Positions 1 through 41,714 of a DNA stretch of 41,714 nucleotides are shown here, piece by piece. The stretch covers positions 1 through 41,714 of the forward strand of contig CAZYLR010000001.1 in NCBI GenBank assembly GCA_964648835.1, read 5' to 3'. Position 1 is the stretch's first letter. Each line of letters opens with the position of its first letter. A program made the translations under genes and the position numbers. The stretch comes from an uncultured Candidatus Saccharibacteria bacterium. Its GTDB lineage: Bacteria > Patescibacteriota > Minisyncoccia > Phycocordibacterales > Zambryskibacteraceae. The notes beneath the pieces were generated by a model. That model was given only the letters and a program-made list of their open reading frames with translations, ran no database searches and had not been told where the DNA came from.

Positions 1-901
1 CCGACACATCAGTAGCGGTGGCGTTTGTCATATCCGGGCCGTTGAAGCTCCACATTCCCACAAGGCCGTTGGTGAGTTTATCATTTTGCGGGGCGTTGAT
101 TTTGGTAATAGCTGTTTGCACAATCTTCGCGGCGCCGGATTTATAGAGCGCCTGCATTTCCGTCGCCGACAACGCGCGGTTGTAGACGCGGACTTCGTCG
201 AGGGAGCCGTCAAATTCGCGGGTATTTCCAGAGTTATTTCCGATGACGAAAGAATTAGAACCACTCGTTGGTAAACTACCCATAATGAAGCCAGCCGTGG
301 TTGTTGCTTTAGCGCCGTTTACATACGGAATACAGTTCTTCGAAGAATCGAGCGTTACAGCGACATGTTGCCATTTCCGAAGAACAATGCTGCCATTACT
401 AGCAAAACAATTAAGATTTCCGCCGGAAGCATTTATGAACAGAGCAAACGTGTCATTAGGCACACCAGCTGTATTAGGATCATATAACGAAAAAGAATAT
501 CCACTTACAAAATCGTTTTCTTTATCCACGATCCTTCCTCGGAAAGAACTGGCAGAACTGCCAAAAGTTCTTGGATAAATCCATGCGCTGATTGTCAGAG
601 CCCCCGTGATATTCAAAGACGCCGGAGTACCCGCAGTCACAAGATCATCATTCGCGTCAAAACTTAACGCTTTCCCCCGTTTTCCTTCCCCCCATGTGGG
701 GCCACCGGTGAGAATTCCTCGGTTTCTATTTCCGCTAAAATCACTGGCGACTGTGCCGGTGTTTTCGTTCATGGGCCAGTAACCGACGAGGCCTAGGTTA
801 GTGGGGGGCTTTGTGAGCACAGCGGCGGGAGCGGCGACAGGAAAAAGTGCGCATATAAGCATTATCGCCGCAATTTTCAATTTATAATTTTCTATTTTCA
901 T
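1..901 (-). CDS. Secreted LamG / concanavalin-A-like lectin domain protein (N-terminal 300 codons; 3' end runs off the window)
   Basis: Absent from the ORF track because no stop lies inside the window. Hand translation of the minus strand from ATG 901-899 gives MKIENYKLKIAAIMLICALFPVAAPAAVLTKPPTNLGLVGYWPMNENTGTVASDFSGNRNRGILTGGPTWGEGKRGKALSFD...REFDGSLDEVRVYNRALSATEMQALYKSG...LVGMWSFNGPDM, open to position 1. The N-terminus looks like a signal peptide. GYWPxxE..G..DxSGNGN and FDGxxDEVRxYNRALS are the LamG_3 signature, and a second repeat starts near the window edge. The ATG overlaps the TGA of the upstream giant gene (ATGA). Confidence 0.8.
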   Translation of the reverse strand, partial: MKIENYKLKIAAIMLICALFPVAAPAAVLTKPPTNLGLVGYWPMNENTGTVASDFSGNRNRGILTGGPTWGEGKRGKALSFDANDDLVTAGTPASLNITGALTISAWIYPRTFGSSASSFRGRIVDKENDFVSGYSFSLYDPNTAGVPNDTFALFINASGGNLNCFASNGSIVLRKWQHVAVTLDSSKNCIPYVNGAKATTTAGFIMGSLPTSGSNSFVIGNNSGNTREFDGSLDEVRVYNRALSATEMQALYKSGAAKIVQTAITKINAPQNDKLTNGLVGMWSFNGPDMTNATATDVS

Positions 902-3900
902 GGTGTTGCTTGCGGTGAGTCAATCGAAGCCGTTGTCTCTACGTCGCCGGAAGGTACGGCTTGCCCCGCCGGAGCCTCTGGCGCAGGCGGGGGCTCCGGG
1001 GCTGGAGCGGGTTCAGCCCCAACGTCTTCCGGAGTCGGGGTCCCGACCCCTTCGGGCGTCGGGAGAGTTGGTTCTGGGGTTGGAGCGGGTTCGGGAGTTG
1101 GGGTTGGTGTTGGGGTTGGTGTTGGGGTTGGTTCTGGTTCTGGGGTAGGAGTTGGTGTCGGTTCCGGGATTGGTTCGGGGATTGGTTCGGGTATTGGTTC
1201 AGGAGTTGGGGTTGGAGTCCCACCCCCACTCGAGATTACGCCACCGAGCAAAGCATCCAGTTGGGCTTTAGTAATACATGTTTCCGCTCCCGACTCGTCG
1301 CTGACGCAAAGTTCTTTGGTACGCACTCGACTGGCGAAAAAGTCACCGATGCCGTTGGCCGCATCGGCGAACCACGCTGTGATACGAGCGAAGAGATTTA
1401 AATTAAGCTCCTGAATTGATTTCACAATCAACGGCAGAAATTCTCCTAGACGCAAGGCATCTGGCAGTCCCTCTTGATTAAGCTGGACCAGTCTGGGGTC
1501 AATTTCATAAACTTCTTCGGCAATAAAACCAATATGCTCTTCGCCGCTAATATCGTCATTGAAGTAAAACGTGACAGGACGCAACGCCATTAGCTCATCG
1601 AGTCCAGTGGTAGAATCAGTAATAGTATTTTTATAACGCTGGCTTGAAGGCTCGCAAGTGGTAGCGCTACCGCCACTATAGAGAAGCTTCGTAGTGTTAT
1701 TGATACATACCGTGAGATTACCACTTGCCGCAGCAGTAAGGCCGTTGAAAGCAACTCCGCCAACAACGGAAAGAGTTTGCCACGGAGTTGTTGTACCAAT
1801 CCCCACATTACCAGCGGTACCACTACCGCCATTACCAATGATAGTGAGAGCAGAGGTCGAAGTGGTCGCCGTGCCTAAGACGGTGGTGGTGGCAAGGTAG
1901 AGATTGCCTCCAGCGTTTCTGAAGGTCCATTGGGCGATGCCTGCTCCGTTAGAGAGAGCCATTTGGGGAGTGGAGGTTGAGAAAACGCTCAAGACGTATA
2001 GCGGGGTGGTCGTTGCGATACCAATTCGGCTATTTTGGATACCGCCCTCCCCGTCCGATTCGGCGTACACGGTGAGAAGCGGGTTGCCGTCGAGTTGAGC
2101 GGTATAGCTCTCTACCGTTCCTACTGCTGAAGCAGAGGTAACCGGCATATCCGCCCACGAGACTATACCCGCGTCGGTGTCAAACGACATCGCTCCGATG
2201 TTGAGATTGTCCACGGAGAGAACGCCGGGCGTAAAGTCGTATTCAACGGCTCCTGAATCAAGGACAAAACCTCCCTCTATGGTAGTGGTAGCTTTCTTAC
2301 CCGTAGTGGTATCAATTCTAAAGATAGGAGTTGCCGATGAGGAGGTAGCGATAGTCCAAGAGAATTGAGTATTATCTTTGATTGTTGTGGTGGCAGATAC
2401 CCCATAATTAAACACAGCCCCCAGACCATTTGCAGGAGTGATTGAGAATAGAGTAGCAGTGGAAGAACCTACTGCAAATGCCGGAACACCAGAAGCCAGT
2501 ACATTTGGATTGATGGAGAATAGACCCCAAGGAGTAGATGATGCTATGCCGACATTCCCACTTGAGCCAATAATAGTAAGCGCGGAAGTGGAAGTGGTGG
2601 CAAAGGTTGAAGCAGAAGAGGTGGCGAAGTAGAGGTTGCCTCCGGCGTTCCTTTGAGTCCAGATGCTGGAAGTCAAGGAAGCGTCAGTGAGAGCAATCTG
2701 CGGTCCGGTGGAAGAAGAGACTGTGAGCGCCCAGACTGGGGTCGAGGTGCCAAGGCCGAGGTTAACGAGAGTGCTAGTGTTGGGGGTAATGCCAAGATAA
2801 GCTCCGGTAGAAGTGGCGAATTTTGAGTTGCCACCACCCGCTCCACCGGTAGCATCCGTGCCGCAGTAGATAGAACCATTGGTCAGAGCCTTCACGTCAC
2901 AGTCTGCGGCGGTGAGGTTGGTGATGGCAAGGGCGGTGGTGGTGGCGTTCGTAGTCGTCGAGTTCCCACTCGCTATGAAGTCTCCGTTTTGATTGATAAC
3001 GAACTTAGTGGTTGAGGCCACTTTGAGGTCTAGAAGATTGCCGGAGAAACCGGTGATTGAATCCACTGCTATCACCGTACCGCTCGTGCCACCGACCACG
3101 GAAAGCTTAGCGTAGGGTGTGGTAGTGCTGATACCAAGAAGTCCGCCTGCTACTGGACCTGAAGAAACAGACGAGCCATTATATATCCCCGTCCCATAGA
3201 CAAGATTCCCGATGTTTAACTGCTGGTTTCCCGTAACTGTGGGGACTTCAACGTTCTGGCCAATCACAATGTTATACGCTCCTGTGGTAATGCCGTATCC
3301 TGCCTGATACCCGAGAAGGGTGTTGTAGTCAGAACCCGTGCCTGCGGAGTATCCTGCTTGATACCCGAGATATGTGCCTCCTTGGTTCGAATATGCGGCG
3401 GTGCCGAAAGCGGCAGAAGACCCCACAGCTACTGTGTTGGCTGCTGAACTATTATAGTAAAGCGCAGCGTAGCCAAGAGCGGTGCTTTCGGAACCAGTGG
3501 TCTTATTGAGGAGCACATAGGAGCCAACAGCGGTGTTGTAGGAGCCAGTGCTGTTGTAGAGCGCAGCGGAGCCGAAAGCGGAGTTGCTGGCGCCGGTGAT
3601 GTTGAAGATGAGCGCAGAGGAGCCGAAAGCGGAGTTTCGGATGCCGGCGGTGTTGGCGGTGAGCGCAGAGGAGCCGAAAGCGGAGTTGTCCTCGCCTTCA
3701 AAATAGCCGCCTTGATTGGAGGAGAGCGCTTTGTAGCCAAGAGCGGAGTTTCGGGTGCCGATGGTGTTGGCAGTGAGTGCTTGATAGCCAACGGCGGTAT
3801 TGTTAATGCCAGAATTATCTGTTGAGGCGCCTGCATTCATGCGTAATGCTTGATACCCAACAGCGGTGTTGTAATCGGTTGATGTAGCATATCTCAATGC

Positions 3901-6900
3901 TTCGTACCCAAGCGCGGTGTTGTAAAGGCCGGAGGTGTCGGAGGTTGAAGTTGAGACGATGTTTGCTCCGGCGTAGAAGCCAGCGAGAGTGTTGAATGTG
4001 GTGGTGGTGGCAGAGAGCACCGTGAGGCCGTTGAGTTGGTATGTAGAGAAATGGTCGAGGTCTATGTTACCAGCGAAGTAACTGTTGCCAGTAACATTGA
4101 GACGGTTTGTCAGAGTGGTGGTACCGATACCGACGTTACCGGCATAAAGATTAGTTGAGCTTGCAGTAGTTGAGAAGAAGTTAGTGGTGGTAGCTTGAGT
4201 TCCAGTAGCATTCACGAAAGTAAAGTTCTGGAGAGTGGTGGAAGAAGTAACCAAGAGTGTGGAGTCTATAGTCGAAGAGGCGGTGGAGAGGAAGCCGTTC
4301 AAGAAGCCGAGGATGGTGGAAGTGGAGTTACCGTAAGTGGTCTGGGTCCACGGGAAGGCGAAGAAGCTCGAACCACTGATGTAGTCCGTACCGGCGATGG
4401 CCGCGATGAGAGAACCCGCGGCATTGGTTTTGAGGAGAGAAGAGGCGATGGAAGAGACGGCGAAGTTAGTGGTCGTAGCGTTGGTTGTAGTAGAGTTTCC
4501 GCTCGCGATGAAGTCTCCATTTTGATTGATAACGAACTTAGTGGTGGAAGCGACTTTGAGGTCAAGAAGGTTACCGGAGAAACCAGTGATTGAATCTGCC
4601 GCTATCACCGTGCCGCTCGTGCCACCGACCACGGAAAGCTTAGCGTAGGGTGTGGTAGTGCTGATACCAAGAAGTCCACCTGCTACTGGACCTGAAGAAA
4701 CAGTGGAGCCATTGTATATCCCCGTTCCATAGACAAGATTCCCGATGTTTAACTGCTGGTTGGAGGTTACAGTGGGCGCCTCTACGTTCTGGCCAATCAC
4801 GATGTTATACGCTCCTGTGGTAATGCCGTATCCTGCCTGATACCCGAGAAGGGTGTTGTAGTCAGAACCCGTGCCTGCGGAAAATCCTGATTGATACCCA
4901 AGGTATGTGCCTCCTTGGTTATTGTATGCGGCGGTGCCTTGAGCGGCTAAATAACCTATGGCTACTGTGTTAGTCGCTGAACCGTTGAAGTAGAGCGCAT
5001 TGGTCCCAAGTGCAGAGTTGTAAGAGCCGGTGGTGTTGGTAAGGAGCGCAGCGAGACCCAGAGCTGAGTTGTTGGAACCGGTGGTGTTATCACGAAGCGC
5101 AATATAGCCAAAGGCGGAGTTAGAGCCAGCAGTGGTGTTGGCGTTGAGCGCCTGATAGCCAAAAGCGGAATTGCTACCGCCAGTGGTGTTGGAGGAGAGT
5201 GCGTACATACCAAGAGCGGAGTTGAAGGATCCAGTGGTGTTGGAGGAGAGTGCGGAAGTGCCAAGAGCGGAGTTTCGCTCGCCGGTGGTGTTGGAGGAGA
5301 GTGCGCCGAGACCAAGAGCGGAGTTGTAAGAGCCCGTTGTGTTGGCAGTGAGTGCCTGATAGCCGAGTGCGGAGTTGTAAAAGCCCGAATTATCCGCCGT
5401 TCCGCTTGAACTCATTCTTAACGCTTGATACCCAACCGCAGTGTTCTGGTCGGTAGAGGTAGCGTATCTCAATGCCTCATACCCAAGCGCGGTGTTGTAA
5501 AGGCCCGAGGTGTTGGAGGTGGAAGTGGAAACAATGTTGGCTCCGGCGTAGAAGCCCGCCAGAGTGTTGAAGGTGGTAGTAGTGGCAGAGAGTACCGTGA
5601 GGCCGTTGAGCTGGTATGTTGAGAACTGGTCAAGATTAACGTTTCCGGCGAAGTAACTATTGCCAGTAACATTGAGACGTTCTGTGAGAGTAGTGGTACC
5701 GATACCGACGTTACCGGCATAAAGATTAGTGCTTGATGCTGTGGTTGAGAAGAAGTTGGTTGTAGTCGCACTCGTTCCCGTGGCATTGACGAAAGTAAAG
5801 TTCTGGAGAGTGGTGGAAGAAGTAACCAAGAGTGTGGAGTCTATAGTGGAAGAGGCGGTGGAGAGGAAGCCGTTGAGAAAACCGAGCGTAGTTGAAGTGG
5901 AGTTGCCGTAAGTGGTCTGGGTCCACGGGAAAGCGAAGAAGCTTGAGCCGGCAACGTAGTCTGTGCCGGCGATGGCCGCGATGAGAGAACCCGCGGCGTT
6001 GGTTTTGAGGAGAGAAGAGGCGATAGATGAAATAGCAAGTGCTGTAGTGGTGGCATTGGTGGTAGTGGAGTTACCGGTGATTAGTAAGTTACCCGCAATG
6101 GTGGAAGAAGCAGCCGTGTTGAGAAAACCGCCAGAGAGGGTCAGTAAGGAAGTGGTGGCCGAACCGCCGTAAGCTGGATGAGTCCAAGCATCGTAGGTGG
6201 AGAGTTTGTTGTTGAAAGTGGTCCAGTCCGCGGAAGCGAGACAACCGAAGACTGAACTCGAAGCAGTATCGCAAGCGAGGTCATCGTCGGTGAGAGTTAG
6301 TCCCAGACCACCGGTGAGATTGGTCTCTGTTGAGATATCAATGGCAGTGCCCAAGTCCACGTTAAATTGATTACCCGAATAGGTTAGACCAGTACCGGCA
6401 GTGGTGGTCGCTCCTGAATAGACTAACCCTGTGGCATCCACTCCCAATCCCCCGGAAGAAAGGGTTGGTAGTTTGAAAGAAGAGTTGATAGTGGAAGAGG
6501 CGGTGGAGAGGAAGCCGTTCAAGAAGCCGAGCGTGGTGGAGGTGGAGTTGCCGTAAGTTGTTTGAGTCCACGGGAAGGCAAAGAAGCTTGAACCACTAAC
6601 ATAGTCCGTGCCGGCGATGGCCGCGATGAGAGAACCCGCGGCGTTGGTTTTGAGGAGAGAAGAGGCGATGGAAGAGACGGCGAAGTTAGTGGTCGTGGCG
6701 TTGGTAGTGGTAGAGTTCCCGCTCGCAATAAAGTCTCCATTTTGATTGATAACGAACTTGGTGGTGGAAGCCACTTTCAAGTCCAGCAAGTTGCCAGAGA
6801 ACCCGGTGATAGCATCAGCCACTATCACCGTACCACTCGTTCCGCCTACCACCGAAAGTTTCGCATAAGGAGAAGTAGTGCCGATGCCGACATTTCCTCC

Positions 6901-8382
6901 GGCTCTCCATACATTCGTTCCATCCGATGCCCAAGTTCCGGTTGTCGAACCGCCGACGACACTTCCAGCCCAATAAAGATCTCCTCCAGCGTTATAAAGA
7001 CGGTTAGAGGTAACTGATGGGACAGAAACGGAAGCAAAATACATCGCTCCGTTTAAAGCCAGAGCGTCAGAGGGAGAGGTGGTGCCGATGCCGACGTTGC
7101 CTGTTGACTGCTGCACAACGAATTGATTAGTGCCGACGGCGAACCCACCGGTTGAAATTGTTGAAGTGGCTGAAGTTGATGTCGCGGAAAAATTGGTGAA
7201 TGTAAGAGAGCCCGCATTCGCCAGACTGAATCCAGCGCCATCGATATTTGACGTCCATGGAGTTTGCGCGCCATCGCCGCAGCCGGTACACGTTCCGGTC
7301 ACAGTGATATTTTCAAATATCCCATTGGTCGTAAGGTTAGAAATAATACTTGAGAGCCGACCAGAATCACTGTCACTCTGTCTAGTAACTATATTGTATG
7401 TGATAGGAATAACTTCATTAACTCTAAATGATTCGAAATCGGTTGCCGCGACACTGGGGGAAGAAGTGTAAACCACCAATGGGCGGAGAGCGCCAATTTC
7501 AGCACGCACGTAACTTTCCAATTCCGTCTTGAGTTCAGATTTCAGAGACTCCAGATTGATTGAAGAAGCGGAAGTAGTTAGAGCCCGCGATGGTGGAGAT
7601 GGCGTAACGGGAGCAGTGTAGGTTAATTGTGGCGGAGTGACAGAGAAGAAGAAGTTATCTAAAGCAATTTGTTTCAGATATTGAAAACTACTGACAACGC
7701 TATCGAATAATTTTCCAACGCCGTCAAAGAAAGAGACGGTGGCAAGTTCAGAGTGAGCGAAAGTGTCCAAAGCTCGGCTTTGGACAAGAGCACTCAGAAA
7801 CTCTTTCGGAATATTAGTGAGAGTTTCTGTTTTTTCTCTAACCTCCATTGCCACTCTCTGATTAGTATGCTCAAGAGTAGCAAAACCGGTGCCTATGGCA
7901 ATGAGAAGCACGAGAGAGAGTGCGACAGCTCGTCCGACAAGAGTAGAAGTCCAGGTAGGTTCGATATAACAGCTTTTTTTAGAGAGCTCGGGTAGCCGAG
8001 GTCTATCATCATTTTCATAAGTAAATACAGGGTTATCTAAAGATCTCGCCTCGCCCGCCGTAGTCTCTGACGAAGGCTGGGACAAAATAATTGGGAGCGA
8101 TTTTTCCAAATTCTCCAAGGTCAGACCTTTCTGAATTCCTAAGGTCTGACCTTTAGGTCCAGAGACTAAAGATTTTTTTGTTTTTCCAAGTTGCCGATTT
8201 TTCTTGTATTCAACGAGAGAAGCAAAATCAACGTACCAACTTTTACCAATCAGCTGTCCCGGAATTTTTTTTGCTCTACAAAGTTGGCTAATGTAATCAC
8301 TTGCGTAACCAATTTTTTCTGCTGCTCGGACAGCCGAGATATATTCTTTCCCATCCGAGAAAATAGGATTTACCATCAACAT
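898..8382 (-). CDS. Giant (2494 aa) membrane-anchored surface fibre/adhesin-like protein: N-terminal HTH-like domain, single TM, repeat-rich Ser/Thr/Asn/Gly ectodomain, peptidase S74 (tail-fibre intramolecular chaperone) domain, Pro/Thr/Glu-rich tail
   Basis: Single uninterrupted 7.5 kb ORF. The domain calls come from motifs in the translation and are listed in the sub-features below. Confidence 0.9.
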   Translation of the reverse strand: MLMVNPIFSDGKEYISAVRAAEKIGYASDYISQLCRAKKIPGQLIGKSWYVDFASLVEYKKNRQLGKTKKSLVSGPKGQTLGIQKGLTLENLEKSLPIILSQPSSETTAGEARSLDNPVFTYENDDRPRLPELSKKSCYIEPTWTSTLVGRAVALSLVLLIAIGTGFATLEHTNQRVAMEVREKTETLTNIPKEFLSALVQSRALDTFAHSELATVSFFDGVGKLFDSVVSSFQYLKQIALDNFFFSVTPPQLTYTAPVTPSPPSRALTTSASSINLESLKSELKTELESYVRAEIGALRPLVVYTSSPSVAATDFESFRVNEVIPITYNIVTRQSDSDSGRLSSIISNLTTNGIFENITVTGTCTGCGDGAQTPWTSNIDGAGFSLANAGSLTFTNFSATSTSATSTISTGGFAVGTNQFVVQQSTGNVGIGTTSPSDALALNGAMYFASVSVPSVTSNRLYNAGGDLYWAGSVVGGSTTGTWASDGTNVWRAGGNVGIGTTSPYAKLSVVGGTSGTVIVADAITGFSGNLLDLKVASTTKFVINQNGDFIASGNSTTTNATTTNFAVSSIASSLLKTNAAGSLIAAIAGTDYVSGSSFFAFPWTQTTYGNSTSTTLGFLNGFLSTASSTINSSFKLPTLSSGGLGVDATGLVYSGATTTAGTGLTYSGNQFNVDLGTAIDISTETNLTGGLGLTLTDDDLACDTASSSVFGCLASADWTTFNNKLSTYDAWTHPAYGGSATTSLLTLSGGFLNTAASSTIAGNLLITGNSTTTNATTTALAISSIASSLLKTNAAGSLIAAIAGTDYVAGSSFFAFPWTQTTYGNSTSTTLGFLNGFLSTASSTIDSTLLVTSSTTLQNFTFVNATGTSATTTNFFSTTASSTNLYAGNVGIGTTTLTERLNVTGNSYFAGNVNLDQFSTYQLNGLTVLSATTTTFNTLAGFYAGANIVSTSTSNTSGLYNTALGYEALRYATSTDQNTAVGYQALRMSSSGTADNSGFYNSALGYQALTANTTGSYNSALGLGALSSNTTGERNSALGTSALSSNTTGSFNSALGMYALSSNTTGGSNSAFGYQALNANTTAGSNSAFGYIALRDNTTGSNNSALGLAALLTNTTGSYNSALGTNALYFNGSATNTVAIGYLAAQGTAAYNNQGGTYLGYQSGFSAGTGSDYNTLLGYQAGYGITTGAYNIVIGQNVEAPTVTSNQQLNIGNLVYGTGIYNGSTVSSGPVAGGLLGISTTTPYAKLSVVGGTSGTVIAADSITGFSGNLLDLKVASTTKFVINQNGDFIASGNSTTTNATTTNFAVSSIASSLLKTNAAGSLIAAIAGTDYISGSSFFAFPWTQTTYGNSTSTILGFLNGFLSTASSTIDSTLLVTSSTTLQNFTFVNATGTQATTTNFFSTTASSTNLYAGNVGIGTTTLTNRLNVTGNSYFAGNIDLDHFSTYQLNGLTVLSATTTTFNTLAGFYAGANIVSTSTSDTSGLYNTALGYEALRYATSTDYNTAVGYQALRMNAGASTDNSGINNTAVGYQALTANTIGTRNSALGYKALSSNQGGYFEGEDNSAFGSSALTANTAGIRNSAFGSSALIFNITGASNSAFGSAALYNSTGSYNTAVGSYVLLNKTTGSESTALGYAALYYNSSAANTVAVGSSAAFGTAAYSNQGGTYLGYQAGYSAGTGSDYNTLLGYQAGYGITTGAYNIVIGQNVEVPTVTGNQQLNIGNLVYGTGIYNGSSVSSGPVAGGLLGISTTTPYAKLSVVGGTSGTVIAVDSITGFSGNLLDLKVASTTKFVINQNGDFIASGNSTTTNATTTALAITNLTAADCDVKALTNGSIYCGTDATGGAGGGNSKFATSTGAYLGITPNTSTLVNLGLGTSTPVWALTVSSSTGPQIALTDASLTSSIWTQRNAGGNLYFATSSASTFATTSTSALTIIGSSGNVGIASSTPWGLFSINPNVLASGVPAFAVGSSTATLFSITPANGLGAVFNYGVSATTTIKDNTQFSWTIATSSSATPIFRIDTTTGKKATTTIEGGFVLDSGAVEYDFTPGVLSVDNLNIGAMSFDTDAGIVSWADMPVTSASAVGTVESYTAQLDGNPLLTVYAESDGEGGIQNSRIGIATTTPLYVLSVFSTSTPQMALSNGAGIAQWTFRNAGGNLYLATTTVLGTATTSTSALTIIGNGGSGTAGNVGIGTTTPWQTLSVVGGVAFNGLTAAASGNLTVCINNTTKLLYSGGSATTCEPSSQRYKNTITDSTTGLDELMALRPVTFYFNDDISGEEHIGFIAEEVYEIDPRLVQLNQEGLPDALRLGEFLPLIVKSIQELNLNLFARITAWFADAANGIGDFFASRVRTKELCVSDESGAETCITKAQLDALLGGVISSGGGTPTPTPEPIPEPIPEPIPEPTPTPTPEPEPTPTPTPTPTPTPEPAPTPEPTLPTPEGVGTPTPEDVGAEPAPAPEPPPAPEAPAGQAVPSGDVETTASIDSPQATP
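1066..1228 (-). repeat. Low-complexity GGTTGG/GGTTCG microsatellite-like tract encoding (PT)n/(PE)n/(PEPI)3
   Basis: ggggttggtgttggggttggtgttggggttggttctggttctgg and gggattggttcggggattggttcgggtattggttc. Protein: TPTPTPEPIPEPIPEPIPEPTPTPTPEPEPTPTPTPTPTPTPEP. Confidence 0.9.
1385..1647 (-). other. Peptidase S74 / intramolecular chaperone auto-processing domain (tail-fibre / endosialidase type)
   Basis: SSQRYKNTITDSTTGLDELMALRPVTFYFNDDISGEEHIGFIAEEVYEIDPRLV...LPLIVKSIQELN. This matches the family pattern S(D)xRxKxNI...L..L.pv.f.y......hiGfIAqEv..v.Pelv. The Ser-x4-Lys spacing (codons 2246 and 2251) fits the Ser/Lys dyad of this family. Confidence 0.75.
3430..3830 (-). repeat. Second, more diverged 17-residue NSA(L/F)G..NT(T/A)G repeat array
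   Basis: Protein: NTAVGYQALTANTIGTR NSALGYKALSSNQGG.. NSAFGSSALTANTAGIR NSAFGSSALIFNITGAS NSAFGSAALYNSTGSY NTAVGS... It sits at the equivalent position in the next 1.5-kb unit. Confidence 0.8.
4960..5400 (-). repeat. 51-bp (17-residue) tandem repeat array NSALGxxALxxNTTGxx, about 8 units
   Basis: caagagcgg recurs at 5211, 5262 and about 5313 (period 51). Protein: NSALGYQALTANTTGSY NSALGLGALSSNTTGER NSALGTSALSSNTTGSF NSALGMYALSSNTTGGS NSAFGYQALNANTTAGS and so on. The style resembles beta-helical repeats of tail-fibre or YadA-head type proteins. Confidence 0.85.
7878..7946 (-). other. Single predicted transmembrane helix of the giant protein (about aa 147-169)
   Basis: Hydrophobic stretch LVGRAVALSLVLLIAIGTGFATL preceded by about 145 polar residues. 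There is no N-terminal signal peptide. Confidence 0.7.
8200..8350 (-). other. N-terminal cytoplasmic HTH-like (excisionase/MerR HTH_17-like) module of the giant protein
   Basis: KEYISAVRAAEKIGYASDYISQLCRAKKIPGQLIGKSWYVDFASLVEYKK follows the pattern hS..EAA..lG.S...i..l...GKIP...iG..w.....l seen in excisionase-type HTH domains. The neighbouring small protein at 8630-8872 has the same pattern. Confidence 0.5.
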
Positions 8383-8446
8383 AAATTATAAATCTCGGCT
8401 GTGGAAAACCCTATGGATAAAGTGTGAAGAACTGGGGATAATAAAA

Positions 8447-8540
8447 CTAGCTTCTAGGTACTAGGGACTAGGTGCTAGTTTGCATACACAAAAATTTAGA
8501 ATTTAAAGCTAGTCCCTAGAACCTAGTCCCTAGAACCTAA
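8447..8540. promoter_or_regulatory. CTAG-heptad repeat arms forming an 18-25 bp imperfect inverted repeat in the divergent intergenic region (candidate operator or cruciform)
   Basis: CTAG starts at 8447, 8454, 8461, 8468 and 8475, and at 8509, 8516, 8523 and 8530, an exact 7-nt phase in each arm. Left arm 8461-8478 ctagggactaggtgctag matches the reverse complement of 8516-8533 (ctagggactaggttctag) at 17/18 positions. The right arm is a perfect 14-bp tandem (ctagtccctagaac x2). It lies between the start of the giant gene (8382) and the start of the HTH gene (8630). Confidence 0.6.
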
Positions 8541-8563
8541 CTAATTCTTATCCCCAATAGACC

Positions 8564-8592
8564 TTGCTAGATAATATAAGTTAATGTAATAA
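8564..8592 (+). promoter_or_regulatory. Possible sigma70-like promoter for the HTH gene (TTGCTA-17 nt-TAATAA)
   Basis: ttgcta at 8564-8569 and taataa at 8587-8592 with a 17-nt spacer, about 38 nt upstream of ATG 8630. The background is AT-rich, so specificity is low. Confidence 0.25.
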
Positions 8593-8629
8593 TAATTATG
8601 AGTAATTAGTAATGTTTATATAAGTATAT

Positions 8630-8872
8630 ATGACAAAAGAAATTTATTTCTCTATTAAGGAAGCTGCCGATATACTAGGTGTTTCTCCTCTCACCCTTCG
8701 TAATTGGGACAAATCTGGCAAATTTCCCGCTCAAAGGCACCCTATGAACAATTACCGGGTTTATAAGCTTTCAGCATTGGAACACATTATTGAAGATATA
8801 GAAGGGGGTACTAATAAGTCAAACGCCGAGAAACAGATTAAGAAACTCCTCATCAAACATCTGGAAGATTAA
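8630..8872 (+). CDS. Small MerR/excisionase-family HTH DNA-binding protein (80 aa)
   Basis: IYFSIKEAADILGVSPLTLRNWDKSGKFPAQRHPMNNYRVYKLSALEHII matches the HTH_17/MerR N-terminal pattern (EAA..LGVS..TLR.W...G). Confidence 0.75.
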   Translation: MTKEIYFSIKEAADILGVSPLTLRNWDKSGKFPAQRHPMNNYRVYKLSALEHIIEDIEGGTNKSNAEKQIKKLLIKHLED

Positions 8873-8898
8873 AGGAAGTAGCGGGATTAAAGAGACTC

Positions 8899-8924
8899 AG
8901 GAGAAACTTTTTTCTTTTTCTCCT
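8899..8924. terminator. Weak AT-rich hairpin between convergent genes (possible bidirectional terminator)
   Basis: aggagaaa (8899-8906) pairs with tttctcct (8917-8924) around a T-rich loop. It sits between stop 8872 (+) and stop 8928 (-). Confidence 0.3.
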
Positions 8925-8927
8925 CTT

Positions 8928-9533
8928 TCACCTTTTACTCCCATTATTCCCTTTGCTTTTTTGTTCTTCAAGCCAATGATCAAAATCTTTTTCAGTTTGC
9001 TCTCTTAATCTCAATCTTTCTGAAGTTGGCAAAGTATTTTCCGTACTCATTTTTTCTACTAAGGACTTTTGTAACCTCTCTATTAAAAAGTTTAGTTCTT
9101 TAGCTCGAAGTTTTAATTGAACCACCGGAGGTAACTCTGGGTCTAAAGGGTAAAAAGGGATGGACTCAAGGGGTGGAAATTTTTCTCCCATTTTTCCCAT
9201 TACTCCCCTTTCACCCATTACTCCCTTTATTCCCATTAACTCTGGATAGTACCCCTTCCAGATGTCAGTGAAATCTTCCTCTAATTCCGCATTTGATGCC
9301 ACGGCGTATCCAAGAAACTCATAATACTCTTTCGTTGAATTCCTCTTCCATCCTTCAGTAATGTTCTGCTTAGTAGACCGTGCCGAACGATTCATCTGAT
9401 CAGCCAGAGCAATGGCTGTTTTAGATCGAGGGAATAACAAAGTTAGATCGGCACAGAGACTCTGAAGTTCATCCGATTTTCTATAGACTAATAAATCTCT
9501 GTAGCCGTATGGATTGCGAGTTGGCTTGATCAT
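8928..9533 (-). CDS. Four-helix-bundle protein (23S rRNA intervening-sequence protein family) with a Gly-rich insertion and C-terminal extension
   Basis: YRDLLVYRKSDELQSLCADLTLLFP...ADQMNRSARSTKQNITEGWKRNSTKEYYEFLGYAVASNAELEEDF matches the family pattern (..W.ka..L...iy.l...fP......l..Q.rRaa.Si..NIaEG..R.s.kE...FL.iA.gS..El...). The start overlaps the gatB stop (ATGA). Confidence 0.8.
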   Translation of the reverse strand: MIKPTRNPYGYRDLLVYRKSDELQSLCADLTLLFPRSKTAIALADQMNRSARSTKQNITEGWKRNSTKEYYEFLGYAVASNAELEEDFTDIWKGYYPELMGIKGVMGERGVMGKMGEKFPPLESIPFYPLDPELPPVVQLKLRAKELNFLIERLQKSLVEKMSTENTLPTSERLRLREQTEKDFDHWLEEQKSKGNNGSKR

Positions 9534-10948
9534 GCTTCCCCATTATTCCCATTACCTCCCTTTCTCCCTTTTAAAATTTCTTGCAAAACGACTGGGTTTG
9601 CCCTACCTCCCGATTTCTTTATAGCCTGACCAACTAGAAAAGAGATTGGGGCTTCTGGATTCTCTTTCAACACTTCTTTAGCAATTTTTTCCAAAACTTC
9701 CCTGTCACTCTCCTGAATCAAATTTTTATCATTCGCTATAGCTCTTGGTTCACCCCCTTTCTCTTGAATAATCTTCAAAATATCTTTCGCTCCGCGCGAA
9801 GAAATTTCTCCAGCAGATATCATCTTCACAACCTCGGCCAGACTTCTGGCAGGTACCAGAGTTTTCAGGTCACTAGTGACATAATTAGAAGCAAGTTGAA
9901 CAAGCTCCGCGTCTTTAAGAATTTCCGCAACACTTTCGATAAGTCTTCCCCACTCTGGTTCTCGAATATAAATTTCTATATCGCCCTCCTTCAATCCAAA
10001 ATCTCTTTTATACCTCTCTCTCTTTTGCCAAGGCAGTTCTGGCAGAGACGTTCTCAATTTCCTCTCATCAAACTCCGGAATAGCTTTTATAAAAAGCCTC
10101 GGCAAATCAGGGTCCGGGAAATAGCGATAGTCATGGGCCGACTCCTTCAATCTTTGCGAAAAAGTAATTTCCTTGTTTTCATCCCATCCTCTCGTTTCCT
10201 GCACCACCTCTTCCCCTTTCTCGAGCATTTCAATCTGGCGTTCCATTTCGAATTTAATTGCTTTCTCGACGACTTTAAAAGAATTGAGGTTTTTTACTTC
10301 GACTTTGGTACCCAATTTTCCTACCCCCACTCCGCCAAGGCTTCGCGGGGCAAGAGAGATATTGGCCTCGACTCGCATCTCCCCTTTCTCCATATTGGCT
10401 CCGCTCACATCCAAATACTTTAGTAGAAGTTGCAATTCGCGAGCAAAGTTGGATGCCTCTGTTGCAGTTTTTATTACCGGCTCCGTCACAAGCTCCATAA
10501 GTGGCACCCCTGCCCTATTGAAATCCAACAAGGAATACTCAACATTACTTGCCCCGAGCATAGTCGAGGGGTGAATTGATTTTGCTGTATCCTCCTCCAA
10601 GTGGATGCGAGTCAATTTCACCCCCATCAGTTCTCCTCCGCTCACCAACGGATTTTTGTATTGGCTGATTTGATAACCTTTCGGGATATCCGGATAAAAA
10701 TAGTTTTTGCGATCAAATTCTGTATAATCGGCAATTTCCCCATCGAGAGCAACCCCAAGACGTAAGACTTTCCCCACTGCATCTTGATTTATTACTGGTA
10801 AGGTCCCGGGATATCCCATACATACCGGGCAAATGTTTACGTTCGGACGTTTCTCATTCGAATCATTCTTGGAATTACAGAACATCTTTGTCCTTGTCGC
10901 GAGCTCCACGTGAATTTCCAACCCTACTGTCAAAATATATTCACTCAT
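9530..10948 (-). CDS. gatB: Asp-tRNA(Asn)/Glu-tRNA(Gln) amidotransferase subunit B
   Basis: VGLEIHVEL.T.TKMFC...NVNICPVCMGYPGTLPVINQDAV...RKNYFYPDIPKGYQISQY...RVEANISL are canonical GatB motifs. Length is 472 aa. Confidence 0.95.
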   Translation of the reverse strand: MSEYILTVGLEIHVELATRTKMFCNSKNDSNEKRPNVNICPVCMGYPGTLPVINQDAVGKVLRLGVALDGEIADYTEFDRKNYFYPDIPKGYQISQYKNPLVSGGELMGVKLTRIHLEEDTAKSIHPSTMLGASNVEYSLLDFNRAGVPLMELVTEPVIKTATEASNFARELQLLLKYLDVSGANMEKGEMRVEANISLAPRSLGGVGVGKLGTKVEVKNLNSFKVVEKAIKFEMERQIEMLEKGEEVVQETRGWDENKEITFSQRLKESAHDYRYFPDPDLPRLFIKAIPEFDERKLRTSLPELPWQKRERYKRDFGLKEGDIEIYIREPEWGRLIESVAEILKDAELVQLASNYVTSDLKTLVPARSLAEVVKMISAGEISSRGAKDILKIIQEKGGEPRAIANDKNLIQESDREVLEKIAKEVLKENPEAPISFLVGQAIKKSGGRANPVVLQEILKGRKGGNGNNGEA

Positions 10949-11945
10949 AACTTAAATTTTTTGCGAGAGCATTGCCAAACTCTTTGACCAACTTGTCGTC
11001 TAGTATGGAAATTGGAAATACGTGCTCGGTAATTTTTTTCAAAATCCTAAGCTTCCTTTCCTGTTCTTCTTCGGTAAGGATATCTACTTTCGTCAAGACA
11101 ATGACTTCCGACTTTCCCATTATGCCCGCCCGCTTCGACTCGCGAAGCGAGTCGGGCAGGTCTTTATTATAGAGCTCAAGTTCGTTTCGAACCACTCTGT
11201 AGGCCTTGACTGGGTCATCGATTTCAGAGGAGATGCAATGGACAAGCGCCTTGGTGCGCTCAATGTGGCGTAGGAATTTGTGACCAAGACCTTTACCTTT
11301 GGCCGCTCCTTCTATTAGCCCAGGAATATCAGCAAGGATAAGCCCATAAAAGTTTCCTAAAGCCGGCTCAAGTGTAGTAAAGGGGAAGTCGCCTACTCTA
11401 GATTGAGCGCTGGTGAGAGCATTTAATAGGCTTGATTTGCCAGCATTTGGTAGACCGATAATGCCGACATCGACGACCAAGAGAAGCTCAATGTGGAAAT
11501 CCGCTTCTTCTCCGGGGACGCCAGGGGTGGACTCTTTCGGGCGGATATTAGTTGAACCCTTAAAATGTTCATTTCCTAATCCCCCCCTGCCACCTCGAAG
11601 AAGCATCACTCTTTCAGCGTCTTTTAGAAGATCGATGGAATACCCGGTGGAGAGATTGGTCAGACGCGAGCCGACAGGTAGCTTTATTAAAACATCTTTT
11701 CCAACTCCACCTTGTCTGTTATCTTTGGCGCCATCTTCGCCACGCCGAGCTTCAAAACCTCCTACATTGCGATAGGCAGAGAGAATACCAATATCCCGCA
11801 CGCTAAGTGCATAGACATCTCCGCCTTTGCCACCGTTACCGCCCGAAGGACCACCATGGTCTTTACCTTTCTCATGTCGCCAACGCACCACACCATCACC
11901 GCCACGACCTGCCTTAAGGTGAAGAGTTAATTCATCTATAAACAT
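10941..11945 (-). CDS. obg: GTPase Obg/CgtA
   Basis: MFIDELTLHLKAGRGGDGVVRWRHEKGKDHGGPSGGNGGKGGDVY is the Obg-fold Gly-rich N-domain. G motifs are GLPNAGKSSLL and DIPGLIEGA. Confidence 0.95.
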   Translation of the reverse strand: MFIDELTLHLKAGRGGDGVVRWRHEKGKDHGGPSGGNGGKGGDVYALSVRDIGILSAYRNVGGFEARRGEDGAKDNRQGGVGKDVLIKLPVGSRLTNLSTGYSIDLLKDAERVMLLRGGRGGLGNEHFKGSTNIRPKESTPGVPGEEADFHIELLLVVDVGIIGLPNAGKSSLLNALTSAQSRVGDFPFTTLEPALGNFYGLILADIPGLIEGAAKGKGLGHKFLRHIERTKALVHCISSEIDDPVKAYRVVRNELELYNKDLPDSLRESKRAGIMGKSEVIVLTKVDILTEEEQERKLRILKKITEHVFPISILDDKLVKEFGNALAKNLSYE

Positions 11946-12095
11946 CAGTATAAATTCTAATATCTAATTTCTAAATCCTAAATAAGCTACAATTTTCCAA
12001 CTTTAGTCTTTGCATTTTTCCACTATCGCCCCGAAGATTTTTCTTAGTTCTATAGCCTCTTGAATAAGTGACTGCCTGTCTAATATATATGATTC

Positions 12096-12362
12096 CTAAG
12101 GTTCTGCAAGAGATAGCCAATACTCACTTTCTTTTGCTTCTTTTCTAGAGATTTTGATTCTCATCACAAAATCTTTCTTACTTAGAGATTCGTTAGCCTC
12201 AATATAATTTGCACCAACCGAACCAGACGAACGTATGAGCTGTTTGCCATATTCTATATTTGATATGTTCCTTGGTAACTTATTTACATAGTCTCTGACT
12301 TTCATTGCAAATGTTCTAGACCTGTCTTCCAAATCGTAGACTCTCTTTGGTATTTCAGTCAT
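12096..12362 (-). CDS. Four-helix-bundle protein (23S rRNA IVS family), ending at an in-frame TAG that cuts off the last helix (see finding)
   Basis: FAMKVRDYVNKLPRNISNIEYGKQLIRSSGSVGANYIEANESLSKKDFVMRIKISRKEAKESEYWL is typical of the family. The family's C-terminal helix is encoded in the same frame immediately after the TAG (to TAA at 12003-12005). Confidence 0.75.
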   Translation of the reverse strand: MTEIPKRVYDLEDRSRTFAMKVRDYVNKLPRNISNIEYGKQLIRSSGSVGANYIEANESLSKKDFVMRIKISRKEAKESEYWLSLAEP

Positions 12363-12408
12363 TGAGATTTATTTAGAGTTTAGTGTTTAGGATTTAGGAT
12401 TTTACTAT

Positions 12409-13281
12409 TTATGTGTTTAGAGCAATTTCTGCAAGCGCCATTGCTCCTTCTTTAGTTCCAGCTACCGCCGTAAAGAGCGCCCTGTGACAAAATATTGCGT
12501 CCGGAACTCCCGTAATCTCCTGTAGGTCTTTATCGATTTTCCCCGCCCAGGCGACAGGCAGAGGTCGGCGTGAAATGTAACCAGTATCTTGAACCGCCCG
12601 GAGACCCCATCGACCGTCATTCCTAGGATAAACCACAAACATTACTTCCGGTTTATCTGACAAAACGCGCTTCCACGGCAGCTCTTCTAACAAAATAAGA
12701 ATTCTTTTATCAGGACTCGTCTCTAACGCCTCTCTAACCTTGGCCTCACCGATAATAAGACTTTTTACTTTAGCAATTTCGCGCGTCAAAAGTTCCTTGG
12801 CAATTATGACTAGTTCCATAAAAATTCTGTAAAGGTCTTCTTCGCTCTCATGAAGACTAGGCAAGAATGAGTAAAGGAAATCGATGATGCTGTATGCTCT
12901 GACATTTGCAAAACGGTAATCAGCGATAGCTACGCCATTGTCATGGGCGTCCAGAGGCTGCATCAGGATAGTGTCTATTAGTTCCATTTCTTCTTTACCT
13001 CCGGTAAGTGTTTCTCCGAACTTTTTCCAGACTAGTCCGCAAGAAGCATATGGGATACCATTTGGTCTTTCGCCGGCGCCTCCAGGCTGGTGGTGATCGA
13101 AGCGATTTTTTGCCGGATCATAGACCATCCCAACATCAACAACGTAGTCGGCCGTGACAATTTGATCTTTCTCACGAGTACGAACCACTTTGGCCTCGCC
13201 AATAACGAGAACTAAAATTGCTACAGCAAAGATATCGTCGGCTTGAAAAGAGCCGCTATGAGTGAGAATGGTTTTTGCCAT
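12409..13281 (-). CDS. MYG1 / UPF0160 family metal-dependent hydrolase
   Basis: ILTHSGSFQADDIFAVAIL...DVGMVYDPAKNRFDHHQ matches the MYG1 HsGsFHaDe...D.GG.YD....rfDHHQ signature. Confidence 0.85.
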   Translation of the reverse strand: MAKTILTHSGSFQADDIFAVAILVLVIGEAKVVRTREKDQIVTADYVVDVGMVYDPAKNRFDHHQPGGAGERPNGIPYASCGLVWKKFGETLTGGKEEMELIDTILMQPLDAHDNGVAIADYRFANVRAYSIIDFLYSFLPSLHESEEDLYRIFMELVIIAKELLTREIAKVKSLIIGEAKVREALETSPDKRILILLEELPWKRVLSDKPEVMFVVYPRNDGRWGLRAVQDTGYISRRPLPVAWAGKIDKDLQEITGVPDAIFCHRALFTAVAGTKEGAMALAEIALNT

Positions 13282-13795
13282 AAATTTTATTGGCCCAAGC
13301 GAGAAGCAAGATATAGAGAGAAACTGTCAGGGACATTGTGGGGATGGTGATATAGCCAAATGCCATTACATAAATTTTGGAGCATGCGCCCTCTCCGTCG
13401 GTGCAAGCTAGAAGAGAAGAGCCGCCAAAATCAACTTGGGCTTGATACGCCGCGATGATTCCACCCAAAATGATGAGGGGCAGAACGTAGGAAAAGACTG
13501 ACCTGTCCTTGCGCCATAAGGCCACGGCAAAGATAAAGACGGTCGGATAAAGGAAAACTCTCTGCCACCAACATAAGACGCATGGTTCAAAGCCTACAAT
13601 CTCGGAGTAGAAGAGACTACCAATTATCGCGGTAAGCGCCACCAGAAAAGCCAGAATGAGAGCGTGCCTTCCAAGCCAATATGTAATCTCCCTTCCCCAA
13701 AAATTCCTAAAGACCAAAGATAAAAGCAAAATGACAAAAACAATATGAGAAACCAGCGCTAAATACGGCAGTAGTAAAGTGATATTTTCAATCAT
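13256..13795 (-). CDS. Disulfide bond formation protein B family (DsbB/BdbC-like) membrane oxidoreductase
   Basis: There are 4 hydrophobic segments. The first loop has the CxxC motif FEPCVLCWWQRVFLYP, and a second Cys pair occurs at ACTDGEGAC. Confidence 0.8.
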   Translation of the reverse strand: MIENITLLLPYLALVSHIVFVILLLSLVFRNFWGREITYWLGRHALILAFLVALTAIIGSLFYSEIVGFEPCVLCWWQRVFLYPTVFIFAVALWRKDRSVFSYVLPLIILGGIIAAYQAQVDFGGSSLLACTDGEGACSKIYVMAFGYITIPTMSLTVSLYILLLAWANKIYGKNHSHS

Positions 13796-14171
13796 TGCTT
13801 TCCGGCAATGGGCAGCTCGTCGCTGCGCTCAAGCGTTCCAAAGAAAGAGTGCCGGTCTCTCTGGTACCGTCGGAAAATTGCCATGTCGGGTATCCCGTAA
13901 TAGAGGCGTCCTTACAGACTTGAAGCTGTCCTCTACCGTCGGGTGTCGAACATTCGACACGCGGCAAAAGACTGGCGGAACGACCAAACAGAGCCTCCTG
14001 ATTCTTGCAGTTAGGACACCAGAACGCGCCGTAATAAGTCGCCCCGCTCTCTTTAATACAGGAAGCAAATGCGTCTAGTTTACCCGATCTCCCAGGCGCT
14101 TTAACAAGCCAGAGAATGCCGCCAACTATCAACACTAGTATTAGAAGCCATATTAATTTATTTTTTCCCAT
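13788..14171 (-). CDS. Membrane-anchored thioredoxin-fold protein (CPNC active site), similar to the Trx-like domain fused to bacterial VKOR
   Basis: N-terminal anchor LIWLLILVLIVGGILWL. GATYYGAFWCPNCKNQEALFG...VEC...C....ITGYPTW resembles the VKOR-associated Trx-like domain pattern (GakmYGAyWCPHC..Qk.lFG...yvEC......C....I..yPTW). Confidence 0.7.
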   Translation of the reverse strand: MGKNKLIWLLILVLIVGGILWLVKAPGRSGKLDAFASCIKESGATYYGAFWCPNCKNQEALFGRSASLLPRVECSTPDGRGQLQVCKDASITGYPTWQFSDGTRETGTLSLERLSAATSCPLPESND

Positions 14172-14213
14172 ATTGAGTATTATAGATGAAAAATTTTCAT
14201 GTTGCTATGAGAC

Positions 14214-14456
14214 TCACAAGCCCTTGTATGTGTTGCTGTTTCTCCTGTCAATTTTAATTATTTCAATTTTTCTTTCATCCATATAAAATATGATTCTTAT
14301 TCTTGCTTGTCTTAATCTGTACAGCTTATCAAATCCCTTTAGCTTCTTGAAATCTAGACTTCCAAACTCTCTAGATTTCACCAAGCCCAAACATTTTTCC
14401 ACGATAACTCTATCTTTTACAGACAATTTACTTAGAAACTTATCTATTCTGTTCAT
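14214..14456 (-). CDS. Type II toxin, RelE/ParE superfamily
   Basis: KFLSKLSVKDRVIVEKCLGLV...DFKKLKGFDKLYRLRQARIRIIFYMDE..IEIIKIDRRNSNTY matches RelE-like toxins (kfLkkL.kkd...i...l......d.KkLkg...lyRlRvGdyRiiy). It overlaps the upstream antitoxin by 17 nt. Confidence 0.7.
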   Translation of the reverse strand: MNRIDKFLSKLSVKDRVIVEKCLGLVKSREFGSLDFKKLKGFDKLYRLRQARIRIIFYMDERKIEIIKIDRRNSNTYKGL

Positions 14457-14700
14457 TGAGTCTTTTTAGAGACTTAAGAACACTCGCAATCGGTACACCA
14501 CCTGGCTTTATAGAAGTAAAATCAACTACTGTTTCCCAGAGAGAGTCGTCATCTTCGTCAAATGGAACCACTTTAAATACCGGCTTAGATCTTTTAACTA
14601 CTGTAAAAGACTCCCCCTTGCCTAAGCGGCTAATGTATTTAGAAGTGTTCAGTCTCAAATCCTTGAGACCGATTATCTGGTTCTTTGCCTTAGTAGCCAT
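14440..14700 (-). CDS. Type II antitoxin, Phd/YefM-like
   Basis: 86 aa. IGLKDLRLNTSKYISRLGKGESFTVVKRSKPVFKVVP matches the Phd/YefM N-terminal pattern. It lies immediately upstream of and overlapping the toxin. Confidence 0.65.
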   Translation of the reverse strand: MATKAKNQIIGLKDLRLNTSKYISRLGKGESFTVVKRSKPVFKVVPFDEDDDSLWETVVDFTSIKPGGVPIASVLKSLKRLNEQNR

Positions 14701-14797
14701 GCATGAAGTTTATCTTTAAGTAAACTTTAAGTCAATCCTCACGCCCCATGACACTTTTTATCCCAGTAGTAGAAGCTTCGCTTCACTACGGGACTGC

Positions 14798-14833
14798 GAA
14801 ATGTCACTTGCCGTGACATTTCTTGTATTTTTT
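14798..14833. promoter_or_regulatory. Perfect 10-bp inverted repeat (gaaatgtcac-ttgcc-gtgacatttc) followed by a T-run on the + strand; candidate TA operator or orphan hairpin
   Basis: The repeat is seen directly at 14798-14807 and 14813-14822, with ttgtatttttt following. It lies about 100 nt upstream of the antitoxin start, in the secA to TA spacer. Confidence 0.35.
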
Positions 14834-14877
14834 ACCGCTACCATCCTCCTTCGCTAAAGCTACGGCGGGACTCCGCT

Positions 14878-17391
14878 CTATTTTTTATGATATGGTGCAT
14901 CTATAAGCCCACATTGTTTGTACTTATATATCTTACCAGTAGTAGGATTAACCGCTCCGCAGGGGCATGGGTCGTTACGGCCGACTTCTGGCTTGCTGGA
15001 AACTGGCTTTACTTCCACTCCCCCGCCTGCTTCGACAAGCGAAACAGGTCGGGCAGGAATTGGCGCAGCTCTAAATGAAGCAAGAGCTTCCAAATCTAGA
15101 GCGATGACAAACTCGGCAATTTGCCTGGCGATGGACACTTCCATGTCTCTGAAGAATCTTAAGCCATCTTTCTTGTACTCGACTAGCGGTTCGCGCTGAC
15201 CGTAGGCACGCAAATTCACGCTTCCTCGCAGATATTCCATCATCTCCAAATGGTCAACCCAGAACAAGTCCATGGTTTGAAGAATAATCCTTCGCAATAC
15301 TTCCAGTATCTCTGGAGTATCAAGGGCTACCCTTGATATTTTTTCATTCATCTTGTCTTTCGCTCCCTGTTCCAAGTGCTCTGTCACCTCGGCTAAATAT
15401 TCTCTGATTTCAGATTGACCACCGACTAAAATTTTGCGACGGTGGCCATAGATTATCGCTCGTTGGAAATTTAAGACATCGTCGAACTCGAGAACGTGTT
15501 TGCGAGCATCGAAGTTGAAGCCCTCTATCTTCTCCTGCGCTTTTTCCAAAGAATTAGTGATAAGCTTGTTCTCTATCGGCTCGTCTTCCGGAATATTGAA
15601 ACGGCCCATCATCTTCTTGATGGTATCCACGGCAAAAATACGCATCAAAGAATCCTCCAGAGAGACGAGAAACTGTGTTTCGCCGGGATCTCCCTGCCTA
15701 CCGGAACGCCCACGCAACTGATTGTCTATGCGCCGAGCATCATGCCGCTCGGTACCAAGGACAAAAAGACCACCGAGACTCTTTACCATATCGTAATCTC
15801 TCGGGTTGGCAGGATTACCGCCAAGCCTAATGTCGACTCCTCGGCCCGCCATGTTGGTGGCAATGGTGACTGCTCCAATTCTACCGGCCTGAGCAATAAT
15901 CTCACCCTCCCGCTCATGATTCTTGGCATTTAGAATTTCATGCTTAATACCTTCATTTTTAAGATAGGCCGAAAGAAGTTCGTTATGTTCAATGGAAACC
16001 GTACCGATGAGAACCGGTTGACCTCTTTTACTCAACTCTCCAACTTTTTTAGCCACCGCCTTCATCTTGCCAGCGTGCGTTTGGAAAATTAGGTCACCGT
16101 GGTCTCTACGAGCTACCGGTCTATGGGTTGGAATAACGAAAGTCTCTAGACCATAGACTTTATAAAACTCTTCCTTAGAAGTGGCAGCTGTACCGGTCAT
16201 ACCGGAGAGTTTCCGGTACATGCGAAAATAATTCTGAAAAGTGATGGAGGCGAATGTGCGACTTTCCTCCTTAATACCAACGCCCTCCTTGGCCTCTATG
16301 GCTTGGTGCAGCCCCTCCGACCAACGCCGACCCGGCTGAAGCCGACCGGTAAATGCGTCCACGATTATCGCCTCATTATCTTTAACTACATATTCTTTAT
16401 CTCTGTGGTATAGAGCTTTGGCTTTGACAGCTGTTTCGAGATGGTGTACGTATTTGACACCACCTTCTGCATAAATATTTTCGATACCCAGAGATTTCTC
16501 GGCCTTATTAATGCCATCATCCGTCAAAGAAATAGCGTGCAACTTCTCGTCTACGGTGAAATCCTTCCCTGCTTCAAGTTGTCGGGCAATTTGCGCAAAC
16601 TTCTCGTAGAGTCCACCGGCAGCGCCGGTATTACCAGATATGATGAGAGGCGTTCGCGCTTCGTCAATAAGGATAGAATCAATCTCGTCGACAATAGCGT
16701 AATAGTAGTCCCGTTGAGAAAGATCTCTTTCGGAGTATAGGAGATTGTCGCGCAGGTAGTCGAAACCAAATTCGTTATTGGTGCCATAAGTAATATCCGC
16801 CCGATAAGCCTCTTTTTTACTCGCCGGCCTCAAAAATTCGTGAACAACATGGAAAGAGCCGAGCTCATCGCGTTCTTTGTCGCTTGTTGTGTGTGCTTTG
16901 TCGTATATAAAAGATTCGGAATGGTTGAGTACTCCGACAGATAATCCGAGATAAGAATAAATTTGTCCCATCCACACAGTGTCGCGACGGGAGAGATAGT
17001 CGTTAACCGTCACCACGTGCACCCCTTTATCCGAGAGAGCAACGAGATAGGCCGGTAGTGTCGCCACGAGCGTTTTACCTTCTCCTGTCTTCATCTCCGC
17101 AATACCACCCTTGTAGAGAGCGATACCTCCGAGAATTTGCACGTCAAAGTGTCTTTGACCAAGGGTGCGTTTCGCCGCCTCCCGAACTGTGGCGTATGCT
17201 TCCGGCAAAATATCATCGAGAGTTTCCCCCTTTTCAAGACGTTCTTTAAATTCAGTAGTTTTACCACTTAGCTCTTCTTGCGAAAGATGCTCTAACGAAG
17301 ACTCGAGCGCATTCGTGCGCTCGACGATAGGTTTCCAAGACTTAAGTAACTTCTCCTCGGGGGTTCCGAAGAGACTCTTTAAAAAGGCCAT
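14878..17391 (-). CDS. secA: Preprotein translocase ATPase SecA
   Basis: 837 aa. LGQRHFDVQILGGIALYKGGIAEMKTGEGKTLVATLPAYL, DEIDSILIDEARTPLIISG, TGMTGTA and TNMAGRGVDIRLGG are canonical. The Cys-rich C-terminal tail is DPCPCG...YKQCG. Confidence 0.97.
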   Translation of the reverse strand: MAFLKSLFGTPEEKLLKSWKPIVERTNALESSLEHLSQEELSGKTTEFKERLEKGETLDDILPEAYATVREAAKRTLGQRHFDVQILGGIALYKGGIAEMKTGEGKTLVATLPAYLVALSDKGVHVVTVNDYLSRRDTVWMGQIYSYLGLSVGVLNHSESFIYDKAHTTSDKERDELGSFHVVHEFLRPASKKEAYRADITYGTNNEFGFDYLRDNLLYSERDLSQRDYYYAIVDEIDSILIDEARTPLIISGNTGAAGGLYEKFAQIARQLEAGKDFTVDEKLHAISLTDDGINKAEKSLGIENIYAEGGVKYVHHLETAVKAKALYHRDKEYVVKDNEAIIVDAFTGRLQPGRRWSEGLHQAIEAKEGVGIKEESRTFASITFQNYFRMYRKLSGMTGTAATSKEEFYKVYGLETFVIPTHRPVARRDHGDLIFQTHAGKMKAVAKKVGELSKRGQPVLIGTVSIEHNELLSAYLKNEGIKHEILNAKNHEREGEIIAQAGRIGAVTIATNMAGRGVDIRLGGNPANPRDYDMVKSLGGLFVLGTERHDARRIDNQLRGRSGRQGDPGETQFLVSLEDSLMRIFAVDTIKKMMGRFNIPEDEPIENKLITNSLEKAQEKIEGFNFDARKHVLEFDDVLNFQRAIIYGHRRKILVGGQSEIREYLAEVTEHLEQGAKDKMNEKISRVALDTPEILEVLRRIILQTMDLFWVDHLEMMEYLRGSVNLRAYGQREPLVEYKKDGLRFFRDMEVSIARQIAEFVIALDLEALASFRAAPIPARPVSLVEAGGGVEVKPVSSKPEVGRNDPCPCGAVNPTTGKIYKYKQCGLIDAPYHKK

Positions 17392-17422
17392 AGGACGCCT
17401 ATTTTAACACGTTTTAGACCAA

Positions 17423-17450
17423 GAAAAAACACCCTTGTGGGGTGTCTTTT
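17423..17450 (-). terminator. Intrinsic-terminator-like hairpin plus U-tract about 35 nt upstream of the secA start
   Basis: The minus strand reads aaaagACACCCcacaaGGGTGTttttttcttgg. The stem is 17429-17434 with 17440-17445, and the T-run corresponds to + strand 17424-17428. Confidence 0.55.
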
Positions 17451-17456
17451 CTAATC

Positions 17457-17513
17457 TTATCTTCTCTTTGAAGATTTTCGCTTCTTGGAAGCAGCCTTTT
17501 TTTTCTTTGCCAT
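17457..17513 (-). CDS. Tiny highly basic ORF (18 aa, MAKKKKAASKKRKSSKRR); candidate leader peptide or small basic protein
   Basis: Hand translation: ATG GCA AAG AAA AAA AAG GCT GCT TCC AAG AAG CGA AAA TCT TCA AAG AGA AGA TAA. The terminator hairpin follows directly. There is no clear SD and the ORF is too short to score. Confidence 0.25.
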   Translation of the reverse strand: MAKKKKAASKKRKSSKRR

Positions 17514-17526
17514 TGTGTTGTGTCTC

Positions 17527-17640
17527 GCCCCGCCCCGCCTGAACTAGGCGGGGCAAGGCGGAAATTATTATTAACGTCTGCCCGCCCGAACGTACTGAAT
17601 AATGTTCGGTACGGGCGGGTCGCAGAAAATTTTTCTGCGC
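17527..17640 (-). other. Three consecutive GC-rich hairpins in an AT-rich spacer (candidate structured leader or ncRNA)
   Basis: ccccgcct-gaact-aggcgggg (17533-17553). cccgcccg..(bulged)..cgggcggg (17581-17619). Perfect palindrome cgcagaaaa-t-ttttctgcg (17621-17639). Confidence 0.4.
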
Positions 17641-17857
17641 TTGTGTTAATTATCTACTAAAGCTCAGCATATACAATAGATAAAAAGAAAATATGTGGAT
17701 AACTTTTAGAATATTATTTCGATTTAAAAAATATTTCCGTCCGAGCGCGGAGAGCGGGGCTAGCTCCAAACGAATATCTTTGTGAGTGCGGCCGCTCTCC
17801 ACGCACGAAAAGAAACTATATAAATAGTAAACAGTAATCAGTAAATAGTAAATAGTC

Positions 17858-17887
17858 ATAAAAACGCAAATCCCGCCAAAGGCGGGA
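17858..17887 (-). terminator. Intrinsic terminator downstream of the Wzy_C/TPR gene
   Basis: The minus strand reads tcccgcc-ttt-ggcggga followed by tttgcgttttta. It lies about 100 nt after the stop at 17984. Confidence 0.55.
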
Positions 17888-17983
17888 CTTACGCAGATAT
17901 TCGTTCGTTTGGTGCCAGTTTCAAGCACCCACCCCTCAATCCTAGCATAGCACTCCTCCAAATGCAAGCGTCTCCGGCCGATT

Positions 17984-19843
17984 TCACATGTCCTGTATCT
18001 GTCTCGTGTATTCTTCCATTTGTTCTTTGTGGTCCGGAGAGATTTCTCCCACATATTTCAGGACGTCAATCGCTTTCTCTTTTTCTCCCTTGTTCAGGAA
18101 AGCATTGGCTATCTCGAGATAAATCATTTGTTTGCCTGGCATCAATCGACTTGCACGTTCTAGATATATCAGAGCATCATCAAGAGAGCCCACAGTCGAG
18201 AGAAACGAACCGGTAATAAACTGGTAACGAGCATCTTCTGATAAATCTTCGGCTTGCTTAAGCACGGCGTCTTTCGCGAAACTAAAGTATGCATTCTTCT
18301 CTTCCATAGATATATCGCTCGTCAAGACAGTAACAGTATTAGCAGCTAGATGTTCTACGATCTCCGGTCGTCCGAGACGCGTAGTATTGTAAGCTTTTTT
18401 GAAATATTGTATCGCCTTGAGAGTCTCTCCTGGTGTCTGTAGAGACTTAAGGGCTTCAATTAGAAAGACATTAGCAGTTATCGGTTTAATATTGACGAAA
18501 TACAGAGAGAGCGCAAGTAAGATGGAGACAGCCGGCAAAGCAATGTTTCTCACTTGAACTTTAGTTATCACGCCCTTAGAAGTAAGTTCACTACCATTTC
18601 TATAATGCAGGTAAGAGAGGAGGGAGAAAAATAAAATATAGCTTATCAGATGGTCAAAGACGAAGAAATTGTGGAAGAAGTATGCCGCTATCAAACCAGT
18701 AAGGATAGATTTCTCCGTATGAGTCAAATTCGTACTTCTCCTCCAAATTGAATATAGAAGTGCGACATAGAGGAGAAGATAAGATAGGAGACCCAAAATA
18801 CCGCCAGCGACCGCCCAGTCAAGGAAAATATTGTGAGCGCGATCAAACCACGGCTCCAAGCGGTACATCTCCGGACGGTAATGTTCGTTAAAGATATAAT
18901 TGAAATTCTCCTGCCCCCAGCCAAGGAACGGCCGTTCCTTGACTCCTTCAAGCGCGATAGGCCAGACAAAATACCTGCCCTGCGTCTTCAACTCTTCTGT
19001 AGTCAGAGAAGAGAAACGAGAAAGTACCGGACTATTTTGGATAAACTCCGCGTCTTTAATCGCCACAAAACCTCCCACTAAAGTTATTAGTCCGACCAAG
19101 GTGGCGATACTCCCCTTTCTGACAAAGGCGGATTCCTTGTTTCTCACATTCAGAACAGCTACGGCAAGAAGTCCACCCAGGAGACCGAGGATAGCTCCGC
19201 GCGTGGCGGTGTGGTAGAGGATAAATGCTTGCGCGAGAATAAGCAGTCCGTAGACCCATCTCAAAGCGACGTTTTTCCACTCACGCCACATAAAGAGAAA
19301 GGCGATAAAAATATGGAAGAGCATATAGACGGCCAAATAAATAGCGTTGCCAAGCGTGCCATCCACCCGCACTCCACCTTGGTTTATCGTTTTCAGTCCG
19401 ATGATCTGAAGAACAGAATATAAAACCATCAAGAATGAAGCCAGAAGCGAGACATTCCACCACCTCTTCCAATCAACCTCTTTAAAGACCGAGGAGATAA
19501 CTATGAAAAACATTCCCAAATGAAGCAAAGTAATAAAACCCTCCATGCGCTCAAAGTTGGACCAGAAGCTCTTGAGAGGAGCAACGCCTAAGAGATCCGC
19601 CAAACCAATTATTCCGAGGAATATAAATAGAGAATAAAGAATAAGGGATCTTTTCGGACGGTAAGACGCGTCAAGCAAAACGAGTAACACCCAAGCGGCA
19701 AAAACAATTTCTATAATAATCCTCCAAGTGAAAGCTTTGGTAGTGATGAACGGAAAGAAAAAATCACTGAAAACGAGAAACGGGATGAGAGGGATGGCAA
19801 AAAGGCCGACAAATACAACTCGCCTCAACGTTTGAGAAAACAT
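17984..19843 (-). CDS. O-antigen ligase / Wzy_C family polytopic membrane protein with C-terminal TPR repeats
   Basis: There are 10 or more hydrophobic segments. The Wzy_C-type motif is RAHNIFLDWAVAGGILGLLSYLLL. The C-terminus carries TPR-like repeats (YFKKAYN.., ALIYLERASRLMPGKQMIYLEIANAFLNKGEKEKAIDVLKYV). Confidence 0.8.
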   Translation of the reverse strand: MFSQTLRRVVFVGLFAIPLIPFLVFSDFFFPFITTKAFTWRIIIEIVFAAWVLLVLLDASYRPKRSLILYSLFIFLGIIGLADLLGVAPLKSFWSNFERMEGFITLLHLGMFFIVISSVFKEVDWKRWWNVSLLASFLMVLYSVLQIIGLKTINQGGVRVDGTLGNAIYLAVYMLFHIFIAFLFMWREWKNVALRWVYGLLILAQAFILYHTATRGAILGLLGGLLAVAVLNVRNKESAFVRKGSIATLVGLITLVGGFVAIKDAEFIQNSPVLSRFSSLTTEELKTQGRYFVWPIALEGVKERPFLGWGQENFNYIFNEHYRPEMYRLEPWFDRAHNIFLDWAVAGGILGLLSYLLLYVALLYSIWRRSTNLTHTEKSILTGLIAAYFFHNFFVFDHLISYILFFSLLSYLHYRNGSELTSKGVITKVQVRNIALPAVSILLALSLYFVNIKPITANVFLIEALKSLQTPGETLKAIQYFKKAYNTTRLGRPEIVEHLAANTVTVLTSDISMEEKNAYFSFAKDAVLKQAEDLSEDARYQFITGSFLSTVGSLDDALIYLERASRLMPGKQMIYLEIANAFLNKGEKEKAIDVLKYVGEISPDHKEQMEEYTRQIQDM

Positions 19844-19871
19844 GGATACTATCCTATCATGATACCAATAT

Positions 19872-21164
19872 ATGCAAAGTCTAAGGAATAAGGCCTACCG
19901 GGCCTTGCGTTGGAGCGAACAATACACCAAGACAGATATGTTGTATCTGGCCCAAGGCGGCGGATGGCTCTTATCCGGCCAAATCATCGCCTCTCTCTCT
20001 TCTTTCCTGCTCGTTATCGCTTTCGCCAATTTAATTCCCAAAGAAACATTTGGCACTTATAAATACATACTTTCTCTTACTAGTATTCTGTTAATCCCAT
20101 CGCTCCCGGGAATGAACACAGCTGTAAACATGGCTTCTACTCGCAATCTTGACGGAACGTTACTGCTTGCGCTAAAAACAAAAATGAGATGGGGGCTACT
20201 AAGCAGTTTGGCTAGTTTGTTACTATCTGGATATTATTTCCTAAATGGAAACTCGAGTTTGGCGATTTCTTTCTTGATTATTTCCGCCTTTTTACCGTTC
20301 ATAGACGCATTTGGCATTTACGGCCCATTCCTACACGGCAAAAAGAAATTCCAAATATCAACTAAGTACGAGGCTCTTGTACAAATCATTTCTACTGGCT
20401 TCCTAATTGCGGTCATTTTATTGACAAAAAATCTTTTTCTAATTGTATTATCTTATTTTCTTTCCTGGACACTATTACGATTTATCTTCTTTAGGATAAC
20501 TATAAAAAGATTTGTTGTGTCAAAGGATGAAGACCCCAAAGCAATTCCATACGGCAAACATTTAAGCCTGATGAAGGTTATAAATACTATAGCCAGCTAT
20601 ATAGATCGCCTCTTTGTCTTCCACTTTTTGGGAGCAGTTCCCTTGGCTGTTTATGCCTTCGCCATTGCCATGCCTGAACAAATAAAAGGCGCGTTTAGTC
20701 TATTAGATACCCTTGCCTTCCCCAAGTTTATAGGACGAAATAGCGAAGAGATAAAAGCTTCTTTTAAAAAGAAAGCCTTAAGATTATTTTTGTTGGGAGG
20801 GGTCGTTATCGGTGCTTATATCTTAGCTGCTCCTTTTATTTTTAAAACTTTCTTCCCTCGATACGAGGAGGCCGTCTTCTATTCACAGCTTTTTGCCTTA
20901 TCAATGCTCAATCTAGCGCTATTCCCAGCAACAACAGCATTGAGAGCCAAGAAAAATGTAAAAGGATTATACATCAGTAACTTCGTCACCCCCATTTTCC
21001 AAATTATTACCATGCTTGTTTTCATTCTCTGGCAAGGGTTGTTAGGGCTGATTATAGCCAGGATCATTTCTAGATTTTTTGGTAGCTTTTTGGACACTTA
21101 TTTATTCTTCAGATCTCCTCCTGATAATATTGAAGAACCTTTCTTACCTGCCCCTCCAAAGTAA
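19872..21164 (+). CDS. Polysaccharide/oligosaccharide flippase (Wzx, MOP superfamily)
   Basis: 430 aa with about 12 TM segments. The N-terminus LYLAQGGGWLLSGQIIASLSSFLLVIAFANLIPKETFGTYKYILSL is typical of Wzx-type 'polysaccharide biosynthesis protein'. Confidence 0.75.
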   Translation: MQSLRNKAYRALRWSEQYTKTDMLYLAQGGGWLLSGQIIASLSSFLLVIAFANLIPKETFGTYKYILSLTSILLIPSLPGMNTAVNMASTRNLDGTLLLALKTKMRWGLLSSLASLLLSGYYFLNGNSSLAISFLIISAFLPFIDAFGIYGPFLHGKKKFQISTKYEALVQIISTGFLIAVILLTKNLFLIVLSYFLSWTLLRFIFFRITIKRFVVSKDEDPKAIPYGKHLSLMKVINTIASYIDRLFVFHFLGAVPLAVYAFAIAMPEQIKGAFSLLDTLAFPKFIGRNSEEIKASFKKKALRLFLLGGVVIGAYILAAPFIFKTFFPRYEEAVFYSQLFALSMLNLALFPATTALRAKKNVKGLYISNFVTPIFQIITMLVFILWQGLLGLIIARIISRFFGSFLDTYLFFRSPPDNIEEPFLPAPPK

Positions 21165-22317
21165 ATTCTGCCGCGACCACATCATAACCAGCTTTTCCAA
21201 ACCTTTCTGCTTTTAGACGGTCATCGAGTAATTCCTTAATTCTCTTCTCTACCTCCTCTATATTAAATGGATTAATCAAAAAGCCAGTTACTTTGTCTTT
21301 AACTATTTCTTTTGTTCCCCCAAAACAAGTTCCTATAACAGGCTTACCACATGCCATTGCCTCCAAATTAACCGTGGGGAATGGGTCAAGATAAAGAGAT
21401 GGTGTTACCACCACATCGCTTGCATGATATCCGGCAATTAGTTCACCCCCTGAGATCCATCCGGTAAGAACGACGTTTTTGCCAATCCCTATCTCTTTGG
21501 CCAATTTGATCATTTTTTTTGAATAATCATTAGGTCGGCCTAAAACTAATAACACTGCTTCCGGAATTGCTGCCACCACTCGCTTCGTGATTCTAATGAT
21601 CTTCTCTCCGCCCTTCGGCTCACTCAGTCTTCCGCCAAATAAGATCACTTTCTTTTTGTTTAAATTAAATTTATTTTTGAATTCCAGTACAGCCTGATCC
21701 GTAGCTTGCCACTTTTTAACATCTATTCCGTTACGAACGACTTCCACATTATCGAGACCATTTTTATTTAAAGCATCTTCAAGCGCCTGACTCACTGCAA
21801 AAATCTTATCAACATATTTTAGATAATATCTAATCATTAAATTTCTAAACGGGTTGTAGCGCCTCTTATACTTTTTAAGCTGCGACCAAGGGTCAGCCCT
21901 CTCGGCCGTGGCCGACTTGCCGTAATGGAACAGCATCGTGTCATGAGCTGTTAAAAAAACTTTAGCGCCGTTTTCTTTGGCTATCTTGAGACAGTGATAT
22001 GAGAGATGATAATGAATGTTATGAGCATGAACCACATCCGGGTACCACCCATTTATTATTTTCCTGACATGCGCGACAATAGACGGATTACAGAGGCCCC
22101 GATAAGCTCGCCAACGCTCGTGATAATCTGAATACAATTTATGCACCTCAAGACCATTATATTCTGTCCTGCCTGCTTTTTGTCTGTCTCTGACAGTAGT
22201 AATAACAGCGACCTCGTGTCCCGCCGCTACAAGAGCCTTGGCCAGATTAAATGCCACCATTCCAGCCCCGCCGTAACTTTGCGGAGGAAAATCATCTGAT
22301 AAAAATAAAATTTTCAT
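21109..22317 (-). CDS. Glycosyltransferase family 4 (GT-B, Glycos_transf_1)
   Basis: MKILFLSDDFPPQSYGGAGMVAFNLAKALVAAGHEVAVIT. The C-terminal E(x7)E region is FPTVNLEAMACGKPVIGT.FGGTKEIV. Confidence 0.85.
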   Translation of the reverse strand: MKILFLSDDFPPQSYGGAGMVAFNLAKALVAAGHEVAVITTVRDRQKAGRTEYNGLEVHKLYSDYHERWRAYRGLCNPSIVAHVRKIINGWYPDVVHAHNIHYHLSYHCLKIAKENGAKVFLTAHDTMLFHYGKSATAERADPWSQLKKYKRRYNPFRNLMIRYYLKYVDKIFAVSQALEDALNKNGLDNVEVVRNGIDVKKWQATDQAVLEFKNKFNLNKKKVILFGGRLSEPKGGEKIIRITKRVVAAIPEAVLLVLGRPNDYSKKMIKLAKEIGIGKNVVLTGWISGGELIAGYHASDVVVTPSLYLDPFPTVNLEAMACGKPVIGTCFGGTKEIVKDKVTGFLINPFNIEEVEKRIKELLDDRLKAERFGKAGYDVVAAEFTLEGQVRKVLQYYQEEI

Positions 22318-22321
22318 AAGA

Positions 22322-22942
22322 CTACTTTTTTCTTGCTACTATATAAACATTGGCGTAAACCTGATCATTTCTAACAAAATCATCAAGATAGAAACAAACC
22401 TTTTCCAAATAACGAAGGAACCTCTCCGACCACAAACCACGCCGGGTTTTCTTATACGGACTGAAGTAGACCTGCTTGACGTATTCGAAGAAAACCATAA
22501 ATGTCTTACCATACGGCTGGCATTCAACTATTTCAAAATCGTCTTGGAAAAGAGATTTCATCCCTTCTTGTGTGTATCTGAAGTAATCCTCTGGATCTGC
22601 GTGATAAGGCGCCATGAAGGGCGCAGTCAACAGACATACTCCATCTGTCTTTAAAATACGGCTGATTTCCGCCACCATCACCCATGGTCTTTTAACATGT
22701 TCTAAAACTTGTGATGAGATAACGGTATCAAAGCTTTCATCCTCAAAGGGCATTTTTAACACATCCCCCACCACATCTATCTTTCCTCCGGGCGTACTAT
22801 CGAAAGCTACATACTCTGATGCATGTCCTTTTATAATAGAGCGATATTTGGCTGACCCTGCACCCATATCAATTGTTCTGCCTTTTATATAATGCTTGAG
22901 ATGCATCAATACATCCCTTGTTCTGTTCAGTTTGTGAGTCAT
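22322..22942 (-). CDS. Class I SAM-dependent methyltransferase
   Basis: Motif I is TIDMGAGSAKY, followed by FDTVISSQVLEHVKRPW (Methyltransf_11-like). Confidence 0.8.
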   Translation of the reverse strand: MTHKLNRTRDVLMHLKHYIKGRTIDMGAGSAKYRSIIKGHASEYVAFDSTPGGKIDVVGDVLKMPFEDESFDTVISSQVLEHVKRPWVMVAEISRILKTDGVCLLTAPFMAPYHADPEDYFRYTQEGMKSLFQDDFEIVECQPYGKTFMVFFEYVKQVYFSPYKKTRRGLWSERFLRYLEKVCFYLDDFVRNDQVYANVYIVARKK

Positions 22943-25287
22943 TTATATTTCAATTCTACTTGATGCCGTCCACCAGATAAAGGTAGTGCCATATAGATAT
23001 GGTTAGCCTTCAATATCTCCGTCTCGACACTATCCACATAGACATGCCAGCCAGGCAACCAAGCATTGCCGATGAAAAGCAGGGCATCTCTATCCAGATT
23101 GACTTCAAAATTTATAGAATCGTGACCGTAGTTTTGAGACAAAATTGCTTCCTCTGTTATGGAAATTTTTCCGTCCTGGTTCTCTAACTTGTCCATTGTT
23201 ACCTGGAAACTATCATCTCCGCTTAATATTGACTCATCAGAAGTCACGAAATTCCTAGGCCAATAGCCAGCTAACTCGTAAATACTGACTTTGGTTTTGC
23301 ACTCGCCAACCTCTTCCGAAAAAACTTTTTTGAAATCTGGATCGTTAATCTCATAAGCAGATATTACATATCTGACATTCATAGATTTCAGGATATTTTT
23401 CCTTACGACAAACTTTTTAAGCCTCTTTTCCATCGGGATACTTTCCCATGCTAGCGAGTAGTCTGCAGTAGTATGTTCCGAGCCGAGGTAACCGATCATT
23501 TCCGCCACGGCCAGAGGCATATACGGATCATAGCCATCGATGGAATCTAGGCCGTATTGCAGGTTAATGCTCGGCGTCAGAAGCTCTTTTTGTAGAGACA
23601 GCTCTTCAGAAATATCCTTACTGGAACATTCCACTCTTAAATTGTTATATATGATAATGCCGGTAAAAGGAGTAAAGATCCGAAATTCTTTTTCATCTTT
23701 AGAGTCAGATAAAATGAACCTGGCCGACATGGGAACAGACAATAATTCTTCTTTGCTTACAGAATTGAAATGTCGAGCATAGACAAATGTGAAATTTAAA
23801 GAAACGACAATTAAGGCTAGAGTTAGGAAAATCTCGGTACTAAATTTATTCATTCTTTTTAGAAGAAGGAAAGACAAAATGGCAAAGATAATAAAAATTA
23901 AAATATCCCACTGAAAAATGAAGACACTGGCTAAAGAATGGTCCAGATATTGTCTAACCAGGTTAAGATAATGTTCCTTCGGCAATCCGGCCGTGTCGCT
24001 ATACAAATTATTTAGAAAGTAGCCGTTGAGAAAAAACAGAATCTTTTCCGTAAAAAACACTTTAACGATGGAGCCCACGGTAATTATTGGAGCCAGGATA
24101 TACAGAAAAACTTTTTTAATAATGTTTAAATATGGGTCCAGTTTTTTAGAAACTTCCTCCTTGTTCTCTGTGATATATTCCAGAACAAAACCGACAATAA
24201 CGGCGGCAGCTAGATTCCCAATAAACATTATCCTTGAGCCCACCCTGAGAGAATCAAAAAACGGTATCTGATGCAATAAAAATCCTATGGGTGAATATTT
24301 TATGGAAGCCAAAAGACAGAAAACAAAAGTGCTAAGATATAAATAAAAATGTTTATTTTTTATCTTTCTAAAAACCAGAAACGTAAAAATTAGCAAGATA
24401 AAGGGCAGAATACCCACATATAAATTAGGAGATCCGGTCTGGATAATTGGATTTTTAAAGAATGGAAGAATGTAGTGTACTAGACCCTGTAGCGGATAAG
24501 AATTGAGCCAAAAATCAGACAAACTCAATCCTTCCGCCCGGGCAGTCACTTCTTTAAAACTAATAATAGCCCAGATTTGCGGCCAGCCTATAATTAAAGA
24601 GACCCCGTACACTGTAACTAAATTAACCAGTTGCTCTAAATAACCCTTTAAGCTTTTTTCTAAAAAAGCCCAGTATAAATAATAAACAGCCAAAAAAGCA
24701 TGGATATAAAGGACAAATTGGGAATGACCCGACAGCCAGCTAGCCCCTAAAAATATACCTGTCAGAGTGAGAAACAAGAATTTATGCTTCTTTTGCCTAA
24801 CAAATTCGGCAAAGTACAAAACTGCCGGCAAGATGAAGTAGTAGTTTGTATTGGTTAGAGTTGTGAACCACGCGATCATCTGCCCGGAAAAGATAAAAAT
24901 GGTAGAGACAATAGCAGAAACCAAAGGACTAAAGCCAATTTTTTTTGAATAAAAATAAGCAAAAACATAAGCTAAAAAGATGTTTATGATTATCAGAAAT
25001 CTATAAGTATCGAATGCATCAAAAAAAACAAACGTCAAATCATAAATGGGGTAAAACCATCCAGCGATGACAGAAACCGGCAGAGGAAACCCTGAAAGTA
25101 TCTGCTGGTTAATAAGCGGCTGCCCTTTCGATATATAATCCAGATATTGATAAAGAACGCGCGCGGTATCCCCGTCATATAGAATGCGGCCGCCGAAAAG
25201 CACATCTCGAAATAAAAAAATCAGCGGCAAGAAAGGCGCGGCTAGTGCGAGTTTCTTCAATCTCTCTTCGGTAAACACGGTAACCAT
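22939..25287 (-). CDS. YfhO-family polytopic membrane glycosyltransferase-like protein
   Basis: 782 aa with many TM segments, then a soluble C-terminal domain ending GNAWLPGWHVYVDSVETEILKANHIYMALPLSGGRHQVELKYK. This matches the YfhO C-terminal pattern (GW.a.vdG....i...N..f.gv.l..G.H.v...Y). Confidence 0.7.
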   Translation of the reverse strand: MVTVFTEERLKKLALAAPFLPLIFLFRDVLFGGRILYDGDTARVLYQYLDYISKGQPLINQQILSGFPLPVSVIAGWFYPIYDLTFVFFDAFDTYRFLIIINIFLAYVFAYFYSKKIGFSPLVSAIVSTIFIFSGQMIAWFTTLTNTNYYFILPAVLYFAEFVRQKKHKFLFLTLTGIFLGASWLSGHSQFVLYIHAFLAVYYLYWAFLEKSLKGYLEQLVNLVTVYGVSLIIGWPQIWAIISFKEVTARAEGLSLSDFWLNSYPLQGLVHYILPFFKNPIIQTGSPNLYVGILPFILLIFTFLVFRKIKNKHFYLYLSTFVFCLLASIKYSPIGFLLHQIPFFDSLRVGSRIMFIGNLAAAVIVGFVLEYITENKEEVSKKLDPYLNIIKKVFLYILAPIITVGSIVKVFFTEKILFFLNGYFLNNLYSDTAGLPKEHYLNLVRQYLDHSLASVFIFQWDILIFIIFAILSFLLLKRMNKFSTEIFLTLALIVVSLNFTFVYARHFNSVSKEELLSVPMSARFILSDSKDEKEFRIFTPFTGIIIYNNLRVECSSKDISEELSLQKELLTPSINLQYGLDSIDGYDPYMPLAVAEMIGYLGSEHTTADYSLAWESIPMEKRLKKFVVRKNILKSMNVRYVISAYEINDPDFKKVFSEEVGECKTKVSIYELAGYWPRNFVTSDESILSGDDSFQVTMDKLENQDGKISITEEAILSQNYGHDSINFEVNLDRDALLFIGNAWLPGWHVYVDSVETEILKANHIYMALPLSGGRHQVELKYK

Positions 25288-25330
25288 ATTAACCTATTTT
25301 CCAGGTAATAAAAGAGTATAATGGCAGATC

Positions 25331-25726
25331 ATGAGCATCCCCAGGCAGGCAGTGAAATACGTCATTTCAGGCGGTCTTGCTGTCGTGGCTAACCTCGTAG
25401 TTTTATATGTCTTAACTGAATTATTCGGAATATGGTATATAACATCGGCGGCGATCGCATTTGTTTTCGCTTTTTTTACAAGCTTCACTCTTCAAAAACT
25501 CTGGACATTCGAGGACAAGGGTATGACTTTTGTCCATCGACAAATTATACGGACCGTGGGAGTGACAACTGTTAGTTTAGGAGTAAATGTCGTTGGAATT
25601 TATTTTTTGGTAACAAAGTTGGGAATGTGGTATATGCTAGCCCAAATAATAATACTGGGGCTAATAGCAACGGCTAGCTTTTTTGTATACAAATATCTAA
25701 TCTTTACGTCCAATAACAACAGCTGA
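25331..25726 (+). CDS. GtrA-family small membrane protein
   Basis: 131 aa with 4 TM segments. VKYVISGGLAVVANLVVLYVLTE and FFTSFTLQKLWTF are GtrA-like. Confidence 0.8.
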   Translation: MSIPRQAVKYVISGGLAVVANLVVLYVLTELFGIWYITSAAIAFVFAFFTSFTLQKLWTFEDKGMTFVHRQIIRTVGVTTVSLGVNVVGIYFLVTKLGMWYMLAQIIILGLIATASFFVYKYLIFTSNNNS

Positions 25727-26446
25727 AATCCCGAAGGGAAAATTGACATATTTAAGCAATACTGACTCTAAGAAAAAGATGCCATACAGGATTTTATTAA
25801 CTATCCAAATATCATTGATAACATTACGGCTTACCTCGTTTTCCAATTTCATTGGCAGATGAAAGCCCTTCATGAGCAACTTGACTAAGAATACCGGTGG
25901 GAATAGAAAAGTGTTGAAATAAGATGATTTAAAGACAGAAAAACCGCTTCTCTCGATTTTCGATTTTAATTCGTGTAACCGATATCTTCGATAATGGTGG
26001 AAGAAAATATCGGTAGGACCCCATAAAAACTTAAAAGCCGGTACCGTGACGATGACCGTTCCGCCCGAGCGGAGTACGCGCCTCATTTCAGCTATCGCGC
26101 CGATATCATCTTTAACATGCTCTATCACATCAAGAGCAAGGACGACGTCAAACTGATCGTTTGCATGCGGGATACAGAGAGCATCGCCTTGTTCTATGTT
26201 TTTGATGCCTCGTTTTTTACATAAGTTTACAGCTCTTTCCGAGACATCAACTCCGTAATATTCTCCTATGGCTTCAATCTCCTTGGCCATGGCACCTGTC
26301 CCGCAACCAAGGTCTAAAATTTTTTGTTTCATACTGGAAGCACGGCTGTACTTTTTAATGAGACTGAGTGCGATTTTTCTTCTTCCTTTGTCCCACCAGT
26401 GATTCAGCTCACTTTCATACATTAACTCATAAGCGGAATCTTCCAT
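25697..26446 (-). CDS. Class I SAM-dependent methyltransferase
   Basis: ILDLGCGTGAMA (motif I) and FDVVLALDVIEHVKDD. Confidence 0.8.
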   Translation of the reverse strand: MEDSAYELMYESELNHWWDKGRRKIALSLIKKYSRASSMKQKILDLGCGTGAMAKEIEAIGEYYGVDVSERAVNLCKKRGIKNIEQGDALCIPHANDQFDVVLALDVIEHVKDDIGAIAEMRRVLRSGGTVIVTVPAFKFLWGPTDIFFHHYRRYRLHELKSKIERSGFSVFKSSYFNTFLFPPVFLVKLLMKGFHLPMKLENEVSRNVINDIWIVNKILYGIFFLESVLLKYVNFPFGISAVVIGRKD

Positions 26447-26470
26447 AAAACTATATCTTTGATTGTATTT

Positions 26471-27238
26471 TTACTTTTTGCCGACGACAATCCAGCCACT
26501 GTTATTGGAAGGACGATAAATATCAAATTCTTTAAGCCCGATATTGCTTACCAACTCTCTTACTTCTTCCTTTGTCCAATAATTGGCAACTTCTGGAATC
26601 ATTTGGTCAAAGGTATTCAGGTGAATAAACCAGTAAGGCATCTCTGATAGTTGTTTAAAATACGAACCCGGACCTTTAAATATCTTAACAAAAATCCAAA
26701 GAGGTATAGAGAAAAGATGCGCAAATACATGGACTAATGGCAATGGCAATCTTGAGGTAATATATTTTCTAAGCGGGTTAAGAAACCACAGGAGCCATCC
26801 GAAACCCTCATAACCGTACACCCATATCAAGAAGGTTCCTTCCGGCTTGAGCGCCTTGACCATATTAGAGACAGCCAATTTGGGATATTCAAGATGGTGA
26901 ATGACGCCGATGCTGAAAACGAGATCGAATTCATCTCTCCATTTCATGTCAAAAGCACTTTCAAACAAAACCTCCGCATTTTTAAATTCCTTCAGGGTAT
27001 TGCGCGCGGCCGCGACAGACCGGCCGTCGTAATCAAACGCCACCACGCTTGCCGCTCCCCACTTCAAAACCCAGTAACTTAATCTGCCCATGCCGCAACC
27101 GACATCCAGAACTCTCTTGCCTTCAAAATCTTCCGGTGTTAGCGGTCCAATCCAGTTTATTAGCCAGTCTTCATAAAATGACACCGGTCTGCTGTATCTG
27201 TTCCATTGATAGCCGAACCTTTCGCTCGTTACAGACAT
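26471..27238 (-). CDS. Class I SAM-dependent methyltransferase
   Basis: VLDVGCGMGRLS (motif I) and FDLVFSIGVIHHLEYP. Confidence 0.8.
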   Translation of the reverse strand: MSVTSERFGYQWNRYSRPVSFYEDWLINWIGPLTPEDFEGKRVLDVGCGMGRLSYWVLKWGAASVVAFDYDGRSVAAARNTLKEFKNAEVLFESAFDMKWRDEFDLVFSIGVIHHLEYPKLAVSNMVKALKPEGTFLIWVYGYEGFGWLLWFLNPLRKYITSRLPLPLVHVFAHLFSIPLWIFVKIFKGPGSYFKQLSEMPYWFIHLNTFDQMIPEVANYWTKEEVRELVSNIGLKEFDIYRPSNNSGWIVVGKK

Positions 27239-27278
27239 AATTGGTGATTATAATCATTTTCTCTTATACTATCAAGTA

Positions 27279-28079
27279 ATGGAGAAATACCTCATTGTAA
27301 ATGCCGATGATTTCGGATTAAGCGCGGAAATAAACGAGGGTATCATAGATTCTTTCAAGAACGGCTGCGTTACCAGTGCTTCCATAATAACGACGGAAGA
27401 TAATTTTCATGATGCCATAGAGAAAATAAGGGCAAATCCGCTATTGGACATAGGTATACATTTAAACATTTTTAGAGGCAAAGCTAAAAACAGCCTGCTG
27501 TCGCTTTTTCTAAAAAGACTATTTGATAAACAAAGATTAAGAAAGAAAATCTACGTAGAGTTTGAAAACCAAATCAAAAAAGCTATCGACCAGAAAATAA
27601 TCATAAGCCACTTGGATACGGAGAAACATTTGCATATATTCCCCTTTATCTTGGAAATAGTGCTTGACTTGGCCCAGAAATACAATATTAAAAGCGTGCG
27701 CTTCCCTTTTGAAAAAATGGTTTTAAAAAAAATCAGCCCTAGACAACTACTAAAGATATTTTTCAGTCATTTGTTTTATAAAAAATGTTATTCATTATTT
27801 GATCAAAGTGGAATTATCCATCCAGATTTCTTTTATGGAGTCTCATTGAGTAACAGGTTTTCAGTAGACAACTTAAAGAGATTTGTGGATAATCTTAAAC
27901 CGGGTATTAGCGAGCTATCTTGCCACCCGTCCTATAGAACGCAGTATATCTCATCTTTTATAGACAGTAGTAATCGTGATGAAGAGCGAGAAACCCTAAC
28001 CAGTCCAGAACTCTTAAGTCACATAAAAGAGAGGGATATCGTTCTGGTCAACTATGGAGTTTTCAACACCCACAACTAA
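27279..28079 (+). CDS. ChbG/HpnK (YdjC) family carbohydrate deacetylase
   Basis: LIVNADDFGLSAEINEGIIDSFKNGCVTSASII is the YdjC signature (NADDfG.s..vN.gI......G.vtS.s.m). The downstream motif is HLDTEKHLH. Confidence 0.85.
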   Translation: MEKYLIVNADDFGLSAEINEGIIDSFKNGCVTSASIITTEDNFHDAIEKIRANPLLDIGIHLNIFRGKAKNSLLSLFLKRLFDKQRLRKKIYVEFENQIKKAIDQKIIISHLDTEKHLHIFPFILEIVLDLAQKYNIKSVRFPFEKMVLKKISPRQLLKIFFSHLFYKKCYSLFDQSGIIHPDFFYGVSLSNRFSVDNLKRFVDNLKPGISELSCHPSYRTQYISSFIDSSNRDEERETLTSPELLSHIKERDIVLVNYGVFNTHN

Positions 28080-29043
28080 TATGGATAATGTTCTCAAGAA
28101 AGTAAGTATCGTTATACCAATGCACAATGAAGAGGGAAACGCCATGGCCCTTTACGGTGAATTAAAAGAAGCCATGGCTAAGGAAAACAGAGATTATGAG
28201 ATCATTTTTGTAGACGACTATAGCTACGACAATACATTTAAAATACTGGAGGATATTTTTAAAAAAGACAAACACGTCCAGGTTATCTCTTTGATGGGAA
28301 ATCAGGGCAAGGCAGTAGCTCTTAATGCTGGGTTAAAACATGTCTCTGGTGACATCGTCCTCATCATGGATGGTGATGGCCAACATAATCCAGCTTATAT
28401 TCCAGAATTTATTTCAGCTATACAGGAAGGTTATGATGTCGCTAGTGGTTGGAAAAAAGAAGACAAAGGAAGAAGTAAATTCAAATCTATTCTCCACAAT
28501 AATATCAACAGGATCATTGGCAAAATTATGGGGGTAAAGATGAAATATTTTGGAGTAGCTATGAAAGCCTATCGGAAAGAGTTAATTCAGCGTCTAGAGC
28601 TCTCCGGTGACCTGCATAGGTTCGCCGGCGTGATGGTTTATTATAAAGGAATTAATATCAAAGAAATTCCAATCAAAATTCGGGCTAGAGAAAATGGCTC
28701 CTCAAAATACAGTTTTGGGAAGATAGTAGGAAAGGTCTTCCTGGATATCGTCTTGGTCAAGTTCTTAACAAAATATTCGAGGACGCCATTCAAAATTTTC
28801 GGACCCATAGGCTTTATCTTAGGCATACTCGGAATATTAGGGGTAGGATACATCGCCATAAATAAATACTTCTTTGGTATATCTGCTTTTTATGATATAT
28901 CCATCTTACTCCTCTCAGCTGTTGCAATCATCATAGGTATCCAGTTTATCTTTTTCGGATTAATTGCTGAACTAATTTCTCGTATCTACTACAACCCTGA
29001 TAACAAGGCGACAGTTCTGATAAAAACTTCCCTTAAACACTAG
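28054..29043 (+). CDS. GT2 family polyprenyl-phosphate glycosyltransferase-like enzyme (GtrB/ArnC/DPM1-like, C-terminal TM pair)
   Basis: VSIVIPMHNEEGN, YEIIFVDDYSYDNT and LIMDGDGQH (the DxD region), plus two C-terminal TM helices. The more likely start is ATG 28081, directly after the upstream TAA (28077-28079). Confidence 0.8.
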   Translation: MEFSTPTTNMDNVLKKVSIVIPMHNEEGNAMALYGELKEAMAKENRDYEIIFVDDYSYDNTFKILEDIFKKDKHVQVISLMGNQGKAVALNAGLKHVSGDIVLIMDGDGQHNPAYIPEFISAIQEGYDVASGWKKEDKGRSKFKSILHNNINRIIGKIMGVKMKYFGVAMKAYRKELIQRLELSGDLHRFAGVMVYYKGINIKEIPIKIRARENGSSKYSFGKIVGKVFLDIVLVKFLTKYSRTPFKIFGPIGFILGILGILGVGYIAINKYFFGISAFYDISILLLSAVAIIIGIQFIFFGLIAELISRIYYNPDNKATVLIKTSLKH

Positions 29044-30895
29044 TTTTATTCAAAAATTTATCTGCCCATAGTTGAAAAGTAAGGAGCGTCCAAAGTTTTT
29101 TGTGATTATTTCTCTTCCCGGAAAGATGCTCTACAATAATCTTTTGGACACGGTCCGGGTTAAATATTTTTTGTCTCGTAATCCTCTCTCGTGAAAGCAT
29201 GTCCAGAAGCAGAGGTTTCAAATCTTTTTTAAGCCATTCGGAAACCGGCACGCCGAAACCTTTCTTTTTTCGATAAACAATATTTTGTGGTAACTTATCT
29301 TTCATTAATTCTTTCAAAATATATTTAGTGATAAATCCATGGAGTTTATATTCATAAGGAAGAGTGATTAGAAACTCCACAATCTCTGTGCCCAAAAATG
29401 GTGCACGCACTTCAAGCGCATAACACATGCTTGCACTATCTGTCTTAGCCAACAAACAGTCCATCAGATAAGAATGCAGATAACTATTTAAGATATCCTG
29501 GGGGAGATGGGCATCACCACTTGGATAAGGATAAACTTTGACCATCTCTTGGTAGGTGTCTGGTATCAGGAGATCTGGGAGTTCCTCTTTACTAAAGGCC
29601 TGGAGCCACCGGCCATGTCTTTCTAAAGGCGCGAAATTAGCGCCTTCGATAAATTTTTGCAATTTGAAGGAAAGACTGAAATGTTTATCAGACGCCGGCA
29701 GAGAGTTAATAAGCGGTTCAATTAAACGATCCCTGATACCGGAAGGAATACTTTGGTATAAGGAAACTAACTTATCTGCTTGAAAAGTGTTATACCCAGC
29801 CAAAAGCTCGTCTCCCCCATCACCCCCCAGAGCCACTGTTACTCTTTGTCGAGTGAATTTTGAGAGAAGAAGTGTAGGAATAATGGTAGGGTCAGCCAGA
29901 GGTTCTCCCAAAACTGAGACCGATTCGAGGAGGACATTAAGAGAGTCTTGAGCAGTTACTCTTTGGTGATAATGAGCTGTTCCCAAAAAAGTTGCCACCT
30001 GCTCGGCATAAGCAGATTCGTCAAAAGACTCTTCCTCAAACCCGATAGAAAATGTCTTAATCTTCTGACTAGATGCCTTTTGAGCATAATAAGCGATTGT
30101 GGAACTGTCTATCCCCCCGCTTAGGAAAATTCCCACCGGCACATCGGCGGCTAACCTGTCACCAATGCCTTTTTCCAGCAGTTTATCAAAGCCGCTTAAT
30201 GCTTCTTCGAAAGAGATGCTAGCGGCTCCAGCAGGAATATTCCAGAAAAACTTTTTCCCGACTCTCCCTTCTCGATACAAGAGATAATGTGCCGGTTCCA
30301 GTTTATATATTCCCTTAAAAATGGAGCGCGGCGTCGGCACATATTCTCGAGTCAAATATTGCGCCAAAGATTCCAAATCAAGCTCGTGTTTAACTAAAGG
30401 ATGCGCCAACAGAGTGCCGGGTTCAGAGCCAAAGACGAAAGTATCATCGAATATACCCCAGTACAACGGCTTCTCCCCTATCCTATCCCGGGCCAAAAGT
30501 AATGTTCTCTTTTTAAAGTCATAGATGGCAATAGCAAACATGCCATCCAATTTTTCAAAACAGTCCTCACCAAATTCTTCATATAAGTGCAGTACCACCT
30601 CAGTATCTGATTTGGATTGGAAGTGATATTTCTGCTCTAAATTAAAATTTTTCTTAAGCTCTTTGAAATTATAAATCTCTCCATTGAAGATGATGGCCAC
30701 ATCTTTCCTATCATTCCACATTGGCTGGTGCCCTGCCGGACTTAAATCAAAAATACTTAAACGCGTATGCCCGAAACCCACCCCGTCTTTCAAAAAATGA
30801 CCGCGATCATCTGGCCCGCGATGCCGGATGACATCCGTCATGGTTAATAAGTCCTTTTGACTGCCCTTACCGACAAATCCACTAATTCCACACAT
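29033..30895 (-). CDS. asnB: Asparagine synthase (glutamine-hydrolysing) family amidotransferase
   Basis: MCGISGF (N-terminal Cys nucleophile), RGPDD and the PP-loop FLSGGIDSS. Length is 620 aa. Confidence 0.85.
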   Translation of the reverse strand: MCGISGFVGKGSQKDLLTMTDVIRHRGPDDRGHFLKDGVGFGHTRLSIFDLSPAGHQPMWNDRKDVAIIFNGEIYNFKELKKNFNLEQKYHFQSKSDTEVVLHLYEEFGEDCFEKLDGMFAIAIYDFKKRTLLLARDRIGEKPLYWGIFDDTFVFGSEPGTLLAHPLVKHELDLESLAQYLTREYVPTPRSIFKGIYKLEPAHYLLYREGRVGKKFFWNIPAGAASISFEEALSGFDKLLEKGIGDRLAADVPVGIFLSGGIDSSTIAYYAQKASSQKIKTFSIGFEEESFDESAYAEQVATFLGTAHYHQRVTAQDSLNVLLESVSVLGEPLADPTIIPTLLLSKFTRQRVTVALGGDGGDELLAGYNTFQADKLVSLYQSIPSGIRDRLIEPLINSLPASDKHFSLSFKLQKFIEGANFAPLERHGRWLQAFSKEELPDLLIPDTYQEMVKVYPYPSGDAHLPQDILNSYLHSYLMDCLLAKTDSASMCYALEVRAPFLGTEIVEFLITLPYEYKLHGFITKYILKELMKDKLPQNIVYRKKKGFGVPVSEWLKKDLKPLLLDMLSRERITRQKIFNPDRVQKIIVEHLSGKRNNHKKLWTLLTFQLWADKFLNKTSV

Positions 30896-30958
30896 ATTAT
30901 TTATTTATATTAGAAATATTATTACTCCCGTCAATTGAGCTATCGATTAGAACTTTCA

Positions 30959-32089
30959 TTATTGCTTTATTATGTCAGAGATTAACAAATCTATCTCATT
31001 ATTTACAATCGATACAGGAGTGCACTTGGCTTGGCGCTTGACCTCTTCAGTATCGTAAACGCGGGCATTCATGACGAAAAGCTCCGGGCCCTTGCGCGAG
31101 GGCACGATCACTTTGTGGAAACGGCTAATCGGAGGTTGCTCATTTTCATCCACAGGGCCGACAATATCTATTGTTGGTACCCCAAATGCTTCCGCAATAT
31201 AGATCGGCCCCGTATCTGCTGAAATAAAAAGCTTGAGTTTAGAGATAAAAGCCTTTGTCTCTTCAATGTTAAGTCTGCCAACCAAGTTAATAACTCTGGT
31301 ATCATGGCCTAAATGATTGAACATAACATTCGCCTCTTCATTATCATTTGGACCACCGATAATAACGACCGTAGCCTTATGTTTATCGCTTAAATGATCC
31401 GCCACTGAAGAAAATTTCTCCGCGGGCCATTGCTTTATTCGGTTTCCAGCCGAAGGTGATATACCGACAGGAAAATCCACACCATCGATGAAAACAGAGA
31501 CTGACTCTGCCGCTTTCTCTGAATAATACAGGTGTTTTTTGGTGTCATCAGTGAAGACTCCTATCGGCTCCAAAAGCTTCAAGTACTCCCTGGGAGCATA
31601 GGATCTCATCCGGTGAGGCTTTGCTATGACTAATTTTCTCAATAAACGATATGATCTCGTTTCATACGGACTCCAGCCGTTTTCTATCCTGGGAGCCGAA
31701 ATCATTGGAATATTTGCGAGAAGAATAAGCGACAAGGCATCAAAACCGGGTGCAGTTACACATCCAAAATCGAATTTTCCTTTTTTTATATCATTCAAAA
31801 TGGAAAAAGGATATTTCTTATCCCACACGATATACTCGTCAACATCACGATTCCCCGCCAAAAGTTCCTTATTGACGACATTCCCCACCACAGTAATCCT
31901 GGCTTCGGGATAGGTTTTTTTGACCGCTCGGAACATTGGCGTGGTGCAAACCATGTCTCCCAATTTTGCCAACTGGATAATAAGAACTTTGGGAGAATTT
32001 ACCCGAGGCTGATTCTTTGGCTTCTGGCGGAAATAACTTAAGAAATAGCAGGTTGCCAAGATTAGGACTATCCTAAAAAAAATTTTCAT
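30959..32089 (-). CDS. Glycosyltransferase family 9 (heptosyltransferase-like) with N-terminal membrane anchor
   Basis: VLIIQLAKLGDMVCTTPMFRAVKKTYPEARITVVG matches the GT9 N-terminal pattern (iLii....iGD.v...p...alk..yP.a.i..l). ISADTGPIYIAEAFGVPTI matches the GT9 C-terminal pattern (i.nDsGpmHlAaAlg.P.v). Confidence 0.8.
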   Translation of the reverse strand: MKIFFRIVLILATCYFLSYFRQKPKNQPRVNSPKVLIIQLAKLGDMVCTTPMFRAVKKTYPEARITVVGNVVNKELLAGNRDVDEYIVWDKKYPFSILNDIKKGKFDFGCVTAPGFDALSLILLANIPMISAPRIENGWSPYETRSYRLLRKLVIAKPHRMRSYAPREYLKLLEPIGVFTDDTKKHLYYSEKAAESVSVFIDGVDFPVGISPSAGNRIKQWPAEKFSSVADHLSDKHKATVVIIGGPNDNEEANVMFNHLGHDTRVINLVGRLNIEETKAFISKLKLFISADTGPIYIAEAFGVPTIDIVGPVDENEQPPISRFHKVIVPSRKGPELFVMNARVYDTEEVKRQAKCTPVSIVNNEIDLLISDIIKQ

Positions 32090-33042
32090 TTGTTAAGATA
32101 CTTTTTTAACTCTTCAAGCGTCACAGCCGTAGTGCCACGCTTCGTGACAGAAAGAGTGCTGACAACATTGGCAATCTGAGCAGACCTTTCCGGAGATTGG
32201 CCCGCTGCAATTAAGATAGAGAGAGCGGCCAGAGCCGTATCACCCGCGCCAATACCGTCTCTTTTGACGACCCTCAAACCTTTTATATCCAAATAATTCT
32301 TGTCTTCCTTTTTACACAAAAGCATTCCTTTAGCCCCTCGTGTAACCAGCACATGGGCACCCAGCATAGAAGATATCTTACTGGCAGCGAGCCTTAAATT
32401 GTTTGTACCTGCCATCTCCACTGCTTCATTGTTGTTTGGCTTTACAATAGTCACCCCCTTAAACCAAAGCATATTTTGCGGCTTTACATCAGCAATGATT
32501 GGGATTTTATTTCTGACCGCAAGACGAATAATTGCATGGACCAAATGCTTAGATAATGTCCCCTTCTTATAATCGGAGAGAACAATGGCATCGTAGGATG
32601 AAATACGTTTTTGTATCAATTGAAAAAGTTTTTTGGAAAGAACCGGCGCGACCATCTTGTCAGTTTCCTTGTCGAGTCTGATGAGATATTTACTGTTTCC
32701 GAAAATTCTGGCCTTCAGTGTAGACATCCGTTTCTTATCCACCAGAATATGACTTTTTATCTTTGACTTGACTAGTAATCGATTAATCGTTTTGCCAATA
32801 TCGTCTTGGCCAACAATAGAAAAAAGTTCTGGCTTACTGCCAAGAGCTTTGATATTGACAGCTACATTTGCTGCTCCACCCAAGATATCGTTCTCTTTAT
32901 GCCAAAGCACAATTGATGCGTCAGCTTCGGGAGATTTCCGGGTAACTGTGCCTTCAAGGAAACGGTCCAACATTATATCTCCTACAACTGCAATCCTTTT
33001 ATTGTGAAATGAACCAAGCCCCCTCTGATCACTAGTGTCCAT
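32086..33042 (-). CDS. hldA: D-glycero-beta-D-manno-heptose-7-phosphate kinase (RfaE/HldE domain I, PfkB family)
   Basis: RIAVVGDIMLDRFLEGTVTRKSPEADASIVLWHKENDILGGAANVAVNIKALG parallels HldE-I (vlVvGDvMLDrYw.G.v.RiSPEAPvPVv......e.pGGAANVa.Ni..LG). The C-terminal motif is GAGDTA. Confidence 0.8.
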   Translation of the reverse strand: MDTSDQRGLGSFHNKRIAVVGDIMLDRFLEGTVTRKSPEADASIVLWHKENDILGGAANVAVNIKALGSKPELFSIVGQDDIGKTINRLLVKSKIKSHILVDKKRMSTLKARIFGNSKYLIRLDKETDKMVAPVLSKKLFQLIQKRISSYDAIVLSDYKKGTLSKHLVHAIIRLAVRNKIPIIADVKPQNMLWFKGVTIVKPNNNEAVEMAGTNNLRLAASKISSMLGAHVLVTRGAKGMLLCKKEDKNYLDIKGLRVVKRDGIGAGDTALAALSILIAAGQSPERSAQIANVVSTLSVTKRGTTAVTLEELKKYLNK

Positions 33043-33093
33043 AAGAGGCTATGATAGTATAAATGCTGCAATGATAAAAGCCTATTTAGAAAA

Positions 33094-33588
33094 CTAGTCA
33101 GATCCCCCGCCGTAAGCTTTAGCGATGCGATCAATGATATTAGTTGTCGACTGGATCCGGCCAGGAACAATTACCACTCTACCACCATTCTTGCGAACAG
33201 TCGCTGTTTCAATAAGAGTCTCTGAATCATAGTCTCCACCTTTGGTATGAATCGCTGGTTTTATTGACGCTAATAAATTTACCGGATCTGGTTCGTTAAA
33301 AATAGTTACATAATCAACACAAGCCAGCGCTGCAATGATTTCTGCACGCTGAGCTTCAGGTATGATAGGGCGAAGGTCGGATTTGTACTCTTTAACTGAA
33401 GAATCGGAGTTTACCCCGACAATAAGCACGTCTCCGAGAAACTTGCTCTGTTCGAGCATTCTTTTCTGACCAATGTGCAGAATATCAAAAGCACCGTTGG
33501 TTGTAACGATTTTTTTTCCTTGTCCTTTAAACACTTCAATAATAACAAGAAGTTCCTCCAGAGACACCACTTTTTTTGAAGTATCCAT
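33094..33588 (-). CDS. hldC: D-glycero-beta-D-manno-heptose-1-phosphate adenylyltransferase (RfaE/HldE domain II, cytidylyltransferase fold)
   Basis: KIVTTNGAFDILHIGQKRMLEQSKFLGDVLIVGVNSDSSV...KGGDY...STTNIIDRI parallels HldE-II (kvV.TNG.FDiLH.GHv.yL..Ar.lGD.LiVavNsD.S...KGGDY...STt.ii.ki). Confidence 0.85.
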   Translation of the reverse strand: MDTSKKVVSLEELLVIIEVFKGQGKKIVTTNGAFDILHIGQKRMLEQSKFLGDVLIVGVNSDSSVKEYKSDLRPIIPEAQRAEIIAALACVDYVTIFNEPDPVNLLASIKPAIHTKGGDYDSETLIETATVRKNGGRVVIVPGRIQSTTNIIDRIAKAYGGGSD

Positions 33589-33590
33589 GT

Positions 33591-34727
33591 TTAAGTGATA
33601 AATTCAATAATTTTTTGAGCCCTCTTTTCCCAAGTGTAATCATTTACTTTCGACAACGCTCTTGAGGCTTTTTCATCAGATTCTCCTTTGTGTGCTAATA
33701 CGTATTCCATGATCCGAGCTAGGTTTTCTGGGTCATCCAGTTTAAAAAAGTTGGCCATCGAATCATCCAGCACCTCCCGTATTGATGGCAAATCGGAAGC
33801 GATAATCGGAGTGCCGCTGGCCATGTATTCAAACATTTTTAACGGAGACATGTAAAGCGAGAAGTGTTTGGTGGAGGGATAATTCATAACCAGGATGTCA
33901 GACAACTTTAAATACATTGGAATATCTTTGTGAGGAACGAACATCACCAAAGAATAGTTCTCTTTGCCAATATCCCCTTTTCCCATCAGTTTCTCGAGCC
34001 CGGAGACTTCTGATTTGTTTACACCAACAATGAGTAGAAACAGGTTTGGATATTTCCCCAGCAAGCAAGAAAAGGTGGAAATCAGTTCATCTACCCCCTT
34101 CTTGCCTCCCATCGTTGTGTATTTGCCTATATACGAGACAATGAAAGCCTCTCGGGGCAAGCTGAGTTTCTCTCTAAGTTCAGTTTTAGGTGTCGAAATC
34201 TCAAAATCTTTTAAGCTAACCCCGTCGTGGGCGACTAGAATTCTTTCTTCTTTCACTCCGCGAGACATCAAAAATTTCTTTAATCCAGAGGAAATGGTTA
34301 TTAATCGAACATGGCTATTCATGACTACATTAACGAGAGGGTTCAAAGCATTGGTGTGTATTTCCAAATAAATATTACTCTTAAACAAGCTCGCGATAAA
34401 CACGAACAACTCATCTCGAGAGTAGTAAATATCGGCTCTATAAAAGAGGATCATGATTATAGAAATGAAGGTGAATGTGATTTTTTGTACCCAGAATCCT
34501 AGCCAACCAAAACGAACTAGATCAAGGGAAGGAATTTTGACGATTTTAAAATTTCTCTTGGTATGGAAATGATCAAATGGATCAGCTTTTATGATGTTAT
34601 ACCTGGTGGGTACCCATAACTCAACCTCAGTTCCAGAATCAGCGAAAGCTTCACACATTTTCATTATCTGGACCCCGTGAGCTTTACCTGTTGGAATACG
34701 GACATTCGCCACATAGACAAGTTTCAT
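33591..34727 (-). CDS. Glycosyltransferase family 4
   Basis: MKLVYVANVRIPTGKAHGVQIMKMCEAFA. The C-terminal region is SPLKMFEYMASGTPIIASDLPSIREVL. Confidence 0.8.
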   Translation of the reverse strand: MKLVYVANVRIPTGKAHGVQIMKMCEAFADSGTEVELWVPTRYNIIKADPFDHFHTKRNFKIVKIPSLDLVRFGWLGFWVQKITFTFISIIMILFYRADIYYSRDELFVFIASLFKSNIYLEIHTNALNPLVNVVMNSHVRLITISSGLKKFLMSRGVKEERILVAHDGVSLKDFEISTPKTELREKLSLPREAFIVSYIGKYTTMGGKKGVDELISTFSCLLGKYPNLFLLIVGVNKSEVSGLEKLMGKGDIGKENYSLVMFVPHKDIPMYLKLSDILVMNYPSTKHFSLYMSPLKMFEYMASGTPIIASDLPSIREVLDDSMANFFKLDDPENLARIMEYVLAHKGESDEKASRALSKVNDYTWEKRAQKIIEFIT

Positions 34728-34776
34728 AAATATTTGACTTTATTATACATCAGTTTTATAATCATCGCAATAAAGT

Positions 34777-35730
34777 ATGAGAGAGGGAAAAATGCTCGCT
34801 ATTTTTGAAGAAATTCAAAATCAATTTAATCATGCCAACGGTGGTGTATATATTCATATTGATGATTTTAAAAACTTTTATATGCCACTAATAAATTACT
34901 ATATAAATGATAGAGAGAGAAGAAGCATAGATTCATATATTATCGGCATTCAGGGACCACAAGGTGTTGGTAAAACTGTTTTTGCAACGCTGGCAAAAAC
35001 TTTTCTAAAAGCCGCTGGTTATAGAGTAGAAACTATTTCTATCGATGATTTTTATAAGTCGAATGACGAACGTCTTAAAATCTCAAAAAAATATATTGGG
35101 AACCCTTTTTATCAAATTTCAAGAGGAATGCCAGGTACTCACAACCACGAATTATTATTTGAAACGCTTAAAAAAGCTAAGGCCGCTGAAAATTTTTTTA
35201 TCCCCAGGTTTGATAAGTCGCTTATATCAGGCAGGGGGGATATAGCTAAAGATAGTACAACAATAAACAAACAACTACACTTTTTGATACTTGAAGGTTG
35301 GTGTATAAATATGCCCTCAAGAGAGGATAAATTTTTATCTTCAGTAAAAAAGAATGGGTACGTAAAAAGCATATTTAACAATATAGATCCTGGGCGCGAA
35401 CACTTTAAATTAGTCCTAAAATATCTTAAAAAATACCAAAAAATATGGCATATTTTAGACAGTAAGACTTTTATATTTGCAAAGAATATCTCGTGGACAA
35501 CAGATTGGCGCAAAGAACAGGAAAAAAAACTAGTAATGTCAAAGGGTCAAGGTATGAGTGACAAAGAAGTAAACCGATTTGTGAAACCTTTTATTCCTTT
35601 TAGTTATTTTATCTACAAGGAACTAGTTCGAAACAATAACGAAAATCATTGTTTAATAGAAGTTGGGCGTGATCATACCCCTAAGAGAATGTATATGCCA
35701 TCCAAAAAACAAAATCTAAAATTTATATGA
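34777..35730 (+). CDS. P-loop kinase of the D-glycerate 3-kinase (GLYK) / yeast TDA10 family (PRK/uridine-kinase superfamily)
   Basis: IIGIQGPQGVGKTV...ISIDDFYKSNDER...SRGMPGTHNHELL...IPRFDKSLISGRGDIA...FLILEGWCIN parallels plant, cyanobacterial and yeast GLYK/TDA10 (G.sgPQGsGKs...SiDDFYLt...l..RG.pGTHD..L...lP.yDKS...G.GDR....vilfEGW.lGF). That comparison is recalled from memory. Confidence 0.7.
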   Translation: MREGKMLAIFEEIQNQFNHANGGVYIHIDDFKNFYMPLINYYINDRERRSIDSYIIGIQGPQGVGKTVFATLAKTFLKAAGYRVETISIDDFYKSNDERLKISKKYIGNPFYQISRGMPGTHNHELLFETLKKAKAAENFFIPRFDKSLISGRGDIAKDSTTINKQLHFLILEGWCINMPSREDKFLSSVKKNGYVKSIFNNIDPGREHFKLVLKYLKKYQKIWHILDSKTFIFAKNISWTTDWRKEQEKKLVMSKGQGMSDKEVNRFVKPFIPFSYFIYKELVRNNNENHCLIEVGRDHTPKRMYMPSKKQNLKFI

Positions 35731-36437
35731 AGGCACTAATCACATCAGCAGGGCTTGGGTCTAGAATTCCTGAGCTTAAAAATACAAACAAGTCCTTGAT
35801 AAAGATTGGTAATAAAACTTTAATTTCTCGCGCTATAGATTCGTTAAACAGCCGTGGCATAAATGACATATATGTGATTACCGGCCACAATGCAAAAAAA
35901 GTGGAAAAAGAGATTACCGATAGAGCAACTCCCATTTTCAACCCTTTTTACAAAACATCAGGCATAATCGTTTCTATGTGGCTTGCAAAACAATTTCTTG
36001 AAAAAGAAGACTTCATCTTCATGACCAACGACGTACTATTCGACCCAAGACTTATCGATAGGTGTCTTATGAGCAAAAAAGATATAGTCATACCCATAGA
36101 GAGAAAGGAGGGCTACACTAAGGAAGATTCTAAAGTTATAGTACGAAAAGGTATGATAATAAAAACGGGTAAGAATCTGCCACTATCAAAAACGAGTGGA
36201 GAATTTGGACATATGGCGGTGTTTAGTAAAAAAGGAGGCCAGCAGCTATTTAACAAGATAGAGTCATTTATTCTGGAGGAAAAAATAAATTCTTACTTAA
36301 TGGATGTTTTCAACGCTTTAATCGAAGATGGGGTACACTTGTACCCCGTTGATATCACCGGCATCCCAAGAATAGAAATAGATTATATGATGGATTTAAT
36401 AAGTGCACGAAAAAAAATATTTCCGCTAATAAAATGA
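35727..36437 (+). CDS. Sugar/alcohol-phosphate nucleotidyltransferase (LicC / IPCT-like NTP_transferase)
   Basis: MKALITSAGLGSRIPELKNTNKSLIKIGNKTLISRAIDSLNSRGINDIYVITGH parallels LicC-type cytidylyltransferases (MKAiILAAGlGtRl.plT...PK.Lv.v..k.li...i..L...gi.di.iv.Gy). The start overlaps the upstream stop (ATGA). Confidence 0.75.
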   Translation: MKALITSAGLGSRIPELKNTNKSLIKIGNKTLISRAIDSLNSRGINDIYVITGHNAKKVEKEITDRATPIFNPFYKTSGIIVSMWLAKQFLEKEDFIFMTNDVLFDPRLIDRCLMSKKDIVIPIERKEGYTKEDSKVIVRKGMIIKTGKNLPLSKTSGEFGHMAVFSKKGGQQLFNKIESFILEEKINSYLMDVFNALIEDGVHLYPVDITGIPRIEIDYMMDLISARKKIFPLIK

Positions 36438-37732
36438 CATCCGAAAAAGATTTCATAATAGGAAGAAAAGACGCAAGGCCGGAAAAATACGTGGTGGTTA
36501 AATATAGATTTCAAACTCCTGGCAATTTTATAAATGCAGCGGTAGATTTATCAAAAGAACAAAGTTTCTCCTCTATCGAAGACCCTATAAAAGAAAAGGA
36601 GCTTATCAAAAGATTTGCAGCAAAAGTGATTTCAGACTCCGTAGTGGAAACAAATATCAAAAGAATTCCTGACATGCCCTCTTATATATATTCCCAAAAG
36701 GACGGACCATTTATAACGCGCGAAGTAGAACTTGCCTTTCCTATAGAGCTTTTTGGAGACAGTTTGGTGCTTCTTTTAGATACAGTAATAGGTGAAGTGC
36801 ATAATATAGCTAAATTCACCGGTCTTAAGGTGTTAGATATAGAATTTCCTAGAAGCTGGAATAAAAAGTATGGCGGACCTGTATTCGGGATAGAAGGCAT
36901 TAGAAAAATAGTTGGTAAAAAAAATGGCCCCCTGCTTATCAGCCCGGTTAAACCCTGTGTTGGCTTATCTCCCGATGAATTTGCTGGGCGTGTTAAACGA
37001 TGTTTGATGGGGGGATTTGATGGCGTAAAAGACGATGAGCTGCTTCTTGACCCCCCTTATTGCCCATTCAAAGAGCGCGTAACCAAGACAATGAGAACGG
37101 TAAAAGAGGTTGAGAAAAAAACGGGGAGGAAAAAAATCTATTTCGCGCATGTGGGAGGAGATATTGATAAAATAGATGGTCTTGTTAAATTTGCGCTAAG
37201 CAAAGGTGTTGGGGGAATTATGTTCTCTCCTCTTGTCAATGGTATCGATATAATAAGAAAATACAAAGGTAAAGTTCCAATTATTGCTCACAATAATCTT
37301 ACATATGGTATGTCTAGGCATCCATTAAATGGCGTATCTTTTCATTTGCTTATGAAAATTCAACGCCTTTGCGGAGCAGATATGGTAATTTGTCCCGCGC
37401 CTGATAGAAGTTTTTATGTCATGGATATAGAAACCCATAAGAAGAATGTACAGGCATGCACTATGGACAATGGGATGCGGAAAACTTTAGCCGGTCTTTC
37501 TGGATCACAAACCCCAGAAACATTATATAATCACTATAAAATTTTAGGACATGATGATTATGCCATATGTCCAGGAGCTGCGGTGTACGAACATCCCATG
37601 GGAATAGAGGCGGGTGCTACAAGTTTCGTTGAGGCAGTTGATGCGCTCAATAATGGTATCCTGCTTAAAAAATATGCAAAAAACCATGAGGCCTTACGAG
37701 TATCGATGAGTCACTTTGTAAAGAAAGGATGA
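36434..37732 (+). CDS. RuBisCO large-subunit-like protein (form IV-type RLP derived from form III; not a carboxylase by residue pattern)
   Basis: GPVFGIEGIRKIVGKKNGPLLISPVKPCVGLSPDEF..GGFDGVKDDELLLDPPYCPFKERV..TGRKKIYFAHV..IIAHNNLTYGMSRHPLNGVSFHLLMKIQRLCGADMVICP..HPMGIEAGATSFVEAVDA..L.KYAKNHEAL aligns by eye along its length with archaeal form III RbcL (GPAFGIEGVRK..RPIYGVVPKPKVGYSPEEF..YMKDDENL..TGEKKTWFANI..IHGHRAMHA..GISMFVLAKLYRLIGIDQLHVG..HPDGPAAGARAVRQAIDA..L.EYAKTHKEL). Confidence 0.85.
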   Translation: MTSEKDFIIGRKDARPEKYVVVKYRFQTPGNFINAAVDLSKEQSFSSIEDPIKEKELIKRFAAKVISDSVVETNIKRIPDMPSYIYSQKDGPFITREVELAFPIELFGDSLVLLLDTVIGEVHNIAKFTGLKVLDIEFPRSWNKKYGGPVFGIEGIRKIVGKKNGPLLISPVKPCVGLSPDEFAGRVKRCLMGGFDGVKDDELLLDPPYCPFKERVTKTMRTVKEVEKKTGRKKIYFAHVGGDIDKIDGLVKFALSKGVGGIMFSPLVNGIDIIRKYKGKVPIIAHNNLTYGMSRHPLNGVSFHLLMKIQRLCGADMVICPAPDRSFYVMDIETHKKNVQACTMDNGMRKTLAGLSGSQTPETLYNHYKILGHDDYAICPGAAVYEHPMGIEAGATSFVEAVDALNNGILLKKYAKNHEALRVSMSHFVKKG

Positions 37733-38232
37733 TTATGAAGCCAGAATTATTCTTAAGCTTAAGACAAAAAATCATTCTTGTCGGTGGGGATCATCATGCA
37801 CGCGACCTTTCAGAAGTTGCTTATAAATATCTTAAGAAACAAGGTTTAAATGTAAAAATGGTAACCTATAATGAAAAACTCTATGATTACATACATCAGG
37901 CAAATCTAGTAGCAAAAAAGGTTAGCGCCAACCCCGGTAAATACTGTGGCATAGTGGGCTGCAACAATGGCTTCGGAGTGACGACTGTGTGTAATAAGTA
38001 CCCGTCAGTATATGCCGTTAGATGCGACAACCAGCAACAGGCTAGAAAAGCTAGAATTATAAATTATAGCAATGTACTCACCTTTGGTGCCTCTTTTCAA
38101 AACGAACAAAAAATTAAAAAGATCATCGACCTCTGGCTTTGCACAGACTTTGAATTAAGCAAAAAAAACACAAGCAGATTGAAACGTTTATTCAAAATAG
38201 AACAGAAACTCAACAAAAGTTTCAGACATTAA
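37729..38232 (+). CDS. RpiB/LacA/LacB-family sugar-phosphate isomerase-like protein
   Basis: GIVGCNNGFGVTTVCNKYPSVYAVRCDNQQQARKARIINYSNVLTFGASF...IIDLWLCTDFE parallels RpiB (GIliCGTGiGmsIaANK..GiRAA.c.d...A...R.HNdaNvL.lG.r.....a..Iv..fL.T.Fe). The usual CGTG is replaced by CNNG. ATGA overlap with the RLP gene. Confidence 0.65.
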   Translation: MIMKPELFLSLRQKIILVGGDHHARDLSEVAYKYLKKQGLNVKMVTYNEKLYDYIHQANLVAKKVSANPGKYCGIVGCNNGFGVTTVCNKYPSVYAVRCDNQQQARKARIINYSNVLTFGASFQNEQKIKKIIDLWLCTDFELSKKNTSRLKRLFKIEQKLNKSFRH

Positions 38233-38236
38233 ATTA

Positions 38237-39475
38237 ATGATTTCAATAATTTTTAGCAAGATAACAACTTTCTCAGAGATTCTTCTAGGTTGGATTATTT
38301 ACCCACTCTCTTTCTTAACCCCACGCTCTGACAAAATATGGGTTTTCATAGGATGCCGACAAAGTAAAGAGCGAGAGCTCTTTGCTGACAATTCGAAATA
38401 TATGTTTCTTTATGTAGCACAAAATATTCCAGATATTAGGACTATTTGGATAAGTGGCGACAACCAACTGCCAAAAGTTATTAGAGGATTGGGTTATAAA
38501 GCGTATTACATATACAGCCTCCAGGGTGTCTTTTACTCTCTGCGTGCTGGCTACACTTTCGTTGACGCGTTTGTGCAGTTTAGCAACTGGAAATTCTGTG
38601 GCAGTACGAAGGTTATCCAACTTTGGCACGGAAAAAGTATGAAGAAAACCGCTTATGCAAGTCCTTACAGTTTACCTGCCGCCAGCAGACTTATTTCACC
38701 CAACCTTTTTAAAAATTATGAGTATGTTATCGCTGCATCTGAATATGCGGGCAAAATGATATCCACTGTCTTTAGAATCCCCATGGAAAAAGTCTTAATT
38801 ACCGGCTTGCCCAGACACGATGTGATGTTTAAAAAAATAAAAGGATCAGAAATCGACAGTGTTCCTGTCTTAGAGGATAAGGTCAAATCTCTTAAAAAAG
38901 CTGGGATAAATAAAATAGTTTCCTACGCACCAACATTCCGTCCTAATGCGACCAACCCATTATTTGAGAATCTTAAAAAAGGCATAGATACGTTCCAATT
39001 GGATTTAAAGATGTTGGATAGACTTTTCAGAAAGCAAAATTCTCATCTCTTCATCACACTTCATCCTAAATTTTCTTTGGATAATTACGGCACCGATGAA
39101 TTCAGGAACATAACCTTTCTGCCATCTGGTTTCGATGTTTATCTTACTCTCCCACTTTTTGACGCGCTTATCACGGATTACTCAAGCTTATTCTCGGATT
39201 TCCTTCTGTTAGACAGACCAATGGTATTTTTAGTCTATGATTTGGAGAAATATAAGGTCGAAATGGGACTCTTTGACGACTTCGATGAAATGACGCCGGG
39301 TCCAAAAGTTTTCACCAACCAGGAACTCGTAGTCGAAGTGGAGAAAGTACTTGATGGTGTAGACGAATACAAAGAGAAACGTGGCAAAATACGCCAGATT
39401 TTCTATAAAAACCCTGATGGCCATTCGGCCCAAAGATTATCAAAAATTCTTGAAGATAAACTAGACACTAAATAG
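38237..39475 (+). CDS. CDP-alcohol (glycerol/ribitol)-phosphotransferase family protein, TagF/TagB-like (Glyphos_transf)
   Basis: VIQLWHGKSMKK, VSYAPTFRPN and LITDYSSLFSDFLLLDRPMVFLVYDLEKY match TagF-family motifs (QlWHG.plK, YAPTfR, liTDYSSv.fDy..l.rPiifF.yD...Y). Confidence 0.8.
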   Translation: MISIIFSKITTFSEILLGWIIYPLSFLTPRSDKIWVFIGCRQSKERELFADNSKYMFLYVAQNIPDIRTIWISGDNQLPKVIRGLGYKAYYIYSLQGVFYSLRAGYTFVDAFVQFSNWKFCGSTKVIQLWHGKSMKKTAYASPYSLPAASRLISPNLFKNYEYVIAASEYAGKMISTVFRIPMEKVLITGLPRHDVMFKKIKGSEIDSVPVLEDKVKSLKKAGINKIVSYAPTFRPNATNPLFENLKKGIDTFQLDLKMLDRLFRKQNSHLFITLHPKFSLDNYGTDEFRNITFLPSGFDVYLTLPLFDALITDYSSLFSDFLLLDRPMVFLVYDLEKYKVEMGLFDDFDEMTPGPKVFTNQELVVEVEKVLDGVDEYKEKRGKIRQIFYKNPDGHSAQRLSKILEDKLDTK

Positions 39476-39476
39476 A

Positions 39477-40556
39477 CTAGTATTTCTCATAATATTCCAG
39501 ATACTCTTTTGCGGTTTTTTCCCAAGTCATTAAGGCGGCGAATTTTCTAGATTCCTCGCTCAATCCTTGCGCTAACTTTTCATCACTTATAATTTTGACG
39601 ATAACATCACCAGTTGCGTCCACATCTTTAGCCAGTACAAGAAAGCCATTATTACCATTTAAAACAGCATCTTCAGCTGAACTATCTTTACTTCCTATCA
39701 CTGGTAGTCCATGTGAAGCAGCTTCAAGATAAACCATGCCGAAACCTTCTACATCATTCGGCGTCTCTTGTGGCATCAGGAGAAAAAGCTTGGCTCTGGA
39801 ATAGACAAAGTCCAACTCGTCAGGTTTAAGGTCAGAATAGAAAAAGACTTTGTCTTTTACATCCAACTTCACAATAAGATCCAGAAGTTCTTTTTTATAG
39901 TCATTGTCACTAGGAATGCCCACGATCACGTAACTTAATCCCGGGATTTTTTCCAGAGACCTGGCGAAGGCACTAATCGAGTATTCGTACCCCTTTCTCC
40001 TTTTTATATAACCGACTGTAAGAATATAGGGCTCGGGTATATCCGGGATTTCTGAATGTTTGCCCGTAAATTCCTGCCCCAGACCGAGATTAATTGTGTG
40101 AATATTCAAATTCGGCATTTTCTCTTTAATTCTCTTAGAAATGTAAGAACTTATGGCAAAAACTTGCCTGGCTTTTCTATAGCCGAACTTTAAAAGAAAG
40201 TTCCTTAGAAAACTGTTCGGCGTAAATATGGCTCCGCTTCCCACGCCCGTCACAAAGACGGGCCGGCCCGTACCGATAGTGGCTAAGACCGCCAGGAATC
40301 CGTATGGGAAACCATCGAGAGCATGGACTAGGTCATACTTCTTCAGTACGCGCCTGATCTTGAAAAAGTTTTTCAAGATATCTCTTCTGTTTACCGAAAG
40401 GACATGACTTTCCCCTTTATCCGCGCCACTATCAGAAACGAGAAAATCAATCTGCCAATCTAGCCTTAGTTTGAGCACGGCATCAGCCAGATTCCGAGAA
40501 AAAATTCCTGACCCGGTATTTTTTTTGATGTCATGAGTAAAGTAACAAATTTTCAT
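39477..40556 (-). CDS. Glycosyltransferase family 4
   Basis: MKICYFTHDIKKNTGSGIFSRNLA and EGFGMVYLEAASHGLPVIGSKDSSAEDAV (the E(x7)E region). Its stop codon is 1 nt from the convergent TagF-like stop. Confidence 0.8.
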   Translation of the reverse strand: MKICYFTHDIKKNTGSGIFSRNLADAVLKLRLDWQIDFLVSDSGADKGESHVLSVNRRDILKNFFKIRRVLKKYDLVHALDGFPYGFLAVLATIGTGRPVFVTGVGSGAIFTPNSFLRNFLLKFGYRKARQVFAISSYISKRIKEKMPNLNIHTINLGLGQEFTGKHSEIPDIPEPYILTVGYIKRRKGYEYSISAFARSLEKIPGLSYVIVGIPSDNDYKKELLDLIVKLDVKDKVFFYSDLKPDELDFVYSRAKLFLLMPQETPNDVEGFGMVYLEAASHGLPVIGSKDSSAEDAVLNGNNGFLVLAKDVDATGDVIVKIISDEKLAQGLSEESRKFAALMTWEKTAKEYLEYYEKY

Positions 40557-41470
40557 TTCATTTCCTCGAATAACTTTTCCATCAATAACTTCAAACTATG
40601 GTCTTCCGCCCTAAAACTCTTAAGATCAGAATTTCTTACTTCCAGTTTGGCACCACAAGCAGCTGCTTCGATTATCGTCTTATCCATACTGCCAGCAGGT
40701 GTGAAGTTGGCGTAAATTTCGTACGTTTGATAAAGCTTGAGAGCCTCTTCTTGATTCACGGGCCCGATGAATTTGATCCTATCTGAAGCTGTTCTCCTCA
40801 CGAGCTCTTCATACTTTTTATCTTTCGCCAGAGCCACGCCGGCGATAGTCGCTCTAAACTTGATATCAAGAGTATTGAACCACTCAACGAATTCAAGAAC
40901 CTTCTTGACCGGAGCGATGCGGCCAAGAAACAGTACGGAGTTAGGAACTCTAGACACAGATGCATCCGGCTTGAAAAAATCCGTATCTATACCGACAGGC
41001 ATAAGTGTTGTTTTTTTAAAGCGAGCGGTAAAGGAATGCGGGGAGGTACAAAAGACTTTGCCTGAAAGCAATACGGCTAGACAAGTCCATAGACCACCCT
41101 TAGCATGATTTCTCCACATTGATACCTTCTTGTGCAAAAGCTTCCAAAGTAATCCACCCAAAAGCACATACTCCTGATTCATGTGAACAAACACAACATC
41201 GTAGTTATTTCTCTCTTGCCAAATATATCTATAGAACCTGAAAATATATTTAAGTTTGGACTTATTTTGTTCCTTACCTAGAGACAATACTCTAACATTT
41301 ATCGGTAAACGATGTTCTCTCATTTCAAGACAAATGACTGTTACCTTTTCGCAATGCTTAGCAAACTCCTCTATCCAGCGGTGAAAGAAACCCAAAACAG
41401 GGTCATTTCTATCAACTTTTTGGGTGATGACAAGGAGTCTCATTTTATGTTGGTGGCTATACTTGCCCAA
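40553..41470 (-). CDS. Glycosyltransferase (GT-B, GT4-like)
   Basis: MRLLVITQKVDRNDPVLGFFHRWIEEFAK... and the C-terminal MDKTIIEAAACGAKL. The likely true start is ATG 41443-41441 (MRLLVI), which forms an ATGA overlap with the stop of the upstream partial gene. Confidence 0.7.
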   Translation of the reverse strand: MGKYSHQHKMRLLVITQKVDRNDPVLGFFHRWIEEFAKHCEKVTVICLEMREHRLPINVRVLSLGKEQNKSKLKYIFRFYRYIWQERNNYDVVFVHMNQEYVLLGGLLWKLLHKKVSMWRNHAKGGLWTCLAVLLSGKVFCTSPHSFTARFKKTTLMPVGIDTDFFKPDASVSRVPNSVLFLGRIAPVKKVLEFVEWFNTLDIKFRATIAGVALAKDKKYEELVRRTASDRIKFIGPVNQEEALKLYQTYEIYANFTPAGSMDKTIIEAAACGAKLEVRNSDLKSFRAEDHSLKLLMEKLFEEMK

Positions 41471-41714
41471 TCATCCTTGATCTGGGCCAGATAATCAGCC
41501 CTTGAGATAAGCTTTATGTCAAGCGTATGCTTCATATTCGTGCGCAGATTTTCACGCTTGTAATTATTTTCTATAAGATCAACCACTCCTTGGGCAAACA
41601 ATTCTGGATTGCCAACAGGATAAATGAAAGCATCCTTACCATGTTCGAGTTCCTGTGCAATACCGACTGGCGTAGTAATAATTGGTAAACCATAGAGACC
41701 AGCCTCAATAAGTG
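41440..41714 (-). CDS. Glycosyltransferase family 4, C-terminal fragment (5' end outside window)
   Basis: Not in the ORF track. Hand translation of the minus strand gives LIEAGLYGLPIITTPVGIAQELEHGKDAFIYPVGNPELFAQGVVDLIENNYKRENLRTNMKHTLDIKLISRADYLAQIKDDWASIATNIK*, which is the typical GT4 C-terminus (..EA.a.G.PvI.t.vG...E.i..g..G.l....d...la..i..ll.n). Confidence 0.7.
   Translation of the reverse strand, partial: LIEAGLYGLPIITTPVGIAQELEHGKDAFIYPVGNPELFAQGVVDLIENNYKRENLRTNMKHTLDIKLISRADYLAQIKDDWASIATNIK

Follow-up and report, generated by a model that had tools for sequence, protein, structure and literature searches.

The window (the whole stretch of DNA analysed, 41,714 nucleotides) is from a groundwater bacterium of the Parcubacteria group (CPR), and the CPR host proposed in the first-pass annotation is supported. 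At one edge it carries a giant gene coding for a 2494-aa protein, flanked by a LamG-like gene on the downstream side and by a conserved intergenic region and a small divergent MerR-like gene on the upstream side (Table 1).

Table 1. Features of the giant gene and its surroundings. Residues are those of the 2494-aa protein and nucleotides those of the window.
Feature	Residues	Nucleotides	Strand	Basis or remark
Downstream gene, 5' part, cut by window edge		1..901	minus	498-aa secreted Laminin_G_3 (LamG-like) protein, classical signal peptide
Whole ORF		898..8382	minus	2494 aa from ATG; stop codon 898-900
Predicted winged helix-turn-helix, MerR/excisionase (HTH_17-like) type, cytoplasmic	7-66	8185..8364	minus	AF2, Foldseek, family member P0030
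Predicted disordered linker, poorly conserved	67-118	8029..8184	minus	pLDDT <50 for aa 72-117; length and sequence variable in alignment
Conserved cytoplasmic linear motif TYENDDRPRLPELSKK	121-136	7975..8022	minus	Kept in giant and short family members
Single transmembrane helix, putative signal anchor (N-in/C-out)	146-172	7867..7947	minus	Hydropathy, AF2, all homologues
Conserved juxtamembrane region, common to giant forms only	181-370	7273..7842	minus	~190 aa; phmmer matches at 14 loci, E 5e-10 to 3e-53
Fibre shaft	371-2245	1648..7272	minus	Self-comparison, DNA repeats, PHROG, phage tail-fibre matches
First 17-residue NSALG..NTTG array, 10 units	963-1138	4969..5496	minus	PHROG matches cover aa 938-1147
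Second 17-residue array, 8 units	1488-1632	3487..3921	minus	DNA repeats and unit count
Peptidase_S74 intramolecular chaperone	2246-2385	1228..1647	minus	Pfam, alignments, AF2, Foldseek, viral matches
Predicted catalytic pair	Ser2246, Lys2251	1645-1647, 1630-1632	minus	S16, T5 and family alignments
Pro/Thr/Glu-rich low-complexity tail	2386-2494	901..1227	minus	40 Pro, 20 Thr and 14 Glu in 109 residues
Conserved divergent intergenic region		8383..8629	.	Inverted repeat TGGGGATAA (8548-8556) / TTATCCCCA (8433-8441)
80-aa stand-alone MerR/HTH_17 protein, divergently transcribed		8630..8872	plus	Pfam MerR E 1.6e-11, HTH_17 E 6.5e-9

The 2494-aa reading frame is a genuine gene. The identical protein is encoded, with partly different flanks, on contigs of four separate samples in a contig index, and these samples were assembled by different pipelines. 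The longest exact DNA repeat within the frame is 80 nt, the repeat copies being 81-89% identical, and complete homologues of 1585-1805 aa carry the same head and, in some cases, the same end. The gene is highly repetitive and most of its database homologues are fragments, as would fit a misjoin at the repeats; nevertheless, because the protein is identical in four samples and its internal repeats do not exceed 80 identical bases, the likelihood of the assembly chimera against which the first-pass annotation had cautioned is practically negligible. The exact protein is missing from the clustered protein collection and present in the contig index. No match was obtained when the whole protein was searched against NCBIfam. 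The GC skew across the gene was set aside, as it mirrors the amino-acid composition.

The start of the LamG-like gene overlaps the stop of the giant gene by 4 nt. An ORF at 243-578 on the plus strand, antisense to the LamG gene and with no family match, was taken as spurious. Two further DnaA-box-like 9-mers are present in the intergenic region, and an Rfam search of the intergenic hairpin returned chance miRNA-like matches only. The 80-aa MerR-like protein is 75-95% identical across loci L001-L021. Its similarity to the head of the giant protein is weak (pairwise E 0.023) and gives no support to a recent duplication of one from the other. The neighbourhood, comprising Wzy_C/TPR, SecA, DsbB, MYG1, Obg, GatB and MerR-like genes, is largely kept across 30 sampled genomes, and no virion, terminase or integrase genes were found near the giant gene. 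The large glycosylation locus previously noted nearby stands insofar as glycan genes occur from ~17.9 kb (Wzy_C/TPR, flippase, GT4/GT2/GT9, TagF-like, YfhO), but it looks like a locus for cell-envelope glycan or teichoic-acid-type synthesis, and no STT3-type oligosaccharyltransferase was found.

Repeat shaft and S74 chaperone domain

The shaft consists of ~1850 aa of tail-fibre-like repeats, in which self-comparison revealed a tandem super-repeat of ~520 aa (aa 742-1260 and aa 1261-1806). The 17-residue NSALG..NTTG arrays reported earlier were confirmed: 18 units of N[ST]A[LFV]G..NTTG are arranged in two arrays with a period of mostly 17 residues, which appear in the DNA as 51-nt repeats. The four copies reported for PYAKLSVVGG...FVINQNGDFIASGNSTTTNATTT were reduced to three full units (aa 505, 1245 and 1756), the fourth site at aa 770 holding the GNSTTTNATTT end only. 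We take the NSALG repeats to resemble the head repeats of YadA; the 2494-aa protein gave no Pfam matches to YadA head or stalk domains or to a YadA-like C-terminal beta-barrel anchor. Sequence searches yielded no solved relative for the 17-residue arrays, and the shaft repeats gave chance-level matches only against PDB sequences, leaving them with no solved structural relative by sequence. The ectodomain is composed of 14.8% Thr, 11.8% Ser, 11.1% Gly, 10.7% Ala and 7.1% Asn. It had been described as saturated with N-x-S/T sequons, in support of N-glycosylation. This argument fails because the sequons are at chance level, 45 being observed against 44.8 +/- 5.4 expected from shuffles of its own composition.

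Phage homology of the shaft was evident from PHROG matches to tail-spike and virion-structural families (E 1e-35 to 1e-38). When the shaft was searched together with the S74 domain, matches at 35-43% identity came from 86 phage records bearing the annotation tail fibre or tail structural protein. In the same search a Roseobacter phage CRP-1 record gave 55% query coverage, spanning query residues 2-1375 and extending into the S74 domain.

The C-terminal peptidase-S74 assignment of the first-pass annotation was borne out in profile, residues and fold. PF13884 matches aa 2246-2299 above its cut-off (E 6.7e-10; 39.5 bits versus 22), and the Ser and Lys of the predicted catalytic pair are both present in the alignment, where SSQRYK (Ser2246, Lys2251) falls on the S....K of the fibres of phages S16 and T5 and on the consensus SSxRxK derived from 27 relatives. 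The i/i+5 spacing is that of the T5 and S16 fibres and of MYRF, in which the catalytic pair is S578/K583 (PMC3742443). The AF2 model of the S74 core has pLDDT values of 89-97, and the domain carries a long helix and a hairpin-plus-helix end with Cys2359/Cys2369. With this model, the best solved-structure match in Foldseek was the ICA domain of MyRF (7dc3; probability 1.00, E 1.6e-3); 3gud (0.98) and 3gw6 were also matched, and 267 viral S74 models matched the C-terminal model at E<=1e-3.

Relatives have similar tails after the S74 domain, some of them with an extra Ig-like PF16403 domain. The sequence beyond the predicted cleavage site is conserved in relatives, which is odd for a merely discarded piece.

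Cytoplasmic head and membrane helix

An excisionase/MerR-like helix-turn-helix had been proposed for the N-terminal residues. A winged helix of this type is indeed predicted, but out of 145 cytoplasmic residues it takes up just aa 7-66, and its HTH_17 match is subthreshold. In the AF2 model (pLDDT ~90 or more for aa 11-60) the elements follow the order strand-strand-helix-helix-strand-strand-helix, in which a beta-hairpin wing and then a third helix come after the helix-turn-helix. Locally, Foldseek placed the head closest to RacA, TraN, Xis, BldC and RdfS (probability 0.84-0.89), with TM-scores to target of 0.56-0.71 and rmsd of 2-3 A over ~55 residues; their E-values are weak (0.3-1), and every Foldseek match of the head has an E-value >0.1. 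The 27-bit cut-off of PF12728 (HTH_17) was missed with the whole protein (14.7 bits), with aa 1-71 (21.7 bits) and with other fragments (17.9-19.1 bits). In the head family, 4 of 14 members gave HTH_17 at E<=0.01, and one, P0030, passes the cut-off with 28.0 bits. Nothing was found when the head profile was searched against PDB sequences. The assignment of the head to the MerR/excisionase-type winged helices is drawn from a confident model and from family evidence. Residues 7-70 hold 13 Lys/Arg against 6 Asp/Glu and are thus net basic, and the wing has kept the G-R/K-x-W motif that characterises HTH_17. In the linear motif between linker and membrane, TYExDxRPxLPELSKK, P131 is nearly invariant.

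The absence of a signal peptide and the single hydrophobic helix of the first-pass annotation hold good, hydropathy and AlphaFold agreeing on the helix. No N-terminal hydrophobic signal sequence is present in the protein; one segment (~aa 144-172) passes the Kyte-Doolittle 19-residue threshold, and the modelled helix has a pLDDT of ~90 and is found in all homologues. The gene product is thus best read as a bitopic membrane protein with N-in/C-out topology. The ten ectodomain cysteines all lie in close pairs (365/368, 704/714, 1828/1840, 2226/2243, 2359/2369), whereas the two cytoplasmic ones are far apart; the conserved gene neighbourhood includes DsbB and a thioredoxin-like gene. The product of the adjacent LamG gene has an ordinary signal peptide, so the head is not the organism's default route of export.

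No match to the head was found among 50,697 phage records, against the 86 records matched by the shaft and S74 domain, and the earlier description of the protein as a fusion, here of a non-phage head with a phage-type fibre, is upheld. GC3 is 0.30-0.40 in the head and in the juxtamembrane part, which is head-like in this respect, versus 0.52-0.58 in the shaft, with a codon-composition seam at ~aa 370. The phage-free head and the GC3 seam would both count for a mosaic origin.

The head is lineage-specific and belongs to a family of 7094 cluster representatives, and the HTH-TM module heads many different giants, as the first-pass annotation had suggested surveying. At a conserved locus on the downstream side of gatB it forms the N-terminus of short proteins (250-350 aa) as well as of giants, and several different head-bearing giants, plus short proteins, can occur there in one gene cluster. 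The ectodomains range from ~30 to >3800 residues and have unrelated folds, while the short members carry two tandem HTH copies. Head and S74 domain are also combined with unrelated shafts, as in L014, P0095 (a right-handed beta-helix) and P0113 (LVIVD repeats). In one relative a subthreshold match hints at possible use of Peptidase_G2, the second known chaperone of tail fibres. Because the same head leads many different giant and short proteins, the "CPR-specific anchoring or export module" that had been offered as an alternative role of the head gains weight. The giant gene may have a positional orthologue in a short 2xHTH-TM gene of Kaiserbacteria, a reading weakened by further HTH-headed giant ORFs immediately downstream of this gene in the same loci.

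Proposed surface fibre and alternative readings

S74 chaperones drive the trimerisation of phage fibres from the C-terminal end and then cleave themselves off. Taken together, the features of the 2494-aa protein make it rather probable that it is an anchored, trimeric surface fibre or adhesin, with a cytoplasmic head, a membrane helix, a repeat shaft and a self-cleaving S74 domain. By analogy with phage fibres the trimeric state is probable; we infer trimerisation, cleavage, surface display and a role in host attachment. The helix would serve as a signal anchor, and the C-terminal ~2300 residues would be threaded out via Sec. Outside the cell the S74 domain would nucleate a homotrimer from the C-terminal end, as in phage fibres, and after folding would cut itself off before Ser2246. 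Such a cut would release a 249-residue fragment (the chaperone and the Pro/Thr tail) and expose the distal tip. Three membrane helices would keep the mature trimer on the cell, this anchor standing in for the virion-attachment domain of phage fibres, and the trimer could act as a surface fibre or adhesin. Operation of the S74 domain after Sec export is an assumption of this scheme; S74 domains are known to function in a cytoplasm, as in phage-infected cells and in MYRF.

In this fibre the head may serve DNA binding or protein docking. It is a family-wide module, and that it has kept DNA binding is marginally the more probable case. Three HTH domains would then be brought together by the trimer at the base of the fibre, and the fibre could be coupled to the chromosome or to its own conserved promoter region. 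This coupling is the weakest step of the scheme. That the head, across Parcubacteria, is a working DNA-binding domain linking giant fibres to chromosome or promoter, by which engagement or trimerisation outside is read directly inside, seems unlikely.

In the leading alternative the fibre is the same and the head is a RodZ-like protein-docking module, which would tie the giants to a partner in the cytoplasm, for instance a cytoskeletal, polarity, export or assembly factor. We regard this as a tentative possibility. The occurrence of one head on different giants in a single gene cluster and on short proteins, and the short conserved linear motif adjoining the membrane, fit docking and DNA binding equally well. 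The subthreshold HTH_17 score suggests divergence from classical DNA binders, and the cytoplasmic HTH of RodZ, which binds MreB, provides a precedent. On the other hand, the basic character and the wing motif of HTH_17 are kept, and the good structural neighbours are all DNA binders.

[quoted passage not shown] A DNA-binding-type fold, a membrane helix and an S74 domain are joined in one chain as in MYRF, the promoter region is strongly conserved and has an inverted repeat, and the small MerR-like partner gene is highly conserved. However, the membrane separates the S74 domain from the HTH, unlike in MYRF, and cleavage by S74 therefore cannot free the HTH. Ectodomains of such different length and fold are unlike those of a dedicated sensor, and the genes of the window showed no site-2 protease. 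These points make a transcription factor distinctly doubtful.

Different in kind is the proposal that cleavage takes place at the hydrophobic helix, which would be an internal signal sequence, so that the fibre is freed from the head and secreted or wall-bound in the manner of an S-layer. The HTH-TM stub left behind would then match the short family members, for which free-standing genes do exist, and the helix ends in ...GTGFA/TLE, a candidate signal-peptidase site read from the sequence. The small-x-small motif is not kept in homologues, though, and the juxtamembrane region is conserved alongside the head in all giant forms. A folded N-terminal extension of 145 residues is what one expects of a signal anchor rather than of a cleaved signal. 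Cleavage at the helix is accordingly very improbable. A phage or prophage tail-fibre gene with no role at the cell surface is scarcely credible despite the homology of shaft and S74 domain to phage fibres, in view of the chromosomal neighbourhood largely kept in 30 genomes, the absence of virion, terminase and integrase genes nearby, the head without phage match and the membrane anchor in place of a virion-attachment domain.

Relation to known systems

The anchored surface fibre favoured here shares with the S74-bearing fibres of phages (K1F endosialidase, T5 pb1, S16 gp37) homologous shaft repeats, a C-terminal S74 domain with Ser/Lys and fold, and presumably the logic of trimerisation from the C-terminal end followed by self-cleavage. 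It differs in that its gene lies on the chromosome, amid a conserved housekeeping neighbourhood, and that the virion-attachment part is swapped for a cytoplasmic HTH and membrane helix with 0 phage matches. The protein would, moreover, fold outside the cell, and a Pro/Thr-rich tail follows its chaperone. With MYRF (myelin regulatory factor) it has in common a DNA-binding-type domain, a membrane helix and an S74/ICA domain in one type-II membrane polypeptide. MYRF has its DNA-binding domain first, then the ICA and the membrane helix, all on the cytoplasmic side, and cleavage frees a DNA-binding trimer, whereas here the order is HTH (7-66), membrane helix (146-172), shaft and S74 domain (2246-2385). 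The folds are also unrelated, being Ndt80-like in MYRF and MerR/Xis-like in the modelled head.

RodZ and ToxR/CadC likewise have an N-terminal cytoplasmic HTH, one membrane helix and an extracytoplasmic C-terminal domain, but on the outside they carry small domains with a sensor or structural role, as against a fibre of ~2300 residues. The HTH of RodZ is of the Xre type and that of ToxR/CadC an OmpR-type winged helix; no Pfam match of Xre or OmpR type was obtained in the 2494-aa protein. The proteins that the modelled head locally resembles best (RacA DNA-binding domain, TraN, BldC, Xis and RdfS) are soluble, unlike the membrane-tethered head of our model. TraN presumably contains an internal tandem HTH pair, like the short members of the head family.

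A life in attachment to other cells is assumed for CPR/Patescibacteria, and to our knowledge their contact molecules are largely unknown beyond a few cultured Saccharibacteria. The locus offers a concrete candidate, recurring across genomes, for a phage-type fibre re-used by a cell. A literature search found no description of the head family or of S74 fibres in Patescibacteria. With the conserved head as a simple sequence tag, giant surface proteins could be listed even where metagenome assemblies are fragmented, and the gatB neighbourhood, with its small MerR-like gene and conserved intergenic region, is a tractable entry to regulation. As a bacterial counterpart of MYRF, the protein also lends itself to the question of how S74 domains came to be recruited outside viruses. 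Should the head bind DNA and link the fibre to it, a contact sensor or nucleoid anchor would be contained in one polypeptide, and we know of no such membrane-tethered DNA binder described in bacteria. In Patescibacteria, Fibrobacteres and other MAGs, C-terminal relatives with PF13884 are named "tail fiber domain-containing protein", an annotation that misses the HTH-TM head, the conserved locus and the shared region after the chaperone.

Domain organization and integrity of the giant gene

The domain order of the giant protein (table), its catalytic residues, its homologies and its conserved locus are direct observations. Seven contigs encode the exact 2494-aa protein; those listed originate from three JGI samples and one ENA sample and differ in part of their flanking genes. 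Repeat copies within the gene share 81-89% DNA identity and the longest exact internal repeat is 80 nt; together, these features make an assembly chimera very unlikely.

Features of the giant gene, its product and its neighbourhood (nt, window positions unless marked L031, a locus of the same organism with its own coordinates; aa, residues of the giant protein)
Feature	Position	Strand	Basis or remark
Giant ORF, 2494 codons	898..8382	-	one ORF of this length
Winged helix-turn-helix	aa 7-66	-	AF2 model, pLDDT ~90 or higher
Predicted disordered linker	aa 72-117	-	AF2 model
Conserved motif TYENDDRPRLPELSKK	aa 121-136	-	kept in giant and short relatives
Sole hydrophobic helix	aa 146-172	-	hydropathy and AF2
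Region conserved among giant forms only	aa 181-370	-	sequence matches
Third-position GC seam	~nt 7272 (~aa 370)	-	GC jump, juxtamembrane part to shaft
Repeat shaft	aa 371-2245	-	self-comparison, repeat units
PYAKLSVVGG... units (3)	start aa 505, 1245, 1756	-	shaft
Tandem duplication, ~520 residues	aa 742-1260 vs 1261-1806	-	shaft self-comparison
S74 chaperone domain	aa 2246-2385	-	Pfam, AF2, structural matches
Tail with 40 Pro, 20 Thr, 14 Glu per 109 residues	aa 2386-2494	-	composition
Stand-alone 80-aa MerR/HTH_17 protein, DNA-binding domain only	8630-8872	+	family match
Wzy_C/TPR, SecA, DsbB, MYG1, Obg, GatB run	8928-19843	-	gene order
Secreted 498-aa LamG protein, two Laminin_G_3 domains, classical signal peptide	1-901 (-; cut by window edge); L031 17482-18978		downstream of giant gene
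Free-standing NYN gene	L031 18986-19504		two genes downstream of giant gene in source organism
Secreted 735-aa LamG relative	L031 20605-22812		farther downstream
23S_rRNA_IVP genes	8928-9533 (-); L031 6021-6287, 20213-20581		four-helix-bundle
RuBisCO large-chain-like gene, then RpiB	36434-38232	+	amid glycosyltransferase and TagF-like genes

The shaft carries 18 of the 17-residue NSALG..NTTG units in two arrays. Of the four PYAKLSVVGG copies reported in the first-pass annotation, three are full and the fourth is only partial. The ectodomain, described there as saturated with N-x-S/T, has 45 sequons against 44.8 +/- 5.4 expected from composition, which contradicts that description. In the head, TM and juxtamembrane part, third-position GC is 0.30-0.40, resembling the neighbouring genes (0.36-0.48); in the shaft it is 0.52-0.58, which exceeds every other window gene checked. 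The resulting seam fits a mosaic origin of the gene, as judged from base composition; repeat-specific codon usage could contribute. The source organism belongs to the Parcubacteria group (CPR). NCBI entries of 'Parcubacteria group bacterium' genomes include proteins identical to the neighbouring 80-aa protein, and the loci of highest similarity belong to Zambryskibacteria and related MAGs.

Proposed assembly and anchoring of the fibre

The S74 domain recognized earlier is present (PF13884, 39.5 bits; cut-off 22) with its catalytic residues in place. In alignments, Ser2246 and Lys2251 coincide with the S....K of the chaperone domains in phage S16 and T5 fibres and match the SSxRxK consensus of relatives (27 aligned sequences); their spacing equals that of the MYRF catalytic pair S578/K583 (PMC3742443). 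The AF2 model of aa 2191-2388 (core pLDDT 89-97) has the MyRF ICA domain 7dc3 as its best solved match (probability 1.00), the solved 'intramolecular chaperone' entries 3gud and 3gw6 also being among the best, and it matches 267 viral S74 tail-fibre models (E<=1e-3). In addition, the model has a long helix and a small hairpin-plus-helix with Cys2359/Cys2369, both kept in the Patescibacteria subfamily (WFADAANGIGDFFA.RVRTKELC....G.ETCITK.QLD.LL).

As first described, the protein has no N-terminal signal peptide and a single hydrophobic helix. Since a signal peptide is absent, the N-terminal domain is folded and basic, the ten ectodomain cysteines form five close pairs with a DsbB gene in the neighbourhood, and the adjacent LamG protein has a normal signal peptide, this helix would be a signal anchor that leaves the head in the cytoplasm. 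S74 would trimerise the shaft, starting at its C-terminal end, and then cut before Ser2246. Three helices would hold the mature trimer on the cell, the membrane anchor thus standing where a phage fibre has its virion-binding end. That the fibre is an adhesin by which the CPR cell contacts hosts or surfaces is a reasonable guess. Some relatives of the C-terminal part (P0176, P0177, P0191) carry an Ig-like PF16403 domain after the Pro/Thr-rich tail, past the cleavage site, which suggests that the released fragment may have a function of its own.

PHROG tail spike and virion structural families match aa 938-1147 (E 1e-35 to 1e-38), and a translated search with aa 962-2385 recovered 86 phage records with 35-43% identity, whose annotation is tail fibre or tail structural protein. 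The head (aa 1-178) matched none of 50,697 phage records. By these comparisons the shaft is phage-like, unlike the head.

The head family and its function

The AF2 model of the head, made from a 14-sequence alignment, has the order strand-strand-helix-helix-strand-strand-helix. This winged-helix model agrees with the helix-turn-helix proposed earlier, but the HTH_17 score of the protein (14.7-21.7 bits) lies under the Pfam cut-off of 27; within the family, a single protein scores 28.0 bits. Local structural comparison ranks RacA, TraN, Pukovnik Xis, BldC and RdfS highest (probability 0.84-0.89, rmsd 2-3 A over ~55 residues, E-values 0.3-1). With subthreshold HTH_17 and such E-values, the modelled fold assignment is good but formally not significant.

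The HTH-TM module recurs on large proteins. Among 1.84 billion proteins, the head plus TM profile found 7094 cluster representatives with E<=1e-3, of which 511 have E<=1e-30. Most top matches have 300-350 aa and consist of a tandem pair of HTH units, then a linker and a TM helix; giants of 868-3935 aa make up a minority. In sampled genome loci, head-bearing proteins span 250 to >3636 residues. Head and S74 also occur together in locus L014 and in the homologues P0095 and P0113, on unrelated shafts: a right-handed beta-helix in P0095, LVIVD repeats and an intein in P0113 (3935 aa). Locus L002 has a putative Peptidase_G2 chaperone (subthreshold match) in place of S74. The architecture is hence modular, with a constant head, a variable shaft and a terminal auto-chaperone. 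The P0113 intein (aa 1025-1344), with an inserted NYN domain, sits inside the ectodomain; the source organism has a free-standing NYN gene (table).

A literature search found no published description of the head family or of S74 fibres in Patescibacteria. Bitopic HTH proteins are already known, and S74 tail-fibre-like proteins of cellular genomes have been annotated; their combination is new, as are the family size, the conserved locus and the modular use with terminal auto-chaperones.

The odds that the head binds DNA are roughly even. DNA binding is favoured by the modelled winged-helix fold, the basic character of the head (aa 7-70 contain 13 Lys/Arg and 6 Asp/Glu), the fact that every one of its structural neighbours binds DNA, the strong conservation of the promoter region, and short forms with a tandem HTH pair, as in TraN. 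A RodZ-like protein-docking module is suggested instead by the use of the head on many different proteins and by the conserved linear motif. Since the HTH and S74 are on opposite sides of the membrane, the domain order excludes a MYRF-like release of the HTH.

The conserved locus

The gene order upstream of the head gene (table) is largely conserved in 30 loci from several Parcubacteria lineages, although Obg, DsbB or MYG1 is absent from some and many contigs end early; GatB is upstream in 29. In the closer relatives (L001-L021 and L028), the divergent 80-aa MerR-like gene lies directly upstream. Its product, BldC-like in size, shows 75-95% identity across L001-L021 against 57-72% for GatB, and its conservation therefore exceeds that of the housekeeping genes beside it. 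No copy was detected in Kaiserbacteria-type loci; there, gatB and the HTH-headed giant ORFs (at least 3005 and at least 2917 residues) have a short 2xHTH-TM gene between them. L014 carries two giants in tandem, both with S74.

Comparison of at least 12 syntenic loci shows strong conservation at both ends of the intergenic region 8383-8629, between the giant and MerR-like genes. The region contains an inverted repeat, TGGGGATAA...TTATCCCCA; in most loci ~50 nt separate its right arm from the ATG. Between the arms is a variable insert of ~75-375 nt, which in this window itself forms a long palindrome, with an RNA fold of -61 kcal/mol (z -4.7). The arms co-vary among loci, those of L013 (TGTGGATAA/TTATCCACA) being perfect DnaA-box consensus, and two further DnaA-box-like 9-mers follow (TTATCCATA, TTTTCCACA). 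No Rfam family matches the region, which may be an operator pair, a DnaA-regulated promoter or an origin-like element.

The 'glycosylation locus' noted earlier does hold envelope-glycan/teichoic-acid-type genes from 17.9 kb onward, but no STT3-type transferase. That the Wzy_C/TPR protein might O-glycosylate the Ser/Thr-rich fibre is speculative. Three 23S_rRNA_IVP genes lie within ~15 kb around the giant gene.

The 498-aa LamG gene overlaps the giant stop codon by 4 nt and is translationally coupled to the giant gene through this overlap. Antisense to it, ORF 243-578 (+; 111 aa), without a family match, is probably no gene. The Laminin_G_3 domains of the 498- and 735-aa proteins are neurotoxin-receptor-binding-like, and in L002 the giant gene is also followed by LamG genes.

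What the first reader, a model, noticed from the sequence alone, without database searches (positions are those of the whole stretch)
34777..39475. Five-gene operon (first four genes ATGA-coupled): GLYK-type kinase, LicC-like nucleotidyltransferase, RuBisCO-like protein, RpiB-like isomerase, TagF-like phosphotransferase
Seen directly: the first four genes are chained by 4-nt ATGA stop/start overlaps (35727-35730, 36434-37, 37729-32). The TagF-like gene starts 4 nt after the fourth stop. The cassette is the only long + strand run in a locus otherwise made of minus-strand glycosyltransferase genes. Established knowledge: TagF-family enzymes transfer alditol-phosphates from CDP-activated donors onto wall polymers. 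LicC/IPCT-type enzymes make such CDP/NDP donors from phosphorylated alcohols or sugars. RLPs catalyse enolisation-type chemistry on phosphorylated keto-sugars or acids (methionine salvage, apiose and tetronate catabolism). RpiB-type enzymes interconvert aldose and ketose phosphates. GLYK/TDA10 kinases phosphorylate small hydroxy-acids. Inference: together these look like a self-contained route that builds an unusual phosphorylated C3-C5 polyol or acid-sugar, nucleotide-activates it and installs it as a phosphodiester unit in a teichoic-acid-like glycopolymer. As far as I know no RLP has been assigned a biosynthetic role in cell-envelope polymer synthesis, so this is the best candidate for an undescribed system in the window.
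Basis: partly seen in the sequence, partly recalled or inferred. Interest (0 to 1): 0.88.

Follow-up and report, generated by a model that had tools for sequence, protein, structure and literature searches.

The report
RuBisCO-like protein in CDP-donor cassette
A Parcubacteria genome carries a tightly coupled operon in which a non-carboxylating RuBisCO-like protein, a sugar-phosphate isomerase, a glycerate-kinase-type kinase and a CTP-type nucleotidyltransferase travel together as a rare cassette beside teichoic-acid-type phosphotransferases, which suggests a first biosynthetic (cell-envelope) role for a RuBisCO-like protein, although the molecule it makes is still unknown.

Summary
Five + strand genes (34777-39475) are chained by three ATGA overlaps and one 4-nt gap, behind a near-consensus promoter. 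Family calls hold: GLYK/Tda10-type kinase (K), LicC/PntC/IPCT-type cytidylyltransferase (N), RuBisCO-like protein (R), RpiB-like isomerase (I) and TagF-like phosphotransferase (T).

New evidence: R belongs to a rare, sharply separated clade of about 15 protein clusters in CPR bacteria and DPANN-labelled MAGs. Every intact locus recovered also has N, I and a kinase. The order is K-N-R-I in eight lineages. One lineage has R-K'-I-N, with an unrelated MtnK-like kinase in place of K. Flanking genes differ between loci. The phosphotransferase varies: TagF-like in three lineages, LicD in one, none seen in the others.

R keeps the Mg/carbamate enolisation core but lacks K177, R295, H327 and K334, so it is not a carboxylase. 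The window has no CDP-glycerol or CDP-ribitol source.

Best reading: a self-contained pathway makes an unusual CDP-activated phospho-compound for a phosphodiester-linked envelope glycan. Its identity is unresolved; candidates are a phosphoglycerate-like acid (CpgD/CDP-glycerate precedent) or a tetrulose/pentulose phosphate. I found no prior description of this context. Verdict: a new variant of a known kind, of high interest.

The parts
34734..34762 (+). sigma-70-type promoter-like site, TTGACT-17 nt-TATAAT
   Evidence: Best match in the scanned region, 11 of 12. It lies in the 49-nt divergent intergenic region upstream of K. This is a consensus match only and has not been shown to function.
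34777..35730 (+). K: GLYK/Tda10-family P-loop kinase, 317 aa (the true start may be the ATG at 34792)
   Evidence: The profile of cassette orthologs matches D-glycerate 3-kinase 6CKG at 8e-35, Tda10 1ODF at 2.5e-29 and GLYK 7XPC at 2.5e-29. The motifs GxxGxGK(T/S), SIDDFY, RGxPGTH, P(R/K)(F/Y)DKSxxxGxGD, EGW and WRxxQE are shared. Orthologs sit in the same position in L003, L004, L011, L019 and L022.
35727..36437 (+). N: COG1213-type (LicC/PntC/IPCT-like) nucleotidyltransferase, probably CTP-dependent, 236 aa
   Evidence: Pfam NTP_transf_3 at 6.3e-11. The profile matches PntC 6PD1 at 4e-16 over its full length, LicC 1JYK at 3e-13 and IPCT 2XME at 8e-12, all ahead of sugar-1-phosphate transferases. 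Orthologs (42-81% identity) are found in every intact RLP locus, including L021.
36434..37732 (+). R: RuBisCO-like protein (form IV), a distinct clade nearest IV-Photo, 432 aa
   Evidence: RuBisCO_large at 1.2e-34. Best PDB hits are the C. tepidum RLP 1TEL/1YKW at 2e-53 and RLP2 2QYG at 2e-50. The clade is separated by an identity gap (>=52% inside, <=34% outside).
37729..38232 (+). I: divergent RpiB/LacAB-family sugar-phosphate isomerase, 167 aa
   Evidence: LacAB_rpiB at 1.2e-28. The profile matches E. coli RpiB 1NN4 at 1e-31. The catalytic Cys is kept. The His99 position is Ile/Val/Thr, and T68 is Asn.
38237..39475 (+). T: TagF-like CDP-alditol-type phosphotransferase, 412 aa
   Evidence: Glyphos_transf at 3.1e-55. 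Matches TagF 3L7I at 1.8e-20 and TarL 8VA1 at 6e-19. WHG (TagF H444), LH (H584) and TDYSS are conserved. Orthologs (38-40% identity) follow the cassette in L006 and L011.
17984..41470 (.). Surrounding Wzx/Wzy-type envelope glycan locus (context; presumed acceptor pathway)
   Evidence: Contains Wzy_C, a Polysacc_synt flippase, GT4/GT2/GT1/GT9 glycosyltransferases, methyltransferases, YfhO, GtrA, YdjC, AsnB-like and RfaE I/II genes.

Best explanation
The operon encodes a self-contained precursor pathway plus its transferase. It has three parts.
1. A conserved four-enzyme cassette (kinase, RpiB-like isomerase, non-carboxylating RuBisCO-like enolising enzyme, CTP-type nucleotidyltransferase) converts a pentose-phosphate-pathway sugar phosphate into an unusual phosphorylated small carbohydrate or hydroxy-acid.
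2. The nucleotidyltransferase activates that compound as CDP-X.
3. The TagF-like enzyme (LicD in other lineages) transfers X-phosphate onto the envelope glycan built by the surrounding Wzx/Wzy locus, giving a teichoic-acid-like phosphodiester unit.

Most likely step order (inferred):
- I isomerises an acyclic aldose phosphate to the ketose phosphate. Erythrose-4-P or ribose-5-P are candidates; some loci add an FSA/transaldolase.
- The kinase adds or supplies a phosphate.
- R uses its Mg2+/carbamylated-Lys site to enolise and rearrange or cleave a 1-phospho-2-keto-type intermediate.
- N makes CDP-X.
- T or LicD installs it.

My leading guess for X is a phosphoglycerate-like hydroxy-acid, because K is a glycerate-kinase homolog and a COG1213 enzyme that makes CDP-glycerate (CpgD) is now known. 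A tetrulose or pentulose phosphate is the main alternative.

Shown: gene anatomy, family membership, active-site signatures, co-conservation. Inferred: step order, CTP use, identity of X, and that T uses the cassette's product.
For: Co-conservation of the cassette:
- The order K-N-R-I is seen in the window, L015 (98% RLP identity), L003 (85%), L022 (76%), L004/L005/L001 (74%), L019/L020 (73%), L006 (69%), L011/L012 (69%) and L007 (61%).
- L021 (64%) has R-K'-I-N.
- Flanking genes are unrelated between loci.

The kinase step survives a change of fold, from GLYK-like to MtnK/APH-like. That is expected if a kinase is an obligatory pathway step. It also mirrors known kinase + COG1213 pairs, LicA-LicC and AmgK-MurU (my own knowledge).

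The only loci without N (L008-10) carry a frameshifted RLP.

N groups with CTP:phospho-alcohol/phosphonate cytidylyltransferases.

Phosphotransferases that use CDP-X donors sit next to the cassette in four lineages and belong to two unrelated families, TagF-like and LicD. T keeps both TagF catalytic histidines.

R keeps E60, K175, K201, D203, E204, H294, S379 and G403. It lacks K177, R295, H298, H327 and K334. So the enolisation/metal site and the proximal phosphate site are intact, while the carboxylase residues and distal phosphate residues are gone.

The window has no TagD or TarIJ.

CDP-glycerate made by the COG1213 enzyme CpgD is documented (PMC12275187, PMC13228409).

Three ATGA overlaps and a strong promoter-like site fit a single transcription/translation unit.
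Against: - No biochemical data exist for any member.
- T or LicD was not seen in L019 or L007, where the flanks are short or different. Linkage of the cassette to a phosphotransferase is therefore frequent but not universal.
- L004 also encodes a fused cytidylyltransferase/glycerol-1-P-dehydrogenase-like protein 5 kb away. It could supply CDP-glycerol to LicD there.
- K belongs to a large family (495 hits). A 52%-identical member stands alone among housekeeping genes in a Woesearchaeota genome, and the cassette kinases are polyphyletic within the family. K may therefore have a generic activity such as glycerate kinase, which is hard to connect chemically to RpiB and an RLP, since both normally need an already phosphorylated substrate.
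- Every concrete scheme I could write conflicts with at least one enzyme's expected specificity.
- No reductase is conserved, so a classical alditol phosphate is unlikely.
Confidence: 0.6

Rival explanations
1. The cassette makes an NDP-sugar (a glycosyl donor) and not a CDP-alcohol-type donor. In this reading the kinase makes a sugar-1-phosphate or bisphosphate, as in HldE/GmhB or AmgK/MurU. N makes the NDP-sugar. One of the many neighbouring glycosyltransferases uses it. T and LicD are unrelated neighbours that use CDP-glycerol, CDP-ribitol or CDP-choline made elsewhere.
For: - N also gives weaker hits to MurU, RmlA, GlmU and HddC-type sugar-1-P transferases.
- K' is related to an anomeric kinase, MtnK.
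- HAD or His_Phos_1 phosphatases sit next to the cassette in L011 and L019, as GmhB does in heptose pathways.
- GT genes flank the cassette in the window.
- L019 and L007 have no TagF or LicD in view.
Against: - N's best full-length matches are the phospho-alcohol/phosphonate cytidylyltransferases PntC, LicC and IPCT.
- Two unrelated CDP-X phosphotransferase families recur right beside the cassette in four lineages.
- T follows I after only 4 nt in the window.
- The window has no alternative CDP donor pathway.
Confidence: 0.15
2. The kinase-RLP-RpiB triad is a salvage or catabolic module. Analogues would be OiaK-OiaX-DerI in D-apiose catabolism, or an MTA/5-deoxyribose-type route. It would feed carbon into the pentose-phosphate pathway (hence the FSA/transaldolase), and its adjacency to N and T would have no pathway meaning.
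For: - All characterised RLPs are salvage or catabolic enzymes (PMC10176493).
- R scores equally against the OiaX and MtnW models, and I hits the DerI model.
- More distant RLPs sit in acid-sugar catabolic clusters with a DUF1537 kinase, class II aldolases and RpiB.
- K' is MtnK-like.
- L008-10 lie outside any glycan locus.
- FSA/Tal follows I in L006 and L011.
Against: - N is present in every intact locus. It is translationally coupled between K and R in the window and stays linked even when the gene order is rearranged, as in L021.
- No transporter, dehydrogenase or aldolase typical of catabolic sugar clusters is conserved with the cassette.
- The loci lacking N have a broken RLP.
- Most loci are embedded in glycan-synthesis genes.
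Confidence: 0.15
3. A CBB-like carboxylating route: I makes ribulose-5-P, K acts as a phosphoribulokinase analogue, and R is a true if unusual carboxylase giving 3-phosphoglycerate. That product is then simply central metabolism, or is converted to CDP-glycerate.
For: - The triad mirrors Rpi-PRK-RuBisCO.
- K is in the PRK/uridine-kinase superfamily.
- 3-PGA is the canonical product of the superfamily, and phosphoglycerate is a substrate of a COG1213 enzyme.
- A phosphoglycolate-phosphatase-like HAD follows T in L011.
Against: - K177, R295, H327 and K334 are replaced by residues that are invariant across the clade. By established RuBisCO enzymology these residues are needed for carboxylation and RuBP binding.
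- K matches GLYK at 1e-35, but no PRK structure appears even at E<=1.
- I lacks the ring-opening His99 used for ribose-5-P.
- The HAD match is generic.
Confidence: 0.05

Closest known systems
Wall-teichoic-acid precursor/transfer modules (TagD or TarI/TarJ plus TagF/TarL; TagF-like capsule polymerases)
   Same: A dedicated nucleotidyltransferase makes a CDP-activated phospho-compound. A Glyphos_transf enzyme with the two catalytic histidines and the CDP-binding motif transfers it as a phosphodiester unit.
   Different: There is no TagD (a different fold) and no TarJ-type reductase. The precursor is built by a GLYK-like kinase, a divergent RpiB and an RLP, none of which occurs in known teichoic-acid pathways. 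The host is a CPR bacterium whose glycan locus is of Wzx/Wzy type.
Caulobacter CpgD / CDP-glycerate (ceramide diphosphoglycerate pathway; PMC12275187, PMC13228409)
   Same: A COG1213-type Mg-dependent cytidylyltransferase activates a phospho-hydroxy-acid. The authors postulate a dedicated enzyme that supplies phosphoglycerate. Here a glycerate-kinase homolog overlaps the cytidylyltransferase gene.
   Different: The Caulobacter acceptor is a sphingolipid. No RLP or RpiB is reported in that pathway.
LicA-LicC-LicD phosphocholine pathway and AmgK-MurU (recalled from my own knowledge)
   Same: A kinase followed by a COG1213 nucleotidyltransferase, followed by a LicD-type phosphotransferase. L021 has an APH-fold kinase and L004 has LicD next to the cassette.
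   Different: The substrate is not choline: two sugar-phosphate-type enzymes (RLP, RpiB) are obligatory partners. In most loci the kinase is a P-loop GLYK type.
IV-Photo RuBisCO-like proteins (C. tepidum CT1772, R. palustris RLP2)
   Same: They are the best-scoring relatives. They share the substitutions N123->E, H327->I and G381->S and keep the K175/K201/D203/E204/H294 core. A true IV-Photo homolog (P0017) also has an RpiB and a putative kinase nearby.
   Different: Identity is only 29-31% and the clade forms a separate deep branch. Other positions differ: K177 is C where IV-Photo has N, R295 is N where it has F, K334 is S where it has R, and S379 is kept where it has G. The IV-Photo function is itself unknown.
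D-apiose catabolism: OiaK-OiaX(RLP)-LerI-DerI(RpiB family) (Carter et al. 2018, recalled from my own knowledge; model names appear)
   Same: It is the only characterised pathway that combines a kinase, an RLP and an RpiB-family isomerase, and it links to erythrose-4-P and hence transaldolase.
   Different: That pathway is catabolic, uses a DUF1537 kinase and has no nucleotidyltransferase or phosphotransferase. R scores 183 bits against an OiaX cutoff of 700.
Calvin-cycle module Rpi-PRK-RuBisCO
   Same: The same three superfamilies appear in one operon: a pentose-phosphate isomerase, a PRK-superfamily P-loop kinase and a RuBisCO-fold enzyme.
   Different: R lacks the carboxylase residues. K is GLYK-like and not PRK-like. 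I lacks the ring-opening His. N and T have no counterpart in the Calvin cycle.

Membership tests
Bona fide RuBisCO (forms I-III) | Carbamylated Lys and metal ligands (K201, D203, E204), plus K175 and H294 | tested here: met
   K199, D201, E202, K173 and H286 are invariant in the clade.
Bona fide RuBisCO (forms I-III) | Carboxylation and RuBP-binding residues K177, R295, H298, H327 and K334 | tested here: not met
   These positions are C, N, T/S, I and S respectively, invariant across the clade. R is therefore not filed as a carboxylase.
RuBisCO-like proteins (form IV), RuBisCO_large fold | Significant full-length match to the RuBisCO large-subunit catalytic and N-terminal domains, with non-canonical active-site residues | tested here: met
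   PF00016 at 1.2e-34 and PF02788 at 1.3e-4. Matches 1TEL at 2e-53 over residues 5-426.
IV-Photo RLP subgroup | Clade membership and the full IV-Photo residue pattern (E123, N177, F295, I327, R334, G379, S381, R404) | tested here: inconclusive
   The clade shares E123, I327 and S381 but differs at positions 177, 295, 334, 379 and 404. Identity is 29-31%. The NJ tree places it as a neighbouring but separate branch. Jaffe 2018 placed Parcubacteria RLPs inside IV-Photo.
MtnW/YkrW DK-MTP-1-P enolase | A Lys at the N123 position as general base, with methionine-salvage neighbours (MtnA/B/X/D) | tested here: not met
   The position is an invariant Glu. R scores 183 bits against a cutoff of 409. No salvage genes are in any locus apart from an MtnK-like kinase in L008/L021.
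GLYK/Tda10 D-glycerate 3-kinase family | Sequence and motif membership: P-loop, SIDDFY, RGxPGTH, PxYDKSxxxGxGDR, EGW, WRxQQE | tested here: met
   The profile matches 6CKG at 8e-35, 1ODF at 2.5e-29 and 7XPC at 2.5e-29, with all motifs aligned.
GLYK/Tda10 D-glycerate 3-kinase family | D-glycerate 3-kinase activity | not testable with these tools
   Requires an enzyme assay. Indirect evidence only: 52%-identical stand-alone homologs occur in DPANN genomes, some labelled D-glycerate 3-kinase by JGI.
COG1213 cytidylyltransferases (LicC, IPCT, PntC, CpgD) | N-terminal GxG(T/S)R loop, catalytic Lys and the (N/G)D metal-binding motif, with best matches to this group | tested here: met
   AGLGSR (R13), invariant K22 and invariant D102. 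Matches PntC at 4e-16, LicC at 3e-13 and IPCT at 8e-12.
COG1213 cytidylyltransferases (LicC, IPCT, PntC, CpgD) | CTP specificity and identity of the phospho-substrate; CpgD residues Asn90, Asn110, Met147, Lys161 and Ser170 | not tested
   The CpgD sequence and structures (10WG-10WK) are not in the PDB copy that was searched.
RpiB (ribose-5-phosphate isomerase B) | Catalytic Cys66 and the Asp9/His10 motif | tested here: met
   C78 is invariant and GGDHH is conserved.
RpiB (ribose-5-phosphate isomerase B) | His99 (furanose ring opening) and Thr68 | tested here: not met
   His99 is I/V/T and Thr68 is Asn in all cassette copies. The position is fixed by comparing 1NN4 with the 2VVR entry, which differs exactly there. 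Scores fall below the rpiB equivalog cutoffs. I is therefore filed as an RpiB/LacAB-family isomerase of unknown substrate.
TagF-like glycerophosphotransferases (PF04464) | Pfam match above threshold, the catalytic histidines (TagF H444 and H584) and the CDP-binding TDYSS region | tested here: met
   188 bits against a cutoff of 22.1. WHG, LH and TDYSS align to TagF 3L7I; the H584A mutant entry 3L7M marks that position.
TagF-like glycerophosphotransferases (PF04464) | Use of CDP-glycerol or CDP-ribitol as donor | not testable with these tools
   No TagD or TarIJ is in the window. Scores lie far below the TarF/TarL/TarB equivalog cutoffs.

The most novel reading that the evidence does not exclude
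This is the first anabolic RuBisCO-like protein. In CPR bacteria and DPANN archaea, an RLP (with a divergent RpiB and a kinase) builds a previously undescribed CDP-activated building block. Candidates are a phosphoglycerate-like acid or a keto-tetrose/pentose phosphate. TagF-like or LicD-like enzymes then install it as a phosphodiester unit in the cell envelope. Because the clade is the nearest relative of the IV-Photo RLPs, solving it could also reveal the chemistry of that long-unassigned group.
Probability: 0.5. Interest if true: 0.85.

Novelty: new variant of a known kind. Interest (0 to 1): 0.72.

Why it matters
RuBisCO-like proteins have only ever been assigned to salvage or catabolic reactions: enolase, isomerase, decarboxylase and oxygenase. 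The IV-Photo group has had no assigned reaction since it was first described in 2001.

A conserved, portable cassette that places an RLP between a kinase and a cytidylyltransferase, next to CDP-dependent phosphotransferases, gives a concrete and testable biochemical context. There are five small soluble enzymes, a defined set of candidate substrates and a CDP-linked product detectable by LC-MS.

It would also be the first insight into anionic, teichoic-acid-like envelope polymers of CPR/DPANN organisms, whose surfaces mediate their episymbiotic lifestyle. And it would extend the newly discovered CDP-glycerate type of donor chemistry beyond Caulobacter sphingolipids.

Tried and rejected
- True carboxylase: rejected on the invariant loss of K177, R295, H327 and K334.
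- MtnW enolase or a methionine-salvage operon: rejected. Position 123 is Glu, scores are sub-threshold and no partner genes are present.
- A CDP-glycerol source next door: rejected. The PfkB + CTP_transf_like pair is RfaE domains I/II, scoring 166 bits against 28 bits for TagD.
- 'Type B loci lack the nucleotidyltransferase': initially thought true, then rejected for L021, where the cut ORF after RpiB is an N ortholog. It remains true only for L008-10, where the RLP is frameshifted.
- The 279-aa ORF after RpiB in L007 as a divergent FSA: no similarity found.
- HAD-kinase fusions as a clue to the kinase substrate: the HAD domain is generic.
- The His_Phos_1 neighbour in L019 as a phosphoglycerate mutase: ambiguous; the best hit is a CobC-type phosphatase.
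- Phage carriage of the clade: none found on IMG/VR contigs.
- Literature searches combining RuBisCO-like protein with teichoic, cytidylyltransferase, nucleotidyltransferase/glycosyltransferase or RpiB: no prior description of this context.
- Carter 2018 could not be read because it is not held in the library.
- A metagenome scan added only one new locus.
- CpgD could not be compared directly, because neither its sequence nor its structure is in the accessible PDB copy.
- Rfam found no RNA elements in the window.

Full report
OBSERVATION. ATGA stop/start overlaps occur at 35727-30, 36434-37 and 37729-32, and T starts after a 4-nt spacer. Overlaps of this kind are common in the window: 8 of 22 same-strand junctions are -4. 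They therefore indicate an ordinary, tightly coupled operon in a compact genome and nothing unusual. The best sigma-70-like site in the region (TTGACT-17-TATAAT, 11 of 12 matches, 34734-34762) lies in the 49-nt divergent intergenic region just upstream of K. A second ATG at 34792, preceded by GAGGG, may be the true start. The cassette is the longest + strand block in the locus but not the only one. Its G+C content (0.35-0.38) is slightly below that of the flanks (0.39-0.43).

ORGANISM AND CONTEXT. The window is bacterial, since it carries SecA, GatB and Obg. It comes from a Parcubacteria (CPR) genome. Its SecA is 100% identical over 79% of its length to 'Parcubacteria group bacterium GW2011_GWC1_43_30', and 80-83% identical to Zambryskibacteria proteins. 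From about 17.9 kb to the end of the window runs a Wzx/Wzy-type envelope glycan locus. It contains a Wzy_C protein, a flippase, GT1/GT2/GT4/GT9 glycosyltransferases, methyltransferases, YfhO, GtrA, YdjC, an AsnB-like amidotransferase and a split RfaE. The PfkB kinase and the cytidylyltransferase-like protein beside the operon are RfaE domains I and II for ADP-heptose (269 and 166 bits). They are not TagD, which scores 28 bits. The window therefore holds no standard CDP-glycerol or CDP-ribitol pathway.

THE FIVE PROTEINS.
- K has no Pfam family above cutoff. A profile of its orthologs matches the D-glycerate 3-kinases 6CKG (8e-35) and 7XPC and yeast Tda10 1ODF (2.5e-29), with all family motifs aligned. 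No phosphoribulokinase structure appears even at E<=1.
- N is an NTP_transf_3 protein. Its profile best matches the CTP-dependent phospho-alcohol/phosphonate cytidylyltransferases PntC (4e-16, full length), LicC (3e-13) and IPCT (8e-12). Sugar-1-phosphate transferases score lower.
- R is a RuBisCO large-subunit homolog. Its best solved relatives are the IV-Photo RLPs of C. tepidum and R. palustris (2e-53 and 2e-50).
- I is an RpiB/LacAB-family isomerase (1e-31 to E. coli RpiB). It keeps the catalytic Cys, but the His99 position (the ring-opening residue, as I recall it) is Ile/Val/Thr and Thr68 is Asn in every cassette copy. This points to a substrate other than furanose ribose-5-P, perhaps an acyclic one.
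- T is a Glyphos_transf protein (3.1e-55). It aligns to TagF and TarL with both catalytic histidines and the TDYSS CDP-binding region conserved.

All NCBIfam scores lie far below the equivalog cutoffs, so none of the five is an ortholog of a named enzyme.

THE RLP. In a 5.8-billion-protein search, R has about 15 relatives at 52% identity or higher, and then a gap to 34% or lower. The genome-contig and metagenome-contig scans added only a handful of loci, and the viral scan found none. This is a rare and sharply delimited clade. A neighbour-joining tree places it beside, but outside, true IV-Photo RLPs at 29-31% identity. The active-site signature is invariant across the clade:
- Kept: E60, K175, K201, D203, E204, H294, S379 and G403.
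- Changed: N123->E, K177->C, R295->N, H298->T/S, H327->I, K334->S (with R/K at position 333) and G381->S.

The metal/carbamate enolisation machinery and the proximal phosphate site are therefore intact. The residues needed for CO2 addition and for binding the distal phosphate of RuBP are absent. This is an enolising RLP that probably acts on a 1-phospho-2-keto-type substrate, and it is not a carboxylase. E123, I327 and S381 are shared with IV-Photo. Jaffe et al. 2018 had already noted eight Parcubacteria RLPs near IV-Photo with partly conserved residues. They did no context analysis and suggested an oxidative-stress role.

CO-CONSERVATION (the key test). The order K-N-R-I recurs, with different genes on either side, in:
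- the window, and L015 (98% RLP identity, from an independent metagenome);
- L003 (85%);
- L022 (76%);
- L004/L005/L001 (74%, labelled Nanoarchaeota MAG);
- L019/L020 (73%);
- L006 (69%);
- L011/L012 (69%);
- L007 (61%)
.

In L021 (64%) the order is R-K'-I-N. K' is an unrelated APH-fold kinase most similar to methylthioribose kinase, and the truncated ORF after I is a clear N ortholog at 43-49% identity. The kinase role therefore survives a change of protein fold, and N is present in every intact locus. The only loci without N (L008-10) carry an RLP split by a frameshift, and they lie outside glycan genes.

Phosphotransferases that use CDP-activated donors sit beside the cassette in four lineages and belong to two unrelated families. 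TagF-like proteins are found in the window/L015, L006 and L011, and these orthologs share 38-40% identity. LicD is found in L004. Recurrent accessory genes are:
- an FSA/TalC-type aldolase between I and T in L006 and L011;
- orthologous NUDIX hydrolases in L004, L019 and L006;
- a HAD phosphatase in L011 and a His_Phos_1 protein in L019.

HOW IT MOST LIKELY WORKS. The anatomy fits a precursor cassette plus transferase. Sugar-phosphate chemistry (I, the kinase and R) produces an unusual phosphomonoester. N converts it to CDP-X. T or LicD transfers X-phosphate onto the glycan assembled by the neighbouring genes. Family membership, active-site signatures and co-conservation are shown. The step order, the use of CTP, the identity of X, and the claim that T uses the cassette's product are all inferred.

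Three clues bear on X.
1. K is a glycerate-kinase homolog. The K family is large (495 hits), includes a 52%-identical stand-alone enzyme in a housekeeping context in Woesearchaeota, and the cassette kinases are polyphyletic within it. This suggests that K keeps the family's general activity.
2. CDP-glycerate is now a documented metabolite. It is made by the COG1213 enzyme CpgD for Caulobacter ceramide diphosphoglycerate, and the authors postulate a dedicated phosphoglycerate supplier (PMC12275187, PMC13228409).
3. No reductase is conserved with the cassette, which argues against a classical alditol phosphate.

My leading guess is therefore a phosphoglycerate-like hydroxy-acid donor. The main alternative is a keto-tetrose or keto-pentose phosphate. 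That alternative fits the acyclic-substrate hint from I, the FSA/transaldolase link to erythrose-4-P, and the pneumococcal precedent for CDP-xylulose (my own knowledge). No scheme I could write satisfies the expected specificities of all five enzymes, and I say so plainly.

RIVALS.
(a) The cassette makes an NDP-sugar for a glycosyltransferase, and T and LicD are bystanders (0.15).
(b) The kinase-RLP-RpiB triad is catabolic or salvage, by analogy with OiaK-OiaX-DerI or MTA salvage. More distant RLPs do sit in acid-sugar catabolic clusters. But the obligatory N argues against this (0.15).
(c) A Calvin-like Rpi-PRK-RuBisCO route to 3-PGA, which the missing carboxylase residues contradict (0.05).

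COMPARISON AND NOVELTY. The system works like a teichoic-acid precursor/transfer module, or like the LicA-LicC-LicD pathway, but its precursor enzymes are unprecedented there. All characterised RLPs are salvage or catabolic enzymes (PMC10176493). Full-text searches found no paper linking an RLP to cytidylyltransferases, teichoic acids or glycosyltransferases. I classify it as a new variant of a known kind. The pathway logic (CDP-activated phosphodiester glycopolymer) is known. The new elements are the recruitment of an RLP, a divergent RpiB and a GLYK-like kinase, and probably a new donor. Interest is high (0.72) because the cassette gives a tractable route to the function of an RLP group close to the long-unassigned IV-Photo proteins, and to the envelope chemistry of CPR/DPANN organisms.

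Noticed in passing
window 898-8382 (- strand): A giant 2494-aa ORF with about 52% G+C and strong GC skew, in a genome of about 40% G+C. Its only Pfam hit is a C-terminal Peptidase_S74 (endosialidase intramolecular chaperone) domain, as found in phage tail fibres and large surface fibres.
   Followed up: partly
window 30959-33588 (- strand): A split RfaE (heptose-7-P kinase and heptose-1-P adenylyltransferase as separate genes) plus a GT9 heptosyltransferase, in a CPR bacterium. This implies ADP-heptose use in a non-LPS glycan. No GmhA or GmhB was seen in the window.
   Followed up: partly
L008 3508-4813 (also L009, L010, L017, L018): The RLP is split by a frameshift near residues 156-167, identically in three metagenome samples. 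These loci lack the nucleotidyltransferase and lie outside glycan genes, next to a phage-type metallopeptidase. This looks like a decaying copy of the cassette.
   Followed up: partly
L021 2158-5186: A rearranged cassette, R-K'-I-N, in which an APH-fold, MtnK-like kinase replaces the GLYK-like kinase (non-orthologous displacement). The N-terminal part of the RLP is interrupted by a run of Ns from an assembly gap.
   Followed up: yes
L004 14927-16495 (- strand): A 522-aa fusion of a cytidylyltransferase-like domain with an Fe-ADH (glycerol-1-phosphate-dehydrogenase-like) domain, about 5 kb from the cassette in the Nanoarchaeota-labelled contig. It may be a one-protein CDP-glycerol route and could serve LicD there.
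   Followed up: no
L023 9001-9912 / L024 1346-2257: A 52%-identical homolog of the cassette kinase stands alone in a Woesearchaeota genome. It sits between a flavin reductase and the ribosomal protein S6e/eIF2-gamma genes, with TIM nearby. GLYK-like kinases are widespread in DPANN (495 hits) and have not been characterised there.
   Followed up: partly
proteins P0081 and P0163: Natural fusions of a HAD-IA phosphatase domain with the GLYK-like kinase (540-547 aa). The HAD part is generic (CTE7/REG-2-like), with weak hits to phosphoglycolate phosphatase and RuBP 5-phosphatase models.
   Followed up: partly
L013 5751-16208: A true IV-Photo RLP (P0017, 60% identical to the C. tepidum RLP) lies in a cluster with a UPF0261 protein, two class II aldolase-like proteins, transketolase, beta-hydroxyacid dehydrogenases, an OYE and an RpiB. 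This is a possible clue to the unassigned IV-Photo function.
   Followed up: no
L004 5723-6106, L019 171-554, L006 4938-5390: Orthologous small NUDIX hydrolases (41-81% identity to one another) recur next to the cassette in three lineages. They may hydrolyse or proof-read the CDP-linked product.
   Followed up: partly
window 8928-9533 (- strand): A gene for a 23S rRNA intervening-sequence protein family member (PF05635) overlaps the start of gatB by 4 nt. No rRNA or other Rfam family was detected anywhere in the window.
   Followed up: no
window 34777-34794: The annotated start of K (34777) lies only about 15 nt after the -10 box and has no Shine-Dalgarno sequence. A second in-frame ATG at 34792 follows GAGGG, so K may be 5 residues shorter.
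   Followed up: partly

What the first reader, a model, noticed from the sequence alone, without database searches (positions are those of the whole stretch)
36434..37732. RuBisCO-like protein keeps the Mg/carbamate/enolisation core but has lost CO2-fixation and P-binding residues
I aligned the ORF by eye to archaeal form III RbcL, recalled from memory, using spinach numbering. K175 is retained (PVKPC). K177 becomes C. The carbamylated K201-D203-E204 triad is retained (GVKDDE). N123 becomes E (IGEV versus AGNI). H294 is retained (AHNN), while R295 becomes N and H298 becomes T. H327 becomes I (DMVICP versus DQLHVG). The loop-6 K334 motif (GKLEG) is absent (RSFYV). GGG403-405 becomes GAA. Overall similarity to form III remains high from about residue 100 to the C-terminus. 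This is the pattern of a form IV RLP that can still enolise a substrate but not carboxylate RuBP. Its closeness to form III suggests a recent functional shift within a lineage (CPR) known for form II/III and III-like RuBisCOs.
Basis: partly seen in the sequence, partly recalled or inferred. Interest (0 to 1): 0.75.

Follow-up and report, generated by a model that had tools for sequence, protein, structure and literature searches.

The report
RuBisCO-like enzyme in envelope-polymer operon
This Parcubacteria gene encodes a non-carbon-fixing relative of RuBisCO that sits in a conserved operon with a kinase, a sugar isomerase, a CTP-type activating enzyme and a teichoic-acid-type transferase, so it most likely helps make a building block for a cell-surface polymer, a role not yet described for this enzyme family.

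Summary
ORF 36434-37732 (432 aa) belongs to the RuBisCO large-subunit superfamily. A computed alignment to verified spinach and Thermococcus sequences reproduces every residue call. K175 and the K201/D203/E204 Mg-carbamate triad, H294 and E60 are kept. K177 is C, N123 is E, R295 is N, H298 is T, H327 is I, loop 6 with K334 is deleted, and GGG403-405 is GAA.

The "close to form III, recent shift" reading does not hold. The nearest sequences and folds are the function-unknown IV-Photo RLPs (30% identity, TM 0.92), against 28% for form III. The gene belongs to a small Parcubacteria/DPANN clade; Parcubacteria form IV RLPs were already reported by Jaffe et al.

The gene context appears unreported. 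The RLP is translationally coupled in a five-gene operon: D-glycerate-3-kinase-like kinase, LicC/IspD-like nucleotidyltransferase, RLP, divergent RpiB-like isomerase, TagF-like phosphotransferase. The four-gene core is syntenic in five lineages, with TagF or LicD nearby. A related RLP group (K175R) sits in TagF–IspD–RLP operons.

Best explanation: a Mg-dependent enolising isomerase that makes a monophosphorylated keto-sugar, which is CDP-activated and attached to envelope glycans. The substrate is unknown.

The parts
34734..34762 (+). Sigma-70-like promoter (TTGACT-17-TATAAT, 11/12 match) in the 49-bp divergent gap just before the operon's first gene.
   Evidence: Best-scoring promoter-like site in 34400-39900; sequence read. 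This is a consensus match only and was not tested.
34777..35730 (+). P-loop kinase of the D-glycerate 3-kinase (GLYK/TDA10) family, 317 aa, first gene of the operon.
   Evidence: PDB hits: 6CKG D-glycerate 3-kinase 6.6e-24, 7XPC GLYK 1e-21, 1ODF 1.3e-20. There are only weak Pfam/NCBIfam hits to uridine kinase and PanK. Its stop overlaps the next start by 4 nt. It is syntenic at 33-92% identity in L001, L004, L005, L009 and L011.
35727..36437 (+). Nucleotidyltransferase (MobA-like NTP_transf_3; LicC/IPCT/IspD-like), predicted to act as a CTP:phospho-alcohol or phospho-sugar cytidylyltransferase.
   Evidence: Pfam NTP_transf_3 6.3e-11, IspD 5e-4. Best PDB hit is 1JYK CTP:phosphocholine cytidylyltransferase at 4.7e-9, followed by inositol-1-P cytidylyltransferase. 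Best NCBIfam hit is IPCT. It overlaps the RLP start by 4 nt. It is syntenic at 43-99% identity in six loci.
36434..37732 (+). RuBisCO-like protein (the finding). Non-carboxylating, with an intact Mg/carbamate core. Key residues: K173, C175, K199, D201, E202, E121, H286, N287, T290, I319, R325, S356, S358, G381.
37729..38232 (+). Divergent RpiB/LacAB-family sugar(-phosphate) isomerase. The catalytic Cys is kept (C78) and D21/H22 are kept. The residue equivalent to T67 is N, H98 is I, and the phosphate-binding R132/H133 pair is K146/N147 (C. thermocellum numbering).
   Evidence: Pfam LacAB_rpiB 1.2e-28. It is below the NCBIfam RpiB cut-offs: 89 bits against 135, and 81.7 against 88.3. PDB 3HE8 3e-14. 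The substitutions are conserved in all cassette copies. Residue roles come from published RpiB work recalled from memory.
38237..39475 (+). TagF-like CDP-alditol:glycan phosphotransferase (Glyphos_transf), last gene of the operon.
   Evidence: Pfam PF04464 3.1e-55. NCBIfam TarF and TarL hits are far below cut-off. The homologue in L005 is 40% identical and sits in the same relative position.
33591..34727 (-). GT4 glycosyltransferase, divergently transcribed from the operon. It is part of the surrounding surface-glycan cluster (about 17984-41470), which also has Wzy_C, a flippase, YfhO, GT2, GT9, AsnB-like and methyltransferase genes.
   Evidence: A 68% identical copy sits in the same position in L004.
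39477..41470 (-). Two GT4 glycosyltransferases convergent with the operon end.
   Evidence: conserved in L011.

Best explanation
The ORF is an active, non-carboxylating RuBisCO-like protein. I infer that it uses its carbamylated Lys199 with Asp201 and Glu202 to hold Mg2+, and that it enolises a keto-sugar (or keto-acid-sugar) carrying a single phosphate. The second phosphate site of RuBisCO (R295/H298/H327) and the CO2-handling residues (K177, K334/loop 6) are gone, so it cannot fix CO2. It works inside a five-gene operon that I read as a pathway for a CDP-activated phospho-sugar or phospho-alcohol. In that reading, the GLYK-like kinase and the RpiB-like isomerase make a phosphorylated ketose from a scavenged sugar. 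The RLP then rearranges it through an enediolate. This could be a carbonyl shift or epimerisation, as DeepYkrW RLPs do when they turn 5-methylthioribulose-1-P into 1-methylthioxylulose-5-P. The LicC/IspD-like enzyme couples the product to CMP. The TagF-like transferase (LicD-like in other lineages) adds the unit by a phosphodiester bond to a cell-surface glycan. What is shown: the residue pattern, the fold, purifying selection, the operon structure and its conservation. What is inferred: catalysis, the order of steps, and the identity of the substrate, which is unknown. Candidate substrates are ribulose/ribose phosphates, 5-deoxy- or 5-methylthio-ribulose-1-P, and tetrulose phosphates.
For: (1) The core catalytic residues are kept and the carboxylation and P2 residues are lost, invariantly across the clade. 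dN/dS is 0.05-0.16.
(2) Kinase/NT, NT/RLP and RLP/RpiB each overlap by 4 nt. RpiB and TagF are separated by a 4-nt gap. A strong promoter-like site precedes the kinase, and a convergent gene follows TagF.
(3) The kinase-NT-RLP-RpiB order is conserved in five lineages with RLP identity from 61 to 98%: window/L011, L004, L001, L005/L012 and L009. A CDP-alcohol-type transferase lies nearby each time the flank is available: TagF-like in the window and L005, LicD plus an LtaS-like sulfatase-family gene in L001. NUDIX genes lie next to the cassette in L001 and L005.
(4) A related RLP group with K175R/K177A, whose profile hits our clade next after its own members, sits in TagF-like / IspD-like cytidylyltransferase / RLP operons. 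These have 4-nt overlaps and lie inside polysaccharide clusters in three lineages: L015, L016/17 and L024. The RLP there occupies the slot that the reductase TarJ has in TarIJ systems.
(5) In L006-type loci the GLYK-like kinase is replaced by an MtnK-like kinase (2OLC 1.5e-7) next to the same RLP and RpiB. A kinase step therefore looks integral to the module.
(6) Other RLP clades sampled sit in catabolic contexts with different kinases: DUF1537, UPF0261 plus aldolase. The link to NT/TagF is therefore specific to these clades.
(7) The window is a Parcubacteria envelope-glycan cluster containing YfhO, Wzy_C, a flippase and many glycosyltransferases.
Against: All functional evidence is gene neighbourhood plus residue logic; nothing was assayed. 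No reductase is encoded in any cassette, so the product would not be a classical alditol phosphate unless an unlinked enzyme reduces it, and CDP-ketose donors for TagF/LicD enzymes are not established. L006-type loci have the RLP, a kinase and RpiB but no nucleotidyltransferase, so the core module may serve another purpose and be recruited only sometimes. The sister proteins P0056 and P0057 gave uninformative contexts. The RLP in L006-type loci is frameshifted. The phosphate-site assignments (P1 kept, P2 lost) rest on RuBisCO literature recalled from memory and were not checked in 3D.
Confidence: 0.55

Rival explanations
1. This is a salvage or catabolic module. Kinase, RpiB-like isomerase and RLP convert a scavenged sugar into a central metabolite. 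The sugar could be 5-methylthioribose or 5-deoxyribose from SAM by-products, with the RLP acting like the DeepYkrW 5-methylthioribulose-1-P 1,3-isomerase. On this view the neighbouring nucleotidyltransferase and TagF genes belong to a separate pathway.
For: L006-type loci carry the RLP, an MtnK-like kinase and RpiB without any nucleotidyltransferase. All characterised RLPs work in salvage or catabolism (PMC6389311; PMC5893883). The RpiB-like protein has lost the R132/H133 phosphate-binding pair, which fits a 5-substituent that is not phosphorylated.
Against: The NT overlaps both the kinase and the RLP by 4 nt and travels with them in five lineages. The related RLP group keeps the NT and TagF but has no kinase or isomerase. 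No MtnA, MtnP, cupin or aldolase partner is present in the cassette. R. palustris IV-Photo RLP2 has negligible MTRu-1P isomerase activity in vivo.
Confidence: 0.17
2. The RLP is a decarboxylase or transcarboxylase acting on a phosphorylated 3-oxo acid sugar, like OiaX/OiaT of apiose catabolism. The GLYK-like enzyme would phosphorylate an acid sugar, and the RpiB-like enzyme would isomerise the resulting tetrulose phosphate.
For: The kinase's only clear relatives phosphorylate an acid sugar, D-glycerate. The NCBIfam OiaX model aligns end to end at 183 bits. Distant RLPs pair with DUF1537 acid-sugar kinases. Loss of the RpiB residue equivalent to H98, thought to open the ring, would fit an acyclic C4 substrate. 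A transaldolase gene sits in the L005 cassette.
Against: The OiaX score is far below the 700-bit cut-off and equals the MtnW score, so it is generic superfamily similarity. No dehydrogenase is present to make a 3-oxo acid. This rival differs from the best explanation only in the chemistry of the RLP step.
Confidence: 0.12
3. It is an orphan IV-Photo-type RLP with a sulfur-oxidation or oxidative-stress role, as proposed for C. tepidum and suggested for CPR by Jaffe et al.
For: The nearest solved structures are IV-Photo RLPs. This is the published suggestion.
Against: In the NJ tree the clade falls outside the core IV-Photo signature group. It differs at positions 177, 295, 298, 379, 404 and 65/66. 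The C. tepidum phenotype is pleiotropic and has no known reaction, and R. palustris RLP2 shows no such phenotype. This view does not explain the conserved operon.
Confidence: 0.08
4. It is a bona fide (form III-like) RuBP carboxylase of the CPR nucleotide-salvage pathway.
For: It belongs to the superfamily, and CPR bacteria often carry form II/III or III-like enzymes.
Against: K177, R295, H298, H327 and K334/loop 6 are all missing. The TIGR03326 score is 172.7 against a cut-off of 497. No deoA or e2b2 gene lies nearby.
Confidence: 0.01

Closest known systems
Form IV-Photo RuBisCO-like proteins (C. tepidum RLP 1TEL/1YKW; R. palustris RLP2 2QYG)
   Same: They are the best sequence hits (2e-53, full length; 30% identity) and the best fold hits (TM 0.88-0.92). 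Shared features are E at position 123, I at 327, the loop-6 deletion, S at 381, an N-domain insertion, and retained K175, K201, D203, E204 and H294. Their function is also unknown.
   Different: Position 177 is C rather than N. Position 295 is N rather than F. Position 298 is T/S rather than I. Position 379 is S rather than G. Position 404 is G/A/S rather than R. Positions 65/66 are S/T/C-I/F rather than Q-W. In the NJ tree the clade lies outside the core Photo group, on a long branch with sisters carrying C177/N295. A Photo-type relative (P0017) sits in a catabolic context with no nucleotidyltransferase.
Parcubacteria/Micrarchaeota form IV RLPs reported by Jaffe et al. 2019 (PMC6389311)
   Same: The host group is the same: the window's SecA is 100% identical to Parcubacteria GW2011_GWC1_43_30. 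They were also described as IV-Photo-related, with partially conserved catalytic residues and signs of lateral transfer to DPANN.
   Different: In the passages retrieved, that paper gave no gene-context analysis for form IV RLPs and only speculated on an oxidative-stress role. Whether this exact sequence is among their eight was not checked.
DeepYkrW RLP (R. rubrum / R. palustris RLP1, 5-methylthioribulose-1-P 1,3-isomerase)
   Same: It offers the best mechanistic analogy. It is a non-carboxylating RLP that moves a carbonyl along a ketose-1-phosphate via enediolates, downstream of a kinase/phosphorylase and an isomerase. An MtnK-like kinase neighbours the RLP in L006-type loci.
   Different: No MtnA, MtnP or cupin partners are present. 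The partners here are a GLYK-like kinase, an RpiB-like isomerase and a cytidylyltransferase. Sequence relatedness to DeepYkrW was not tested with a reference.
TarI/TarJ-TarL (CDP-ribitol) and TagD-TagF (CDP-glycerol) teichoic-acid pathways
   Same: The logic is the same: make a phospho-alcohol, activate it with CTP using an IspD/LicC-fold enzyme, and transfer it with a TagF-family enzyme.
   Different: There is no TarJ-type reductase; an RLP, with or without a kinase and isomerase, occupies that slot. The TagF-like and NT proteins score far below the TarF, TarL and TarI equivalog cut-offs.
MtnW/YkrW 2,3-diketo-5-methylthiopentyl-1-P enolase
   Same: The superfamily, the Mg/carbamate core and the use of a monophosphate substrate are shared. 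The NCBIfam model aligns over residues 95-427.
   Different: Scores are 183 against 409 and 146.7 against 513.6, both below cut-off. Position 123 is Glu here; from the literature as I recall it, MtnW has its catalytic Lys there. There is no methionine-salvage context.

Membership tests
RuBisCO large-subunit superfamily | Catalytic TIM-barrel domain (PF00016) plus N-terminal domain (PF02788), and the two-domain fold. | tested here: met
   PF00016 scores 120.3 bits against a cut-off of 30.1. PF02788 scores 22.6 against 20.7. The AlphaFold model has TM 0.92 to 2QYG over 435 columns.
RuBisCO large-subunit superfamily | Metal/carbamate triad K201-D203-E204, plus K175 and H294. | tested here: met
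   The equivalents are K199, D201, E202, K173 and H286. They are invariant in the clade.
Bona fide carboxylase (form III) | K177, R295, H298, H327, K334 on loop 6, G381, G403, G404. | tested here: not met
   The equivalents are C, N, T, I, deleted, S, G, A.
Bona fide carboxylase (form III) | NCBIfam TIGR03326 equivalog score of at least 497.45. | tested here: not met
   172.7 bits.
Form IV-Photo RLP | Core signature at positions 60, 65, 66, 123, 175, 177, 201, 203, 204, 294, 295, 298, 327, (334), 379, 381, 403, 404 = EQWEKNKDEHFII(R)GSGR. This signature was derived here from 1TEL, 2QYG and five close relatives. | tested here: not met
   The window gives ESIEKCKDEHNTI(-/S)SSGA. It matches at 11 of 18 positions and differs at 65, 66, 177, 295, 298, 379 and 404.
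Form IV-Photo RLP | Phylogenetic placement inside the Photo clade. | tested here: inconclusive
   In the NJ/BLOSUM62 tree of 174 sequences the clade sits in a neighbouring group, but the deep branches are only 0.01-0.03 long and there is no support measure. Jaffe et al. placed Parcubacteria RLPs within IV-Photo.
MtnW/YkrW enolase | NCBIfam equivalog cut-offs (NF007095 409; TIGR03332 513.6), and Lys at the position of N123. | tested here: not met
   Scores are 183 and 146.7 bits. Position 123 is Glu121. The role of that Lys is from the literature as I recall it.
OiaX 3-oxo-isoapionate-4-P decarboxylase | NCBIfam NF042437 score of at least 700, with a DUF1537 kinase partner. | tested here: not met
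   183.2 bits. The neighbouring kinase is GLYK-like, not DUF1537.
DeepYkrW MTRu-1P isomerase | Clade membership, and MtnA/MtnP plus cupin partners. | tested here: inconclusive
   No reference sequence was available for placement. The partners are absent from the window. An MtnK-like kinase is present only in L006-type loci.
CDP-alditol (teichoic-acid-type) biosynthesis module | A cytidylyltransferase and a TagF- or LicD-family phosphotransferase in one operon. | tested here: met
CDP-alditol (teichoic-acid-type) biosynthesis module | A dedicated reductase that makes the alditol phosphate (TarJ, GpsA or Gtp1 type). | tested here: not met
   No dehydrogenase is encoded in the cassette in any of the five lineages.
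CDP-alditol (teichoic-acid-type) biosynthesis module | CTP specificity and the identity of the activated group. | not testable with these tools
   This needs enzymology.

The most novel reading that the evidence does not exclude
Two related RLP clades would be the committed enzymes of an undescribed route to CDP-activated keto-sugar phosphates, which TagF/LicD-type transferases then install on cell envelopes. The clades are this C177 clade in Parcubacteria/DPANN and the larger K175R clade in Desulfobacterota, Pseudomonadota, Rubricoccus and Nanoarchaeota. This would be the first anabolic, cell-wall role for the RuBisCO superfamily. In the boldest version the sugar comes from SAM by-products. 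5-deoxy- or 5-methylthio-ribose would be isomerised, phosphorylated at C1, and shifted by the RLP to 1-deoxy- or 1-methylthio-xylulose-5-P before CMP activation.
Probability: 0.35. Interest if true: 0.85.

Novelty: new variant of a known kind. Interest (0 to 1): 0.6.

Why it matters
Most RuBisCO-like protein clades, including the structurally solved IV-Photo type, still have no known reaction after about 20 years. Here the gene context gives a concrete hypothesis that can be tested in vitro. Four small soluble enzymes plus ATP and CTP should yield a CDP-linked product. If this is confirmed, it would add a biosynthetic cell-envelope role to a superfamily known only for CO2 fixation, sulfur salvage and sugar-acid catabolism. 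It would define a new donor substrate for TagF/LicD transferases. It would also say something about the surface chemistry of CPR and DPANN organisms, whose envelopes mediate their episymbiotic lifestyle. If it is not confirmed, the finding remains an ordinary member of an already reported Parcubacteria RLP clade.

Tried and rejected
- Rfam and tRNA scans of the window found nothing. Taxonomy came instead from SecA.
- The GTDB genome scan with the clade profile found only the Nanoarchaeota MAG, so no cultured host was found for this clade.
- IMG/VR scans with both RLP profiles found no relatives. A phage origin for this clade is therefore not supported.
- Contexts of the nearest sisters P0056 and P0057 were uninformative: short contigs and unrelated neighbours.
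- The look-up of the Rubricoccus marinus homologue P0129, which comes from a cultured isolate, failed because there was no exact record.
- L023 is cut just upstream of its RLP.
- I searched for RLP fusions to a nucleotidyltransferase, kinase or isomerase among long homologues. Only cupin fusions and one carrier-protein fusion were found.
- Full-text searches that paired 'RuBisCO-like protein' (or 'RuBisCO-like') with 'teichoic acid', 'cytidylyltransferase' or 'CDP-ribitol' found nothing relevant.
- The Tabita 2007 review was not held, so the residue-role statements rest on my own knowledge.
- RuBP as substrate was considered because RpiB plus a PRK-superfamily kinase plus an RLP resembles a Calvin-cycle trio. 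I rejected it because the C5-phosphate site is lost and the kinase matches GLYK, not PRK.
- CDP/GDP-phosphoglycerate as the product was considered and set aside, because it leaves the RLP and RpiB without a role.
Full report
**1. The observation**

ORF 36434-37732 (+) encodes 432 aa. It matches Pfam RuBisCO_large at 1.2e-34 and, weakly, the N-terminal domain.

To test the by-eye residue calls I needed trustworthy references. I recalled the spinach RbcL and T. kodakarensis form III sequences and then verified them. They are identical to PDB 8RUC/1IR1 (475/475) and 1GEH (444/444) respectively. The C. tepidum (1TEL) and R. palustris RLP2 (2QYG) sequences were taken from the alignments printed.

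A MAFFT L-INS-i alignment reproduces every claim:
- K175 is K173.
- K177 is C175.
- K201/D203/E204 are K199/D201/E202.
- N123 is E121.
- H294 is H286.
- R295 is N287.
- H298 is T290.
- H327 is I319.
- Loop 6 with K334 is removed by a 15-residue gap.
- GGG403-405 is G381-A382-A383.

In addition, E60 and S379 are kept, T65 is S, W66 is I and G381 is S.

Two refinements apply. The clade consensus at 403-405 is GGA, not GAA. A basic residue (R325; R or K in all full-length clade members) also survives in the loop-6 stump.

The motifs LISPVKPCVGL, GGFDGVKDDELLLDP, PIIxHNNL, GADMxICPAPDRSF, SGSQTP and CPGxAVYEHP are invariant or nearly so across 14 clade members at 52-85% identity. dN/dS is 0.16 against L011 and about 0.05 against L004. 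This is a maintained enzyme, not a decaying carboxylase.

**2. Where it belongs**

- BLASTP gives 30.0% identity, E 2e-58, full length, to both IV-Photo RLPs. It gives 27.8%, E 4e-40, to T. kodakarensis form III, and 26.5% to spinach.
- The top PDB sequence hits are 1TEL, 1YKW and 2QYG.
- An AlphaFold model (pLDDT 93.3, pTM 0.92) superposes best on 2QYG (TM 0.92, rmsd 2.1 A) and 1YKW/1TEL, ahead of any form III structure.
- All NCBIfam equivalog models (MtnW, OiaX, form III, form II) score far below their cut-offs.

With IV-Photo RLPs the protein shares E123, I327, the loop-6 deletion, S381 and an N-domain insertion. It differs at positions 177, 295, 298, 379, 404 and 65/66.

I searched 1.84 billion cluster representatives. 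151 had E below 1e-30, and only one (P0005) represents this tight clade. The nearest sisters are 40-44% identical and share C177/N295.

A rough NJ tree puts the clade on a long branch beside those sisters. It lies in a larger group that also holds a populous K175R/K177A clade. The core IV-Photo signature group is a neighbour, and the deep branches are unresolved.

The window is bacterial and comes from the Parcubacteria. Its SecA is 100% identical to Parcubacteria group bacterium GW2011_GWC1_43_30 and about 83% identical to Zambryskibacteria.

Jaffe et al. (PMC6389311) already reported eight Parcubacteria form IV RLPs nesting with IV-Photo. They noted partially conserved catalytic residues and speculated on an oxidative-stress role. 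The existence and residue pattern of Parcubacteria form IV RLPs of this kind are therefore known.

The function of IV-Photo RLPs themselves was still unresolved in the 2018 study I read. R. palustris RLP2 plays a negligible role in MTA metabolism (PMC5893883).

**3.

The RLP is the third gene of a tightly packed five-gene unit.

| Coordinates | Gene | Key evidence |
|---|---|---|
| 34777-35730 | P-loop kinase | Only clear relatives are D-glycerate 3-kinases: 6CKG 6.6e-24, 7XPC, 1ODF |
| 35727-36437 | MobA-like nucleotidyltransferase | Closest to LicC CTP:phosphocholine and inositol-1-P cytidylyltransferases |
| 36434-37732 | RLP | See sections 1 and 2 |
| 37729-38232 | Divergent RpiB/LacAB isomerase | |
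| 38237-39475 | TagF-like CDP-glycerol/ribitol-type phosphotransferase | PF04464 3e-55 |

The first three junctions are 4-nt overlaps. The best promoter-like site in the region (TTGACT-17-TATAAT) lies just upstream of the kinase. A convergent gene follows TagF.

The unit lies in a cluster of about 24 kb for surface glycans. That cluster has GT4, GT2 and GT9 glycosyltransferases, Wzy_C, a flippase, YfhO, AsnB-like and methyltransferase genes, and HldE-like genes.

**4. Conservation of the context**

Contigs carrying clade members show the same kinase-NT-RLP-RpiB order in the following loci.

| Locus | RLP identity | Notes |
|---|---|---|
| L011 | 98% | Same order, with TagF-like |
| L004 | 85% | Contig is cut just after the RLP, so RpiB is not seen |
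| L001/L003 | 74% | Binned as Nanoarchaeota |
| L005/L012 | 69% | L012 starts at the NT, so its kinase is cut off |
| L009 | 61% | |

Partner proteins diverge in step with the RLP: kinase 33-92%, NT 43-99%, RpiB 43-99%.

A transferase that uses CDP-alcohols is nearby whenever the flank exists. It is TagF-like in the window, L011 and L005. In L001 it is LicD, together with an LtaS-like sulfatase-family protein. NUDIX hydrolases flank the cassette in L001 and L005. L005 inserts a transaldolase-family gene between RpiB and TagF.

In a fifth set of loci (L006-8, 13, 14) the RLP and RpiB are joined by a different kinase that resembles methylthioribose kinase (2OLC 1.5e-7). No NT is present there, and the RLP is split by a frameshift.

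**5. A second RLP lineage with the same wiring**

The metagenome scan also returned RLPs that are 32-34% identical to ours and belong to the K175R/K177A group. In L015, L016/L017 and L024 (RLPs 44-74% identical to each other) the order is TagF-like, then an IspD/TarI-like cytidylyltransferase (PF01128, 6e-33), then the RLP. In L024 these three genes have 4-nt overlaps. The operons are embedded in polysaccharide clusters containing Bac_transf, Wzy_C, GT4, a pyruvyl transferase and a flippase.

A profile of this group hits our clade next after its own members. Members of the group are labelled Desulfobacterota, Pseudomonadota, Syntrophotaleaceae, Nanoarchaeota and the isolate Rubricoccus marinus.

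By contrast, a Photo-type relative (P0017) and a K334-retaining RLP (P0018) sit in catabolic contexts. These contain UPF0261, a class II aldolase and transketolase in one case, and a DUF1537 acid-sugar kinase in the other. The link to cytidylyltransferase and TagF is therefore specific and recurrent. I found no paper that mentions it.

**6. Mechanism**

Shown: the Mg/carbamate core and H294 are intact. The residues that bind the C5 phosphate of RuBP (R295, H298, H327) are absent. So are those that handle CO2 and the late steps of carboxylation (K177, K334 on loop 6).

Inferred from RuBisCO/RLP enzymology as I know it: the enzyme still abstracts a proton next to a carbonyl and stabilises an enediolate on Mg2+. 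Its substrate carries one phosphate. In all characterised RLP substrates that phosphate sits on the carbon adjacent to the carbonyl, in the P1 pocket. Here that pocket is partly retained (S358, G381, G/A382).

The RpiB-like partner keeps the catalytic Cys (C78) and D21/H22. It has N for T67, I/V/T for H98, and K-N for the phosphate-binding R132-H133 pair, in every cassette copy. It is therefore not an ordinary ribose-5-P isomerase and may act on an acyclic sugar or one without a 5-phosphate.

My best reading is as follows. The isomerase and kinase make a ketose monophosphate. The RLP shifts the carbonyl or epimerises the sugar, analogous to the DeepYkrW 1,3-isomerisation. The NT forms CDP-X. 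TagF or LicD transfers X-phosphate to a glycan.

In the K175R clade the RLP stands where TarJ stands in CDP-ribitol systems. The absence of any reductase is the main puzzle. It means X is probably not a classical alditol. I put about 0.55 on the pathway-level claim and much less on any particular substrate.

**7. Rivals**

The rivals are:
- a salvage or catabolic module unrelated to the NT and TagF genes (0.17);
- an OiaX-like decarboxylase acting on an acid-sugar phosphate made by the GLYK-like kinase (0.12);
- an IV-Photo-type stress or sulfur role (0.08);
- a true carboxylase (0.01).

**8. Verdict**

It is a non-carboxylating RLP, but it is not a recent offshoot of form III.

As a protein it is a member of an already reported Parcubacteria RLP clade. 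Its conserved operon, mirrored in a related clade, suggests a new envelope-biosynthetic role that can be tested directly.

Noticed in passing
window 898-8382 (-): A 2494-aa ORF lies in a 50-53% GC stretch, while the rest of the window is 35-46% GC. Its only Pfam hit is a Peptidase_S74 endosialidase-chaperone domain at aa 2246-2299. It may be a giant surface or tail-fibre-like protein and may be foreign DNA.
   Followed up: partly
L006 3508-4813; L007 6472-7777; L008 2475-3780: In three JGI samples the same-clade RLP is split into two overlapping ORFs of 183 and 258 aa in different frames. Its kinase neighbour is MtnK-like instead of GLYK-like, and no nucleotidyltransferase is present. Whether this is a pseudogene, a sequencing error or a programmed frameshift is unresolved.
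   Followed up: partly
L001/L003/L010 (JADFLA010000044.1) versus window 34777-38232: The whole kinase-NT-RLP-RpiB cassette is shared at 51-74% amino-acid identity between this Parcubacteria window and a contig binned as Nanoarchaeota. This is either cross-domain transfer of the cassette or mis-binning.
   Followed up: partly
L015 6141-9233; L016 6012-9242; L024 571-3640: A separate, larger RLP clade has Arg in place of the otherwise near-universal K175 and Ala at 177. It sits in TagF-like / IspD-like / RLP operons. A K175R RLP is unusual in its own right.
   Followed up: partly
P0077 (494 aa; also P0103, P0128 signature EGYEREKDEHYL): An RLP is fused at its C-terminus to a phosphopantetheine-attachment (carrier protein) domain. 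P0047, P0162 and P0168 are RLP-cupin fusions.
   Followed up: no
window 30959-33588 (-): A GT9 heptosyltransferase, a PfkB-family kinase and a separate cytidylyltransferase-like gene lie together. This looks like a split HldE/ADP-heptose-type pathway in a CPR bacterium.
   Followed up: no
window 8928-9533 (-): An ORF of the 23S rRNA intervening-sequence protein family is present, but Rfam detected no rRNA in the window.
   Followed up: no
L001 14927-16495 (-): A fusion of a cytidylyltransferase-like domain with an Fe-dependent alcohol dehydrogenase (glycerol-1-P dehydrogenase-like) lies on the Nanoarchaeota-binned contig. It may be a one-protein CDP-glycerol synthase, about 5.5 kb downstream of the RLP cassette.
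   Followed up: no
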